Shown here: positions 1 to 64,000 of the stretch, one piece after another
Position numbering within the stretch: the stretch's first letter is position 1
How the letters are laid out: each line of letters begins with the position of its first letter
Assembly: GCF_965641715.1 (NCBI RefSeq)
Contig: NZ_OZ282453.1
DNA from: Escherichia coli
GTDB lineage: Bacteria > Pseudomonadota > Gammaproteobacteria > Enterobacterales > Enterobacteriaceae
DNA: 64,000 nucleotides
Strand: one strand, 5' to 3'
Translations under genes and position numbers: made by a program
Notes under the pieces: generated by a model
Database searches by the model: none
What the model was told of the DNA's origin: nothing
What the model saw: only the letters and a program-made list of their open reading frames with translations

Positions 1-1303
1 CAAACCAGCGAATAAACCAGGCGAAACTGGCGACCGATTCAATCATCAGCAGAATCATGGCGGGCAGCAGGATCCAGTACTCCACTGACAACGCAAAACC
101 GGCAGCAAACAGCGGGAATTTACTGAAGAAGCCGTTGAACGGCGGTACGCCGGTAATCGCCAGCGCTGCCACGCAGAAACCCACGCCTGGCAACGGCAGG
201 GTGTGCAATACGCCACGCAGACGCGGCAACAAGCGCGTGCCGCAGCTGTAACTCAGCGCACCTGCTACAAGGAAAAACAGGCTTTTAGCGAACGCGTGGT
301 TGACGATGTAGGCGATGCTACCCTCCAGCGCCAGCCGCGAGCCGAAGATGGAGAGCGACAAGCCGAAGAACATCCAGCCAAGTTGAGTGATGGTCGACCA
401 GGCCAGCAACCGCTTCATATCCTGCTGTGGCAAATACATCAGAAATCCATAAAGAATGGTGACCAGGGCCATGACCATGCCAACGCCGCCAATCACATGC
501 GGGATATTGCCGCCGTCGATAATGGCGCGGGCAAAAATGTAAACGCCCACTTTCACCATCGATGCGGCGTGGAGATAGGCGCTGATCGGTGTTGGCGCTT
601 CCATTGCGTCCGGTAGCCACGCTTGCATCGGTAGCTGGGCCGATTTCCCCCACGCGGCAAACAGGATGCCGCCATAAACCAGATAACGTGCGTCGCCGTG
701 TAACTCGCTCATCGCGCTAAGCGCAAACGTTCCGGTCTGCAAAAACAGCGTGGCGGCGGCAAGATACAACCCCAACGAGCCGATATGAGTGATAAGTAAC
801 GCTTTTAGTGCTGAACGCTGTGCTTTATCGCTCTGGTAATAACTGATCAACGCCCAGGAGCAGCCGCCCGTAATTTCAAAAAACAACAACTGACCGAGCA
901 GCGTCGAGGAGAGTACCAGTCCCGCCATCGCGCCGATAAACACCAGCAAAAATGCGTAATAACGATTCGTGCCGTTATGCGGGTGTTCGCGATTTTTATC
1001 CGTCAGATAACCCGTGGAGTAGATCGTGACCAGCAAACCGAGAAACACCACCACAAACAGAATCAGCGTACTCACGCGATCAATGACCAGGCCAAACAAT
1101 GCCACATCCCCCACGTTGACCAACGTCAACGTGACGGCAACTTTATCGGCCTGATAAAACGCGGAGATCAGTGACAACATGCACAGCGTGGTCAGCGCGG
1201 CGAACAAAACCCCCCATTCGGCGGCCCGACGTTGTGGCGAAAACGAAACGACCAGTGCGCCGATAAAAGGCAGCATTAACGTCGTCAGAGCAAGATTTTC
1301 CAT
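1..1303 (-). CDS. hyfD: hydrogenase-4 membrane subunit HyfD; gene starts at 1303 and its 3' end runs off the window
   Basis: ATG at 1303-1301 on minus strand translating MENLALTT...; hydrophobic multi-pass frame continues to position 1; lies downstream of hyfC in the hyfABCD order. Confidence 0.75.
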   Translation of the reverse strand, partial: MENLALTTLMLPFIGALVVSFSPQRRAAEWGVLFAALTTLCMLSLISAFYQADKVAVTLTLVNVGDVALFGLVIDRVSTLILFVVVFLGLLVTIYSTGYLTDKNREHPHNGTNRYYAFLLVFIGAMAGLVLSSTLLGQLLFFEITGGCSWALISYYQSDKAQRSALKALLITHIGSLGLYLAAATLFLQTGTFALSAMSELHGDARYLVYGGILFAAWGKSAQLPMQAWLPDAMEAPTPISAYLHAASMVKVGVYIFARAIIDGGNIPHVIGGVGMVMALVTILYGFLMYLPQQDMKRLLAWSTITQLGWMFFGLSLSIFGSRLALEGSIAYIVNHAFAKSLFFLVAGALSYSCGTRLLPRLRGVLHTLPLPGVGFCVAALAITGVPPFNGFFSKFPLFAAGFALSVEYWILLPAMILLMIESVASFAWFIRWF

Positions 1304-1319
1304 ATTCCGTCAGTGCTCC

Positions 1320-2267
1320 TTACAGACCGGTTAACCAGAAGACCCATGCAAGCGCAGCAAGGCTGAAGCCAAGCCAGGTCACATGGTGAATGAGTAAAAA
1401 ACGCCCGCGTGCCAGCGTGTTTTCTGCGATTGAGGCCAGTACAAAAATCAGCAACACCTTGAGCAGCGTAACGACAAGTGAAGTCAGCAGGCAGGCGAGA
1501 GAAAGTTCTTGCGCGCGCCCAAAGGGCAGAAACAGGGCCACAAACAGTGCTGCCATCACGACCTGTTTCAGCCCCAGCCCCCATTTCGCCAGCGCCAGCC
1601 CGGCACCGGAATATTCTGTCAGCGGGCCTTCCTGTAATTCCTGTTCTGCTTCAGCAACATCAAAGGGAATTTTTCCCATCTCAATGAAGCAGGCAAAACC
1701 ACAGGCCAGTAACGCCAGTACGGTGGTTAGCGGCGAGTTCCAGCCCATCGCCAGCGTATTGCTGATCATCTCGATATGCGTGGAATCCGCTATCAGCGCC
1801 AATACCAGCAGTGAGAGAATGAGCATGGGTTCGACCAGAATGCCGAGCGTCAACTCGCGACTGGCACCGACTCCCGCAAACGGGCTTCCGGTATCCAGCC
1901 CTGAAAGAGCAAAGAAAAAACGAAACAGGGCAAGAAGATAGATAAGGGTGATCAGATCGCCGCCGCCCGCAAAAGGGGAAACGGTAATAAATAGTGGTAG
2001 GGCCATCGCCAGCACCAGCATGCTGCTGATTAATACCCACGGCATCAGGCGGAACATCAGACCTGAAGATATAGGCGCAACTTCCTGCCGTTTAAACAGT
2101 TTGTGGATATCGCGATAATCCTGCCAGATCCCCGGCCCGCGGCGGGAGTGCATACGCGCGCGTATCTGCCGGGAAATACCCGTAAAAAGCGGGGTTAGCA
2201 TCAGCAGAATCACGGCCTGTGCTAACGCAAAAATGACCAGATATCCGTCGCAAAGAGTTTGTCTCAT
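1320..2267 (-). CDS. hyfC: hydrogenase-4 membrane subunit HyfC (NuoH-like)
   Basis: ORF track 1320..2288 trimmed to internal Met (MRQTLCDGYLV...), 315 aa; start 10 nt downstream of the hyfB stop. Confidence 0.85.
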   Translation of the reverse strand: MRQTLCDGYLVIFALAQAVILLMLTPLFTGISRQIRARMHSRRGPGIWQDYRDIHKLFKRQEVAPISSGLMFRLMPWVLISSMLVLAMALPLFITVSPFAGGGDLITLIYLLALFRFFFALSGLDTGSPFAGVGASRELTLGILVEPMLILSLLVLALIADSTHIEMISNTLAMGWNSPLTTVLALLACGFACFIEMGKIPFDVAEAEQELQEGPLTEYSGAGLALAKWGLGLKQVVMAALFVALFLPFGRAQELSLACLLTSLVVTLLKVLLIFVLASIAENTLARGRFLLIHHVTWLGFSLAALAWVFWLTGL

Positions 2268-2277
2268 GGTGATTTCC

Positions 2278-4296
2278 TTAGACGGCAATAGCGATTAGCA
2301 GCACAACCAGTGCGGCAACCACATACAGGCAATAGAGACGAAAGTCGCCGCTTTGCAGATGCTGTATTTCTTTGGCCAGCCGTTGGGTGGCGCTCACGAT
2401 GGGGCGGATCACCCGCTCATCCCAGAAGGGTTCTGTGCTCTGAGCCCTGGCGGTGACGTGCGCAAGACCTTTATTTAGCCTCAGCGTAGGGTCGAGCTGT
2501 TGTCGTAGACGAAATAGCGCAGAGAAGACCACACGCAGCGGCTGCATCACGCCATTGCCTGACGGGGCCATCGCATTTTCCCAGCCGTAGCCGCATGCCC
2601 AGGCATCTCCTGTGCGACGAAACGCTGCGCGGCGCGAACGACACCACAGCCAGTAAAGGCCAGGCAGCAAAGGCATCGCCAGTAGTAACAGCAACAGTAA
2701 TGAGGGAGTGACCCGTGTATGAAACGTGCCGGGTACAAGTGCTATTCCGCTGGCGACAGTGACGGGAGGGGTATCGGTAAAGGCATGGGCAATATGCATT
2801 ATCTTCGGTGCCAGCCAACTGGCACTAAGCGCAATTAATACGCAGAGTGCCGCGAGCAGTAGCATGGCGACGATCATCGTATTTGGCACTTCCTGTGCCT
2901 CTTCAGCGTGTGTACTGCGCGGCGCACCACAGAAAGTAATACCGTACATTTTGACGAAGCACATTACTGCCAGCCCACCAGTGACTGCCAGCATCACCAT
3001 AGCAATAGGACCCGCAAGTTGTAGCGCTACGGCTTCCACACGACTTAGTGAGAACAGCGACTGCCAGGTGTACCATTCGCTGATAAAACCATTCAGCGGA
3101 GGAAGGGCTGATATCGCGAGGCAACCAATCAGGCATGCTGCGGCTGTCCACGGCATCCGTTTCGCCAGTGCCCCCATTTTTTCCATGTCGTGGGTATGCA
3201 AACGCGAAATAATCGCGCCCGCGCCGAGAAATAGCAGCCCTTTGAACAGCGCATGGTTGAGCAGATGAAACAGTGCGCCGAGCAGTCCAACCACGGTGAG
3301 CAGCGGGTCGTGCAGTGACAGACCGACCATCGCCACACCGACTGCCAGCAAAATAATGCCGACGTTTTCGACGGTACTCCAGGCCAGCAGCCGTTTGATA
3401 TCCTGTTCCGCCAGCGCATACAGCACGCCCAGGAGCGCGGAGATTGCGCCGATCGCCATCACCAGAATGCCCCACCACAGCGGCAAACCCGTTTGCGCCA
3501 GCAGATCCATCGCCACTTTCAGGATGCCGAAAATACCGATTTTGACCATTACGCCAGACATCAACGCCGAAGCGTGCGATGGTGCGGCAGGGTGAGCGCG
3601 CGGCAACCAGCTGTGCAACGGCATCATCCCGGCTTTCGCGCCAAAACCGAAAAAGGCCAGCAGGAACACCGCCGACGCCAGCCCCGGAGAAAGTGAAAGC
3701 GTGCGGAAACTGGCAAAATCGAGGCTGCCGCTTTCGCGCCCCATCAGCAAGAAGGCGATCATAATCAGCACCGATCCGGCGTGGGCGATAAAAAAGTAGA
3801 GCATGCCAGCGTTGATTGACGTTTTATCCTGCCTGGCAATGACCAGAAACCAGGAAGACAGCGACATCATTTCAAACAGCACGATGAACCAAAAAGCGTT
3901 GTCCATCACCAGCAGGGCAACCATCGATGCGATAAAAAGATTCATAAAGAAGCCCATCGCCGCCGCGCCTTTGCCCTCGTATTCGCGCATATAAGTCAAT
4001 GAATAGAGCGAACAAACCACCACAAGCAAGGAGATAACCAGCACCATAAATGCCGAGAGACTATCCATTCGCAGGGTTAAATCGGCAAAGTCAAAAGGGG
4101 TGGCAAAACGGGCGACTAAAGTTACGCCTGCATGTAATTGCGTAATTCCGCTGATGATGCCAATCACGCCGCCCACCAGCGATGTGATGGCGGAAAGCTT
4201 AATAGCCAGTCTGTCCAGACCGAGTAAAAACAGCGAAGCCAGACTGGCAAACAGATAGAGGATCAGCGACCAGGTTAATAATTGCAGGGCATCCAT
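2278..4296 (-). CDS. hyfB: hydrogenase-4 membrane subunit HyfB (NuoL-like antiporter family)
   Basis: 672-aa polytopic membrane ORF; start overlaps the hyfA stop at 4296. Confidence 0.85.
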   Translation of the reverse strand: MDALQLLTWSLILYLFASLASLFLLGLDRLAIKLSAITSLVGGVIGIISGITQLHAGVTLVARFATPFDFADLTLRMDSLSAFMVLVISLLVVVCSLYSLTYMREYEGKGAAAMGFFMNLFIASMVALLVMDNAFWFIVLFEMMSLSSWFLVIARQDKTSINAGMLYFFIAHAGSVLIMIAFLLMGRESGSLDFASFRTLSLSPGLASAVFLLAFFGFGAKAGMMPLHSWLPRAHPAAPSHASALMSGVMVKIGIFGILKVAMDLLAQTGLPLWWGILVMAIGAISALLGVLYALAEQDIKRLLAWSTVENVGIILLAVGVAMVGLSLHDPLLTVVGLLGALFHLLNHALFKGLLFLGAGAIISRLHTHDMEKMGALAKRMPWTAAACLIGCLAISALPPLNGFISEWYTWQSLFSLSRVEAVALQLAGPIAMVMLAVTGGLAVMCFVKMYGITFCGAPRSTHAEEAQEVPNTMIVAMLLLAALCVLIALSASWLAPKIMHIAHAFTDTPPVTVASGIALVPGTFHTRVTPSLLLLLLLAMPLLPGLYWLWCRSRRAAFRRTGDAWACGYGWENAMAPSGNGVMQPLRVVFSALFRLRQQLDPTLRLNKGLAHVTARAQSTEPFWDERVIRPIVSATQRLAKEIQHLQSGDFRLYCLYVVAALVVLLIAIAV

Positions 4297-4913
4297 TAGC
4301 GTTGCTCCTGAGTGAGGGAAAGGGGATCCTCCCCGCCATTGGCAAACCAGCTTGCGGCAAGGCGCTGTTTTTCTTTCATCTGACGTTGCAGGCTATCGTC
4401 GGTGATCAGCCGTAACGCCTGATTCGGGCAAGCGCGAACGCAGGCCGGACCTTGTGGCAAGAAATCACACAGGTCGCATTTCACCGCGACGGTCTGGACA
4501 CCCGGTTCCCAGCGCAGCAAAGCATGTTGTGTTGGCGCGTTTTCTTCGCCGTCTTTGAGTGAGCCCTCAGCCTGAAAAACATATTGCGCAGGGGCATTCA
4601 CCGGACGGCTTCCTGAAGCGCTGATTGCGCCAAATGGGCAGACTACGGCGCAAAGCTTGCAGCCAATACAGAGGCTTTCGTTGAGTTGGATCGCATCATC
4701 CCTCGGGGAGATGGCATTGACCGGGCAGACCTGCAGGCAAGGGGCTTCCTCACAGTGATGACACACGACAGGGGCAGTGAGTGTTGACGTCTTCGCCAGG
4801 GCCAGGCGCGGGTGTTGCTGTAAACCTTGCGTTTTATGCACGTCCGAACAGGCAGCGAGACAGGTATTACATCCTGTACACCACAGTGGTTCGGCCACCA
4901 CAAAGCGGTTCAT
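4296..4913 (-). CDS. hyfA: hydrogenase-4 ferredoxin-type 4Fe-4S subunit HyfA
   Basis: Repeated CxxCxxCxxxCP cysteine clusters; 205 aa from internal Met MNRFVVAEPLWC. Confidence 0.85.
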   Translation of the reverse strand: MNRFVVAEPLWCTGCNTCLAACSDVHKTQGLQQHPRLALAKTSTLTAPVVCHHCEEAPCLQVCPVNAISPRDDAIQLNESLCIGCKLCAVVCPFGAISASGSRPVNAPAQYVFQAEGSLKDGEENAPTQHALLRWEPGVQTVAVKCDLCDFLPQGPACVRACPNQALRLITDDSLQRQMKEKQRLAASWFANGGEDPLSLTQEQR

Positions 4914-5165
4914 GTCGGCTCCTTGAAAATGATATGAAACATTGCGTTTCATATTGCATAAAGGATGCCAGTCTGATTAATTTAATATATTCAATAAGTT
5001 ATGAATTAACTGGATTCTGAACGGTACAAAAATGATGGTCATTAACGTTCAGCAAAAAATGGATTCGACACCCGTGTCGCAGGGGAAAGTGAGAATGTGA
5101 TCTTGGTCACGAGAAGTGAGGTGTGCTGACCACAAGCGCAGCCAGCACGGAATGGAGCAAAGTAA

Positions 5166-5636
5166 TCAGGCGTGTTCTTTCAACCAGTTCAGCACAACGT
5201 CGTGGTGATTGCTGGTTTTGAAATCGTCAAAGACATGTTCGATTTTGCCATCAGCGTCAATCAGGAAGCTGATGCGATGAATACCATCGTAGGTTTTGCC
5301 CATGAAGGACTTTTCACCCCAGACGCCGAATTGTTCGCACACCTGGTGGTCCTCATCAGACAGGAGCGTAAAGTTAAGCAGCTCTTTTTCCGCAAAACGG
5401 GAGAGTTTTTCGGGTTTATCGGTGCTGATACCCAGCACATCAACGCCCGCTTTTTTCAACTCATCCATGTTATCGCGTAAGCCGCAGGCCTGTACGGTAC
5501 AGCCGGGGGTCATGGCTTTCGGGTAGAAATAAACCAGAACACGCTGTCCCTGGAAGTCGGTCAAATTAACTTGTTCTCCGTCTTGATCCGGCAAGCTAAA
5601 TTTCGGTGCGATATCACCGGCTTTCAGTGGATTCAT
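5166..5636 (-). CDS. bcp: thiol peroxidase Bcp (peroxiredoxin)
   Basis: 156 aa MNPLKAGDIAPKF...; peroxiredoxin PGCT motif. Confidence 0.9.
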   Translation of the reverse strand: MNPLKAGDIAPKFSLPDQDGEQVNLTDFQGQRVLVYFYPKAMTPGCTVQACGLRDNMDELKKAGVDVLGISTDKPEKLSRFAEKELLNFTLLSDEDHQVCEQFGVWGEKSFMGKTYDGIHRISFLIDADGKIEHVFDDFKTSNHHDVVLNWLKEHA

Positions 5637-6208
5637 TACTTAACTCCATCCTGTTCATCATGTTGGGAATAATTGACGACGTTAATACTGCCTTGTGCAT
5701 TGAGTTCTGTACATAGGGCTTTGAACGCTTGCTCAATATTTGCTGCGTCCGCAGATGCGGGGCTGTGGGCAGTAATCTGAATATGCAACTGCGCAGCCCG
5801 TTCATTTTCAGCAGGTTGTGTGCGCGACACCAGCTCCGCAATGTTCATATGATGCGTGTCGAAAAGTGCTGTGAAGCGTTCAATTAAATGCGGGGAGTCT
5901 GCCACATCGACCTGAACCCAGACAGATGCTGGCATTGGCGGACGCGGACGCGCCGTCGTGCGCTTCATCACGATTAAAAGATCCAGTTCGGCACCTTTCA
6001 ACGGTAACGTTGATTCAATCAGAGTAATGGCATTCCATGAACCGGAAAGCAGCATGATAAACGTGAACTCTTCTCCCAGCATCGCCAGGCGACTGTCTTC
6101 AATATTACAGCCGCAACTACTGACATGACGGGTGATGGTGTTCACAATTCCAGGGCGATCGGCACCCAACGCAGTGATCACCAGATAATGTTGCGATGAC
6201 AGTGTCAA
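5636..6208 (-). CDS. gcvR: glycine cleavage system transcriptional repressor GcvR
   Basis: 190 aa MTLSSQHYLVITALGADRPGIV...; start codon read as TTG at 6208-6206; stop overlaps the bcp start by 1 nt. Confidence 0.8.
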   Translation of the reverse strand: MTLSSQHYLVITALGADRPGIVNTITRHVSSCGCNIEDSRLAMLGEEFTFIMLLSGSWNAITLIESTLPLKGAELDLLIVMKRTTARPRPPMPASVWVQVDVADSPHLIERFTALFDTHHMNIAELVSRTQPAENERAAQLHIQITAHSPASADAANIEQAFKALCTELNAQGSINVVNYSQHDEQDGVK

Positions 6209-6353
6209 ACTGGTTATTCCTTTAAGGGGTGAGTTGTTCTTAAGGAAAGCATAAAAAAAACATGCATACAACAATCAGAACGGTTCTGTCTGCTTGCTTT
6301 TAATGCCATACCAAACGTACCATTGAGACACTTGTTTGCACAGAGGATGGCCC

Positions 6354-7232
6354 ATGTTCACGGGAAGTATTGTCGCGATTGTTACTCCGATGGATGAAAA
6401 AGGTAATGTCTGTCGGGCTAGCTTGAAAAAACTGATTGATTATCATGTCGCCAGCGGTACTTCGGCGATCGTTTCTGTTGGCACCACTGGCGAGTCCGCT
6501 ACCTTAAATCATGACGAACATGCTGATGTGGTGATGATGACGCTGGAGCTGGCTGACGGGCGCATTCCGGTGATTGCCGGGACCGGTGCTAACGCTACTG
6601 CGGAAGCCATTAGCCTGACGCAGCGCTTCAATGACAGTGGTATCGTCGGCTGCCTGACGGTAACCCCTTACTACAATCGTCCGTCGCAAGAAGGTTTGTA
6701 TCAGCATTTCAAAGCCATCGCTGAGCATACTGACCTGCCGCAAATTCTGTATAATGTGCCGTCCCGTACTGGCTGCGATCTGCTCCCGGAAACGGTGGGC
6801 CGTCTGGCGAAAGTAAAAAATATTATCGGAATCAAAGAGGCAACAGGGAACTTAACGCGTGTAAACCAGATCAAAGAGCTGGTTTCAGATGATTTTGTTC
6901 TGCTGAGCGGCGATGATGCGAGCGCGCTGGACTTCATGCAATTAGGCGGTCATGGGGTTATTTCCGTTACGGCTAACGTCGCAGCGCGTGATATGGCCCA
7001 GATGTGCAAACTGGCAGCAGAAGGGCATTTTGCCGAGGCACGCGTTATTAATCAGCGTCTGATGCCATTACACAACAAACTATTTGTCGAACCCAATCCA
7101 ATCCCGGTGAAATGGGCATGTAAGGAACTGGGTCTTGTGGCGACCGATACGCTGCGCCTGCCAATGACACCAATCACCGACAGTGGTCGTGAGACGGTCA
7201 GAGCGGCGCTTAAGCATGCCGGTTTGCTGTAA
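6354..7232 (+). CDS. dapA: 4-hydroxy-tetrahydrodipicolinate synthase
   Basis: 292 aa [17 protein letters not shown]... Confidence 0.9.
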
Positions 7233-7248
7233 AGTTTAGGGAGATTTG

Positions 7249-8283
7249 ATGGCTTACTCTGTTCAAAAGTCGCGCCTGGCAAAGGTTGCGGGTGTTTCGC
7301 TTGTTTTATTACTCGCTGCCTGTAGTTCTGACTCACGCTATAAGCGTCAGGTCAGTGGTGATGAAGCCTACCTGGAAGCGGCACCGCTTGCGGAGCTTCA
7401 TGCCCCGGCTGGAATGATTTTGCCGGTGACCTCCGGTGATTATGCAATCCCGGTGACCAACGGTAGTGGTGCTGTCGGTAAGGCGCTGGACATTCGTCCA
7501 CCAGCCCAGCCGCTGGCACTGGTTTCTGGCGCGCGTACCCAGTTCACGGGCGATACCGCTTCATTGCTGGTGGAAAATGGTCGTGGCAATACTCTGTGGC
7601 CGCAGGTGGTTAGCGTGCTGCAGGCGAAAAACTACACCATCACCCAACGTGATGATGCTGGTCAGACACTGACCACCGATTGGGTACAATGGAACCGTCT
7701 GGACGAAGACGAGCAGTATCGTGGTCGTTATCAAATCTCTGTTAAGCCGCAGGGTTATCAGCAGGCGGTTACGGTTAAACTGCTGAACCTGGAACAGGCG
7801 GGCAAACCGGTTGCAGACGCGGCTTCCATGCAGCGTTACAGCACGGAGATGATGAACGTTATTTCCGCCGGTCTGGATAAATCTGCCACTGACGCCGCGA
7901 ACGCTGCGCAAAATCGTGCCTCCACCACTATGGACGTACAAAGTGCAGCTGATGACACCGGTTTACCAATGCTGGTCGTACGCGGGCCGTTCAATGTGGT
8001 TTGGCAACGTCTGCCAGCGGCGCTGGAAAAAGTGGGCATGAAAGTGACCGACAGCACCCGTTCGCAGGGCAACATGGCCGTAACTTATAAGCCGCTGTCT
8101 GACAGCGACTGGCAGGAACTGGGCGCGAGCGATCCAGGCCTGGCATCCGGTGACTATAAACTGCAGGTTGGCGATTTAGATAACCGCAGCAGCCTACAGT
8201 TCATCGATCCGAAAGGTCATACTCTGACTCAGAGTCAGAACGACGCGCTGGTAGCTGTCTTCCAGGCTGCGTTTAGCAAGTAA
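7249..8283 (+). CDS. bamC: outer membrane protein assembly factor BamC (NlpB lipoprotein)
   Basis: 344 aa with lipoprotein signal ...LLAACSS; immediately downstream of dapA. Confidence 0.9.
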
Positions 8284-8290
8284 AAATACA

Positions 8291-8320
8291 GGGCTGGAAT
8301 CATCCGGCCCTTTTTTCTGA
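8291..8320 (+). terminator. rho-independent terminator after bamC
   Basis: GC hairpin agggctgg...ccggccct followed by a T tract. Confidence 0.5.
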
Positions 8321-8387
8321 TATGATACGCAAACGTGTGCGTCGGCAGGAAAACGCGATTTTAGCGGTAATTCGCACGAAATTTGTT

Positions 8388-8432
<45 letters not shown>

Positions 8433-8495
8433 ACATCCGGCACACCAGACAGCAAAAGATTTTAAAACGTTAATTCACACCCAGGAGTGATAAAG

Positions 8496-9209
8496 ATGCA
8501 AAAGCAAGCTGAGTTGTATCGTGGTAAAGCGAAAACCGTATACAGCACGGAAAACCCGGACCTGTTGGTGCTCGAATTCCGCAATGATACGTCAGCAGGG
8601 GATGGCGCGCGCATTGAGCAGTTTGATCGCAAAGGTATGGTGAACAACAAGTTCAACTACTTCATTATGAGCAAACTGGCTGAAGCGGGTATCCCGACTC
8701 AAATGGAGCGTCTGCTCTCCGATACCGAATGTCTGGTGAAAAAGCTGGATATGGTACCGGTTGAGTGTGTCGTGCGTAACCGTGCTGCGGGCTCTCTGGT
8801 GAAACGTCTTGGAATCGAAGAAGGTATTGAGCTGAACCCGCCGCTGTTCGATCTGTTCCTGAAAAACGACGCCATGCACGATCCGATGGTCAACGAATCT
8901 TACTGCGAAACCTTTGGCTGGGTGAGCAAAGAGAACCTGGCGCGTATGAAAGAGCTGACCTACAAAGCGAACGACGTGCTGAAAAAACTGTTCGATGATG
9001 CTGGTCTGATTCTGGTCGACTTCAAGCTGGAATTTGGTCTGTACAAAGGCGAAGTGGTACTGGGTGATGAGTTCTCCCCGGACGGTAGCCGCCTGTGGGA
9101 CAAAGAAACACTGGAGAAAATGGACAAAGACCGTTTCCGCCAGAGCCTCGGTGGCCTGATCGAGGCCTATGAAGCCGTCGCCCGCCGCCTGGGTGTACAG
9201 CTGGACTGA
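8496..9209 (+). CDS. purC: phosphoribosylaminoimidazole-succinocarboxamide synthase
   Basis: 237 aa [18 protein letters not shown]... Confidence 0.9.
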
Positions 9210-9376
9210 TTTTTCTGTTCATCATCTTGCCGTGCTGCTGGCACGGCAAGACAACCATTCTCGTAAGATGTGCAATGAACGCTCATTCCTCCGCCATTTC
9301 ATCCCGCTTTCCTGTGGTAATCTTCCTCTGAACCACCTACGATCATTTCTATAATGAATATATTGTTGAGGTATCT

Positions 9377-10240
9377 ATGCGTTGGCAAGGGCGACGTGAA
9401 AGTGACAATGTTGAAGACAGGCGCAACAGCTCTGGTGGTCCGTCTATGGGCGGTCCCGGTTTTCGCCTGCCGAGCGGTAAAGGCGGGCTGATTTTACTGA
9501 TAGTCGTGCTGGTTGCAGGCTACTATGGCGTTGATTTAACCGGGTTGATGACCGGACAGCCGGTTTCCCAACAGCAATCAACGCGGTCAATTAGCCCAAA
9601 TGAAGACGAAGCCGCAAAATTCACCTCGGTGATTCTGGCAACTACGGAAGACACCTGGGGACAGCAGTTCGAGAAGATGGGTAAAACCTATCAGCAACCG
9701 AAGCTGGTCATGTACCGTGGAATGACGCGTACCGGCTGCGGGGCGGGCCAGTCCATAATGGGGCCATTCTATTGCCCGGCGGATGGCACGGTTTATATCG
9801 ATCTCTCCTTCTATGATGACATGAAAGACAAACTTGGCGCGGATGGCGATTTTGCCCAGGGGTACGTTATCGCCCATGAAGTCGGTCATCATGTGCAGAA
9901 ACTGTTAGGCATCGAGCCGAAAGTTCGTCAACTGCAACAAAACGCGACGCAGGCGGAAGTGAACCGCTTATCTGTGCGTATGGAACTCCAGGCCGACTGT
10001 TTTGCCGGTGTCTGGGGGCATAGTATGCAGCAGCAAGGCGTTCTGGAAACCGGCGATCTGGAAGAGGCGCTGAACGCGGCGCAGGCCATCGGCGATGACC
10101 GTTTACAACAGCAAAGTCAGGGGCGAGTAGTACCAGACAGTTTCACTCATGGCACTTCTCAGCAACGCTACAGCTGGTTTAAACGTGGTTTCGACAGCGG
10201 CGATCCGGCACAATGCAATACTTTTGGTAAAAGCATTTAA
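9377..10240 (+). CDS. ypfJ: putative zinc metalloprotease-like protein YpfJ
   Basis: 287 aa with HEVGHH zinc-binding motif and an N-terminal hydrophobic segment. Confidence 0.8.
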
Positions 10241-10254
10241 CTTCCGGGGCAGGG

Positions 10255-12270
10255 ATGGCTGAACTGACTGCGCTTCACACATTAACAGCGCAAATGAAAC
10301 GTGAAGGGATCCGCCGCTTGCTGGTGTTGAGCGGGGAAGAGGGTTGGTGTTTTGATCATGCGCTTAAGTTACGTGATGCCTTACCTGGCGACTGGCTGTG
10401 GATTTCGCCGCAGCCAGATGCTGAAAACCACTGTTCTCCCTCGGCACTACAAACTTTACTTGGGCGCGAGTTCCGGCATGCGGTATTCGACGCCCGCCAC
10501 GGCTTTGATGCCGCTGCCTTTGCCGCACTTAGCGGAACGTTGAAAGCGGGAAGCTGGCTGGTTTTGTTACTCCCTGTATGGGAAGAGTGGGAAAACCAAC
10601 CTGATGCCGACTCGCTGCGCTGGAGTGATTGCCCTGACCCTATTGCGACGCCGCATTTTGTCCAGCATTTCAAACGCGTACTTACGGCGGATAACGACGC
10701 TATCCTCTGGCGGCAAAACCAGCCGTTCTCGTTGGCGCATTTTACTCCCCGTACTGACTGGCACCCCGCGACCGGCGCACCACAACCAGAACAACAGCAA
10801 CTCTTACAGCAGCTACTGACCATGCCGTCGGGCGTGGCAGCGGTAACTGCTGCGCGTGGGCGCGGTAAATCGGCGCTGGCAGGGCAACTCATTTCTCGTA
10901 TTGCGGGCAGTGCGATTGTCACTGCGCCCGCAAAAGCGGCAACGGATGTACTGGCACAATTTGCGGGCGAGAAGTTTCGCTTTATTGCGCCGGATGCCTT
11001 GTTAGCCAGCGATGAGCAAGCCGACTGGCTGGTGGTCGATGAAGCCGCAGCCATACCTGCGCCGTTGTTGCATCAACTGGTATCGCGTTTTCCTCGAACG
11101 TTGTTAACCACTACGGTGCAGGGCTACGAAGGCACCGGACGTGGTTTTTTGCTGAAATTTTGCGCTCGCTTTCCGCATTTACACCGTTTTGAACTGCAAC
11201 AGCCGATCCGCTGGGCACAGGGATGCCCGCTGGAAAAAATGGTTAGTGAGGCACTGGTTTTTGACGATGAAAACTTCACCCATACACCACAAGGCAATAT
11301 TGTCATTTCCGCATTTGAACAGACGTTATGGCGAATCGAGCCAGAAACGCCGTTAAAGGTTTATCAGTTATTGTCTGGTGCGCACTACCGGACTTCGCCA
11401 CTGGATTTACGCCGCATGATGGATGCACCAGGGCAACATTTTTTACAGGCGGCTGGCGAAAACGAGATTGCCGGAGCGCTGTGGCTGGTGGATGAGGGTG
11501 GATTATCTCAAGAACTCAGTCAGGCGGTATGGGCAGGTTTTCGTCGCCCGCGGGGTAATCTGGTGGCCCAGTCGCTGGCGGCGCACGGCAGCAATCCACT
11601 GGCGGCGACATTGCGTGGACGGCGGGTCAGCCGGATTGCAGTCCATCCGGCGCGTCAGCGCGAAGGCGTTGGGCAACAGCTCATTGCCAGCGCTTTGCAA
11701 TATAGGCCTGGCCTCGACTATCTTTCGGTGAGTTTTGGTTACACCGGGGAGTTATGGCGTTTCTGGCAACGCTGCGGTTTTGTGCTGGTGCGAATGGGTA
11801 ATCATCGTGAAGCCAGCAGCGGTTGCTATACGGCGATGGCGCTGTTACCGATGAGTGATGCGGGTAAACAGCTGGCTGAACGTGAGCATTACCGTTTACG
11901 TCGCGATGCGCAAGCTCTCGCGCAGTGGAATGGCGAAATGCTTCCTGTTGATCCACTAAACGATATCGTGCTTTCTGACGACGACTGGCTTGAACTGGCC
12001 GGTTTTGCTTTCGCTCATCGTCCGCTATTAACATCGTTAGGTTGCTTATTGCGTCTGCTACAAACCAGTGAACTGGCATTACCGGCGCTGCGTGGGCGTT
12101 TACAGAAAAACGCCAGTGACGCGCAGTTATGTACCACACTTAAACTTTCAGGCCGCAAGATGTTACTGGTCCGTCAGCGGGAAGAGGCCGCACAGGCGCT
12201 GTTCGCACTTAATGAGGTTCGCACTGAGCGTCTGCGCGATCGCATAACGCAATGGCAATTTTTTCACTGA
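10255..12270 (+). CDS. tmcA: tRNA(Met) cytidine acetyltransferase
   Basis: 671 aa; helicase-like GRGKSA Walker A motif plus C-terminal GNAT-like region; position between ypfJ and ypfH. Confidence 0.85.
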   Translation: MAELTALHTLTAQMKREGIRRLLVLSGEEGWCFDHALKLRDALPGDWLWISPQPDAENHCSPSALQTLLGREFRHAVFDARHGFDAAAFAALSGTLKAGSWLVLLLPVWEEWENQPDADSLRWSDCPDPIATPHFVQHFKRVLTADNDAILWRQNQPFSLAHFTPRTDWHPATGAPQPEQQQLLQQLLTMPSGVAAVTAARGRGKSALAGQLISRIAGSAIVTAPAKAATDVLAQFAGEKFRFIAPDALLASDEQADWLVVDEAAAIPAPLLHQLVSRFPRTLLTTTVQGYEGTGRGFLLKFCARFPHLHRFELQQPIRWAQGCPLEKMVSEALVFDDENFTHTPQGNIVISAFEQTLWRIEPETPLKVYQLLSGAHYRTSPLDLRRMMDAPGQHFLQAAGENEIAGALWLVDEGGLSQELSQAVWAGFRRPRGNLVAQSLAAHGSNPLAATLRGRRVSRIAVHPARQREGVGQQLIASALQYRPGLDYLSVSFGYTGELWRFWQRCGFVLVRMGNHREASSGCYTAMALLPMSDAGKQLAEREHYRLRRDAQALAQWNGEMLPVDPLNDIVLSDDDWLELAGFAFAHRPLLTSLGCLLRLLQTSELALPALRGRLQKNASDAQLCTTLKLSGRKMLLVRQREEAAQALFALNEVRTERLRDRITQWQFFH

Positions 12271-12343
12271 CTCCTTCAATTTTCTCCCATGGTCATTGTG
12301 AGTCAGCGGCGTAAAATTAATAACATCAGTTAAGGAGTTCGCC

Positions 12344-13042
12344 ATGAAACATGACCATTTTGTTGTTCAAAGCCCGGATAAACCTGCGCAACAGTTGTTA
12401 CTGCTTTTCCACGGTGTCGGGGATAACCCGGTGGCAATGGGGGAAATAGGCAGCTGGTTTGCGCCGCTATTTCCTGATGCGCTGGTGGTGAGTGTCGGAG
12501 GCGCGGAGCCGAGCGGTAATCCGGCGGGGCGTCAGTGGTTTTCGGTGCAGGGTATTACGGAAGATAATCGCCAGGCGCGTGTGGATGCGATCATGCCGAC
12601 GTTTATTGAAACGGTACGCTACTGGCAGAAACAGAGTGGAGTAGGGGCTAACGCCACGGCGCTAATTGGTTTCTCACAAGGCGCGATTATGGCGCTGGAG
12701 AGCATTAAAGCCGAACCGGGCCTTGCCTCACGCGTCATTGCCTTTAACGGACGCTATGCGAGCCTGCCGGAAACCGCGTCTACAGCCACGACAATTCACC
12801 TGATTCATGGCGGTGAAGATCCGGTTATCGATCTGGCGCATGCAGTTGCGGCGCAGGAAGCGTTAATCAGTGCCGGTGGTGACGTGACGCTGGATATCGT
12901 GGAGGATTTAGGCCATGCGATCGACAATCGCAGTATGCAATTTGCCCTGGATCACTTGCGTTATACCATTCCGAAACATTATTTCGACGAAGCGCTAAGT
13001 GGCGGTAAGCCTGGCGATGATGATGTGATTGAAATGATGTAA
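12344..13042 (+). CDS. ypfH: esterase YpfH (alpha/beta hydrolase)
   Basis: 232 aa with GFSQG nucleophile-elbow motif. Confidence 0.85.
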   Translation: MKHDHFVVQSPDKPAQQLLLLFHGVGDNPVAMGEIGSWFAPLFPDALVVSVGGAEPSGNPAGRQWFSVQGITEDNRQARVDAIMPTFIETVRYWQKQSGVGANATALIGFSQGAIMALESIKAEPGLASRVIAFNGRYASLPETASTATTIHLIHGGEDPVIDLAHAVAAQEALISAGGDVTLDIVEDLGHAIDNRSMQFALDHLRYTIPKHYFDEALSGGKPGDDDVIEMM

Positions 13043-13045
13043 TAA

Positions 13046-13116
13046 TAGCCGGGTAGGGCTGATAAGACCGTATCAGACATCATGGCCGGATGCGGCGTGA
13101 ACGCCTTATCCGGCCA
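13046..13116. repeat. REP element
   Basis: gccggatgcggcgtgaacgccttatccggc palindromic unit. Confidence 0.5.
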
Positions 13117-13122
13117 CTCAGC

Positions 13123-13323
13123 TTACTTCTTCGGTTGATCCTTTTTCGGCCAGTCGTCGTCATCGTCCCACTTATCGTTGAAATCACGATGCGGGGGAAG
13201 CTCCGGCTTGTTGGCGAGAAATTTCTTATGGTCGACGCGCTTGAGATCTTTAATCACGTTCAGCAGGACGCCTACCAAAAAGACAATCACCAGAATCCAC
13301 CAATATTTAGCCAGCCAGTCCAT
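13123..13323 (-). CDS. ypfN: small membrane protein YpfN
   Basis: 66 aa [21 protein letters not shown]... with an acidic DDDDDW C-terminus. Confidence 0.7.
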
Positions 13324-13350
13324 GCTTATTTCCTCTTGCAGAACCACTCA

Positions 13351-14478
13351 TCACGCGACGAGCTGTTCCATGATACGTTGATACATACGGGCAAGTAGCT
13401 GCAGGTCGGCAGCGTTCACACATTCATTAATTTTATGAATAGTGGCATTGACCGGCCCGAGTTCCACCACCTGCGCCCCCATGCGGGCAATAAAGCGCCC
13501 GTCGGACGTTCCGCCTGTGGTCAGTAGCTGCGGTTTAATTTCATTATAGTGCTCAACCGCGTTAACGACCGCATCCACCAGTTTACCGCGCGCGGTCAAA
13601 AATGGCTGCCCGGAAAGCCACCAGTCCACCGTATAACGCAGTTGATGTTTTTCAAGCAGGGCAAGTACCTGCGCTTTGATCATCTCATCAGTCAGTTCGG
13701 TACTGAAGCGGAAGTTAAACTGCACAAACAGTTCACCCGGAATAACGTTGTTACTGCCCGTTCCCGCCTGAATATTGGCAATCTGCATACTGGTCGCCGG
13801 GAAGAATTCATTGCCTTGATCCCACTCAATAGCCACTAATTCATTAAGGAAAGGTGCTGCGCGATGTACCGGATTGTCAGCCAGATGTGGGTAGGCAACA
13901 TGCCCCTGAACGCCATGAATGGTTAGGTTGCAGGTTAACGATCCGCGACGACCATTTTTCACCACATCACCTACCACTTCGATACTCGACGGTTCGCCGA
14001 CCAGGCAGTAATCGAGACGCTCATTACGTGCCATTAACGCTTCGACGACTTTTACCGTACCATTGTGTGCACTGGCTTCTTCATCAGAGGTGATCAGAAA
14101 TGCCAGTCGCCCCGTATGGTTGGGATGTTGTGCGACAAAACGTTCTGCCGCTACCACCATCGCCGCCAGCGAGCCTTTCATATCTGCCGCACCGCGCCCG
14201 AATAACATGCCGTCACGAATGGTTGGTTCAAACGGCGGATTGATCCAACGGTCGGCGTCGCCAGGCGGCACCACGTCGGTATGCCCGGCAAAGGCTAACG
14301 TTTCACCTTGCCCACGCCATGCCCAAAAATTCTGCGTATCGGCAAAGTCCATGCGTTCAACGGTAAAACCGATCGCCTGCAAACGTTCAATCAACAAAGC
14401 CTGGCATCCTGCGTCATCAGGACTCAGGGAAGGGCGGCGAATAAGCTGTTGTGTCAGCTCAATAACCGGGCACGACAT
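13351..14478 (-). CDS. dapE: succinyl-diaminopimelate desuccinylase
   Basis: 375 aa M20-peptidase-family sequence [22 protein letters not shown]... Confidence 0.9.
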
Positions 14479-14481
14479 AGA

Positions 14482-14856
<375 letters not shown>

Positions 14857-15218
14857 TTATGAGAATAAATACTCATTTAAGGGTGAAAACATTTTGCCTG
14901 CAAATGATTATCAGGAAATATAACATTATCGAAGTATTCAAATTAACAACTATTAAATAATATTAAACATTTTTAACGTAAACATTAAGAATATTCATCT
15001 TGTTATCTGTCTGTATTTTAACCAGAATTAAATCAGTATTAGATGCCGTATGAATATCTCGAAATGTTGCTGTGTATCACATACAAATTATCACCGCAGG
15101 ACCATAGTATTTACATAAGGTTTGTCCCCCGGAGGTAGTCATCGCAGCAATCGAGTAAATTAGCTTCACCACGGTATATTGTTTCCGTAGAATACCCATA
15201 ATTATAAGAGAGGTTGTT

Positions 15219-15278
15219 ATGATTGAACGTGAACTGGGGAACTGGAAAGACTTTATCGAAGTTATGCTTCGTAAGTAA
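15219..15278 (+). CDS. ypfM: 19-aa microprotein YpfM
   Basis: ATG preceded by an AGAGAGG Shine-Dalgarno; encodes MIERELGNWKDFIEVMLRK; below the ORF-track length cutoff. Confidence 0.5.
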   Translation: MIERELGNWKDFIEVMLRK

Positions 15279-15340
15279 TTCCTGAGACAAAGTATAAACA
15301 GCAAGAACCCGCTGAGCAGGTTCTTAATCGGAAAGTTGAA

Positions 15341-15371
15341 AAAGGCGACACATTGGCATGTCGCCTTTTTT
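15341..15371. terminator. bidirectional rho-independent terminator between ypfM and acrD
   Basis: ggcgaca...tgtcgcc hairpin flanked by an A tract and a T tract. Confidence 0.55.
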
Positions 15372-15376
15372 ATTGC

Positions 15377-18300
15377 TTATTCCGGGCGCGGCTTCAGCGG
15401 GAAGCGGCGGCGCACCAGCACAAAGAACAGCGGCACGAAGTAAATAGCCAGAATAGTAGCCGAAATCATCCCGCCCATTACGCCAGTACCCACCGCATGC
15501 TGACCACCGGAACCGGCACCCGTGCTGGTTGCCATTGGCAATACGCCGAAGATAAATGCCAGCGAGGTCATCAGAATCGGGCGTAAACGCTGACGGCAGG
15601 CGTGGAGCGTCGCTTCAAACAGGTCGTGGCCTTTTTGGTTCATCTCGTTAGCAAACTCGACGATCAGGATGGCGTTTTTCGCCGATAAACCAATGACCGT
15701 TAACAGGCCCACCTGGAAGTAAACGTCGTTTTCCAGCCCGCGCATCCAGGTTGCCAGCAGCGCGCCGATTACCCCCAGCGGCACGACCAGCATTACCGAG
15801 AACGGTACCGACCAGCTTTCATACAATGCAGCCAGACACAGGAATACCACCAGCAAGGAAATGGCGTACAGCGCCGGAGCCTGCGCGCCGGAAAGCCGCT
15901 CCTGATACGACATCGCCGTCCACTCCAGACCAAAGCCGTTTGGTAGCTGCTTCACTAACGATTCCATAATATCCATCGCCGTACCGGTACTGACCCCCGG
16001 TGCGGCTTCCCCAACAATTTCAACCGCAGAATAACCGTTATAGCGTTCCAGACGCGGCGAGCCTGTCTCCCAGCGTGAGGTCGCGAAAGCAGAGAAGGGC
16101 ACCATGCCGCCATCTTTATTTCGGACATACCAGAGATTGATGTCATCTGGCAGCATGCGATACGGCGCAGCTGCCTGCACATAGACTTTCTTCACGCGAC
16201 CGCGATCCATAAAGTCATTCACATAGCTCGAACCCCAGGCGGTTTGCAGTGTGTCGTTAATATCGTCGATAGCAACGCCCAGCGCCTGAGCTTTACGCTG
16301 GTCGATATCAATCTGCAACTGCGGACTGTCGTCGAGGCCGTTATGGCGCACACGGGTTAGCTCCGGGTTTTCCGCCGCCAGCGCCAGCAACTGGTTACGT
16401 GCTGCCATCAGCGCATCGTGACCTGCTCCAGCGTGGTCCTGCAACTCCATATCAAAACCTGCAGAACTACCAAGACCGCTAATTGCTGGCGGGCTGCTGG
16501 CGATAACGCGAGCTTCTTTAATTTGGTTAAACGCCTTTGTTGCACGCTCGATAATGGCAAACGAGGTGCCGGTCTTACTGTCGCGTTCGCTCCAGTCTTT
16601 CAGGCGGATAAACATTCGCGCCACGTTTTGCCCGTTACCCCCAGGGCCAGAACCAACAGTGGCAAACACCGACATGATGTTGTCTTTTTCATGGGTGAAG
16701 TAATATTTCTCGATTTGCTCAACGACTTTCAGGGTCTGTTGTTGGGTTGAACCGCTGGGCAATTGTACCGAGGTAGTAAACATGCCACGGTCTTCCAGCG
16801 GTAAGAACGACGTCGGCAAACGCAGGAACAGGAACACCATGCCGCCAAGCAGCAGGACATAAATCACAATCCAGCGCAGGCTACGGTGGAGAATTTTCGC
16901 CACCCCTTTTTCGTAGCGTTCGGCGTTGCGGTTAAACATCTGGTTAAACCAGGCAAAAAAGCCTTTTTGCCCGTGATGCTCACCTTTTTTCAGTGGCTTA
17001 AGTAGCGTGGCACACAGAGCCGGAGTGAGGATCATCGCTACCAGTACTGACAGCACCATCGCCGCAACAATGGTAATAGAGAACTGGCGATAGATGGCAC
17101 CGGTGGTGCCGCCGAAGAAGGCCATTGGTACAAATACCGCCGAAAGCACCATCGCAATCCCGACCAGTGCCCCCTGGATCTGCCCCATCGATTTACGTGT
17201 GGCTTCGCGAGGAGTGAGTCCTTCCTCACTCATAATACGTTCGACGTTTTCCACCACCACGATGGCGTCATCCACCAGCAGACCGATCGCCAGTACCATC
17301 GCGAACATGGTTAAGGTGTTGACGCTGTAACCGAAGGCGTAAAGTACGGAGAAGGTTCCCATCAACACCACCGGCACGGCGATAGTGGGTATCAGCGTGG
17401 CGCGGAAGTTTTGCAGGAACAGATACATAACGAGGAAAACCAGAGCGATAGCTTCCAGCAGCGTTTTCACCACGTCTTCAATGGAGGCTTTAACAAACGA
17501 GGTGGTTTCATACGCCACCTTGTATTCCAGTCCGTGCGGGAAGTACTGCGCCAGCTCGTCGAGACGATTGAGCACCAGCTCCGCTGTCGCCATTTCGTTT
17601 GCGCCGGAGGCCAGTTTTACCCCCAACCCGGAGGCTGGCTTACCATTGAAGCGGCTAAGATAATCGTATTTCTCCGCCCCCATCTCGACGGTGGCGACAT
17701 CGCCCAGCCTTACCTCTGAGCCGTCCTGATTCACCCGCAAGGTGATATCGCGGAACTGTTCTGGTGTTTGCAGCAGTGACTGGGCGTTAATGGTGGCGTT
17801 GAGCGCCTGCTTATCGACGGAAGGTGTACCCCCAAGTTGCCCAACCGCAATCTGCGCGTTCTGTGACTCAATGGCATCAGTGACATCTTTAGCCGTCATC
17901 TGGAAACTGTTGAGTTTCGCCGGGTCCAGCCAGATACGCATGGAATATTGCGAACCATAGGCATCGATATCCCCGACGCCATTCACGCGGCTTAACGGGT
18001 CCTGAATATTACTGGCAACATAATCGGCAATATCCTGTTTATCCATCGAACCATCGGTAGAGACGAAGGCAATGGTCAGAATGTTGGTATCGCCGGTTTT
18101 ACGCACCGTCACGCCCTGATTTTGCACCGCCTGCGGTAACTTTCGCATGGCTGATTGCAGCTGGTTTTGTACTTGCTGCACGGCTTCGTCCGGATCGGTG
18201 CCTGCTTTAAAACTTAAAGTGACAGATGCCTGACCGGTGCCACTGCTCTGAGATGACATATACATGAGATTATCGAGGCCAGTCATATTTTGCTCGATAA

Positions 18301-18490
18301 CCTGGGTCACGGTGTTTTCCAGCGTCTGGGCCGATGCGCCGGGATAGTTAGCGGTCACTCGCACATTCGGTGGCGCGAGATCGGGGTATTGTTCAACGGG
18401 CAATGAAAAAATCGCCAGGGTACCTGTCAGACACAACAGGATTGCCAGCACCCAGGCAAAAATGGGGCGATCAATAAAGAAATTCGCCAT
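15377..18490 (-). CDS. acrD: RND-family aminoglycoside efflux pump AcrD
   Basis: 1037 aa [21 protein letters not shown]... Confidence 0.9.
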
Positions 18491-18653
18491 TAAAAGAGGA
18501 CCTCGTGTTTCTGCGTATCGTTGTAGGCTTGACTTGCTTCACTGTAGCGGCAAGGTACGAGCCAATCGTGGAGAAAAAAAGGAGTTAATGTAAATTATCA
18601 TGCCCTTTTATACTGAACCTTAAGTGCAAGTATTCTTTGGTCAGTAGGAGGCA

Positions 18654-20354
18654 TTACATTAACTGACTTTCCTCACCCTCCGCAGAGCGAAAGCTAATAC
18701 TCACTAACGTGCCGCCGCCGGAAGGTTGTGAAAAAGTCAGCGTCCCACCCAGCCGTTCCGCGCGTTCGCGCATGATATTCAGACCATAATGACCTTCGGG
18801 TTCTTTCGGTTCACCGATACCAATCCCGTTATCACGGATATAAACCGTGTGATTGCCGTCCGGCGCGGTGACGCAACTGACGGCAATTTCGCTGGCGTTG
18901 GCGTGCTTCATCGCATTTAGCACCGCTTCGCGAATAATTTGCAACAAATGCACCTGCATTTGCGCATCCAGCGCCAGGGTTGGCAGACGGCAGTCGAGGG
19001 TCAGTTTGGCGCTGGTTTGATTTTGTAACGTATCCAGCATTTCCCTCAACGCGGAGGGGAGATCCGCCTGCTGCAGCGTCAGGCGGAAAGTAGTCAACAG
19101 CTCGCGTAACTGCCGATAAGCATCATTCAACGCCTGGGAAAAATCGGCCATGATACTTTGTGCGGTGTCGTTATCTTCCGGTATCGAACGCTTCAGTAAC
19201 GTCAACTGGATACGTAAGTAAGAAAGCACCTGAGCCAGCGAGTCGTGCAATTCGCGGGCGATGGTCGCACGTTCTTCCATCAACAATAACTGCTGAAAAT
19301 GCTTCTGCGCCTGATTAAAGTACAAACCGCGTCCCAGCATCGACGAAACGCTGTTAAGCAGCGGTTCTGATGATGAAACGTGACTATTTTGCCAGTGCAG
19401 TTCGCCGTAAACCGTCTCTTGCATTGTCACCGGTAAAATCTGCATCGGCAATTCCGGGTTTGGTTGCCCTTCGCTAATCCGCCAGTTTTCACCGACATTT
19501 AACTCCAGATATTCAGCCGCTTCATTGTCGCGAACAATCTGCAAAATATGGCGGAAACAATGCACATCAATCTGGCTGGTGTTCAGCGCCTGCGAACACT
19601 GATACAACACCTCCAGACGACGCTTGGCCTCGTGGAGATCGCGGGTCTTTTCTTCTACTGACGCCTCCAGCGAACGGTACAATTTATGTAGCTCGCTCGA
19701 CATCTGGTTAAAGGTTTTTGCAAGCAGGCCAAGCTCATTCGGCAGGCTGGTATCCAGCGGTGGCGAGTCGAACTGTCCGTGTTCAATACGCTGACTGGCG
19801 GTAACCAGCTGATTCAGCGGGGCAACCACCTGATGGCGTATGCGGCGCAAAGTAAAAAAGACCAGCGTGAAAATACCGATGCCGCCAGCCAGGGAAATCG
19901 CCACCACCAGCAGCATTTTGCGTTCAGCGTAGTGCTGTAAAGCCAGCACGAACAGGTCTATCTGATTAACATAATTATTAATATTGGCCTGATACCACGG
20001 CAAGTCGCCCTTGCTGAGACGATTATTCATCTCCAGCCAGTTGGCATTCAGATGCGCATAGCGAGTTTTTACTGCCTCTGGCACATACCAGACGTTGAGG
20101 TTGGTTAATACCGGTGAATGCAGTGCCTGCTGAAATAACTGGCGATGTGCATTGAGTTGTGGACTGCCACTTTGCAAGTCGTAGCCCAGGCGGTAACTCT
20201 GCATACGCAGCGATCCGGCAATATTGATAGCCTCAGCGTCGCGCAAACTGCTCGCCAGAGTTAGCAGAGCGATACCCGTGGAAAGAATCGACAGCAGCAC
20301 AATGTAAAAAAAGGCCCGGGCCAGACTGGCCGAGACGGGTCGTTTAACAATCAC
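18654..20354 (-). CDS. narQ: nitrate/nitrite sensor histidine kinase NarQ
   Basis: 566 aa from a GTG start (track residue V in ...VIVKRPVSASL); HAMP and histidine-kinase regions. Confidence 0.9.
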   Translation of the reverse strand: MIVKRPVSASLARAFFYIVLLSILSTGIALLTLASSLRDAEAINIAGSLRMQSYRLGYDLQSGSPQLNAHRQLFQQALHSPVLTNLNVWYVPEAVKTRYAHLNANWLEMNNRLSKGDLPWYQANINNYVNQIDLFVLALQHYAERKMLLVVAISLAGGIGIFTLVFFTLRRIRHQVVAPLNQLVTASQRIEHGQFDSPPLDTSLPNELGLLAKTFNQMSSELHKLYRSLEASVEEKTRDLHEAKRRLEVLYQCSQALNTSQIDVHCFRHILQIVRDNEAAEYLELNVGENWRISEGQPNPELPMQILPVTMQETVYGELHWQNSHVSSSEPLLNSVSSMLGRGLYFNQAQKHFQQLLLMEERATIARELHDSLAQVLSYLRIQLTLLKRSIPEDNDTAQSIMADFSQALNDAYRQLRELLTTFRLTLQQADLPSALREMLDTLQNQTSAKLTLDCRLPTLALDAQMQVHLLQIIREAVLNAMKHANASEIAVSCVTAPDGNHTVYIRDNGIGIGEPKEPEGHYGLNIMRERAERLGGTLTFSQPSGGGTLVSISFRSAEGEESQLM

Positions 20355-20559
20355 ACGCGTCTTCTCCACAAAAAATCATTAATGTTCCAGTTCGCTGAAA
20401 CGCAATTTAGTCAGTGATGGGATTATTTGATCTGCCACAGTTTATAGCGAAATAGTTACTTATTCTGGGCACATGAACATTGCCGATTCCCCTGTAAGTC
20501 GGGTAATAACAACACTCATATAAAGAATAAGGTTTTTACAACCAAAAAAGAAGGTCGTT

Positions 20560-22539
20560 ATGAATCGTTTTATTATGGCCAACAGTCAGCAATGTCTGGG
20601 TTGTCATGCTTGTGAAATCGCTTGTGTCATGGCTCACAATGATGAGCAACATGTCCTGAGCCAACATCATTTTCATCCCCGAATTACGGTTATCAAACAT
20701 CAGCAGCAACGTAGTGCAGTGACCTGTCACCATTGTGAAGATGCGCCCTGCGCCCGTAGCTGCCCTAATGGCGCAATCAGCCACGTTGATGACAGCATTC
20801 AGGTCAATCAGCAAAAGTGTATTGGCTGTAAATCCTGCGTGGTGGCCTGTCCGTTTGGTACGATGCAAATCGTCCTGACACCCGTCGCAGCGGGCAAAGT
20901 TAAAGCCACGGCGCATAAATGCGACCTTTGTGCAGGGCGCGAAAACGGTCCTGCCTGTGTCGAGAATTGCCCGGCGGACGCGCTGCAGCTGGTCACTGAC
21001 GCCGCACTCTCAGGCATGGCGAAATCCCGCCGCTTGCGTACCGCACGTCAGGAACATCAACCGTGGCATGCCAGTACCGCTGCACAAGAAATGCCGGTAA
21101 TGAGTAAAGTCGAACAAATGCAGGCAACGCCCGCGCGTGGCGAGCCGGATAAACTGGCGATTGAAGCGCGCAAAACCGGTTTTGATGAAATTTATCTGCC
21201 ATTCCGTGCCGATCAGGCACAACGGGAAGCCTCGCGCTGCCTTAAATGCGGCGAGCACAGCGTTTGTGAATGGACCTGCCCGCTGCATAACCATATACCG
21301 CAGTGGATTGAACTGGTGAAAGCCGGAAACATCGACGCCGCCGTCGAGCTTTCTCACCTGACCAACACCCTGCCGGAAATTACCGGACGCGTTTGTCCGC
21401 AAGACCGTTTGTGTGAAGGTGCCTGTACTATTCGCGATGAGCACGGTGCGGTAACTATCGGCAACATTGAACGCTACATTTCAGATCAGGCGTTGGCGAA
21501 AGGTTGGCGCCCTGACTTAAGCCATGTCACCAAAGTGGACAAGCGGGTGGCGATTATCGGTGCAGGTCCGGCAGGGCTGGCCTGTGCGGATGTTCTGACC
21601 CGCAATGGCGTGGCGGTGACGGTGTACGATCGCCATCCAGAAATCGGTGGCTTGCTCACTTTCGGCATTCCTTCTTTCAAACTGGATAAATCCCTGCTGG
21701 CACGCCGTCGGGAAATCTTCAGCGCGATGGGGATTCACTTCGAACTCAATTGTGAAGTGGGTAAAGATGTCTCTTTGGATTCGCTTTTGGAACAATACGA
21801 CGCGGTCTTCGTTGGCGTAGGCACTTACCGTTCCATGAAAGCGGGTTTACCCAATGAAGATGCGCCGGGCGTTTATGACGCGCTGCCGTTCCTCATCGCC
21901 AACACTAAACAGGTGATGGGGCTCGAAGAGCTACCGGAAGAGCCGTTTATCAATACCGCCGGACTTAACGTCGTGGTACTGGGCGGCGGCGACACCGCGA
22001 TGGACTGTGTGCGTACTGCGCTGCGCCACGGCGCGAGTAACGTCACCTGCGCTTATCGTCGTGATGAAGCTAACATGCCAGGCTCGAAGAAAGAGGTGAA
22101 GAACGCCCGCGAAGAGGGGGCCAACTTCGAATTTAACGTCCAGCCGGTGGCGCTTGAGCTGAATGAACAAGGTCACGTTTGCGGGATTCGTTTCCTGCGT
22201 ACGCGTCTTGGCGAGCCGGATGCCCAGGGGCGTCGGCGTCCAGTACCGGTGGAAGGCAGTGAATTTGTCATGCCAGCCGACGCGGTGATTATGGCGTTTG
22301 GCTTCAATCCGCACGGGATGCCGTGGCTGGAGTCGCACGGTGTAACGGTAGACAAATGGGGCCGCATCATCGCGGATGTGGAAAGCCAGTACCGTTACCA
22401 GACCACCAATCCGAAAATCTTCGCCGGTGGCGACGCCGTGCGTGGTGCGGATCTGGTGGTTACCGCAATGGCAGAAGGACGTCATGCGGCACAGGGGATT
22501 ATTGACTGGCTGGGGGTAAAATCAGTCAAATCTCACTGA
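20560..22539 (+). CDS. aegA: Fe-S cluster oxidoreductase AegA (GltD-like)
   Basis: 659 aa; N-terminal ferredoxin Cys clusters; GAGPAG dinucleotide-binding motif. Confidence 0.85.
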   Translation: MNRFIMANSQQCLGCHACEIACVMAHNDEQHVLSQHHFHPRITVIKHQQQRSAVTCHHCEDAPCARSCPNGAISHVDDSIQVNQQKCIGCKSCVVACPFGTMQIVLTPVAAGKVKATAHKCDLCAGRENGPACVENCPADALQLVTDAALSGMAKSRRLRTARQEHQPWHASTAAQEMPVMSKVEQMQATPARGEPDKLAIEARKTGFDEIYLPFRADQAQREASRCLKCGEHSVCEWTCPLHNHIPQWIELVKAGNIDAAVELSHLTNTLPEITGRVCPQDRLCEGACTIRDEHGAVTIGNIERYISDQALAKGWRPDLSHVTKVDKRVAIIGAGPAGLACADVLTRNGVAVTVYDRHPEIGGLLTFGIPSFKLDKSLLARRREIFSAMGIHFELNCEVGKDVSLDSLLEQYDAVFVGVGTYRSMKAGLPNEDAPGVYDALPFLIANTKQVMGLEELPEEPFINTAGLNVVVLGGGDTAMDCVRTALRHGASNVTCAYRRDEANMPGSKKEVKNAREEGANFEFNVQPVALELNEQGHVCGIRFLRTRLGEPDAQGRRRPVPVEGSEFVMPADAVIMAFGFNPHGMPWLESHGVTVDKWGRIIADVESQYRYQTTNPKIFAGGDAVRGADLVVTAMAEGRHAAQGIIDWLGVKSVKSH

Positions 22540-22606
22540 TAGCCTGCGCAGACAAACCCGACTTCACAGCGTAATATAATTGTTCATTTCGCGCTGTGGA
22601 GTCGGT

Positions 22607-23182
22607 ATGACGCAACAAATCACCCTCATTAAAGACAAAATTCTCTCCGATAACTATTTCACCCTGCACAACATTACTTACGATCTCACGCGCAAAGATG
22701 GCGAAGTTATCCGCCATAAACGTGAAGTTTACGATCGCGGTAATGGTGCGACGATCCTCCTGTACAACGCGAAGAAAAAGACCGTGGTTCTGATTCGTCA
22801 GTTCCGTGTCGCTACCTGGGTTAATGGCAATGAAAGCGGGCAGCTGATTGAAACCTGCGCCGGGCTGCTGGATAACGACGAACCGGAAGTGTGCATTCGC
22901 AAAGAAGCGATTGAAGAGACGGGCTATGAAGTGGGTGAAGTGCGCAAATTATTTGAACTGTATATGTCGCCAGGCGGTGTGACTGAGCTAATCCACTTTT
23001 TTATCGCCGAATACAGTGACAATCAGCGCGCTAACGCCGGTGGCGGTGTCGAAGATGAAGATATTGAAGTGCTCGAGCTGCCGTTCAGCCAGGCGCTGGA
23101 GATGATCAAAACCGGCGAGATACGTGACGGTAAGACGGTGTTATTGCTTAACTATTTGCAAATGTCACATTTAATGGACTGA
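22607..23182 (+). CDS. nudK: GDP-mannose pyrophosphatase (Nudix hydrolase)
   Basis: 191 aa [18 protein letters not shown]...; Nudix-box-like region. Confidence 0.85.
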
Positions 23183-23307
23183 AAAATAACAATAATATTT
23201 CGTTGTTTATTGTTGGCTCAATCCGACAAATCCGATTGAGCCGCGCTACCTGCGCAACGAAGATACGACTTGTGCTGTTTGTTTGAACTTCTGGGGTCGT
23301 ACCGTCC

Positions 23308-24351
23308 ATGCGCTATCGCATTTTCCTTCTCTTTTTTTTCGCTTTGTTGCCGACGTCTTTGGTGTGGGCGGCACCAGCGCAACGGGCGTTTTCCGACTGG
23401 CAGGTCACCTGTAATAACCAAAACTTCTGCGTGGCGCGTAATACGGGCGATCATAATGGACTGGTGATGACCCTGAGCCGCAGCGCCGGGGCGCATACCG
23501 ATGCCGTTTTACGTATTGAGCGCGGCGGGTTGAAATCGCCGGATGCGTCTGAAGGGGAGATAGCGCCACGGCTGCTGTTAGATGGTGAGCCGTTGGCGTT
23601 AAGTGGTGACAAGTGGCGGATTTCACCATGGTTATTAGTAACCGATGATACGGCAACCATCACCGCGTTTTTGCAGATGATTCAGGAAGGGAAGGCGATC
23701 ACCTTACGCGACGGCAATCAGACCATTTCTCTGAGTGGCTTAAAAGCGGCGTTGTTGTTTATTGATGCTCAGCAAAAGCGCGTTGGCAGTGAAACCGCGT
23801 GGATAAAGAAAGGGGACGAACCGCCGCTCAGCGTACCGCCCGCGCCTGCGCTGAAAGAGGTCGCGGTGGTTAACCCAACGCCGACGCCACTCTCACTCGA
23901 AGAACGCAACGATTTGCTGGATTATGGAAACTGGCGGATGAATGGTCTGCGCTGCTCGCTTGATCCATTGCGTCGTGAGGTGAATGTCACTGCGCTGACT
24001 GATGATAAAGCGCTGATGATGATTAGCTGTGAGGCAGGGGCCTATAACACCATTGATTTGGCATGGATTGTGTCGCGTAAAAAGCCGCTGGCCTCGCGCC
24101 CGGTTCGGTTGCGTTTGCCGTTCAACAACGGTCAGGAGACGAATGAACTGGAACTGATGAACGCAACATTTGATGAGAAATCGCGTGAGCTGGTGACCTT
24201 AGCAAAAGGGCGCGGATTAAGCGATTGTGGCATTCAGGCGCGCTGGCGCTTTGACGGTCAGCGTTTTCGCCTGGTGCGTTACGCCGCAGAACCCACCTGC
24301 GATAACTGGCATGGGCCAGACGCCTGGCCCACGTTGTGGATCACCCGTTAA
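23308..24351 (+). CDS. ypfG: DUF1176-family exported protein YpfG
   Basis: 347 aa with an N-terminal signal peptide. Confidence 0.8.
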   Translation: MRYRIFLLFFFALLPTSLVWAAPAQRAFSDWQVTCNNQNFCVARNTGDHNGLVMTLSRSAGAHTDAVLRIERGGLKSPDASEGEIAPRLLLDGEPLALSGDKWRISPWLLVTDDTATITAFLQMIQEGKAITLRDGNQTISLSGLKAALLFIDAQQKRVGSETAWIKKGDEPPLSVPPAPALKEVAVVNPTPTPLSLEERNDLLDYGNWRMNGLRCSLDPLRREVNVTALTDDKALMMISCEAGAYNTIDLAWIVSRKKPLASRPVRLRLPFNNGQETNELELMNATFDEKSRELVTLAKGRGLSDCGIQARWRFDGQRFRLVRYAAEPTCDNWHGPDAWPTLWITR

Positions 24352-24364
24352 ACAAAATAGCGGG

Positions 24365-24470
24365 ACATGTAGGCCGGATAAGACGCTGTAGGCCGGATAA
24401 GACGCGTCAGCGTCGCATCCGGCAATCAGCATCCGGCAATCAGCGTCCGGCAATCAGCATCTGCCGGTCA
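24365..24470. repeat. REP cluster (BIME-like)
   Basis: Two copies of gtaggccggataagacgc followed by three tandem copies of atccggcaatcagc. Confidence 0.6.
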
Positions 24471-24473
24471 GTA

Positions 24474-26477
24474 TCAGGCACCTTTTACTCCCAGCACCTT
24501 ATGCGCTTTTGCCACAATATTCTCGGCGGTAAAGCCAAAGAACGGGAACAGCTTATCCGCCGGAGCAGATTCCCCGTAACCCGTCATCCCGACAATTGCC
24601 CCTTTCAGACCAACATACTTGTACCAGTAATCGGCAATACCTGCTTCCACCGCCACGCGAGCCGCAACGTTAGAAGGCAACACCGACTCCCGATATTCCT
24701 CATCCTGGGCGTCGAAAATATCGGTCGAGGGCAGGGAAACTACGCGAACATTGCGACCCTCTCCCGCTAATTTCTCTGCCGCTTGCAGGGTGATTTCCAT
24801 CTCTGAACCGGTGGCAATCAGAATAATATCTGGCTTACCGCCGCTGTCTTTCAGCACATAACCGCCACGAGCAATCTCTTTAACCTGATCCGGCGTACGT
24901 TCCACCTGGGCCAGATTCTGCCTGGAGAGAATCAGTGCCGTCGGTCCGTTGTGGCGCTCAACCGCCAGCTTCCAGCCCACCGCCGCTTCCACCTGATCGC
25001 ACGGTCGCCAGGTGCTGAAATTTGGCGTTAAGCGCAGGCTGGCCAGTTGCTCAACAGCCTGGTGCGTCGGACCATCTTCGCCCAGACCAATTGAGTCGTG
25101 GGTATAAACCATAATCTGCCGCGCTTTCATCAGTGCCGCCATCCGCGCGGCGTTACGGGCGTATTCAACAAACATCAGGAACGTTGCGGTATACGGCACA
25201 AAGCCGCCGTGGTGCGCAATGCCATTGGCGATAGCGGTCATGCCAAATTCACGCACCCCGTAGTGAATGTAGTTGCCCGCCGGATCTTCCTTCAGCGAAA
25301 CAGAACCTTTCCAGATGGTCAGGTTGCTGGGAGCCAGATCCGCCGAACCGCCGAGCAGCTCCGGTAGCATCGGCCCGTAAGCGTTAAGCGTATTTTGCGA
25401 AGCCTTACGGGTAGCGATTTTCGCCGGATTCGCCTGCAACTCATTGATATATTTCTGAGTCGTTTTCTCCCAGTCCTTCGGTAAACCACCGCTCATCCGA
25501 CGGGTAAACTCTTCTGCCAGTTGCGGATGAGCCTTTTTATAGGCGGCAAACTTCTCATTCCAGCTCTGCTGCGCTTTTTCGCCTTTTTCGCGGGCATCCC
25601 AGGCGTGATAAATATCTTTAGGGATCTCAAATGGCGGATGGTGCCAGCCCAGTTTTTGCCGTGCCAGCGCCACTTCTTCTTCCCCCAGTGGTGCGCCGTG
25701 CGCCTCTTCCTTACCTGCTTTATTCGGCGAACCAAAGCCAATCACCGTACGGCAGATAATCAGCGACGGCTTATCTTTCACGCTTTGCGCTTCAAGGATC
25801 GCTTCCTTCACCGCCTGCGGATCGTGACCGTCGATTTCATGGATTACATGCCAGTGATAGGCTTCAAAACGTTTTGCCGTATCGTCGGTAAACCAGCCTT
25901 CGGTTTCTCCATCAATCGAAATACCGTTGTGATCGTAAAAACCAATCAGCTTGCCCAGTCCCAGCGTGCCCGCCAGCGAACAGACTTCGTGGGAAATACC
26001 TTCCATCAGGCAGCCGTCGCCCATAAACACATAGGTGAAGTGATCGACAATTTCATGATCCGGCTGGTTAAACTGCGCCGCCAGTGTACGCTCTGCTATC
26101 GCCAGTCCGACGGCGTTCGCCAAACCTTGTCCAAGTGGACCGGTGGTGGTTTCAACACCGGGCGTATAGCCGATTTCCGGGTGGCCAGGGGTTTTCGAAT
26201 GCAACTGACGGAAGTTCTTCAGTTCTTCCAGCGGCAGGTCGTAACCGGTCAGATGTAGCAAACTGTAGAGCAGCATCGACGCGTGACCGTTGGAAAGAAT
26301 AAAGCGGTCGCGATCATACCAGGTTGGGTCGGTAGGGTTATGTTTAAGAAAATCGTTCCACAGCACTTCTGCAATATCAGCCATGCCCATCGGCGCGCCG
26401 GGATGACCAGAATTGGCTTTTTGTACCGCATCCATACTGAGTGCGCGAATCGCATTGGCAAGGTCTTTTCGGGACAT
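24474..26477 (-). CDS. tktB: transketolase 2
   Basis: 667 aa [31 protein letters not shown]... Confidence 0.9.
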
Positions 26478-26496
26478 ATAACACTCCGTGGCTGGT

Positions 26497-27447
26497 TTAT
26501 AGTTTGGCGGCAAGAAGATCTTCCAGTTTGCGTTGATCAACGGCGAACAGACGAATGCCTTCAGACAGTTTTTCTACCGCCATCGCATCCTGATTGTGCA
26601 CCCAACGGAACTCCGCTTCGCTCATGGGAGCTGGGCGTGGGAACGTCTGAGAAGGTGGGATTAATTTACGTACCACTGGCGAAACTTTTTCCTGCAGCTC
26701 CTTCAGCAAATTCGGTGCGATAGTCAGTCGATCGCAGCCGGTTAAGGCGAGGATTTGTTCGGTGCGACGGAAGCTCGCGCCCATCACAATGGTTTCATAG
26801 TGGTGTTGCTTATAGTAGTCGTAGATATTGCGCACCGATTTAACGCCCGGATCTTCTTCCACCACATACGGGTCCATCGGCTTGCGTGCCTGATACCAGT
26901 CATAAATACGCCCGACAAACGGCGAAATCAGAAAAACGCCTGCTTCTGCACAGGCCCGTGCCTGGGCAAAAGAAAACAGCAGCGTCAGGTTGCAGTTAAT
27001 ACCTTCTTTTTCCAGCTCTTCTGCCGCGCGAATTCCTTCCCAGGTCGAAGCCAGCTTGATCAGAATGCGTGATTTCTCAACGCCTTGTTGCTGATACAAG
27101 TCCACCAGATGGCGCGCCTTCTCAATACTCTTTTCTTTATCAAAAGAGAGGCGTGCATCAACTTCTGTTGACACGCGACCGGGTACGATTTTGAGGATTT
27201 CAGCACCGAAATTGACCGCCAGTTTGTCACACGCTGCGACCACCTGTTGTTCCTGGGTCTTGCCATTTTTTTTACCCCAGGCGATAGCATCGTCTATTAA
27301 ATGCTCATATTGTGATAATCCGGCAGCCTTGAGCAACAGCGAAGGATTGGTGGTGGCATCCTGGGGATGATAATGGCGAATGGACTCAATATCGCCGCTG
27401 TCTGCCACGACAGTGGTGAACTGTTTGATGCCGTCTAACTCGTTCAT
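26497..27447 (-). CDS. talA: transaldolase A
   Basis: 316 aa [23 protein letters not shown]... Confidence 0.9.
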
Positions 27448-27735
27448 AGGAAATACTCCTTGAAAAGTAAAGTGTTAGATGAGTGCGTTAATTCACACTT
27501 CTGAGAAATTTCGCTAAACGCATCAAAAAAGCATAGCAGACAGGCATGGTATTGCTGGATTAAGCAGGTAACATCAGTGTTATAGGATTATTACCAAAAC
27601 ATTATATTAATGGTGAGAGTTTGGACTTGCTCAAAGTCTGTAGACTCCGGCAAGGTAATAATGTGCGCCACGTTGTGGGCAGGGGCTGTTGCCCACACAC
27701 TTTATTTGTGAACGTTACGTGAAAGGAACAACCAA

Positions 27736-30015
27736 ATGGATGACCAGTTAAAACAAAGTGCACTTGATTTCCATGAATTTCCAGTTCCAGGGAAAATCCA
27801 GGTTTCTCCAACCAAGCCTCTGGCAACGCAGCGCGATCTGGCGCTGGCCTACTCACCAGGCGTTGCCGCACCTTGTCTTGAAATCGAAAAAGACCCGTTA
27901 AAAGCCTACAAATATACCGCGCGCGGTAACCTGGTGGCGGTGATCTCTAACGGTACGGCGGTGCTGGGGTTAGGCAACATTGGCGCGCTGGCAGGCAAAC
28001 CGGTGATGGAAGGCAAGGGCGTTCTGTTTAAGAAATTCGCCGGGATTGATGTATTTGACATTGAAGTTGACGAACTCGACCCGGACAAATTTATTGAAGT
28101 TGTCGCTGCGCTCGAACCGACCTTCGGCGGAATCAACCTCGAAGACATTAAAGCGCCAGAATGTTTCTATATTGAACAGAAACTGCGCGAGCGGATGAAT
28201 ATTCCGGTATTCCACGACGATCAGCACGGCACGGCAATCATCAGCACTGCCGCCATCCTCAACGGCTTGCGCGTGGTGGAGAAAAACATCTCCGACGTGC
28301 GGATGGTGGTTTCCGGCGCGGGTGCCGCAGCAATCGCCTGTATGAACCTGCTGGTAGCGCTGGGTCTGCAAAAACATAACATCGTGGTTTGCGATTCAAA
28401 AGGCGTTATCTATCAGGGCCGTGAGCTAAACATGGCGGAAACCAAAGCCGCATATGCGGTGGTGGATGACGGCAAACGTACCCTAGATGATGTGATTGAA
28501 GGCGCGGATATTTTCCTCGGCTGTTCCGGCCCGAAAGTGCTGACCCAGGAAATGGTGAAGAAAATGGCTCGTGCGCCAATGATCCTGGCGCTGGCGAACC
28601 CGGAACCGGAAATTCTGCCGCCGCTGGCGAAAGAAGTGCGTCCGGATGCCATCATTTGCACCGGTCGTTCTGACTACCCGAACCAGGTGAACAACGTCCT
28701 TTGCTTCCCGTTTATCTTCCGTGGCGCGCTGGACGTTGGCGCAACGGCTATCAATGAAGAGATGAAACTGGCGGCGGTACGCGCGATTGCAGAACTGGCC
28801 CATGCGGAACAGAGCGAAGTGGTGGCTTCAGCGTATGGCGATCAGGATCTGAGCTTTGGTCCGGAATACATCATTCCAAAACCGTTTGATCCGCGCTTGA
28901 TCGTTAAGATCGCTCCTGCGGTCGCGAAAGCGGCGATGGAGTCGGGCGTGGCGACGCGTCCGATTGCTGATTTCGACGTCTACATCGACAAGCTGACTGA
29001 GTTCGTTTACAAAACCAACCTGTTTATGAAGCCGATTTTCTCCCAGGCTCGCAAAGCGCCGAAGCGCGTAGTTCTGCCGGAAGGGGAAGAGGCGCGCGTT
29101 CTGCATGCCACTCAGGAACTGGTAACGCTGGGACTGGCGAAACCGATCCTTATCGGTCGTCCGAACGTGATCGAAATGCGCATTCAGAAACTGGGCTTGC
29201 AGATCAAATCGGGCGTTGATTTTGAGATCGTCAATAACGAATCCGATCCGCGCTTTAAAGAGTACTGGACCGAATACTTCCAGATCATGAAGCGTCGCGG
29301 TGTCACTCAGGAACAGGCGCAGCGTGCGCTGATCAGTAACCCGACAGTGATCGGCGCGATCATGGTTCAGCGTGGGGAAGCCGATGCAATGATCTGCGGT
29401 ACGGTGGGCGATTATCATGAACATTTTAGCGTGGTGAAAAATGTCTTTGGTTATCGCGATGGCGTTCACACCGCAGGTGCAATGAACGCGCTGCTGCTGC
29501 CGAGTGGTAACACCTTTATTGCCGATACATATGTTAATGATGAACCGGATGCAGAAGAGCTGGCGGAGATCACCTTGATGGCGGCAGAAACTGTCCGTCG
29601 TTTTGGTATTGAGCCGCGCGTTGCTCTGTTGTCGCACTCCAACTTTGGTTCTTCTGACTGCCCGTCGTCGAGCAAAATGCGTCAGGCGCTGGAACTGGTC
29701 AGGGAACGTGCGCCAGAACTGATGATTGATGGTGAAATGCACGGCGATGCAGCGCTGGTGGAAGCGATTCGCAACGACCGTATGCCGGACAGCCCTTTGA
29801 AAGGTTCCGCCAATATTCTGGTAATGCCAAACATGGAAGCTGCCCGCATTAGTTACAACTTACTGCGCGTTTCCAGCTCGGAAGGTGTGACTGTCGGTCC
29901 GGTGCTGATGGGCGTGGCGAAACCGGTTCACGTGTTAACGCCGATCGCATCGGTACGTCGTATCGTCAACATGGTGGCGCTGGCCGTGGTTGAAGCGCAA
30001 ACCCAACCGCTGTAA
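27736..30015 (+). CDS. maeB: NADP-dependent malic enzyme
   Basis: 759 aa; N-terminal malic-enzyme domain and C-terminal phosphotransacetylase-like domain. Confidence 0.9.
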
Positions 30016-30032
30016 TTCTTTTTTAACTCTCA

Positions 30033-30060
30033 CGCTTACCCTGAATATTCAGGGTAAGCG
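30033..30060. terminator. hairpin terminator after maeB
   Basis: Perfect inverted repeat cgcttaccctg aatatt cagggtaagcg. Confidence 0.5.
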
Positions 30061-30308
30061 GTTTGGCTGCAATATATTAGTAAAGCTTATTACTGAGTTT
30101 GCGAATAATAAAAAAAAGCAGTCTATATAATATCTCGATATTATTTTATTTATATTCATGCGTTGCATATGAAAGTTTATGCACCACAGCGAATATCTCT
30201 CCATTCTTAGTGATCTACCTCACCTTTTAAACGCGCTTGCCGAATTTTGTTATTTACTCTGACGAAAAATTGTCACGATACACGAAAGTTTTTCACAGGC
30301 GGCGACTC

Positions 30309-30644
30309 ATGGATAAAGAACGCATCATTCAGGAATTTGTGCCCGGTAAACAAGTCACACTGGCGCATCTCATCGCGCATCCCGGCGAGGAACTGGCGAA
30401 GAAAATCGGCGTTCCGGATGCGGGCGCAATTGGCATTATGACGCTAACTCCTGGCGAAACGGCGATGATCGCCGGTGATTTAGCATTGAAAGCCGCTGAT
30501 GTGCATATCGGTTTTCTCGACCGTTTTAGCGGCGCGCTGGTGATTTATGGCTCGGTGGGTGCAGTAGAAGAAGCGTTATCACAAACCGTCAGTGGTTTAG
30601 GTCGCTTATTAAATTATACGCTTTGTGAAATGACCAAAAGTTAA
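30309..30644 (+). CDS. eutS: ethanolamine microcompartment shell protein EutS
   Basis: 111 aa [21 protein letters not shown]... Confidence 0.85.
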
Positions 30645-30656
30645 TACGAGGCATTC

Positions 30657-31136
30657 ATGAAACGAATTGCGTTTGTGGGTACCGTCGGGGCAGGGAAAAC
30701 AACGTTATTTAATGCGTTGCAGGGGAATTATACCCTCGCCAGAAAAACACAGGCCGTGGAATTTAATGATAAGGGCGATATTGATACGCCGGGTGAATAT
30801 TTTAGCCATCCCCGCTGGTATCACGCCTTAATTACCACGCTACAGGATGTGGACATGCTGATCTATGTCCACGGCGCGAATGACCCGGAAAGTCGGTTGC
30901 CTGCCGGGTTGCTGGATATTGGCGTCAGCAAACGGCAAATCGCCGTCATCAGTAAAACGGACATGCCAGATGCTGACGTCGCCGCAACGCGAAAGTTATT
31001 GCTTGAGACTGGCTTCGAAGAGCCAATTTTCGAGCTAAACAGCCACGACCCGCAAAGCGTGCAGCAACTGGTGGATTATCTGGCATCTCTCACCAAACAG
31101 GAGGAAGCAGGTGAAAAAACTCATCACAGCGAATGA
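30657..31136 (+). CDS. eutP: ethanolamine utilization GTPase-like protein EutP
   Basis: 159 aa with GTVGAGKTT P-loop. Confidence 0.85.
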   Translation: MKRIAFVGTVGAGKTTLFNALQGNYTLARKTQAVEFNDKGDIDTPGEYFSHPRWYHALITTLQDVDMLIYVHGANDPESRLPAGLLDIGVSKRQIAVISKTDMPDADVAATRKLLLETGFEEPIFELNSHDPQSVQQLVDYLASLTKQEEAGEKTHHSE

Positions 31137-31812
31137 TATTCGTGAAGCACACGCGCGCGGCGAACAGGCAATGTCCGTGGTTCTGCGCGCCAGCATTATT
31201 ACCCCGGAAGCCCGTGAAGTGGCGGATCTACTGGGTTTTACCATCACCGAATGTGATGAATCGATCCCGGTAACGGCGTCCGTGCCCGCCAGCGTGCCAG
31301 CCGATAAAACCGAAAGTCAGCGCATCCGCGAAACCATCATTGCCCAGCTGCCGGAAGGCCAGTTTACCGAAAGCCTGGTCGCGCAGTTGATGGAAAAAGT
31401 GATGAAGGAAAAACAGTCGCTGGAGCAGGGTGCAATGCAGCCGAGCTTCAAATCGGTGACCGGCAAAGGCGGCATCAAAGTGATTGATGGCAGCAGCGTC
31501 AAGTTTGGTCGTTTCGACGGCGCAGAGCCGCATTGCGTGGGCTTAACTGACCTTGTGACCGGAGACGACGGCAGCAGCATGGCCGCTGGTTTTATGCAGT
31601 GGGAGAACGCATTCTTCCCGTGGCCCCTGAACTACGACGAAATCGACATGGTGCTGGAAGGGGAGCTGCATGTTCGCCACGCAGGCGAAACCATGATCGC
31701 TAAAGCAGGCGACGTGATGTTTATCCCGAAAGGCTCCAGCATCGAATTTGGTACGACATCCAGCGTGAAATTCCTGTATGTCGCCTGGCCGGCTAACTGG
31801 CAATCCCTATGA
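31111..31812 (+). CDS. eutQ: ethanolamine utilization protein EutQ (cupin)
   Basis: 233 aa; start overlaps the eutP 3' end by 26 nt. Confidence 0.85.
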   Translation: MKKLITANDIREAHARGEQAMSVVLRASIITPEAREVADLLGFTITECDESIPVTASVPASVPADKTESQRIRETIIAQLPEGQFTESLVAQLMEKVMKEKQSLEQGAMQPSFKSVTGKGGIKVIDGSSVKFGRFDGAEPHCVGLTDLVTGDDGSSMAAGFMQWENAFFPWPLNYDEIDMVLEGELHVRHAGETMIAKAGDVMFIPKGSSIEFGTTSSVKFLYVAWPANWQSL

Positions 31813-32612
31813 AAGATTTCATCACCGAAGCATGGCTAAGAGCGAACCATACGCTCAGCGAAGGCGCAGAGATCCATCTCCCTGCGGACAGTCGCCTGAC
31901 GCCCTCTGCCCGGGAGTTGCTGGAAAGCCGCCATCTGCGCATCAAGTTTATTGACGAGCAGGGCCGCCTGTTTGTTGACGATGAACAGCAGCAGCCGCAG
32001 CCCGTTCATGGGCTGACCAGTAGCGATGAACATCCGCAGGCGTGCTGCGAACTGTGCCGCCAGCCGGTGGCAAAAAAGCCGGACACGCTGACTCACCTGT
32101 CGGCGGAAAAAATGGTCGCCAAAAGCGATCCGCGTCTGGGTTTTCGCGCGGTTCTCGACAGCACCATTGCGCTGGCAGTGTGGCTGCAAATTGAACTGGC
32201 GGAACCGTGGCAGCCGTGGCTTGCGGATATCCGTTCGCGTCTTGGCAACATTATGCGTGCCGATGCGCTGGGGGAACCGCTGGGCGATCAAGCGATTGTC
32301 GGGCTTTCTGACGAAGATCTGCATCGGCTTTCTCATCAGCCGCTGCGCTATCTCGGCCACGATCATCTGGTGCCGGAAGCCAGCCACGGGCGCGATGCTG
32401 CGTTGCTCAATCTGCTACGCACCAAAGTGCGGGAAACCGAAACCGTAGCGGCGCAGGTGTTTATCACCCGCAGCTTTGAAGTATTACGCCCGGACATCTT
32501 GCAGGCGCTGAACCGCCTTTCGAGCACGGTCTACGTGATGATGATCCTGAGCGTAACGAAGCCGCCGCTAACGGTGAAGCAGATCCAACAACGACTGGGG
32601 GAAACGCAATGA
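31809..32612 (+). CDS. eutT: ethanolamine utilization cob(I)alamin adenosyltransferase EutT
   Basis: 267 aa; 4-nt overlap with both neighbours. Confidence 0.85.
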
Positions 32613-33625
32613 TTATTGAACGTTGTCGTGAACTGGCGTTGCGAGCGCCCGCCAGGGTGGTTTTTCCGGATGCGTTAGATCAACGTGTGCTGAAAGCTGC
32701 GCAATATTTACATCAACAAGGTCTGGCAACGCCCATTCTGGTCGCCAATCCGTTTGAACTTCGTCAGTTTGCGCTCAGTCACGGCGTGGCGATGGACGGG
32801 CTACAGGTGATTGATCCGCATGGCAACCTCGCAATGCGGGAAGAATTTGCTCATCGCTGGCTGGCCCGCGCGGGCGAAAAAACGCCGCCGGATGCGCTGG
32901 AAAAACTTACCGATCCGCTGATGTTCGCCGCCGCAATGGTCAGCGCCGGTAAAGCGGATGTCTGTATCGCGGGCAACCTCTCTTCCACGGCGAATGTGCT
33001 GCGTGCCGGATTACGCATTATCGGCTTGCAGCCAGGCTGTAAAACGCTCTCTTCCATTTTCCTGATGCTGCCACAGTACAGCGGTCCGGCGTTGGGTTTT
33101 GCGGATTGCAGCGTGGTGCCACAGCCGACGGCGGCGCAGCTGGCGGATATCGCACTTGCCAGCGCTGAAACCTGGCGCACCATCACCGGAGAAGAGCCGC
33201 GCGTGGCGATGTTGTCGTTTTCCAGCAACGGTAGCGCCCGTCACCCCTGCGTTGCCAATGTCCAGCAGGCGACAGAAATCGTCCGTGAGCGCGCACCAAA
33301 GCTGGTAGTCGATGGCGAGTTGCAGTTTGACGCCGCCTTCGTGCCGGAAGTGGCGGCGCAAAAAGCGCCTGCCAGCCCGCTACAGGGCAAGGCCAATGTG
33401 ATGGTTTTTCCGTCGCTGGAAGCCGGAAATATTGGCTACAAAATCGCACAACGACTCGGCGGATATCGTGCCGTCGGGCCATTGATACAAGGACTTGCCG
33501 CGCCGATGCACGATCTCTCTCGTGGTTGTAGCGTGCAGGAAATTATCGAGCTGGCGCTGGTGGCAGCTGTGCCGCGTCAGACAGAAATGAACCGCGAAAG
33601 CAGTTTACAAACACTGGTTGAATGA
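32609..33625 (+). CDS. eutD: ethanolamine utilization phosphotransacetylase EutD
   Basis: 338 aa phosphate acetyltransferase-like sequence. Confidence 0.85.
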
Positions 33626-33663
33626 ACGGTCCCGTTCTGGACCCTGATAAAGAGGAAAGCACA

Positions 33664-33957
33664 ATGGAAGCATTAGGAATGATCGAAACCCGGGGCCTGG
33701 TTGCACTGATTGAGGCTTCTGACGCGATGGTGAAAGCTGCGCGCGTCAAGCTGGTTGGTGTTAAGCAGATTGGCGGCGGCCTGTGTACTGCCATGGTTCG
33801 TGGTGATGTTGCAGCCTGTAAAGCGGCGACCGATGCCGGTGCCGCAGCGGCACAGCGTATCGGCGAGCTGGTATCTGTACACGTTATCCCGCGTCCGCAC
33901 GGCGACCTGGAAGAAGTGTTCCCGATCGGCCTGAAAGGCGATAGCAGCAACCTGTAA
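33664..33957 (+). CDS. eutM: microcompartment shell protein EutM (BMC domain)
   Basis: 97 aa [26 protein letters not shown]... Confidence 0.9.
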
Positions 33958-34063
33958 TCACCCTGTGTGACGTCGATTCGGGCGTCACGCTCTCTCATTT
34001 TTCATTTTACCTTCCGCGGAGGGTAGGGGGAGCTTTTACCTGAAATACGCCACGGAGGCGGGT

Positions 34064-34351
34064 ATGAAACTGGCAGTCGTCACTGGACAAATTGTTTGTA
34101 CCGTACGCCATCACGGACTGGCGCATGACAAATTGCTGATGGTGGAAATGATTGATCCACAAGGTAATCCTGACGGGCAATGTGCCGTCGCCATCGACAA
34201 TATTGGCGCGGGAACCGGGGAGTGGGTGTTGCTGGTGAGTGGCAGTTCCGCCCGCCAGGCGCATAAAAGCGAAACGTCACCGGTCGATCTGTGCGTGATT
34301 GGCATCGTCGATGAGGTGGTGTCTGGCGGTCAGGTAATTTTCCACAAATAA
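34064..34351 (+). CDS. eutN: microcompartment vertex protein EutN
   Basis: 95 aa MKLAVVTGQIVCTVRHHGL... Confidence 0.85.
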   Translation: MKLAVVTGQIVCTVRHHGLAHDKLLMVEMIDPQGNPDGQCAVAIDNIGAGTGEWVLLVSGSSARQAHKSETSPVDLCVIGIVDEVVSGGQVIFHK

Positions 34352-34362
34352 GGCAGAACATC

Positions 34363-35766
34363 ATGAATCAACAGGATATTGAACAGGTGGTGAAAGCGGT
34401 ACTGCTGAAAATGCAAAGCAGTGACACGCCGCCCGCCGCCGTTCATGAGATGGGCGTTTTCGCGTCCCTGGATGACGCTGTTGCGGCAGCCAAAATTGCC
34501 CAGCAAGGGTTAAAGAGCGTGGCAATGCGCCAGTTAGCCATTGCTGCCATTCGTGAAGCAGGCGAAAAACACGCCAGAGATTTAGCGGAACTTGCCGTCA
34601 GTGAAACCGGCATGGGTCGCGTTGAAGATAAATTTGCCAAAAACGTCGCTCAGGCACGCGGCACGCCAGGCGTTGAGTGTCTCTCTCCGCAAGTGCTGAC
34701 GGGCGACAACGGCCTGACTTTAATTGAAAACGCGCCCTGGGGCGTGGTGGCTTCGGTGACGCCGTCCACTAACCCGGCGGCAACCGTAATTAATAACGCC
34801 ATCAGCCTGATTGCCGCGGGCAACAGCGTCATTTTTGCCCCGCATCCGGCGGCGAAAAAAGTCTCCCAGCGGGCGATCACGCTGCTCAACCAGGCGATTG
34901 TTGCCGCAGGCGGGCCGGAAAACTTACTGGTTACTGTGGCAAATCCGGATATCGAAACCGCGCAACGCTTGTTCAAGTTTCCGGGTATCGGCCTGCTGGT
35001 GGTGACCGGCGGCGAAGCGGTAGTAGAAGCGGCGCGTAAACACACCAATAAACGTCTGATTGCCGCAGGCGCTGGCAACCCGCCGGTAGTGGTGGATGAA
35101 ACCGCTGACCTCGCCCGTGCTGCTCAGTCCATCGTCAAAGGCGCGTCTTTCGATAACAACATCATTTGTGCCGACGAAAAGGTACTGATTGTTGTTGATA
35201 GCGTAGCCGATGAACTGATGCGTCTGATGGAAGGCCAGCACGCGGTGAAACTGACCGCAGAACAGGCGCAGCAGCTGCAACCGGTGTTGCTGAAAAATAT
35301 CGACGAGCGCGGAAAAGGCACCGTCAGCCGTGACTGGGTTGGTCGCGACGCAGGCAAAATCGCGGCGGCAATCGGCCTTAAAGTTCCGCAAGAAACGCGC
35401 CTGCTGTTTGTGGAAACCACCGCAGAACATCCGTTTGCCGTGACTGAACTGATGATGCCGGTGTTGCCCGTCGTGCGCGTCGCCAACGTGGCGGATGCCA
35501 TTGCGCTAGCGGTGAAACTGGAAGGCGGTTGCCACCACACGGCGGCAATGCACTCGCGCAACATCGAAAACATGAACCAGATGGCGAATGCTATTGATAC
35601 CAGCATTTTCGTTAAGAACGGACCGTGCATTGCCGGGCTGGGGCTGGGCGGGGAAGGCTGGACCACCATGACCATCACCACGCCAACCGGTGAAGGGGTA
35701 ACCAGCGCGCGTACGTTTGTCCGTCTGCGTCGCTGTGTATTAGTCGATGCGTTTCGCATTGTTTAA
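34363..35766 (+). CDS. eutE: acetaldehyde dehydrogenase EutE
   Basis: 467 aa aldehyde dehydrogenase-family sequence. Confidence 0.85.
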   Translation: MNQQDIEQVVKAVLLKMQSSDTPPAAVHEMGVFASLDDAVAAAKIAQQGLKSVAMRQLAIAAIREAGEKHARDLAELAVSETGMGRVEDKFAKNVAQARGTPGVECLSPQVLTGDNGLTLIENAPWGVVASVTPSTNPAATVINNAISLIAAGNSVIFAPHPAAKKVSQRAITLLNQAIVAAGGPENLLVTVANPDIETAQRLFKFPGIGLLVVTGGEAVVEAARKHTNKRLIAAGAGNPPVVVDETADLARAAQSIVKGASFDNNIICADEKVLIVVDSVADELMRLMEGQHAVKLTAEQAQQLQPVLLKNIDERGKGTVSRDWVGRDAGKIAAAIGLKVPQETRLLFVETTAEHPFAVTELMMPVLPVVRVANVADAIALAVKLEGGCHHTAAMHSRNIENMNQMANAIDTSIFVKNGPCIAGLGLGGEGWTTMTITTPTGEGVTSARTFVRLRRCVLVDAFRIV

Positions 35767-35776
35767 GGAGTAACAG

Positions 35777-36613
35777 ATGGCGCACGACGAACAATGGCTC
35801 ACCCCACGTCTGCAAACGGCGGCAACGCTGTGTAACCAGACGCCCGCCGCGACGGAATCTCCGCTGTGGCTGGGGGTGGATCTGGGCACCTGCGATGTGG
35901 TGTCGATGGTTGTCGACCGCGACGGTCAGCCAGTGGCGGTATGCCTCGACTGGGCCGATGTGGTTCGCGACGGCATCGTCTGGGATTTCTTCGGCGCTGT
36001 CACCATTGTTCGTCGCCATCTCGACACGCTCGAGCAGCAATTCGGTCGTCGTTTTAGCCATGCGGCGACTTCATTTCCTCCAGGTACGGACCCGCGTATT
36101 TCCATCAACGTGCTGGAATCTGCCGGACTGGAAGTGAGCCATGTGCTGGATGAGCCAACCGCAGTTGCGGATCTGCTGCAACTGGACAACGCCGGTGTAG
36201 TGGATATCGGCGGCGGCACTACCGGCATTGCCATCGTGAAAAAGGGCAAGGTGACGTACTCGGCGGATGAAGCCACCGGCGGACATCACATCTCTCTGAC
36301 TCTCGCCGGAAATCGCCGTATTTCGCTGGAAGAGGCGGAGCAGTACAAGCGCGGTCACGGTGAAGAGATTTGGCCTGCGGTGAAACCGGTGTACGAAAAA
36401 ATGGCGGACATTGTCGCCCGGCATATTGAAGGGCAGGGCATTACTGATTTATGGCTGGCGGGCGGCTCTTGTATGCAACCGGGCGTGGCGGAACTGTTTC
36501 GCAAACAATTCCCGGCGTTACAGGTGCATTTACCGCAGCACAGTTTGTTTATGACCCCGCTGGCGATCGCCAGTAGTGGGCGAGAGAAAGCGGAGGGGCT
36601 ATATGCAAAATGA
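35777..36613 (+). CDS. eutJ: ethanolamine utilization chaperone-like protein EutJ
   Basis: 278 aa with actin/Hsp70-type ATPase motifs (DLGTCD, DIGGGTTG). Confidence 0.85.
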   Translation: MAHDEQWLTPRLQTAATLCNQTPAATESPLWLGVDLGTCDVVSMVVDRDGQPVAVCLDWADVVRDGIVWDFFGAVTIVRRHLDTLEQQFGRRFSHAATSFPPGTDPRISINVLESAGLEVSHVLDEPTAVADLLQLDNAGVVDIGGGTTGIAIVKKGKVTYSADEATGGHHISLTLAGNRRISLEEAEQYKRGHGEEIWPAVKPVYEKMADIVARHIEGQGITDLWLAGGSCMQPGVAELFRKQFPALQVHLPQHSLFMTPLAIASSGREKAEGLYAK

Positions 36614-37790
36614 ATTGCAGACCGCGCTCTTTCAGGCGTTCGATACCCTGAATCTGCAACGGGTAAAAACATTTAGCGTTCCACCGGTGACGCTTTGCGG
36701 TCCGGGCTCGGTGAGCAGTTGCGGACAGCAAGCGCAAACGCGTGGGCTGAAACATCTGTTCGTGATGGCAGACAGCTTTTTGCATCAGGCAGGGATGACC
36801 GCCGGGCTGACGCGTAGCCTGACCGTTAAAGGTATCGCCATGACGCTCTGGCCATGTCCGGTGGGCGAACCGTGCATTACCGACGTGTGTGCAGCCGTGG
36901 CGCAGTTGCGTGAGTCAGGCTGTGATGGGGTGATCGCGTTTGGCGGCGGCTCGGTGCTGGATGCGGCGAAAGCCGTGACGTTGCTGGTGACGAACCCGGA
37001 TAGCACGCTGGCAGAGATGTCAGAAACCAGCGTTCTGCAACCGCGCTTGCCGCTGATTGCCATTCCAACTACCGCCGGAACCGGCTCTGAAACCACCAAT
37101 GTAACGGTGATTATCGACGCGGTGAGCGGGCGCAAGCAGGTGTTAGCCCATGCCTCGCTGATGCCGGATGTGGCGATCCTCGACGCCGCATTGACCGAAG
37201 GTGTGCCGTCGCATGTCACGGCGATGACCGGCATTGATGCGTTAACCCATGCCATTGAAGCATACAGCGCCCTGAACGCTACACCGTTTACCGACAGTCT
37301 GGCGATTGGTGCCATTGCGATGATTGGCAAATCGCTGCCGAAAGCGGTGGGCTACGGTCACGACCTTGCCGCGCGCGAGAGCATGTTGCTGGCTTCATGT
37401 ATGGCGGGAATGGCGTTTTCCAGTGCGGGTCTTGGGTTGTGCCACGCGATGGCGCATCAGCCGGGCGCGGCGCTGCATATTCCGCACGGTCTCGCGAACG
37501 CTATGTTGCTGCCAACGGTGATGGAGTTTAACCGGATGGTTTGTCGTGAACGCTTTAGTCAGATTGGTCGGGCACTGCGAACTAAAAAATCCGACGATCG
37601 TGACGCTATTAACGCGGTAAGTGAGCTGATTGCGGAAGTTGGGATTGGTAAACGACTGGGCGATGTTGGCGCGACATCTGCGCATTACGGTGCATGGGCG
37701 CAGGCCGCGCAGGAAGATATTTGTCTGCGCAGCAACCCGCGTACCGCCAGCCTGGAACAGATTGTCGGACTGTACGCAGCGGCGCAATAA
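36603..37790 (+). CDS. eutG: iron-containing alcohol dehydrogenase EutG
   Basis: 395 aa from internal Met MQNELQTALF...; overlaps the eutJ 3' end. Confidence 0.85.
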   Translation: MQNELQTALFQAFDTLNLQRVKTFSVPPVTLCGPGSVSSCGQQAQTRGLKHLFVMADSFLHQAGMTAGLTRSLTVKGIAMTLWPCPVGEPCITDVCAAVAQLRESGCDGVIAFGGGSVLDAAKAVTLLVTNPDSTLAEMSETSVLQPRLPLIAIPTTAGTGSETTNVTVIIDAVSGRKQVLAHASLMPDVAILDAALTEGVPSHVTAMTGIDALTHAIEAYSALNATPFTDSLAIGAIAMIGKSLPKAVGYGHDLAARESMLLASCMAGMAFSSAGLGLCHAMAHQPGAALHIPHGLANAMLLPTVMEFNRMVCRERFSQIGRALRTKKSDDRDAINAVSELIAEVGIGKRLGDVGATSAHYGAWAQAAQEDICLRSNPRTASLEQIVGLYAAAQ

Positions 37791-37791
37791 A

Positions 37792-37873
37792 TGCCGGATG
37801 CGACGCTTGCCGCGTCTTATCCGGCCTACGGGATTGCACATGTAGGGCGGATAAGGCTTCACGCAGCATCCGC
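37792..37873. repeat. REP elements between eutG and eutH
   Basis: gccggatgcgacgcttgccgcgtcttatccggcc and tgtagggcggataaggc palindromic units. Confidence 0.55.
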
Positions 37874-37905
37874 TAATAAATAACAACTAACAGGGAGTAA
37901 AGGCG

Positions 37906-39132
37906 ATGGGAATTAACGAAATCATCATGTACATCATGATGTTCTTTATGCTGATAGCTGCCGTAGACAGGATCCTGTCGCAGTTCGGCGGTTCTGCTCG
38001 TTTCCTCGGTAAGTTCGGTAAAAGTATCGAAGGATCAGGCGGTCAGTTCGAAGAAGGCTTTATGGCAATGGGCGCACTGGGCCTGGCGATGGTCGGTATG
38101 ACCGCGCTGGCACCGGTACTGGCTCACGTTCTCGGGCCGGTAATTATTCCGGTTTACGAAATGCTCGGCGCTAACCCATCGATGTTCGCCGGAACACTGC
38201 TGGCGTGCGATATGGGCGGCTTCTTCCTCGCCAAAGAGCTGGCGGGCGGCGACGTAGCCGCGTGGCTATACTCTGGGTTAATTCTCGGGTCGATGATGGG
38301 GCCAACGATTGTGTTTTCCATTCCGGTGGCGCTCGGCATTATCGAACCTTCTGACCGTCGTTATCTGGCGCTCGGCGTGCTGGCGGGCATTGTGACCATT
38401 CCGATTGGTTGTATCGCTGGTGGTCTGGTTGCTATGTACTCCGGTGTTCAGATCAACGGCCAGCCGGTGGAATTCACTTTCGCCCTGATCCTGATGAACA
38501 TGATCCCGGTGATCATTGTTGCGATTCTGGTGGCGCTGGGGCTGAAATTCATCCCAGAAAAAATGATCAACGGCTTCCAGATCTTCGCCAAATTCCTCGT
38601 TGCATTGATCACCCTCGGTCTTGCCGCTGCGGTAGTGAAATTCCTGCTTGGCTGGGAACTGATCCCCGGTCTGGATCCTATCTTTATGGCCCCTGGCGAT
38701 AAACCCGGTGAGGTGATGCGCGCCATTGAAGTTATCGGTTCTATCTCCTGCGTTCTGTTAGGGGCGTATCCGATGGTGCTGCTGCTGACCCGCTGGTTTG
38801 AAAAACCGCTGATGAGCGTCGGTAAAGTGCTGAATATGAACAACATCGCGGCAGCCGGCATGGTGGCAACGCTTGCCAACAACATCCCGATGTTCGGCAT
38901 GATGAAGCAGATGGATACCCGCGGCAAAGTCATCAACTGCGCCTTCGCCGTTTCCGCTGCTTTCGCCCTGGGCGACCACTTAGGCTTCGCCGCTGCCAAC
39001 ATGAATGCCATGATCTTCCCGATGATTGTCGGCAAGTTGATCGGCGGCGTAACGGCGATTGGCGTGGCGATGATGCTGGTGCCAAAAGACGACGCGACCG
39101 CGGCTAAAACCGAAGCGGAGGCACAATCGTGA
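37906..39132 (+). CDS. eutH: ethanolamine permease EutH
   Basis: 408-aa polytopic membrane protein. Confidence 0.85.
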   Translation: MGINEIIMYIMMFFMLIAAVDRILSQFGGSARFLGKFGKSIEGSGGQFEEGFMAMGALGLAMVGMTALAPVLAHVLGPVIIPVYEMLGANPSMFAGTLLACDMGGFFLAKELAGGDVAAWLYSGLILGSMMGPTIVFSIPVALGIIEPSDRRYLALGVLAGIVTIPIGCIAGGLVAMYSGVQINGQPVEFTFALILMNMIPVIIVAILVALGLKFIPEKMINGFQIFAKFLVALITLGLAAAVVKFLLGWELIPGLDPIFMAPGDKPGEVMRAIEVIGSISCVLLGAYPMVLLLTRWFEKPLMSVGKVLNMNNIAAAGMVATLANNIPMFGMMKQMDTRGKVINCAFAVSAAFALGDHLGFAAANMNAMIFPMIVGKLIGGVTAIGVAMMLVPKDDATAAKTEAEAQS

Positions 39133-40532
39133 ACACTCGCCAGCTACTGAGCGTCGGTATCGATATCGGCACCACCACCACCCAGGTGATTTTCTCCCAC
39201 CTGGAACTGGTTAACCGTGCGGCGGTGTCGCAGGTGCCGCGCTACGAATTCATCAAACGCGAAATTAGCTGGCAAAGCCCGGTGTTCTTTACCCCTGTCG
39301 ATAAACAGGGTGGTTTAAAAGAAGCGGAACTGAAATCGCTGATTTTAGAGCAATATCAGGCTGCGGGCATTGCGCCGGAAAGCGTTGATTCTGGTGCCAT
39401 CATCATCACCGGTGAAAGCGCGAAAACCCGCAATGCTCGCCCGGCGGTGATGGCGCTCTCTCAGTCGCTGGGCGATTTTGTCGTCGCCAGCGCCGGGCCG
39501 CACCTCGAATCCGTGATCGCCGGTCACGGTGCCGGGGCGCAAACCCTTTCTGAACAACGGCTGTGTCGGGTACTGAATATCGACATCGGCGGTGGCACCG
39601 CGAACTACGCCCTGTTCGATGCCGGAAAAATCAGCGGCACTGCCTGCCTCAACGTCGGTGGTCGCCTGCTGGAAACCGACAGCCAGGGGCGCGTGGTTTA
39701 CGCTCATAAACCGGGGCAGATGATTGTGGATGAGTGCTTCGGCGCAGGCACCGATGCCCGTTCGCTGACCGGCGCGCAGCTGGTGCAGGTTACCCGGCGG
39801 ATGGCAGAGCTGATTGTCGAAGTGATTGACGGAACGCTTTCGCCGCTCGCGCAGGCATTAATGCAAACCGGTTTGCTGCCCGCAGGTGTTACGCCCGAAA
39901 TCATTACGCTTTCTGGCGGCGTGGGCGAATGTTATCGCCACCAGCCCGCCGACCCGTTCTGTTTTGCCGATATTGGCCCGCTTCTGGCAACGGCGCTGCA
40001 TGACCATCCGCGCCTGCGTGAGATGAACGTGCAGTTTCCGGCGCAAACCGTGCGCGCCACGGTGATTGGTGCGGGTGCACATACCCTTTCGCTCTCTGGC
40101 AGCACAATCTGGCTGGAGGGCGTACAACTGCCGCTGCGCAATTTGCCGGTGGCGATCCCAATTGATGAAACGGATCTGGTGGGTGCCTGGCAACAGGCGC
40201 TGATTCAGCTGGATCTTGATCCCAAAACTGACGCGTACGTGCTGGCGCTTCCCGCCTCGCTGCCTGTGCGTTACGCCGCGGTACTGACGGTCATCAACGC
40301 GTTGGTCGATTTCGTCGCGCGTTTTCCGAATCCGAATCCCCTGCTGGTGGTGGCCGGGCAGGACTTTGGTAAAGCTCTGGGCATGTTGTTGCGCCCACAG
40401 CTACAACAACTCCCGTTGGCAGTCATTGACGAAGTGATTGTCCGCGCGGGGGACTATATCGACATTGGTACGCCTCTTTTTGGCGGATCGGTTGTGCCGG
40501 TGACGGTGAAATCACTCGCATTTCCTTCCTGA
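39129..40532 (+). CDS. eutA: ethanolamine ammonia-lyase reactivase EutA
   Basis: 467 aa MNTRQLLSVGIDIGTTTTQVIF...; stop TGA at 40530-40532 abuts the island. Confidence 0.85.
   Translation: MNTRQLLSVGIDIGTTTTQVIFSHLELVNRAAVSQVPRYEFIKREISWQSPVFFTPVDKQGGLKEAELKSLILEQYQAAGIAPESVDSGAIIITGESAKTRNARPAVMALSQSLGDFVVASAGPHLESVIAGHGAGAQTLSEQRLCRVLNIDIGGGTANYALFDAGKISGTACLNVGGRLLETDSQGRVVYAHKPGQMIVDECFGAGTDARSLTGAQLVQVTRRMAELIVEVIDGTLSPLAQALMQTGLLPAGVTPEIITLSGGVGECYRHQPADPFCFADIGPLLATALHDHPRLREMNVQFPAQTVRATVIGAGAHTLSLSGSTIWLEGVQLPLRNLPVAIPIDETDLVGAWQQALIQLDLDPKTDAYVLALPASLPVRYAAVLTVINALVDFVARFPNPNPLLVVAGQDFGKALGMLLRPQLQQLPLAVIDEVIVRAGDYIDIGTPLFGGSVVPVTVKSLAFPS
40525..40532. repeat. left junction direct repeat (att core candidate), overlaps the eutA stop codon
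   Basis: cttcctga, identical to 51725-51732; surrounding 20 bp are imperfectly similar. Confidence 0.5.
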
Positions 40533-40626
40533 ATACTGTAGTTATCAGGCGTGGCGCTGGGTGGCTGGGTGTTAGTGGGATTATATCCGGCTGTGTATCC
40601 GGTCGGGGTGATTGGTCTGTATAGCA

Positions 40627-40647
40627 GAAAACCCGGCGCGGGGCCGG
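40627..40647 (-). terminator. rho-independent terminator of the eutA-proximal cargo gene
   Basis: cccggc gcgg gccggg hairpin with a U tract on the minus-strand transcript; a near-identical copy is at 42316-42337. Confidence 0.6.
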
Positions 40648-40655
40648 GTGAACTA

Positions 40656-41216
40656 TCACTCAGGGAACAAGTTGATTTGAAGCAAACTGCCAATGTATTT
40701 ACCAGTGCTTTTAATTTTTCGCTTTGATGGCTTACACGAATTCAGGTTGACACCAGCCTGGCTAGATATTGGCTTGTATTGCCGCTCCGCCAGTACGATC
40801 AGGTCTGCCGCGTCTTTTAGCTTTCCATCGTTAGCCAGTTCCAATGCTCGATCCGCCATTTGCCCGCATTGTTGAATCAGCTTAAGTTGCGATACCTCCA
40901 GTCGCAATTGCTGGATTCGTTCTACCACTTTCGCCCTAATGCGCTTAGTTTCACGCATTCCCATTCTTAATGCCTGGTTGCCAGTAAGTGAGTAAACCTC
41001 TTTTTCTTTCCTGAAGTTTGCGGCTTTACCGTCAGCTTGGACGCGCATTTTATGCGCTTCCAAGAATTCGCCCTCCAATTCATCCCTGATCTTCGCGTTG
41101 AATCTGTCGTTCTTGAGTTCATTTAACCCTTCCGCCTTGCGGATCTGGTTGATTAACTCCAACAATTCATCACTGCGGATACGCCACTCGCTATCAACCT
41201 GTACCAAGTCAAACAT
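40656..41216 (-). CDS. hypothetical protein (island cargo); function unknown
   Basis: ORF track 40656..41309 begins at a TTG; the internal ATG at 41216 (MFDLVQVDSEWRIR...) has a GGGAG Shine-Dalgarno 6 nt upstream, giving 186 aa; basic C-terminus; own terminator. Confidence 0.55.
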   Translation of the reverse strand: MFDLVQVDSEWRIRSDELLELINQIRKAEGLNELKNDRFNAKIRDELEGEFLEAHKMRVQADGKAANFRKEKEVYSLTGNQALRMGMRETKRIRAKVVERIQQLRLEVSQLKLIQQCGQMADRALELANDGKLKDAADLIVLAERQYKPISSQAGVNLNSCKPSKRKIKSTGKYIGSLLQINLFPE

Positions 41217-41380
41217 GTTGTTGCTCCCGTTTTGCTGCCATAGGGCAACGGCTCGCCAGCCTTTATCACCTCCTTTAGTTGTTGCGATTCTTAACTGAAT
41301 GGTTATCAAAACGCTGCGTTAATATCATTGATATGTATCAAATTTGTTTTGTGACGCGACAATGCCTTGTGAATATCAAT

Positions 41381-41404
41381 AAAAAACCCAGCGCTATGGC
41401 TGGG
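41381..41404 (-). terminator. rho-independent terminator of the HTH cargo gene
   Basis: cccagc gctatg gctggg hairpin with a U tract on the minus-strand transcript. Confidence 0.55.
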
Positions 41405-41437
41405 CTTCGTTTAATGAGATGGGATTGAAAGCGGGTT

Positions 41438-42220
41438 TTATTTATCTCCCAGATTGTATTCCCAGTTGGGAAGTAAAGTTATCAGCTTGTCACCTTTCTT
41501 GCCTTTGCCGATCTGGTTGCCGTTCTCGTCTTTCTTGTGTGTGATTTCCTGGTCAACCTTAATCAATCCTCTCTCTTTGGCTTGCTCAATCAGTCGGTAG
41601 AATGCGCCGTTACTAATCGGCTTCCGGTTACCGTCGTTATCCATCGCAGTGATTTTCTGTTGCAGTCCGGCGTTATTGCCCAGGTATTCGCCACCTAACG
41701 CCGCCAGTACCTGACACAACATGCCGACACTGTATTTTTTCGGATTTGGGTTAATCCATTCTTTAGCTCCCATCTCTTTTTTGTCGTTGGGCGCTTGTTC
41801 TGCTGCTACTGCGTTCACCTTTTCATCTCCCATCTTGTTACCGCTTGCTGTGCGCTTAATTTCTTCCAGTTCTCTCTCAAGCTCACCTATACGTAATTCA
41901 CGCTCGATAATTACCCCGCGCAGCACATCATCATCACCGTGAGGGCTTGCCTGAATCCAGTTACCATTGGCGAGCGGTAGGAGGGCATAAATTCCGAACA
42001 GGTCACAAAGCGCGGCAAGTGTATTAAAATCAGGTTCCCGGCGTCCCTCCATCCAGTGGCTAACAGCGCCTTTTGTGACTGGTTCGCCTTTCTTGCTTTT
42101 AACACCCATGCGATCCAGTGCGGCGGCTATCTCTTCGCATTTAATGCCACGACCGCCAGCATAGCCCGCCGCTTTCGCGGCCCCTTTGAGGATGTCGTGA
42201 ATTTTCATTTCGTAACTCAT
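41438..42220 (-). CDS. XRE/Cro-C1-type helix-turn-helix domain protein (island cargo)
   Basis: ORF track 41438..42235; preferred start is the second ATG (MSYEMKIHD...) with a GGGAGA Shine-Dalgarno; HTH-like segment IKCEEIAAALDRMGVKSKKGEPVTKGAVSHWMEG; coiled-coil middle; Lys/Gly-rich C-terminus. Confidence 0.6.
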   Translation of the reverse strand: MSYEMKIHDILKGAAKAAGYAGGRGIKCEEIAAALDRMGVKSKKGEPVTKGAVSHWMEGRREPDFNTLAALCDLFGIYALLPLANGNWIQASPHGDDDVLRGVIIERELRIGELERELEEIKRTASGNKMGDEKVNAVAAEQAPNDKKEMGAKEWINPNPKKYSVGMLCQVLAALGGEYLGNNAGLQQKITAMDNDGNRKPISNGAFYRLIEQAKERGLIKVDQEITHKKDENGNQIGKGKKGDKLITLLPNWEYNLGDK

Positions 42221-42226
42221 AATTTT

Positions 42227-42257
42227 ATCTCCCATCTCATGAACTATGGTGGGAGAT
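42227..42257. promoter_or_regulatory. perfect 8-bp inverted repeat (atctccca N15 tgggagat) over the start region of the HTH gene
   Basis: Arms at 42227-42234 and 42250-42257; one arm contains the Shine-Dalgarno and first ATG of the minus-strand gene; tgggagat recurs at 42958-42965. Confidence 0.45.
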
Positions 42258-42315
42258 TAACACGGCGGGCCTGTGGCGGGTAAGTGTAACGGGAGAGAAT
42301 GTTGATTCAGGTCAC

Positions 42316-42337
42316 AAAAACCCGGCGCGGGGCCGGG
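42316..42337 (-). terminator. rho-independent terminator of the 158-aa cargo gene
   Basis: cccggc gcgg(g) gccggg hairpin with a U tract on the minus-strand transcript. Confidence 0.6.
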
Positions 42338-42359
42338 CTGTGTTAGTACGTCGTTGCTC

Positions 42360-42836
42360 TTAGTTCATGAGGAGATCTTTAAATTCGACGCCGTATTCAT
42401 GGGCAATGTCGCCTCTATAGTAGATGTTATCTTTCAGGATATATCCGACGTTTCTCAGGACGTGAGAACACTCTCTTACTGCTGCCTCTTTACCCCTTAA
42501 AACATCCTCCCCGCTAACTTCTTCGCCGCTGTACTTCACTGCGATGTTGTCTGCTGCACGCTCTGCTGCTTCCAGGCAATTAATCTTCACTTTTCCCCGA
42601 TTCTCCCAGGCAAAATCGCGGCCATAAATCCCCATTGCATCAACCATCTTTTGCGCAGTAGTGCGCTCATCCACCCATTCAGTGCGTTCGAACTTCTCGC
42701 CAGCAGCTACCCTTGCCGCCAGTTGTTCGTGTTGAGTCTGTACGGCCGCAGCCTCTTCTTCCCATTTGCCTTGCTCGTTGTATACGATGAAGCCAGTGAT
42801 GACTGCAGCGATTAGTAACTTGTCCAGAAAATTCAT
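42360..42836 (-). CDS. membrane-anchored hypothetical protein (island cargo)
   Basis: 158 aa; AGGAGG Shine-Dalgarno 5 nt upstream of the ATG; single N-terminal hydrophobic helix LLIAAVITGFIVY followed by a charged soluble domain. Confidence 0.6.
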   Translation of the reverse strand: MNFLDKLLIAAVITGFIVYNEQGKWEEEAAAVQTQHEQLAARVAAGEKFERTEWVDERTTAQKMVDAMGIYGRDFAWENRGKVKINCLEAAERAADNIAVKYSGEEVSGEDVLRGKEAAVRECSHVLRNVGYILKDNIYYRGDIAHEYGVEFKDLLMN

Positions 42837-43120
42837 AGCTTCCTCCTATCTGTTCAATTACCCGGCATCTCTTGCCGTTGAACGTATTAAACAAAATGCC
42901 AGTCAGGGATAAAGCGATCTGCGTCATAAAGTCCATCCCCCATCTCATTGATATTGATGGGAGATTGTTTAATTGGTCAGAAATTAAGCGTTTATGTGCG
43001 CTGCCGGGTATCCACCTCCTATCTGAAGATGGAAAGATGGGTGATATAATGTGATGGCAATTGGTGGATTGCGTGGTTTTTACAATGATAAGGGGCTGGC
43101 GTAATGCTGGCCCCTTTGTT

Positions 43121-43162
43121 TATCCGGTATCCGGTATCCGGTATAAGCGGGCGTGTATCCGG
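43121..43162. repeat. cluster of four tatccgg motifs (three tandem 7-mers plus one)
   Basis: tatccggtatccggtatccggtataagcgggcgtgtatccgg; related copies at 40584-40602 and, inverted, at 51558-51565. Confidence 0.5.
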
Positions 43163-43356
43163 TAGCGGGGATATGGGCGCGTGTACGTGAAATCTGGCAA
43201 ATTAGCAGGGTAATTGTGAGGGAATTTTTGCGTAGGAGCGTTTGTGGCTGGTAGCTCAAAATTGAGCTTTGCTTTTCATTCAATGACTTAGGTTAATTCT
43301 AGCAAAACGCTAGGATTGAATGTCCGCCAGTCTGCTTCCCCTAGCGTGGGATTTGG

Positions 43357-45723
43357 TCAACGTCTGCGCGGCTGCAAAATTCCTCCGGGTCGTTGTGATT
43401 CACGCTGCATCAGTCGCATCGCTGTGTTTTCTATGGTCTGCTGCAGCGCTTTTGAGTCTTCCTCTGTCCAGCCGTTGTTAGCCTGGATGTTGAACGTATT
43501 GTTCATCGTGATTCCGCCACCGCCTACCAGATCGCGGCCCGGTGTAACTCGTCCACCTTCACCCGGGATCATGTACTGTTTCCCGCCAGTGGATGTAAAT
43601 AGCTCCGGTACTCCGTGCTCCCCGACCCTATAAAGATTGCCACCGTTAACAGCCCCGCCGTTGTAACGAGCGCCAGCCAGTCCAAGCGTTTTGGCGGCAG
43701 CTACGCCAGTAGTAAGCCCGGTAAGTCCAGTGGCCCCAGCGCCGCCCATCGTGGCTACGTTAGCCAGGTATGCAGGAGTGGCCCACGCCGATCCTAATGC
43801 TGTAGCCTCTGCTAGTGCTTTAGCTGTTGCGGCTGCGTTTGCGGCTTCACCAATTAGCTGCTGTTTAACCCACTCAGCACCCATCTGGACAATGCCACCG
43901 ACCACAGAAGACAGGATCGTACTGCCAACGTTGGCAAGTGACTCTTGCAGCGATTGAGTACCGTTTATCAGTCCGGTAAATGCGCTGCCAGCGCCAGACG
44001 ATAACCCATCGACCATATTCCCGATGAGGCCATTTATATCGCTTTGTTTCTTCCACTGCTGCCACTGGAGATCCAGAACCCTTTGTTCATGTGCGATCTC
44101 TTCCTGGCGCAACTGCTCTTCGGTAGCCCCAAGATCTAGAAGCATTTGCTTGCGAACAGCCCATTCATTTTGGATCTTCTGTATTGGGTCAATCTGAGCT
44201 TTCTGCTTATCCTGCTCACTGACAAGACTGTCCCATTTCGCTTTCTGCTTGCGGATGGCTTCAGCTTCATCAATTGCTGCGAGTGTACTTGCTCGCTGTT
44301 TCGCGCTGATCAACCGTTTCTGCTCAGCCGCTTCCAGGTCTTCTACTGCTTTTTTCCGTTTATTGAGCGCCGCTAGTTCGGGATCGTATTTTTCCACCAA
44401 TGAAAGGCCGCTTGCTTCCTTACGTTCGCGTTCTCTTTGTGCCTGTTTGGCTGCCTGCTTAGCGGCGTTTTCTGCTTGTTTGGCTGCTCTTTCTTTCGCC
44501 CTGGTGTTCTCTTCTTCCTTGCGCTTATTCTCTTCTAACTCCTTGTTTTGTTCGCGTAATTTAACGATTTCCTCATGATGCGCCTTTGTCAGCTGGCCTT
44601 CTTTCAGTGCCCGATCTATATCAGCGTTTGCGTTGCCTTTTAGCTGTTCCTGTTTAACTTGCAGATGTTTAATCATCATTTCGCCAGTGGCAATCGCTGC
44701 CGCAGACGCTCCAGCATTCAGAGCTTCATTTAACGCTCTCTGACGTTCTTCTGCTGTTAATGCCTCGTTGCTGTATCGAAGTAGCGCATCAACGTATTTC
44801 TCCAGTTCTGCGCGGCCTGCCGCAGTTGCTGGTTCCATTGCTTTTAGGATGCTCAGAAGGCTTTGCGCTTCATAGGAAGACGGGTTTTTGCGGAACTGCG
44901 CCATAGCGTTATAAAGCGCCATAGCTTCACCCTCTGTGATTCTGTACTTAGCTCCCAGCCCTTCAATGACCGCTGATAACTGTTTGCCAAGCGCTGCACC
45001 GAATGCGCCTTCCTTGCTTAATTTGTTGAGCACTTCACTCAGTGAATTTCCTGACACGCCCAGCGCGTCGAGTTCTCTTGCTACCGTTCCCAGGTCGCCG
45101 CCTTTCATCCATCCTGCATTAGAAAATTCAGTGATAGCCCGGCCCGCTTCCCGCGTTTCTTCCTGGAGTGTTTTTAGCGCCCGCACGGCCTGCTCTTTCA
45201 TTACGGCGGCGGCAATGGCGTTGTTCTGTGTGGCTTCGTAATATGAATCACTGAAAGCGTTAACGCCCTGGGTGGATTTGCCGATCACGGCGTCGATTGA
45301 TGCTAATGCCTCCTTCATCCTTTCAGCGCTATCCGTTGCGTCGTCCATGCTGTCCGTTAGGCTGTTGGCAATCGCCCCGCCAATAGCCATCACCGCCCCC
45401 ATGACCGCACCGCCAGTACCGAAGGCAGCGGCAAGTTGTGCACCCTGCACAGCGAACGCCTGGAGCGCATTACCGCCCATCTGCAATTGAGTGGCAAGGT
45501 CTGCGATCTGGTATGATGCGTTACGGATTGCCGGGGAAAGGTTGGTTTTGACTGCGGCAGACGTTTTGGTCATCTGCGTGTTCAGTTTTTTGACGCCACT
45601 GTCAGCGCGTTTTGCGCCGCGTTCTATACTGTCAAAAGCCTGGTCCGCTTCTTGTTGTGCTGCCAGGAGTTTACCAGTACGGGCGTCGACCTCATAGTAT
45701 ATGGTCCCAAGATTCCCACTCAT
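43357..45723 (-). CDS. phage tail tape-measure protein, lambda gpH-like
   Basis: 788 aa; N-terminal Gly/Ala-rich hydrophobic segment (GGAVMGAVMAIGGAI); long Ala/Lys/Glu/Gln-rich coiled-coil centre; C-terminal Gly-rich region with NLYR and NNTFNIQ motifs resembling the lambda H C-terminus as recalled; no Walker A motif. Confidence 0.7.
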   Translation of the reverse strand: MSGNLGTIYYEVDARTGKLLAAQQEADQAFDSIERGAKRADSGVKKLNTQMTKTSAAVKTNLSPAIRNASYQIADLATQLQMGGNALQAFAVQGAQLAAAFGTGGAVMGAVMAIGGAIANSLTDSMDDATDSAERMKEALASIDAVIGKSTQGVNAFSDSYYEATQNNAIAAAVMKEQAVRALKTLQEETREAGRAITEFSNAGWMKGGDLGTVARELDALGVSGNSLSEVLNKLSKEGAFGAALGKQLSAVIEGLGAKYRITEGEAMALYNAMAQFRKNPSSYEAQSLLSILKAMEPATAAGRAELEKYVDALLRYSNEALTAEERQRALNEALNAGASAAAIATGEMMIKHLQVKQEQLKGNANADIDRALKEGQLTKAHHEEIVKLREQNKELEENKRKEEENTRAKERAAKQAENAAKQAAKQAQRERERKEASGLSLVEKYDPELAALNKRKKAVEDLEAAEQKRLISAKQRASTLAAIDEAEAIRKQKAKWDSLVSEQDKQKAQIDPIQKIQNEWAVRKQMLLDLGATEEQLRQEEIAHEQRVLDLQWQQWKKQSDINGLIGNMVDGLSSGAGSAFTGLINGTQSLQESLANVGSTILSSVVGGIVQMGAEWVKQQLIGEAANAAATAKALAEATALGSAWATPAYLANVATMGGAGATGLTGLTTGVAAAKTLGLAGARYNGGAVNGGNLYRVGEHGVPELFTSTGGKQYMIPGEGGRVTPGRDLVGGGGITMNNTFNIQANNGWTEEDSKALQQTIENTAMRLMQRESQRPGGILQPRRR

Positions 45724-46012
45724 AATATCTTTATCCGCGTTGTGCGGACACCTCCGATTATTCTTTACTCTAATAATTTCACAATGAAACAGTTTATTGC
45801 CGCTTCAGTGGCTTCGTGTTCCGGTTTGCTTCGATCAATCACAAAAAATACAGCTTAATAGAATCAATGGCTTATAAAGTTGTATTAGCTATGTTTCTTC
45901 GTCCGTGCCACTGAAAACCCAGTTTTTCCAATGGAATCAATACTGATATGTATCCATACTGTTTTTCACATAATGTACGTTATGCGCACTACGGGAAACG
46001 TACTGAATTTAT

Positions 46013-46243
46013 TTACTGGTCGCCGTTCAGTTCATGCAGAGTCTGTTCTGGCAATGAATCCAGCCAGTTTTCTGCATCCTCCCTGTAACACTCCAGGATG
46101 CAACGGTTTGTGAAGTTGATGAAAGCGGTCAGTGATTCTGCTTCGTCGTTCCTGTGCGTTCTCCTGGCGTGCTTGCGTAGTCGTTTCGCGTCTGCCAGTT
46201 GGTCATTGAGTATCTTCAGTCTGTCGGCAATATCATCGTTCAT
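46013..46243 (-). CDS. hypothetical small protein
   Basis: 76 aa; GGGAGA Shine-Dalgarno 6 nt upstream of the ATG. Confidence 0.45.
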   Translation of the reverse strand: MNDDIADRLKILNDQLADAKRLRKHARRTHRNDEAESLTAFINFTNRCILECYREDAENWLDSLPEQTLHELNGDQ

Positions 46244-46430
46244 GTCGTCTCTCCCTCGCGCGCGCGTCGTACTTGTCCGAAAATTACCCCCATAAAAGCG
46301 CCCCTCATATAGTGCAAAATCCCGGCTGACGCGGATCTCAGTGGGTTTTAGCAGTGAAAACTGACATCAAAAACGGCTCGCTAAGGTCCGCTAAGTATCC
46401 GCTATCGTTCGCTAACCCCCCGCTAACCTA

Positions 46431-46796
46431 TTAGATATCGCATCCAACGCTATTGAGCTGGCTATGTATATCGGCGCGAATTAACTTCAGGCGTTTACAA
46501 AATTCGCGTTCTTCCGAATTAAGCTCGCGGCCACCTTGTTTCGAGGCAATGAGCTTGTTGATGGTGGAAAGCGAATATTCACTCCATATACGAAGCATTT
46601 GTCGCTTCATTGGTTGCTCGCTCAATGGTGAGTTTTTCAGGTCTGACACGCGCTCTGCGACGGTTCTTGCGATGCCTTGTACCACTCGTAGTGCCAACAT
46701 GATGATTTTCTCCGGACTTGTGCTAATATAGTTCCCGAACATTGTTTCGAGACTGCTTATCCTGTTTGTCTTGTCCGATTTGTTCATTGGTCGCAT
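46431..46796 (-). CDS. hypothetical protein
   Basis: 121-aa ORF in the same orientation as, and closely spaced with, the upstream 180-aa ORF. Confidence 0.45.
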   Translation of the reverse strand: MRPMNKSDKTNRISSLETMFGNYISTSPEKIIMLALRVVQGIARTVAERVSDLKNSPLSEQPMKRQMLRIWSEYSLSTINKLIASKQGGRELNSEEREFCKRLKLIRADIHSQLNSVGCDI

Positions 46797-46838
46797 TGTT
46801 AAGTCAGCCGGGGTAATTCCCGGCTTTCTTTTATCCGA

Positions 46839-47381
46839 TCAGTACCGAATCCCTATCGCATTGAATACGCGTTTCCGTTGCTCAGCTTCAGGATCGGCGG
46901 CCATTTCTGGTTCTGGCTCCGGCATAGACGGGGCGGCATCAAAATGCTCAATTTCACGACCGAAATACGAGTTCAGGTCAATACCTGCCGAACTATCCAC
47001 TCCATCAAAATAGCGACGCTGTTCCTCGGTGAGACAGCTACCCAGACGTTCCTCAACCTGCGCCATAAACTCAGCATCCGGTGAGAAGTACTCATCCGGA
47101 GTCGGAGCACCGCTCTGTTTGTGCATCTCCATTTTCTCTGCGTTCGTTTTCAGCCCGGCAATGCGTTTCTCCAGTCCGGCGGCTTTAATAGCGTCAGCAA
47201 CGATTTGTGGGATCTGCGGTTTAATTATTTCGATAACTTCATTGCTGATTAATTTAAACTGGGCCATACGGATCGCTTTAATCTGCTTATTTAACAGTGC
47301 GCGTTCCCCTTCGTTGGCGGTTTTATCACGCTGTGCTACCAGTTCATCGCCTTTGTTTGTCAGTACATCAAATGCGTCCAT
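46839..47381 (-). CDS. hypothetical protein
   Basis: 180 aa; strong GGAGGAGG Shine-Dalgarno 7 nt upstream; acidic Pro/Glu-rich C-terminal tail; 17 nt downstream of the 108-aa ORF. Confidence 0.55.
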   Translation of the reverse strand: MDAFDVLTNKGDELVAQRDKTANEGERALLNKQIKAIRMAQFKLISNEVIEIIKPQIPQIVADAIKAAGLEKRIAGLKTNAEKMEMHKQSGAPTPDEYFSPDAEFMAQVEERLGSCLTEEQRRYFDGVDSSAGIDLNSYFGREIEHFDAAPSMPEPEPEMAADPEAEQRKRVFNAIGIRY

Positions 47382-47398
47382 TGTCTTTCCTCCTCCGA

Positions 47399-47725
47399 TT
47401 ATTTAAAAGTGCTTATTGACACGCCGAAACGACGACTTAATTCAAAAAGGAGTCGCGCCTTTGCAGTGCCTTCCATGTCTTCCGGCATTTCAGACTGAAG
47501 TTTATCAGCTACTTCATCAACAAGTGGCCGAACCGTTTCCACGAACTTGTCCGCAATATAATCAGCAGAACGCATCACTTTTTCCTGGAATTCCTCACGG
47601 CGTACCTGGGCGGCTGATTTAGGGGCTGTCGTGCGCTGAAAATAACTGTCTAATGAATGCATGGCATCTGCTCCTTTTACTTTGATTGCTGTTATTTCTT
47701 TAATTGTGTTTGCTTTGATTTTCAT
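47399..47725 (-). CDS. hypothetical protein
   Basis: 108-aa ORF starting 76 nt downstream of the AlpA-like gene. Confidence 0.5.
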   Translation of the reverse strand: MKIKANTIKEITAIKVKGADAMHSLDSYFQRTTAPKSAAQVRREEFQEKVMRSADYIADKFVETVRPLVDEVADKLQSEMPEDMEGTAKARLLFELSRRFGVSISTFK

Positions 47726-47801
47726 GCTGCCTATTCCTTCAGAAATTGCGGTAGTTTGCTTTTTAAATCAATAAGTTATTTGATAATCTCAGTAGCTGTT
47801 T

Positions 47802-47993
47802 TCATTGGTGGCGAGCGCCTTTGTTTTTATAGAATTCCAAAATCTCAGATCGGATAAACTTAATTCTTGAGCCAATCGGACTGACCGGGACGGGCCAGCC
47901 TTTAATCTTGTTCATCCACCGGAATATTGTCCGACGGGTAACGCCGAATAAAGCTGCTACCTCGTTAACCGTCATTAATTCGCTATCATTCAT
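47802..47993 (-). CDS. excisionase / AlpA-family DNA-binding protein
   Basis: 63 aa; HTH MTVNEVAALFGVTRRTIFRWM typical of excisionase-family domains; GAGGTGA Shine-Dalgarno. Confidence 0.7.
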   Translation of the reverse strand: MNDSELMTVNEVAALFGVTRRTIFRWMNKIKGWPVPVSPIGSRIKFIRSEILEFYKNKGARHQ

Positions 47994-48003
47994 GTTCTCA
48001 CCT

Positions 48004-48046
48004 CAAAAAGTAGCGGTGAGGAAAATATGGAGAAAACCCTCACCGC
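48004..48046 (-). promoter_or_regulatory. terminator-like hairpin in the leader of the AlpA-like gene (candidate attenuator)
   Basis: Minus-strand RNA reads GCGGUGAGG, 16-nt loop, CCUCACCGC, UACUUUUU, then GAGGUGAGAAC AUG; the 3' arm could alternatively pair with the Shine-Dalgarno. Confidence 0.45.
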
Positions 48047-48220
48047 GCCCTGAATGAAATTAAAGACCAACATTACTGTTGATACTTATTATTATATTCC
48101 TCCTGTCCCTGTTTCACATCTTTTACCATATAGTGAAAGGGGATATTCTGTAATGTTTACAAAACTTTTAATTAGCAAAAAATAATTGCGCATCTCACGT
48201 AATGCAGGGATAATATTACT

Positions 48221-48306
48221 CAAGGGCTGGTTGCCCTTACTCAAAATGTGATCTATAACTACAACGATCTATTTCACTTCCCCGCTTTCTCCGGCGGGAT
48301 TTTTTT
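48221..48306 (+). ncRNA. candidate small RNA (~86 nt), divergent from the AlpA-like operon
   Basis: Promoter-like TTGCGC (48186-48191), 17-bp spacer, GATAAT (48209-48214); internal hairpin agggctggttgccct; terminator cccgc tttctccg gcggg plus T7 at 48281-48306; no ORF. Confidence 0.4.
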
Positions 48307-49115
48307 GCCTGCAATCTGGCACCATTGCGCACATTAAAATTAGATGCCATTTAAAAGCGATATAACGCGTTCTGCCGGGCTTAATTTTGGCTATCCACTT
48401 GGAAGGGTAAGCCTGTTTTGATTCGTCTGGCGTGGAATGGTGCGGCGGTAATATCAGATCTCAGCGTTCTGCGTGGTGGGATGAAATAGCCTGGCAGGAT
48501 TTGCGTGTGGTTTGCTCTCCCAAAAAATGGGGTAATGGCGCTGGCTGGATGGCAGGACTCCGCGCTGATTACTGGATGGCTGAAAATTTAATGAAATCGC
48601 ATCAATTTTAATGCGTCTAAATCGCTCTGTGGCGACGTGAAGTTTTCAGGTAAGCAAGTGTAGCTGTGTGGTGTGTTCATCGCGTTACTGGCACCATTCC
48701 GTTCGAATTTGGCGCTATCAGGATGGTTTGCGGTGGTCGGCGGCGGGGATAAACTTGCTTGAGTGGTCACCTCAGCCTGCTGTGCGTCGTGTGATGGTAC
48801 TGTCTGCACCTGGCTATACGCTGCTTTGCTGCTGTTTCCTGTCTGGTCTGTATACGCGATAAAACCCATCGGCTTTACAGTGAGTGAGTTTTTTGCGCTT
48901 TGCTTTCCATTCGGTTTGCTTACTGCTGCTGTGTGTCTGTGCGGTAGCTCAGAAAGCTGTCGATGATAACCATCACTGCCAGACCGTCTTTTGAGCTGGC
49001 GATTGCTCGAAGTCTTCCGAAGGTCCGCTGGGCTTGTTGCTTGTTTGTGTTCTTTTAAAATGCGCGCCTCTTACTTTCTCTTAAAAAGAAAAAAGGAATA
49101 TACAGATCTCATACT

Positions 49116-49275
49116 ATGTGTGTCCCAAATGTCACACGTCATGGCCTGACCTGTATCCCAAATGTCACACGTCACCCTCTGACCTGTATCCCAAATGTCA
49201 CACGTACCTGTGTCCCAAATGTCACACGTCTATTGTTAATTAATTGTTGACCTGTGTCTCAAATGTCACACGTCT
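49116..49275. repeat. iteron array: five direct repeats of about 22 bp
   Basis: Copies start at 49116, 49149, 49182, 49206, 49250 (spacings 33, 33, 24, 44 bp); core cccaaatgtcacacgt; AT-rich ttgttaattaattgttga between copies 4 and 5. Confidence 0.7.
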
Positions 49276-49292
49276 GTTGATGGTTTAAGTAA

Positions 49293-49319
49293 TAAAAAGG
49301 GCCACCATTTTAGGTGACC
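49293..49319 (-). terminator. rho-independent terminator of the wHTH gene
   Basis: gggccacc atttta ggtgaccc hairpin (one G-U pair) with a U tract on the minus-strand transcript. Confidence 0.5.
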
Positions 49320-49338
49320 CATTGATGCGTTTTAGTCG

Positions 49339-50103
49339 TTATCTTGCGTTCTCGACCTGAAAAAGCATTCTGTATTTTCTTGCGTGCTGACCAATAACAT
49401 ATTCCCCGTATGGCTCAATGAGTCCTAACTCAACCAGGATTTTCATCTGGCGAATTACGGTGCGGCGATTCATGCCCCATTCATCAGCTATTTTTGCCTG
49501 GCAAACTTCAGATACATAAGATCCATCATTCTGCTTTCTTGCTGCTGATGCAATGCTGGATAATACGCTCCAGGCTGTAGCTTTAGCTTTATTCTCGCAA
49601 CCACTTCTGACAAATGCCTTACGTGCCGCACCCAAACAGACATAACTGCAATAAATTCCTTTTTCTTCCGTTTGGTATTGTGTCTCTTTATCCTGCATGG
49701 CTTCCGGTTCTTCCGGCGCTTCCTGCTGTGGTGCTGTCTGCGAAGTTTTAGCGGCCATACTGCGTAGCTCGTTCACGATATCAGTAGCTGATTTCTTCTC
49801 GCTTTTAGTTTCCTGCGTGACTGATAAATACTCACCTTGTAACGCCAGGAAGTCAGCGCGGGCGTTTGCCTGGCTTTGTTCTGGTGATTCAGGTTCTGCA
49901 TCGGCAGGTGATGAAATCGGTGATACACGCGCCCAGCCTGTTTTGGCGTTGCATTCCCAGCGATAACCATTAAAGCGGATATCATTCAGGCCATCATCAA
50001 TGGCGCTCCGTACTTCTTCCGGGATCGCGTCGATTTTCTGAAGGCTGTGTTTACCGAGTGATTCGCCTTGCCGTGGGGCGTAGGCGGTTGGTAAAATATT
50101 CAT
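49339..50103 (-). CDS. winged-helix DNA-binding protein, putative replication initiator or repressor
   Basis: 254 aa; AAGGAGA Shine-Dalgarno; acidic low-complexity middle; C-terminal HTH-like EVCQAKIADEWGMNRRTVIRQMKILVELGLIE; iteron array immediately downstream. Confidence 0.5.
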   Translation of the reverse strand: MNILPTAYAPRQGESLGKHSLQKIDAIPEEVRSAIDDGLNDIRFNGYRWECNAKTGWARVSPISSPADAEPESPEQSQANARADFLALQGEYLSVTQETKSEKKSATDIVNELRSMAAKTSQTAPQQEAPEEPEAMQDKETQYQTEEKGIYCSYVCLGAARKAFVRSGCENKAKATAWSVLSSIASAARKQNDGSYVSEVCQAKIADEWGMNRRTVIRQMKILVELGLIEPYGEYVIGQHARKYRMLFQVENAR

Positions 50104-50315
50104 GTGGGATTTCTCCTTTTTACTTGTTTCCCATATCGCCCGGATTGGTTAGCGGCCTTCCGGGCTTTTTGTTGCGTTGATCCTATTTTCGATCCCCGGA
50201 TTTTTTATTACAAACTTGGCTTAATCATTGATTTTATTGGTATAGCTGTATAAAAGGATAACAGGATAAAAGGGTGATAGATTGTGTAACCTGTTAACCT
50301 TTTATACCAGTAAGG

Positions 50316-50342
50316 CGAAAGAAAAGCCGGACGAATCCGGCC
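50316..50342 (-). terminator. rho-independent terminator after the integrase gene
   Basis: gccgga cgaa tccggc hairpin with a U-rich tract, 8 nt past the integrase stop. Confidence 0.5.
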
Positions 50343-50349
50343 TTATAGT

Positions 50350-51555
50350 TCACGGCTCCAGCGGATTACCGCCACCAGCCAATATCTGGTCGATGGCGTC
50401 GCTGTAGTCCTGCATCATGGCCCGCCGTTGCTTCAGATAGGCCGCCTGGTTATAAACGCCGCGCACACCTTTCGGAACGTGGGCCAGTTGGATTTCGATC
50501 CAGTCTGGTGAGTATCTGCCGTACTCGTTAAGTGCGGTTGAAAAGGTGGTTCGCCAGCCGTGACCAGTGGCTATCGACTTGTATCCGATACGCTCCAGGG
50601 CTTTAAGGATGGCACTGGCTGAAAGTGGCTTATCCATGAATCGACCAGGGAACACAAAAGCACTGTATCCGCTGCGGGTAAACTGGTCCTGTAATAGCTC
50701 GACCGCCTGCCGGGATAGCGGGACCACATGCGGGCGGCGGGCCTTCATGACTTCAGCGGGTAGGGTGATGGTTGCCGATTCCAGATCTACCCACTCCCAG
50801 CGCATTAAACGCAGTTCTGCGGTCCTTAGGGCGCTTAATATAAGCAAACGTATTGCCGTCTGAATCTGAACGCTCCCGGCTCTCTCAAGGGCTTTGTAGA
50901 AGGCCGGGATTTCGTTAATTTGTATCCATGCGTTATGGCCTGGGCGTCGGGCTTTCAATGCCGTGTCCAGATCTGCAACCGGATTTCGGTTAACCAGTTC
51001 AGTGATAACGGCAAATTTGAAGATTTCCCCTATACGCTGCCGTAATTTTCGGGCCTGTTCCGGCGCGGTGCGCTCTTTCTTCTGAAGCAATGCCAGCACG
51101 TCACGGGCCGTTATATCGACAATCGACCGCTTGCCAAGTACCGGATAAACATCTTTCTCCAGTGCCGATCTAACTTGTTTCGTGTAAGACTCAGACCAAC
51201 CGCTCACTCTGGTAGCAAACCAGTCTTCCGCTACCGTCTTAAAACTTGCCGCCATGTTGAGCGCATCAATGGCTTTCTCCTTGCGCGCTTCTTCCATTGG
51301 GTCAATTCCCTGGGCGATGAGTAAACGGCTCTCTGTGGCGCGTTTACGTGCTTCCTTCAAGGTAATCAGCGGATATACCCCAATAGCCTGTAACCGCTCT
51401 TTCTTGTCTATCCAGTACCGGAATCGCCAGTATTTGCTGCCATTGGGATGTACCAGCAAGAACAGGCCAGGTGTCTGTGAATCGGTGAGTTTGTAGGGCT
51501 TGTCCTTCGGCTGGGCGGCCTCTATGCCCTTTGCTGTCAGTGGTGTCTTGCTCAA
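50350..51555 (-). CDS. P4-type tyrosine integrase (site-specific recombinase), intZ-like
   Basis: 401 aa; N-terminal arm-binding domain (PYKLTDSQTPGLFLLVHPNGSKYWRFRY); C-terminal catalytic region with the HGWRTTFSTALNE and RGVYNQAAY motifs. Confidence 0.85.
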   Translation of the reverse strand: MSKTPLTAKGIEAAQPKDKPYKLTDSQTPGLFLLVHPNGSKYWRFRYWIDKKERLQAIGVYPLITLKEARKRATESRLLIAQGIDPMEEARKEKAIDALNMAASFKTVAEDWFATRVSGWSESYTKQVRSALEKDVYPVLGKRSIVDITARDVLALLQKKERTAPEQARKLRQRIGEIFKFAVITELVNRNPVADLDTALKARRPGHNAWIQINEIPAFYKALERAGSVQIQTAIRLLILSALRTAELRLMRWEWVDLESATITLPAEVMKARRPHVVPLSRQAVELLQDQFTRSGYSAFVFPGRFMDKPLSASAILKALERIGYKSIATGHGWRTTFSTALNEYGRYSPDWIEIQLAHVPKGVRGVYNQAAYLKQRRAMMQDYSDAIDQILAGGGNPLEP

Positions 51556-51724
51556 AACCGGATACCTCGATCTAACGACTCGATAACCCCGCTCATGTAT
51601 CCGTCGCGTTCGGTTGCGTTCGGCAGGATAAGTAACGGGCGTATTAAGTGGAACACCTTACAGGACAAGGGATAACGATGAAATAGAATTGTTCGAATGC
51701 TGTGAAAAATGTTACTCATCACTT

Positions 51725-51732
51725 CTTCCTGA
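51725..51732. repeat. right junction direct repeat (att core candidate), immediately 5' of the eutB ribosome-binding site
   Basis: cttcctga, identical to 40525-40532; followed by gggaacgactt ATG (eutB). Confidence 0.5.
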
Positions 51733-51743
51733 GGGAACGACTT

Positions 51744-53105
51744 ATGAAACTAAAGACCACATTGTTCGGCAATGTATATCAGTTTAAGGATGTAAAAGAG
51801 GTGCTGGCTAAAGCCAACGAACTGCGTTCGGGGGATGTGCTGGCGGGCGTCGCAGCGGCAAGCTCACAGGAGCGCGTGGCGGCAAAGCAGGTGTTGTCGG
51901 AAATGACCGTAGCGGACATCCGCAATAATCCGGTGATTGCCTATGAAGATGACTGCGTGACGCGGCTGATTCAGGACGATGTTAACGAAACGGCCTACAA
52001 CCAGATTAAAAACTGGAGCATCAGCGAACTGCGTGAGTATGTGCTGAGCGATGAAACCAGCGTGGACGACATTGCCTTTACCCGCAAAGGGCTGACCTCG
52101 GAAGTGGTCGCGGCGGTAGCGAAGATTTGCTCCAACGCGGACCTGATCTACGGCGCGAAGAAAATGCCGGTAATCAAAAAGGCCAATACCACCATCGGTA
52201 TTCCGGGCACCTTTAGCGCCCGTTTGCAGCCAAATGACACCCGTGACGACGTGCAAAGTATCGCCGCGCAAATCTACGAAGGGCTTTCCTTCGGGGTGGG
52301 CGATGCGGTGATCGGCGTCAACCCGGTAACTGACGATGTGGAAAACTTAAGCCGCGTGCTGGATACCATTTATGGCGTGATCGACAAATTCAACATCCCA
52401 ACTCAGGGCTGCGTACTGGCGCACGTCACCACCCAGATCGAAGCGATTCGTCGCGGCGCGCCTGGCGGACTGATTTTCCAGAGTATCTGTGGCAGCGAAA
52501 AAGGGCTGAAAGAGTTTGGCGTGGAACTGGCGATGCTCGACGAAGCGCGCGCAGTGGGCGCAGAGTTCAACCGTATCGCCGGGGAAAACTGCCTCTACTT
52601 CGAAACCGGACAAGGCTCTGCGCTATCCGCTGGCGCTAACTTCGGCGCTGACCAGGTGACGATGGAAGCACGTAACTATGGGCTGGCGCGTCATTACGAT
52701 CCGTTTATCGTCAACACCGTGGTCGGTTTTATTGGGCCGGAGTATCTCTACAACGACCGCCAGATTATCCGTGCTGGCTTAGAAGATCACTTTATGGGCA
52801 AGCTGAGCGGCATCTCTATGGGCTGTGACTGCTGTTACACCAACCACGCTGACGCTGACCAGAACCTCAACGAAAACCTGATGATCCTGCTCGCCACCGC
52901 AGGCTGCAACTACATCATGGGGATGCCGTTGGGCGATGACATCATGCTCAACTACCAGACCACCGCCTTCCACGACACTGCCACTGTGCGTCAGTTACTC
53001 AACCTGCGCCCGTCACCGGAGTTTGAACGCTGGCTGGAAAGCATGGGCATTATGGCAAACGGTCGCCTGACCAAACGGGCGGGCGATCCGTCACTGTTCT
53101 TCTGA
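51744..53105 (+). CDS. eutB: ethanolamine ammonia-lyase large subunit
   Basis: 453 aa from internal Met MKLKTTLFGNVYQFKDVKEVLAKAN... Confidence 0.9.
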   Translation: MKLKTTLFGNVYQFKDVKEVLAKANELRSGDVLAGVAAASSQERVAAKQVLSEMTVADIRNNPVIAYEDDCVTRLIQDDVNETAYNQIKNWSISELREYVLSDETSVDDIAFTRKGLTSEVVAAVAKICSNADLIYGAKKMPVIKKANTTIGIPGTFSARLQPNDTRDDVQSIAAQIYEGLSFGVGDAVIGVNPVTDDVENLSRVLDTIYGVIDKFNIPTQGCVLAHVTTQIEAIRRGAPGGLIFQSICGSEKGLKEFGVELAMLDEARAVGAEFNRIAGENCLYFETGQGSALSAGANFGADQVTMEARNYGLARHYDPFIVNTVVGFIGPEYLYNDRQIIRAGLEDHFMGKLSGISMGCDCCYTNHADADQNLNENLMILLATAGCNYIMGMPLGDDIMLNYQTTAFHDTATVRQLLNLRPSPEFERWLESMGIMANGRLTKRAGDPSLFF

Positions 53106-53125
53106 TGACGCGGAGATAACACATC

Positions 53126-54013
53126 ATGGATCAAAAACAGATTGAAGAAATTGTACGCAGCGTGATGGCGTCAATGGGACAAGTGGCCCCCGCGCCGTCA
53201 GAAGCAAAGTGCGCCACCACCAACTGTGCGGCACCGGTGACCTCGGAAAGCTGCGCGCTGGATTTAGGTTCTGCGGAAGCAAAAGCGTGGATTGGTGTTG
53301 AAAACCCACATCGTGCGGATGTGTTAACAGAACTGCGTCGCAGCACCGTGGCCCGCGTTTGTACCGGTCGTGCCGGTCCGCGTCCGCGTACCCAGGCGCT
53401 GCTGCGTTTCCTGGCCGATCACTCTCGTTCGAAAGATACCGTACTTAAAGAAGTGCCGGAAGAGTGGGTGAAAGCGCAGGGCTTGCTGGAAGTACGCTCT
53501 GAAATTAGCGACAAAAATCTCTACCTGACTCGCCCGGATATGGGCCGCCGCCTGTGTGCAGAAGCTGTTGAAGCGCTGAAAGCGCAGTGTGTTGCCAATC
53601 CGGACGTGCAGGTCGTTATTTCTGATGGCCTGTCAACTGATGCCATCACTGTGAACTACGAAGAGATCCTGCCACCGCTGATGGCGGGCCTGAAACAGGC
53701 CGGGCTGAAAGTCGGTACACCATTCTTTGTTCGTTATGGTCGCGTGAAGATTGAAGATCAGATCGGTGAGATCCTCGGCGCGAAAGTGGTGATCCTGCTG
53801 GTGGGGGAACGTCCGGGGTTAGGGCAGTCAGAAAGCCTCTCCTGCTACGCCGTTTACTCGCCGCGTATGGCGACCACCGTTGAGGCCGATCGCACCTGCA
53901 TCTCTAACATTCACCAGGGCGGCACGCCGCCGGTTGAAGCCGCAGCCGTCATTGTGGATTTGGCGAAACGTATGCTGGAGCAGAAAGCATCCGGCATCAA
54001 CATGACCCGATAA
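53126..54013 (+). CDS. eutC: ethanolamine ammonia-lyase small subunit
   Basis: 295 aa [19 protein letters not shown]... Confidence 0.9.
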
Positions 54014-54022
54014 GGAGGCATC

Positions 54023-54682
54023 ATGCCAGCTTTAGATTTGATTCGACCGTCGGTAACCGCCATGCGGGTGATTGCCTCCGTTAACGCCGAATTTGCGCGT
54101 GAACTGAAATTGCCGCCGCATATTCGTAGCCTCGGGCTGATTTCTGCTGATTCCGATGACGTCACCTACATTGCCGCTGATGAAGCGACCAAGCAGGCGA
54201 TGGTGGAAGTTGTGTATGGCCGCTCGCTGTATGCGGGCGCTGCACACGGCCCGTCACCGACTGCCGGTGAAGTGCTGATTATGCTTGGTGGGCCAAACCC
54301 GGCGGAAGTGCGTGCAGGTCTGGATGCAATGGTTGCGCATATTGAAAATGGCGCTGCTTTCCAGTGGGCTAATGATGCGCAAGATACGGCATTCCTGGCA
54401 CATGTAGTTTCGCGTACCGGTTCTTATCTCTCATCAACCGCCGGGATCACGCTTGGCGATCCGATGGCGTATCTGGTGGCACCGCCGCTGGAAGCGACCT
54501 ACGGCATTGATGCAGCGTTGAAATCTGCCGACGTACAGCTGGTGACCTATGTCCCGCCACCGTCTGAAACTAACTACTCGGCAGCATTTTTAACCGGTAG
54601 CCAGGCAGCGTGTAAAGCGGCCTGTAACGCCTTTACCGATGCAGTGCTGGAAATCGCGCGTAATCCAATCCAGCGTGCGTAA
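54023..54682 (+). CDS. eutL: microcompartment shell protein EutL (tandem BMC)
   Basis: 219 aa [24 protein letters not shown]... Confidence 0.85.
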
Positions 54683-54694
54683 TGGAGGTTGCCG

Positions 54695-55195
54695 ATGATC
54701 AATGCACTGGGATTGCTGGAAGTGGACGGCATGGTCGCTGCGATAGATGCAGCGGATGCCATGCTCAAAGCAGCTAACGTTCGTCTGCTCAGTCACGAAG
54801 TGCTTGACCCTGGTCGCTTAACGCTGGTGGTGGAAGGCGATCTGGCGGCGTGTCGTGCTGCGCTGGACGCAGGTTGTGCTGCCGCGATGCGTACCGGGCG
54901 TGTCATCAGCCGTAAGGAGATCGGTCGGCCAGACGATGACACCCAGTGGCTGGTTACTGGCTTTAACCGCCAGCCGAAGCAACCCGTAAAGGAACCCGAC
55001 GCGCCAGTTATCGTCGTGGAATCTGCTGACGAGTTGTTGGCGCTGTTAACATCAGTACGTCAGGGAATGACGGCAGGAGAAGTGGCTGCCCACTTTGGCT
55101 GGCCGCTGGAAAAAGCCAGAAATGCGCTCGAACAGCTCTTTTCTGCCGGGACGTTACGTAAACGCAGTAGTCGTTACCGTCTCAAGCCCCATTAA
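54695..55195 (+). CDS. eutK: microcompartment shell protein EutK
   Basis: 166 aa from ATG at 54695 with GGAGG Shine-Dalgarno; BMC-like N-terminus MINALGLLEVDGMVAAIDAADAM. Confidence 0.85.
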   Translation: MINALGLLEVDGMVAAIDAADAMLKAANVRLLSHEVLDPGRLTLVVEGDLAACRAALDAGCAAAMRTGRVISRKEIGRPDDDTQWLVTGFNRQPKQPVKEPDAPVIVVESADELLALLTSVRQGMTAGEVAAHFGWPLEKARNALEQLFSAGTLRKRSSRYRLKPH

Positions 55196-55240
55196 CCTGT
55201 CGGAGGTGCCGGGTGTCCTACAACACCCGGCATTAACATC

Positions 55241-56293
55241 ATGAAAAAGACCCGTACAGCCAATTTGCACCATCTTTATCATGAACCCTTACCCGAAAAC
55301 CTGAAGCTCACGCCGAAGGTCGAAGTGGATAATGTTCATCAACGACAGACAACGGATGTCTATGAACATGCTTTGACAATTACCGCCTGGCAGCAGATTT
55401 ACGATCAGCTGCATCCGGGCAAGTTTCATGGTGAATTTACGGAAATTCTACTCGATGATATTCAGGTTTTTCGTGAATACACCGGTCTGGCGCTGCGTCA
55501 GTCGTGCCTGGTCTGGCCGAACTCGTTCTGGTTTGGCATTCCGGCGACGCGCGGTGAGCAGGGATTTATCGGTTCGCAATGTCTGGGAAGCGCAGAAATT
55601 GCGACGCGCCCGGGTGGAACCGAGTTTGAATTAAGTACGCCGGACGATTACACGATCCTGGGCGTAGTGCTTTCTGAAGATGTCATCACTCGTCAGGCTA
55701 ACTTTTTGCATAATCCGGATCGGGTATTACATATGCTGCGTAGCCAGTCGGCGCTGGAAGTGAAAGAGCAGCATAAAGCCGCTCTGTGGGGCTTTGTCCA
55801 ACAGGCGCTGGCGACATTTTGCGAGAACCCGGAAAATCTTCATCAGCCTGCTGTGCGTAAAGTGCTGGGGGATAATTTGCTCATGGCGATGGGGGCGATG
55901 CTGGAAGAAGCGCAGCCAATGGTGACGGCGGAAAGCATCAGTCATCAGAGTTACCGTCGATTGCTTTCCCGCGCCCGTGAATATGTGCTGGAAAACATGT
56001 CCGAACCAGTGACGGTGCTGGAGTTGTGCAATCAATTGCACGTCAGCCGCCGCACGCTACAAAACGCATTTCACGCCATTTTGGGCATTGGTCCGAACGC
56101 GTGGCTGAAACGTATTCGCCTGAACGCCGTGCGCCGCGAATTGATAAGTCCGTGGTCACAAAGCACAACGGTAAAAGACGCCGCCATGCAGTGGGGATTC
56201 TGGCATCTTGGGCAATTTGCCACGGATTATCAGCAACTGTTTGCCGAGAAGCCGTCACTGACGCTGCATCAGCGGATGCGGGAGTGGGGGTGA
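55241..56293 (+). CDS. eutR: AraC-family transcriptional activator of the eut operon
   Basis: 350 aa with C-terminal AraC-type HTH. Confidence 0.85.
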
Positions 56294-56298
56294 GGGAG

Positions 56299-57201
<903 letters not shown>

Positions 57202-58071
57202 TTACCGCTTTCTCGAGTGTGCTTTCTGGTTGTCAAACCAGTGGAAATAACTGATCACGCCTTCGGCAATCGCTGTGGCGATTTTCTGGCGAAACGCCGC
57301 CGTGCCTAACAGCCGCTCTTCTTCCGGGTTGGTGATAAACGAGGTTTCCACCAGCACCGACGGAACCGACGGCGATTTCAACACCACAAACGCGGCTTGT
57401 TCGGTGTTGCGGCTGTGCAGTTTATGCACCGGCTTAATCTTTTTCAGAATATGCGAGCCGAGCGTCAGGCTGTTTTTAATAGTATCGGTTTGCACCAGAT
57501 CAAACAGCACTTGCTGCAATAGGTGATCCTTGTCAGTCGCCTTTTTACCGGCAACTTCATCGGCGCGGTTTTCGCGTTCAGACAGGTATTTCGCCATTGC
57601 GCTACTTGCCCCACGGTTAGAGAGGGCAAATACCGAAGCACCGGCAGCTTTCGGGTTGGTAAAGCCATCGGCATGAATTGACATAAACAGATCTGCGCCA
57701 TGTTTATGGGCGATTTCAACGCGATCGTAAAGTGGGATAAACGTATCGCCAGAACGCGTTAAACGCGCATCAATCCCATGATTACGCAAAATGGAACGGA
57801 CGTTTTTAGCAATCGCCAGCACCACATGTTTTTCTTTCGAACCGTTGCGTCCGATCGCTCCGGTATCAATTCCGCCGTGGCCTGGATCGAGAACAACGAC
57901 ACGTTTGCCGCCAGATTTTTTGGCTTTCGGCTTGCTGTGTCCGTTGCTGGTTTTTAAAGGTTCGTCTTTGGCGATGGCTTGCGACATTCCTGACAACGTC
58001 AGGGCAGCCAAACCGGCTTTCAGCACCTGGCGGCGCGAAGTGAGTGTTTTTAGTGGTTTAAAAGTGCTCAT
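57202..58071 (-). CDS. amiA: N-acetylmuramoyl-L-alanine amidase AmiA
   Basis: 289 aa with Tat-type signal (SRRQVLKAG) and amidase_3 domain; directly upstream of hemF. Confidence 0.9.
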   Translation of the reverse strand: MSTFKPLKTLTSRRQVLKAGLAALTLSGMSQAIAKDEPLKTSNGHSKPKAKKSGGKRVVVLDPGHGGIDTGAIGRNGSKEKHVVLAIAKNVRSILRNHGIDARLTRSGDTFIPLYDRVEIAHKHGADLFMSIHADGFTNPKAAGASVFALSNRGASSAMAKYLSERENRADEVAGKKATDKDHLLQQVLFDLVQTDTIKNSLTLGSHILKKIKPVHKLHSRNTEQAAFVVLKSPSVPSVLVETSFITNPEEERLLGTAAFRQKIATAIAEGVISYFHWFDNQKAHSRKR

Positions 58072-58284
58072 ACGGCCTGAGTTGTAATAATAAAGTTCCA
58101 GATGTTATATCGTATCGCGTAATCCGTTACGACGGTTTGATGTTGAGAATTGTTTTACTTTTCATTTCAATAGTTGACAACTCCCCATTATGCCACTTTT
58201 TCAACCGATTTTCGTCAGATATTGGCTAATTCGACCGTTCACGCCATAATCAGCCTTTTAACCCGCAAAAAGGTAACGAATACC

Positions 58285-58710
58285 ATGGAGATACGCGTAT
58301 TTCGCCAGGAAGATTTCGAAGAGGTCATCACCCTTTGGGAGCGTTGCGACTTGCTGCGTCCGTGGAACGATCCGGAAATGGACATCGAGCGTAAGATGAA
58401 CCATGACGTCAGTTTGTTTTTGGTCGCTGAGGTAAACGGTGAAGTGGTCGGAACGGTGATGGGCGGTTATGACGGGCATCGCGGGTCTGCTTATTATCTT
58501 GGCGTGCATCCAGAGTTTCGTGGGCGTGGGATTGCCAATGCGTTGCTTAATCGGCTGGAGAAAAAGCTGATTGCTCGTGGCTGCCCGAAAATTCAGATCA
58601 ATGTGCCGGAAGATAACGACATGGTGCTCGGAATGTATGAACGCCTGGGATATGAACACGCCGACGTGCTGAGTCTGGGTAAGCGTTTGATTGAAGATGA
58701 AGAGTACTGA
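58285..58710 (+). CDS. ypeA: GNAT-family acetyltransferase YpeA
   Basis: 141 aa from internal Met [19 protein letters not shown]... Confidence 0.8.
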
Positions 58711-59146
58711 GTTCCATCCTGTCCATTATGATGCGCACGGACGCCTGCGTTTACCCTTGCTCTTCTGGCTTGTGCTATTGCTTCAGGCGCGAACCTGGGT
58801 GCTGTTTGTCATTGCCGGTGCGTCGCGCGAGCAGGGTACTGCGCTGCTAAATCTGTTTTATCCCGATCACGATAATTTCTGGCTGGGGCTGATTCCAGGC
58901 ATTCCGGCGGTGCTGGCGTTTTTGTTGAGCGGTCGGCGGGCTACATTTCCTCGCACTTGGCATGTGCTCTATTTTCTGTTGCTGTTGGCGCAGGTGGTTT
59001 TACTTTGCTGGCAACCGTGGCTGTGGCTGAACGGTGAATCCGTTAGCGGTATCGGTCTGGCGCTGGTAGTGGCGGATATTGTGGCGTTAATCTGGCTGCT
59101 GACCAATCGACGTTTACGCGCTTGTTTTAATGAAGAAAAAGAATAA
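58697..59146 (+). CDS. yfeZ: inner membrane protein YfeZ
   Basis: 149 aa [29 protein letters not shown]...; overlaps the ypeA 3' end. Confidence 0.8.
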
Positions 59147-59167
59147 CGCAGAGGTGCGCTTTGTTTA

Positions 59168-59265
59168 TGCCGGATGCGGCGTGAACGCCTTATCCGGCCT
59201 ACAAAACATCGAAAATTCAATATATTGCAGGAGAAAGTAGGCCTGATAAGCGTAGCGCATCAGGC
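59168..59265. repeat. REP elements between yfeZ and yfeY
   Basis: gccggatgcggcgtgaacgccttatccggcc and aggcctgataagcgtagcgcatcaggc palindromic units. Confidence 0.55.
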
Positions 59266-59352
59266 AATTTTGTGTTTGTCATCAACCTTTAACGGCACTT
59301 TTTGGTGAATTTGCACTCCAAGCAACGTTATTGAATAACCAAAGGAAGTGAC

Positions 59353-59928
59353 ATGAAATCGCTGCGTTTAATGTTATGCGCTATGCCGTTGATGCTGACC
59401 GGCTGTTCCACGATGTCGTCAGTTAACTGGTCGGCCGCTAACCCGTGGAACTGGTTTGGGTCGTCCACCAAAGTGAGCGAGCAGGGCGTGGGTGAATTAA
59501 CGGCGTCCACACCACTGCAAGAACAAGCCATTGCTGATGCGCTTGATGGCGATTATCGCCTGCGCAGCGGAATGAAAACCGCGAACGGCAACGTGGTGCG
59601 CTTTTTTGAAGTGATGAAAGGCGACAACGTGGCGATGGTGATTAACGGTGATCAGGGCACGATCAGCCGCATTGATGTGCTGGATAGCGATATTCCAGCT
59701 GACACCGGTGTTAAAATCGGTACACCGTTTAGCGGCCTTTACAGCAAAGCATTTGGCAATTGCCAAAAAGCCGACGGTGATGATAATCGTGCTGTCGAAT
59801 GTAAAGCCGAAGGCAGTCAACATATTAGCTACCAGTTCAGCGGGGAATGGAGTGGCCCTGAAGGGTTAATGCCTTCGGACGATACCCTGAAAAACTGGAA
59901 AGTCAGTAAAATTATCTGGCGGCGTTAA
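59353..59928 (+). CDS. yfeY: lipoprotein YfeY
   Basis: 191 aa with lipobox LTGCS. Confidence 0.8.
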   Translation: MKSLRLMLCAMPLMLTGCSTMSSVNWSAANPWNWFGSSTKVSEQGVGELTASTPLQEQAIADALDGDYRLRSGMKTANGNVVRFFEVMKGDNVAMVINGDQGTISRIDVLDSDIPADTGVKIGTPFSGLYSKAFGNCQKADGDDNRAVECKAEGSQHISYQFSGEWSGPEGLMPSDDTLKNWKVSKIIWRR

Positions 59929-59939
59929 TTTGCGTCTGA

Positions 59940-60923
<984 letters not shown>

Positions 60924-60980
60924 GCGTTTCTGATTCATTGATTAAAGGCCAGCCAGTAACACAACTGACTGGCCTTTTTA

Positions 60981-62282
60981 TTACTGCTTTAACGCCGCAT
61001 ACACTTGATCAACTACCCAACCATAAGTTGCAATCGGCAACTGACCGCTTTCGAACATATTGGGATTTTTGTGTGGATCGGCAACTGGCGAATGTGGCTT
61101 GTTGCTTAACATCACAATCGCCATATGATTCACCGGATCGATAACGGTCACCGTCCCGGTCCAGCCAGTGTGACCGTAGGTTTGCGGGCTTGCCAGCGTG
61201 CCAAACGTCGGCGTCATGGTGGCATTACCATTCACGCGCCAGCCAAGGCCAAAAGTGGCATCTTCCTTAGAGCTGGTGGTGAACATCTTCACCGTTTCCG
61301 CACTGAACAGCTGCACATCACCATAGCCACCGCCGTTCAGCATCGTTTGCATTAACACCGCAATATCGCCGGTATTGGAAAACAAACCTGCGTGCCCGGA
61401 AACACCGCCCATCGAATAAAAGGCTTTTTCATCGTGCACCTGACCCCAGAGAGTGGAGGTGCGGATATTCGGGAAATGGATCACGCCATCGCGGGTATTG
61501 CCGTTCAGTTCCGTGGCGGCAATTTGCTGTGGTTTAAAGCCTTTCAGCAGCGGATTAAATACCGTGTGCGTCAGGCCGAGCGGGCGATAAATCGACTCTT
61601 CAACATAGCGGTCAAGTGGCTGACCGGTAACCGACTCGACGATAAATCCAAGCAGCATATAATCGACATCGCTGTAGATATGCTTGCTGCCGGGCTGATA
61701 CTCCAGCGGCGTGCGCTTGATCATCTCCAGCGTCTGGCCTTTATCCTGGGAATATAACGCGCCCGCGACCGCTTTATTCGGATATTGTGGGTCCGCCGGG
61801 AAACCGCCGCTGTGATGCAGCAGATCAGAAATCCGCAACGTGTTTTTGCCTTTAATGGTGTCATTTGGGTTATCGGCAAATCCCGGAATATATTTCGCAA
61901 TCCGATCGTCAGGATGCAGCTTGCCTTCGCTCATTAGCTTTTGCAGAGCAAAGTTAGTGGCGTACATTTTGGTGTTTGAGGCCAGATCATACAGCGTCCC
62001 GGTGGTGGCTTTTACAGGCTGCGCCATTAACGTGCTGCCATCGTACTTTTTCGCCGCGCCCCAGGCTTTGCGATAAACAATCTGATTATCTTTTATAATC
62101 AGCAGGTTTACGCCGGGATAACCGGCGTCCACTTGCTGGCTTATCCAGCGATCCATCTGATTAAGCCGTTCGACGTTAAACCCTGCTTTCTCTGGCGAAC
62201 TTTCTGTCAGAACAGGGTATTTTGCGGCGCTGACGCTACAGCTGACAGCCAGCAGAGAAAGATAGAGCATTGTCCGTTTCAT
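60981..62282 (-). CDS. yfeW: putative penicillin-binding protein 4B (beta-lactamase fold)
   Basis: From internal Met MKRTMLYLSLLAVSCSVSAA (signal peptide); about 433 aa. Confidence 0.8.
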   Translation of the reverse strand: MKRTMLYLSLLAVSCSVSAAKYPVLTESSPEKAGFNVERLNQMDRWISQQVDAGYPGVNLLIIKDNQIVYRKAWGAAKKYDGSTLMAQPVKATTGTLYDLASNTKMYATNFALQKLMSEGKLHPDDRIAKYIPGFADNPNDTIKGKNTLRISDLLHHSGGFPADPQYPNKAVAGALYSQDKGQTLEMIKRTPLEYQPGSKHIYSDVDYMLLGFIVESVTGQPLDRYVEESIYRPLGLTHTVFNPLLKGFKPQQIAATELNGNTRDGVIHFPNIRTSTLWGQVHDEKAFYSMGGVSGHAGLFSNTGDIAVLMQTMLNGGGYGDVQLFSAETVKMFTTSSKEDATFGLGWRVNGNATMTPTFGTLASPQTYGHTGWTGTVTVIDPVNHMAIVMLSNKPHSPVADPHKNPNMFESGQLPIATYGWVVDQVYAALKQ

Positions 62283-62286
62283 ATTA

Positions 62287-63711
<1,425 letters not shown>

Positions 63712-63714
63712 GGG

Positions 63715-64000
63715 TTATTCCTTGTCTAAAACCTGACGAATAAAGCCGCCGTGTTGATCCAGGCGTTTTTTAGCTTCTGCGGCATCGAGATTTTTCAGCA
63801 CCATCACAATGGCCGTTTTACAGTTGCGCTCGCAGGCAATTAACGCTGTTTCCGCTTGTTCGGCATTACATCCGGTGGCGTTTTTAACGATATTGACCTG
63901 GCGCACATGCAGTTTTTCGTTGGTGGCGACCACATCGACCATCAGGTTGCCGAACACTTTGCCGGATTTAATCATCAGCCCGGTGGAGAGCATATTGAGC
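63715..64000 (-). CDS. murQ: N-acetylmuramic acid 6-phosphate etherase; 3' portion only, 5' end beyond the window
   Basis: C-terminal 92-aa frame ending at 63715 that reads through to the window edge; downstream partner murP. Confidence 0.75.

Follow-up and report, generated by a model that had tools for sequence, protein, structure and literature searches.

The closest described relative of the locus analyzed here is CPZ-55 of Escherichia coli K-12 (strains MG1655 and BW25113), a cryptic prophage carrying intZ and yffL-yffS. A review gives the same 8-bp duplication for it as is found here and puts its prevalence at 8% (PMC6379469). BW25113, in which the prophage is present, does not grow with ethanolamine as the nitrogen source, but once the prophage has been removed scarlessly it grows as well as W3110, whose operon is uninterrupted (PMC11334477). 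In qPCR measurements on BW25113, ethanolamine induces eutS and eutR but not eutB, and no microcompartments form (PMC7617246). CPZ-55 excises in fewer than 1 per 100,000 exponentially growing cells (PMC3105296). Dadswell et al. (2019, PMC6652756) describe eutA/eutB as an insertion hot spot for prophages and report a novel, different one there in the urinary isolate UPEC U71. The U71 prophage, compared here by its description, resembles the present case as a non-K-12 island at the identical site; it was given as a genotype only, and our literature search returned no phenotype for a non-K-12 island-bearing strain.

P4-type islands such as CP4-57 and CP4-6 share with this island the integrase architecture with Arm-DNA-bind_3 and an AlpA-like small HTH protein, but they attach in tRNA or tmRNA genes, whereas attachment here is at the 3′ end of a protein-coding operon gene. 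Because that gene end lies inside an operon, the island would be polar on the downstream genes. A further parallel is offered by the regulatory-switch prophages (“active lysogeny”), among them the Listeria comK prophage and the Bacillus skin and SPbeta elements. In these, too, a host function is disrupted by a mobile element and regained when the element excises precisely; however, those elements sit inside a gene and the present one between two operon genes, no cue-dependent excision is known for it, and the measured excision in K-12 is very rare.

We analyzed a 64,000-nucleotide stretch of an E. coli genome (NCBI RefSeq assembly GCF_965641715.1, contig NZ_OZ282453.1), here called the window. 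A first-pass annotation had read it as a eut operon split by an oppositely transcribed island, with ethanolamine catabolism coupled to the state of that island. By analogy with K-12 this interpretation is supported and appears right, yet it is not new, the phenomenon, the site, the family and the consequence all having been published. What the window adds is a new mosaic member of the family and the lineage specificity of the K-12 arm promoter elements. Use of ethanolamine is a competitive edge for gut and urinary E. coli.

Insertion site and family of the island

In the ORF map, the genes from eutS (~30237-30644) to eutA (39129-40532; NCBIfam equivalog NF007991, 1069 bits against a cut-off of 799) all lie on the plus strand, and eutA is the last eut gene still connected to the inducible promoter upstream of eutS. 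Between eutA and eutB stands an island of 11,200 bp (40533-51732), which gives an exact location to the DNA of ~11 kb said to cut eutBCLKR off from the eut promoter. A perfect 8-bp direct repeat, CTTCCTGA, flanks the island at both ends. The left copy of this crossover core (40525-40532) forms the final 8 nt of eutA, TGA stop included, and the right copy (51725-51732) is followed by the native 11-nt eutA-eutB spacer GGGAACGACTT (51733-51743, plus strand), which matches the W3110 and empty-site junctions exactly. Together with the TGA of the core, the spacer preserves the eutB ribosome-binding site GAGG.

When the flanks were joined in silico, the resulting 811-nt junction proved contiguous in 4,965 of the 5,426 complete E. 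coli genomes (up to 99.8% identity), and the rebuilt sequence is identical to the junction of K-12 W3110 at 91 of 91 bases. The island limits are exact, since the joined flanks reproduce the natural empty site, that of W3110 included. The reference genome of W3110 lacks the element and shows a clean junction, so precise loss has happened within the K-12 pedigree. The expectation that excision would restore a contiguous operon is thus borne out both by the rebuilt junction, which equals the natural empty site, and by W3110.

Downstream of the island, eutB (51744-53105), eutC (53126-54013), eutL (54023-54682), eutK (ending at 55195) and eutR (55241-56293) are intact plus-strand ORFs whose order agrees with K-12, and the window holds 17 intact eut genes altogether. 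The intactness of eutBCLKR fits either a recent insertion or continued use. For eutB, a GTG start at 51702 was rejected as a longest-ORF artefact, the real start being the ATG at 51744.

The gene next to eutB encodes a full-length tyrosine integrase of 401 aa (50350-51555, minus strand), in which the arm-binding, central and catalytic domains (Pfam PF13356, PF22022 and PF00589) all exceed their cut-offs. Its TTG start agrees with the annotated start of K-12 intZ and with the PGAP starts in relatives, where PGAP names the integrase intZ. The wording of the review (PMC6379469), which implies a transposon-like insertion that duplicated its target site, was rejected; the tyrosine integrase, the arm-type repeats and the fixed site instead argue for site-specific recombination at an 8-bp identity core.

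The integrase aligns to K-12 IntZ over 401 aa without gaps and with 92% amino acid identity. Judged by integrase and site, the island belongs to the CPZ-55/IntZ family and is not a copy of CPZ-55. Both elements lie at the same point after the eutA stop, with the same core and an untouched 11-nt spacer; in both, the integrase stands beside eutB and is transcribed away from it, and both ends are homologous, with 95.7% identity in a 650-bp block (40000-40648, mostly eutA) that contains the left arm and 80.9% in the right arm. They differ in length (6,790 bp for CPZ-55 and 11,200 bp here), in the integrase-side arm (178 and 188 bp), in the K-12 eutB-directed −10 elements, which are not conserved here, and almost wholly in cargo. 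Thus yffL-yffS are missing except for three short patches of ~75% identity, and the present island has tape-measure-like, excisionase-like and replication-initiator-like genes as well as iterons. Our analysis shows directly how the island is built, to which family it belongs, what its exact empty site is and that its arm is conserved.

An intZ homologue occurs in 414 of the 5,426 complete genomes, one per genome and always chromosomal. The exact K-12 arm is present in 213 of these, which, judging by the matches listed, are K-12 laboratory derivatives. Natural, non-K-12 occupied genomes therefore number ~200, or ~4% of the non-K-12 complete genomes, and the published prevalence of ~8% overstates natural occupancy because about half of the 414 island-positive genomes are K-12 derivatives. 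With ~4% of non-K-12 genomes occupied at the exact site, genome-based predictions of ethanolamine use should check for the island.

In one relative, USMARC-49610, an 835-bp deletion (L002 11703-13623; window equivalent 51494-52328) fuses a 5′-truncated intZ to a 5′-truncated eutB. The deletion removes the whole attachment arm and would lock the island in and destroy ethanolamine ammonia-lyase, which indicates that the downstream genes can decay once the operon is split.

The attachment arm and its promoters

As the first-pass annotation had stated, the integrase start and the eutB ATG are separated by exactly 188 bp (51556-51743), and that start is supported by the K-12 and PGAP annotations. 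The gap measures 187 to 188 bp in eight of nine family members and 178 bp in K-12, which is 10 bp shorter because it carries a single copy of GCGTTCGGTT; in the alignment of the nine members this 10-bp repeat stands twice in tandem in the window (51606-51625, plus strand). The same alignment delimits the integrase-side attachment arm (attR) at 51556-51732, with 51733-51743 as the native spacer. The interval holds the crossover core, the intact 11-nt spacer, likely arm-type sites and the intZ promoter. Its mean pairwise identity among the nine members is 90.5%, compared with 86.7% for intZ, and the K-12 arm stands apart, with 80.9% identity to the window as against 90-94% for the others.

Repeated candidate arm-type sites are present near both ends of the island. 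The left arm has two on the plus strand (40583-40602), namely a one-mismatch copy, ATATCCGG, at 40583 and GTATCCGG at 40595. In the right arm, GTATCCGG lies on the minus strand at 51558-51565 and a one-mismatch copy, GTATCCGT, on the plus strand at 51597-51604, and the bases of both are conserved in the nine-member alignment. The octamer GTATCCGG has five exact matches in the 64-kb window, all five of them inside the island: at 40595, in an internal cluster at 43127, 43134 and 43155, and at 51558 (minus strand). From their position and repetition, these repeats are likely to be IntZ arm-type sites.

Transcription of this interval has been mapped in K-12. In SMRT-Cappable-seq data for MG1655 cultures in M9 glucose and rich medium, mapped to NC_000913.3 (PMC6131387, Supplementary Data 2), eutBCLK (b2441-b2438) transcripts start at 2558718, 2558810 and 2558838 on the reverse strand, and intZ is transcribed from 2558775 on the forward strand. 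Since K-12 eutB begins with its ATG at 2558679 and intZ at 2558858, the CPZ-55 arm contains each of these four positions. Their counterparts in the alignment are window positions 51705, 51603 and 51575 (plus strand, eutBCLK) and 51648 (minus strand, intZ). The intZ promoter (51648-51660, minus strand) retains its −10 element TAAGGT at 51660-51655 (ACCTTA when read on the plus strand), and none of the nine islands deviates from it.

The eutB-directed elements have fared differently. At the equivalent of the eutB-proximal K-12 promoter (51690-51705, plus strand; start equivalent 51705), the extended −10 TGtTAGAAT, 6 nt before the K-12 start, reads TGtTCGAAT in the window, with loss of the key A, and the two distal −10 elements, GATCAT and TACCTT in K-12, read GCTCAT and TACCTC. 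Because all three are altered here, the K-12 transcription data are not directly transferable. The idea that a promoter might lie in the interval thus holds for K-12, where three eutBCLK starts map there; in the window, the −10 bases of those promoters are changed.

The consensus scan revealed one other candidate eutB promoter, a sigma-70-like site reading AGGACA, 16 nt, TAGAAT (9 of 12 consensus positions; 51662-51689, plus strand) with a predicted start near 51696, ~48 nt before the eutB ATG. It is the only eutB-facing site in the gap that scores at least 8 of 12. Its −35 AGGACA is found in eight of nine relatives and its −10 TAGAAT in six of nine; K-12 has ACGACA and CGTGAT at these places. 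Matches of this quality are at chance level, one having been found in 5 kb where 3.1 were expected, and nine in the island where 14.6 were expected. Promoter-like sites were enriched nowhere in the scan, and none was found upstream of eutS or eutR, where known eut promoters are expected, so the scan has little power either way. Still, the comparison indicates that the mapped arm promoters of K-12 consist of elements specific to that strain and that other family members, the present island included, carry a different candidate promoter, a point not already in the literature.

Probable consequences for eutBCLK expression

All 12 island ORFs with any support lie on the minus strand, as the first-pass annotation had it, and the several intrinsic terminators that it mentioned were also found. 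Three hairpins followed by T runs face the minus direction in the hairpin scan (40649-40631, 41408-41383 and 49320-49299). Three others face the eut promoter: a terminator-like hairpin at 43090-43116 (−19.4 kcal/mol, tail UUUGUUUAUCC) and intrinsic terminators at 46806-46825 (−16.6 kcal/mol, z −4.8, tail UUUCUUUUAUC) and 48281-48298 (−10.7 kcal/mol, tail AUUUUUUUGC), all on the plus strand. Of these, 46806-46825 alone combines an uninterrupted U-rich tail with a strong excess over shuffled sequences. Counted over the whole island, terminator-like and promoter-like sites are no more numerous than expected from shuffled sequence, and the counts carry no statistical weight; the individual sites are real sequence features.

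We consider it likely that the island uncouples eutBCLK from the inducible promoter, that the arm gives at most weak, uninduced transcription, and that the host is in consequence Eut-impaired in a reversible manner. The island would have entered by tyrosine-recombinase site-specific recombination at the 8-bp core formed by the last 8 nt of eutA, and neither eutA nor the 11-nt spacer nor the ribosome-binding site of eutB is damaged by the insertion. It does separate eutA from eutB by 11.2 kb of oppositely transcribed DNA in which three terminators face the eut promoter, and this antisense stretch and its terminators should disconnect eutBCLK from the promoter ahead of eutS that ethanolamine and B12 induce. 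What remained for eutBCLK would be, at most, low and uninduced transcription from weak outward promoters in the attachment arm, which also houses the intZ promoter and putative IntZ arm-type sites. The expected phenotype is a loss or strong reduction of ethanolamine use, reversed by rare, precise IntZ-mediated excision. This strain is therefore probably Eut-impaired despite its 17 intact eut genes, and reversibly so.

The gene eutR should not be lumped with eutBCLK. Work by Roof and Roth from 1992 on Salmonella reportedly gave eutR a weak constitutive promoter of its own.

It is in the K-12 sister element that starts were mapped in the arm, that eutB failed to be induced, that growth was absent and then rescued, and that excision proved rare; we infer that the same would apply here. 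Two of the experiments proposed in the first-pass annotation have published outcomes there: growth was restored in the island-cured strain (PMC11334477), and the starts mapped upstream of eutB fell inside the arm (PMC6131387). The local K-12 starts are thus real but insufficient for ethanolamine use. The coupling of ethanolamine catabolism to island state draws its support from the same strain, BW25113, which does not grow and is rescued by prophage removal. For other members of the family, the K-12 phenotype should not be assumed without a test.

It is doubtful, although it keeps some weight because the arm differs from K-12 at the mapped promoter bases and has a candidate promoter of its own, that the insertion is neutral, with AGGACA-16-TAGAAT driving eutBCLK strongly enough for ethanolamine use to be kept and for the split to be of little effect. 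This site is the only eutB-facing sigma-70-like one in the gap; with its −35 kept in 8/9 and its −10 in 6/9 members, it is missing only in K-12, the sole strain known to be Eut-minus. The homologous K-12 arm is demonstrably promoter-active, the arm is somewhat better conserved than intZ, and eutBCLKR are intact. Yet chance alone yields 9/12 matches, binding sites for the integrase and accessory factors would keep the arm conserved in any case, and K-12 has three mapped arm starts and is still Eut-minus. Such a promoter would moreover be uninduced, restoring neither the stoichiometry nor the EutR autoinduction loop. AGGACA-16-TAGAAT could nevertheless be stronger than any K-12 arm promoter, in which case the Eut-minus phenotype of K-12 would possibly be inapplicable. 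A broader version of this proposal, which we regard as quite unlikely, holds that a conserved outward arm promoter keeps eutBCLK on in non-K-12 IntZ islands generally and that K-12, with its diverged arm, is an unrepresentative Eut-minus exception. If so, the island would rewire rather than abolish ethanolamine catabolism, making the ammonia-lyase and shell genes constitutive while the upstream half stayed inducible.

Compared with uncoupling, both read-through and a regulated excision switch are less likely. We give hardly any credence to transcripts from the eutS promoter crossing the entire island and maintaining induced expression of eutBCLKR, even though E. coli transcripts often extend far beyond terminators (PMC6131387) and just one hairpin, 46806-46825, has an uninterrupted U-rich tail and stands out against shuffles. 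Read-through of this kind would mean 11.2 kb of transcription antisense to all island genes and past three plus-strand terminators; the K-12 island is shorter, at 6.8 kb, yet eutB there is uninduced while eutS is induced, and the eutBCLK transcripts begin inside the arm and not upstream. A cue-driven switch of the active-lysogeny kind, in which excision and re-integration toggle ethanolamine catabolism in a subpopulation, is in our view very unlikely. Its parts look complete, with a full-length integrase, an excisionase-like HTH protein and perfect 8-bp cores; a replication-initiator-like gene and five iterons could sustain an excised circle, and precise loss did occur in the K-12 pedigree. 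Against it, CPZ-55 excision lies below 1 per 100,000 exponentially growing cells (PMC3105296), the arm shows no visible regulatory link to ethanolamine, B12 or EutR, and the relative that lost the 5′ ends of both intZ and eutB speaks for decay, not switching.

Cargo genes and mosaic structure

Ten of the 12 island ORFs were scanned against Pfam and PHROGs, the minus-strand ORFs of 93 and 76 aa in the ORF map being left out, and six of the ten gave a family match. The matches are limited to the integrase, HTH proteins, and anti-repressor-like and tape-measure-like proteins, and the ORFs of 158, 121, 180 and 108 aa had no family match in either collection. A 63-aa HTH_17 protein (47802-47993, minus strand; Pfam PF12728, 7e-9) resembles AlpA and excisionases and matches PHROG 66, “excisionase and transcriptional regulator” (2e-9), which makes it a candidate recombination directionality factor. 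The scans also assigned, on the minus strand of the island, an anti-repressor-like protein of 217 aa, an HTH protein of 265 aa and a 254-aa HTH_36 protein (49339-50103) with weak similarity to replication initiators. Adjoining the HTH_36 gene are five direct repeats of ~22 nt (TGTrTCyCAAATGTCACACGTC; 49119-49285) spaced 24-44 bp apart. These resemble an iteron origin, which suggests that the excised island could replicate.

The largest feature of the cargo is a 788-aa tape-measure-like protein (43357-45723, minus strand; PHROG 1538, 8e-112). Its gene is solitary, the island having no further tail or head genes, and its best phage relatives are coliphages of the mEp013/mEp021 group, with 52-60% identity over part of the protein.

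Hallmarks of P4-like or PICI-like satellites (a primase-helicase or pri-rep, and capsid- or packaging-redirecting genes) were absent from the ten proteins in the Pfam and PHROG scans, and a satellite identity was rejected on these grounds. A decayed known phage was likewise rejected, as no integrase among 50,697 phage records exceeds 60% identity. An Rfam search of 40000-52500 at an E-value of at most 1 gave no match and hence no known RNA element in the gap or the island.

Within a gene-free stretch of 600 bp, and opposite to all island genes, a plus-strand promoter-like sequence, TTTACA-16-AAAAAT, is followed ~100 nt later by a good terminator (CCCGC...GCGGG, with a run of seven T). This unit (48156-48298), for which Rfam has no match, may be a small antisense or regulatory RNA. 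In the left module, a 21-nt terminator hairpin, AAAACCCGGCGCGGGGCCGGG, occurs at 40628-40648, 41383-41403 and 42317-42337, twice at 100% identity and once at 71%. Its copies stand after successive minus-strand genes and may mark a recurring boundary between modules.

The cargo is a mosaic. Positions 41264-43360 are 99.5% identical to the island of ATCC 8739, and 45577-51493 are 98.5% identical to that of USMARC-49610. The mosaic as a whole is absent from the 5,426 complete E. coli genomes, none of which holds 80% or more of the region; the best whole-region matches reach 71% coverage at 95% identity or 59% coverage at 99%. Inside the island, the segment 43090-43182, with four GTATCCGG-type sites and a strong hairpin, resembles the left attachment arm (40583-40649). 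From its sequence, the island looks like a tandem accretion or a recombinant of two elements, the left one of the ATCC 8739 type and the other, from 45577 onward, of the USMARC-49610 type.
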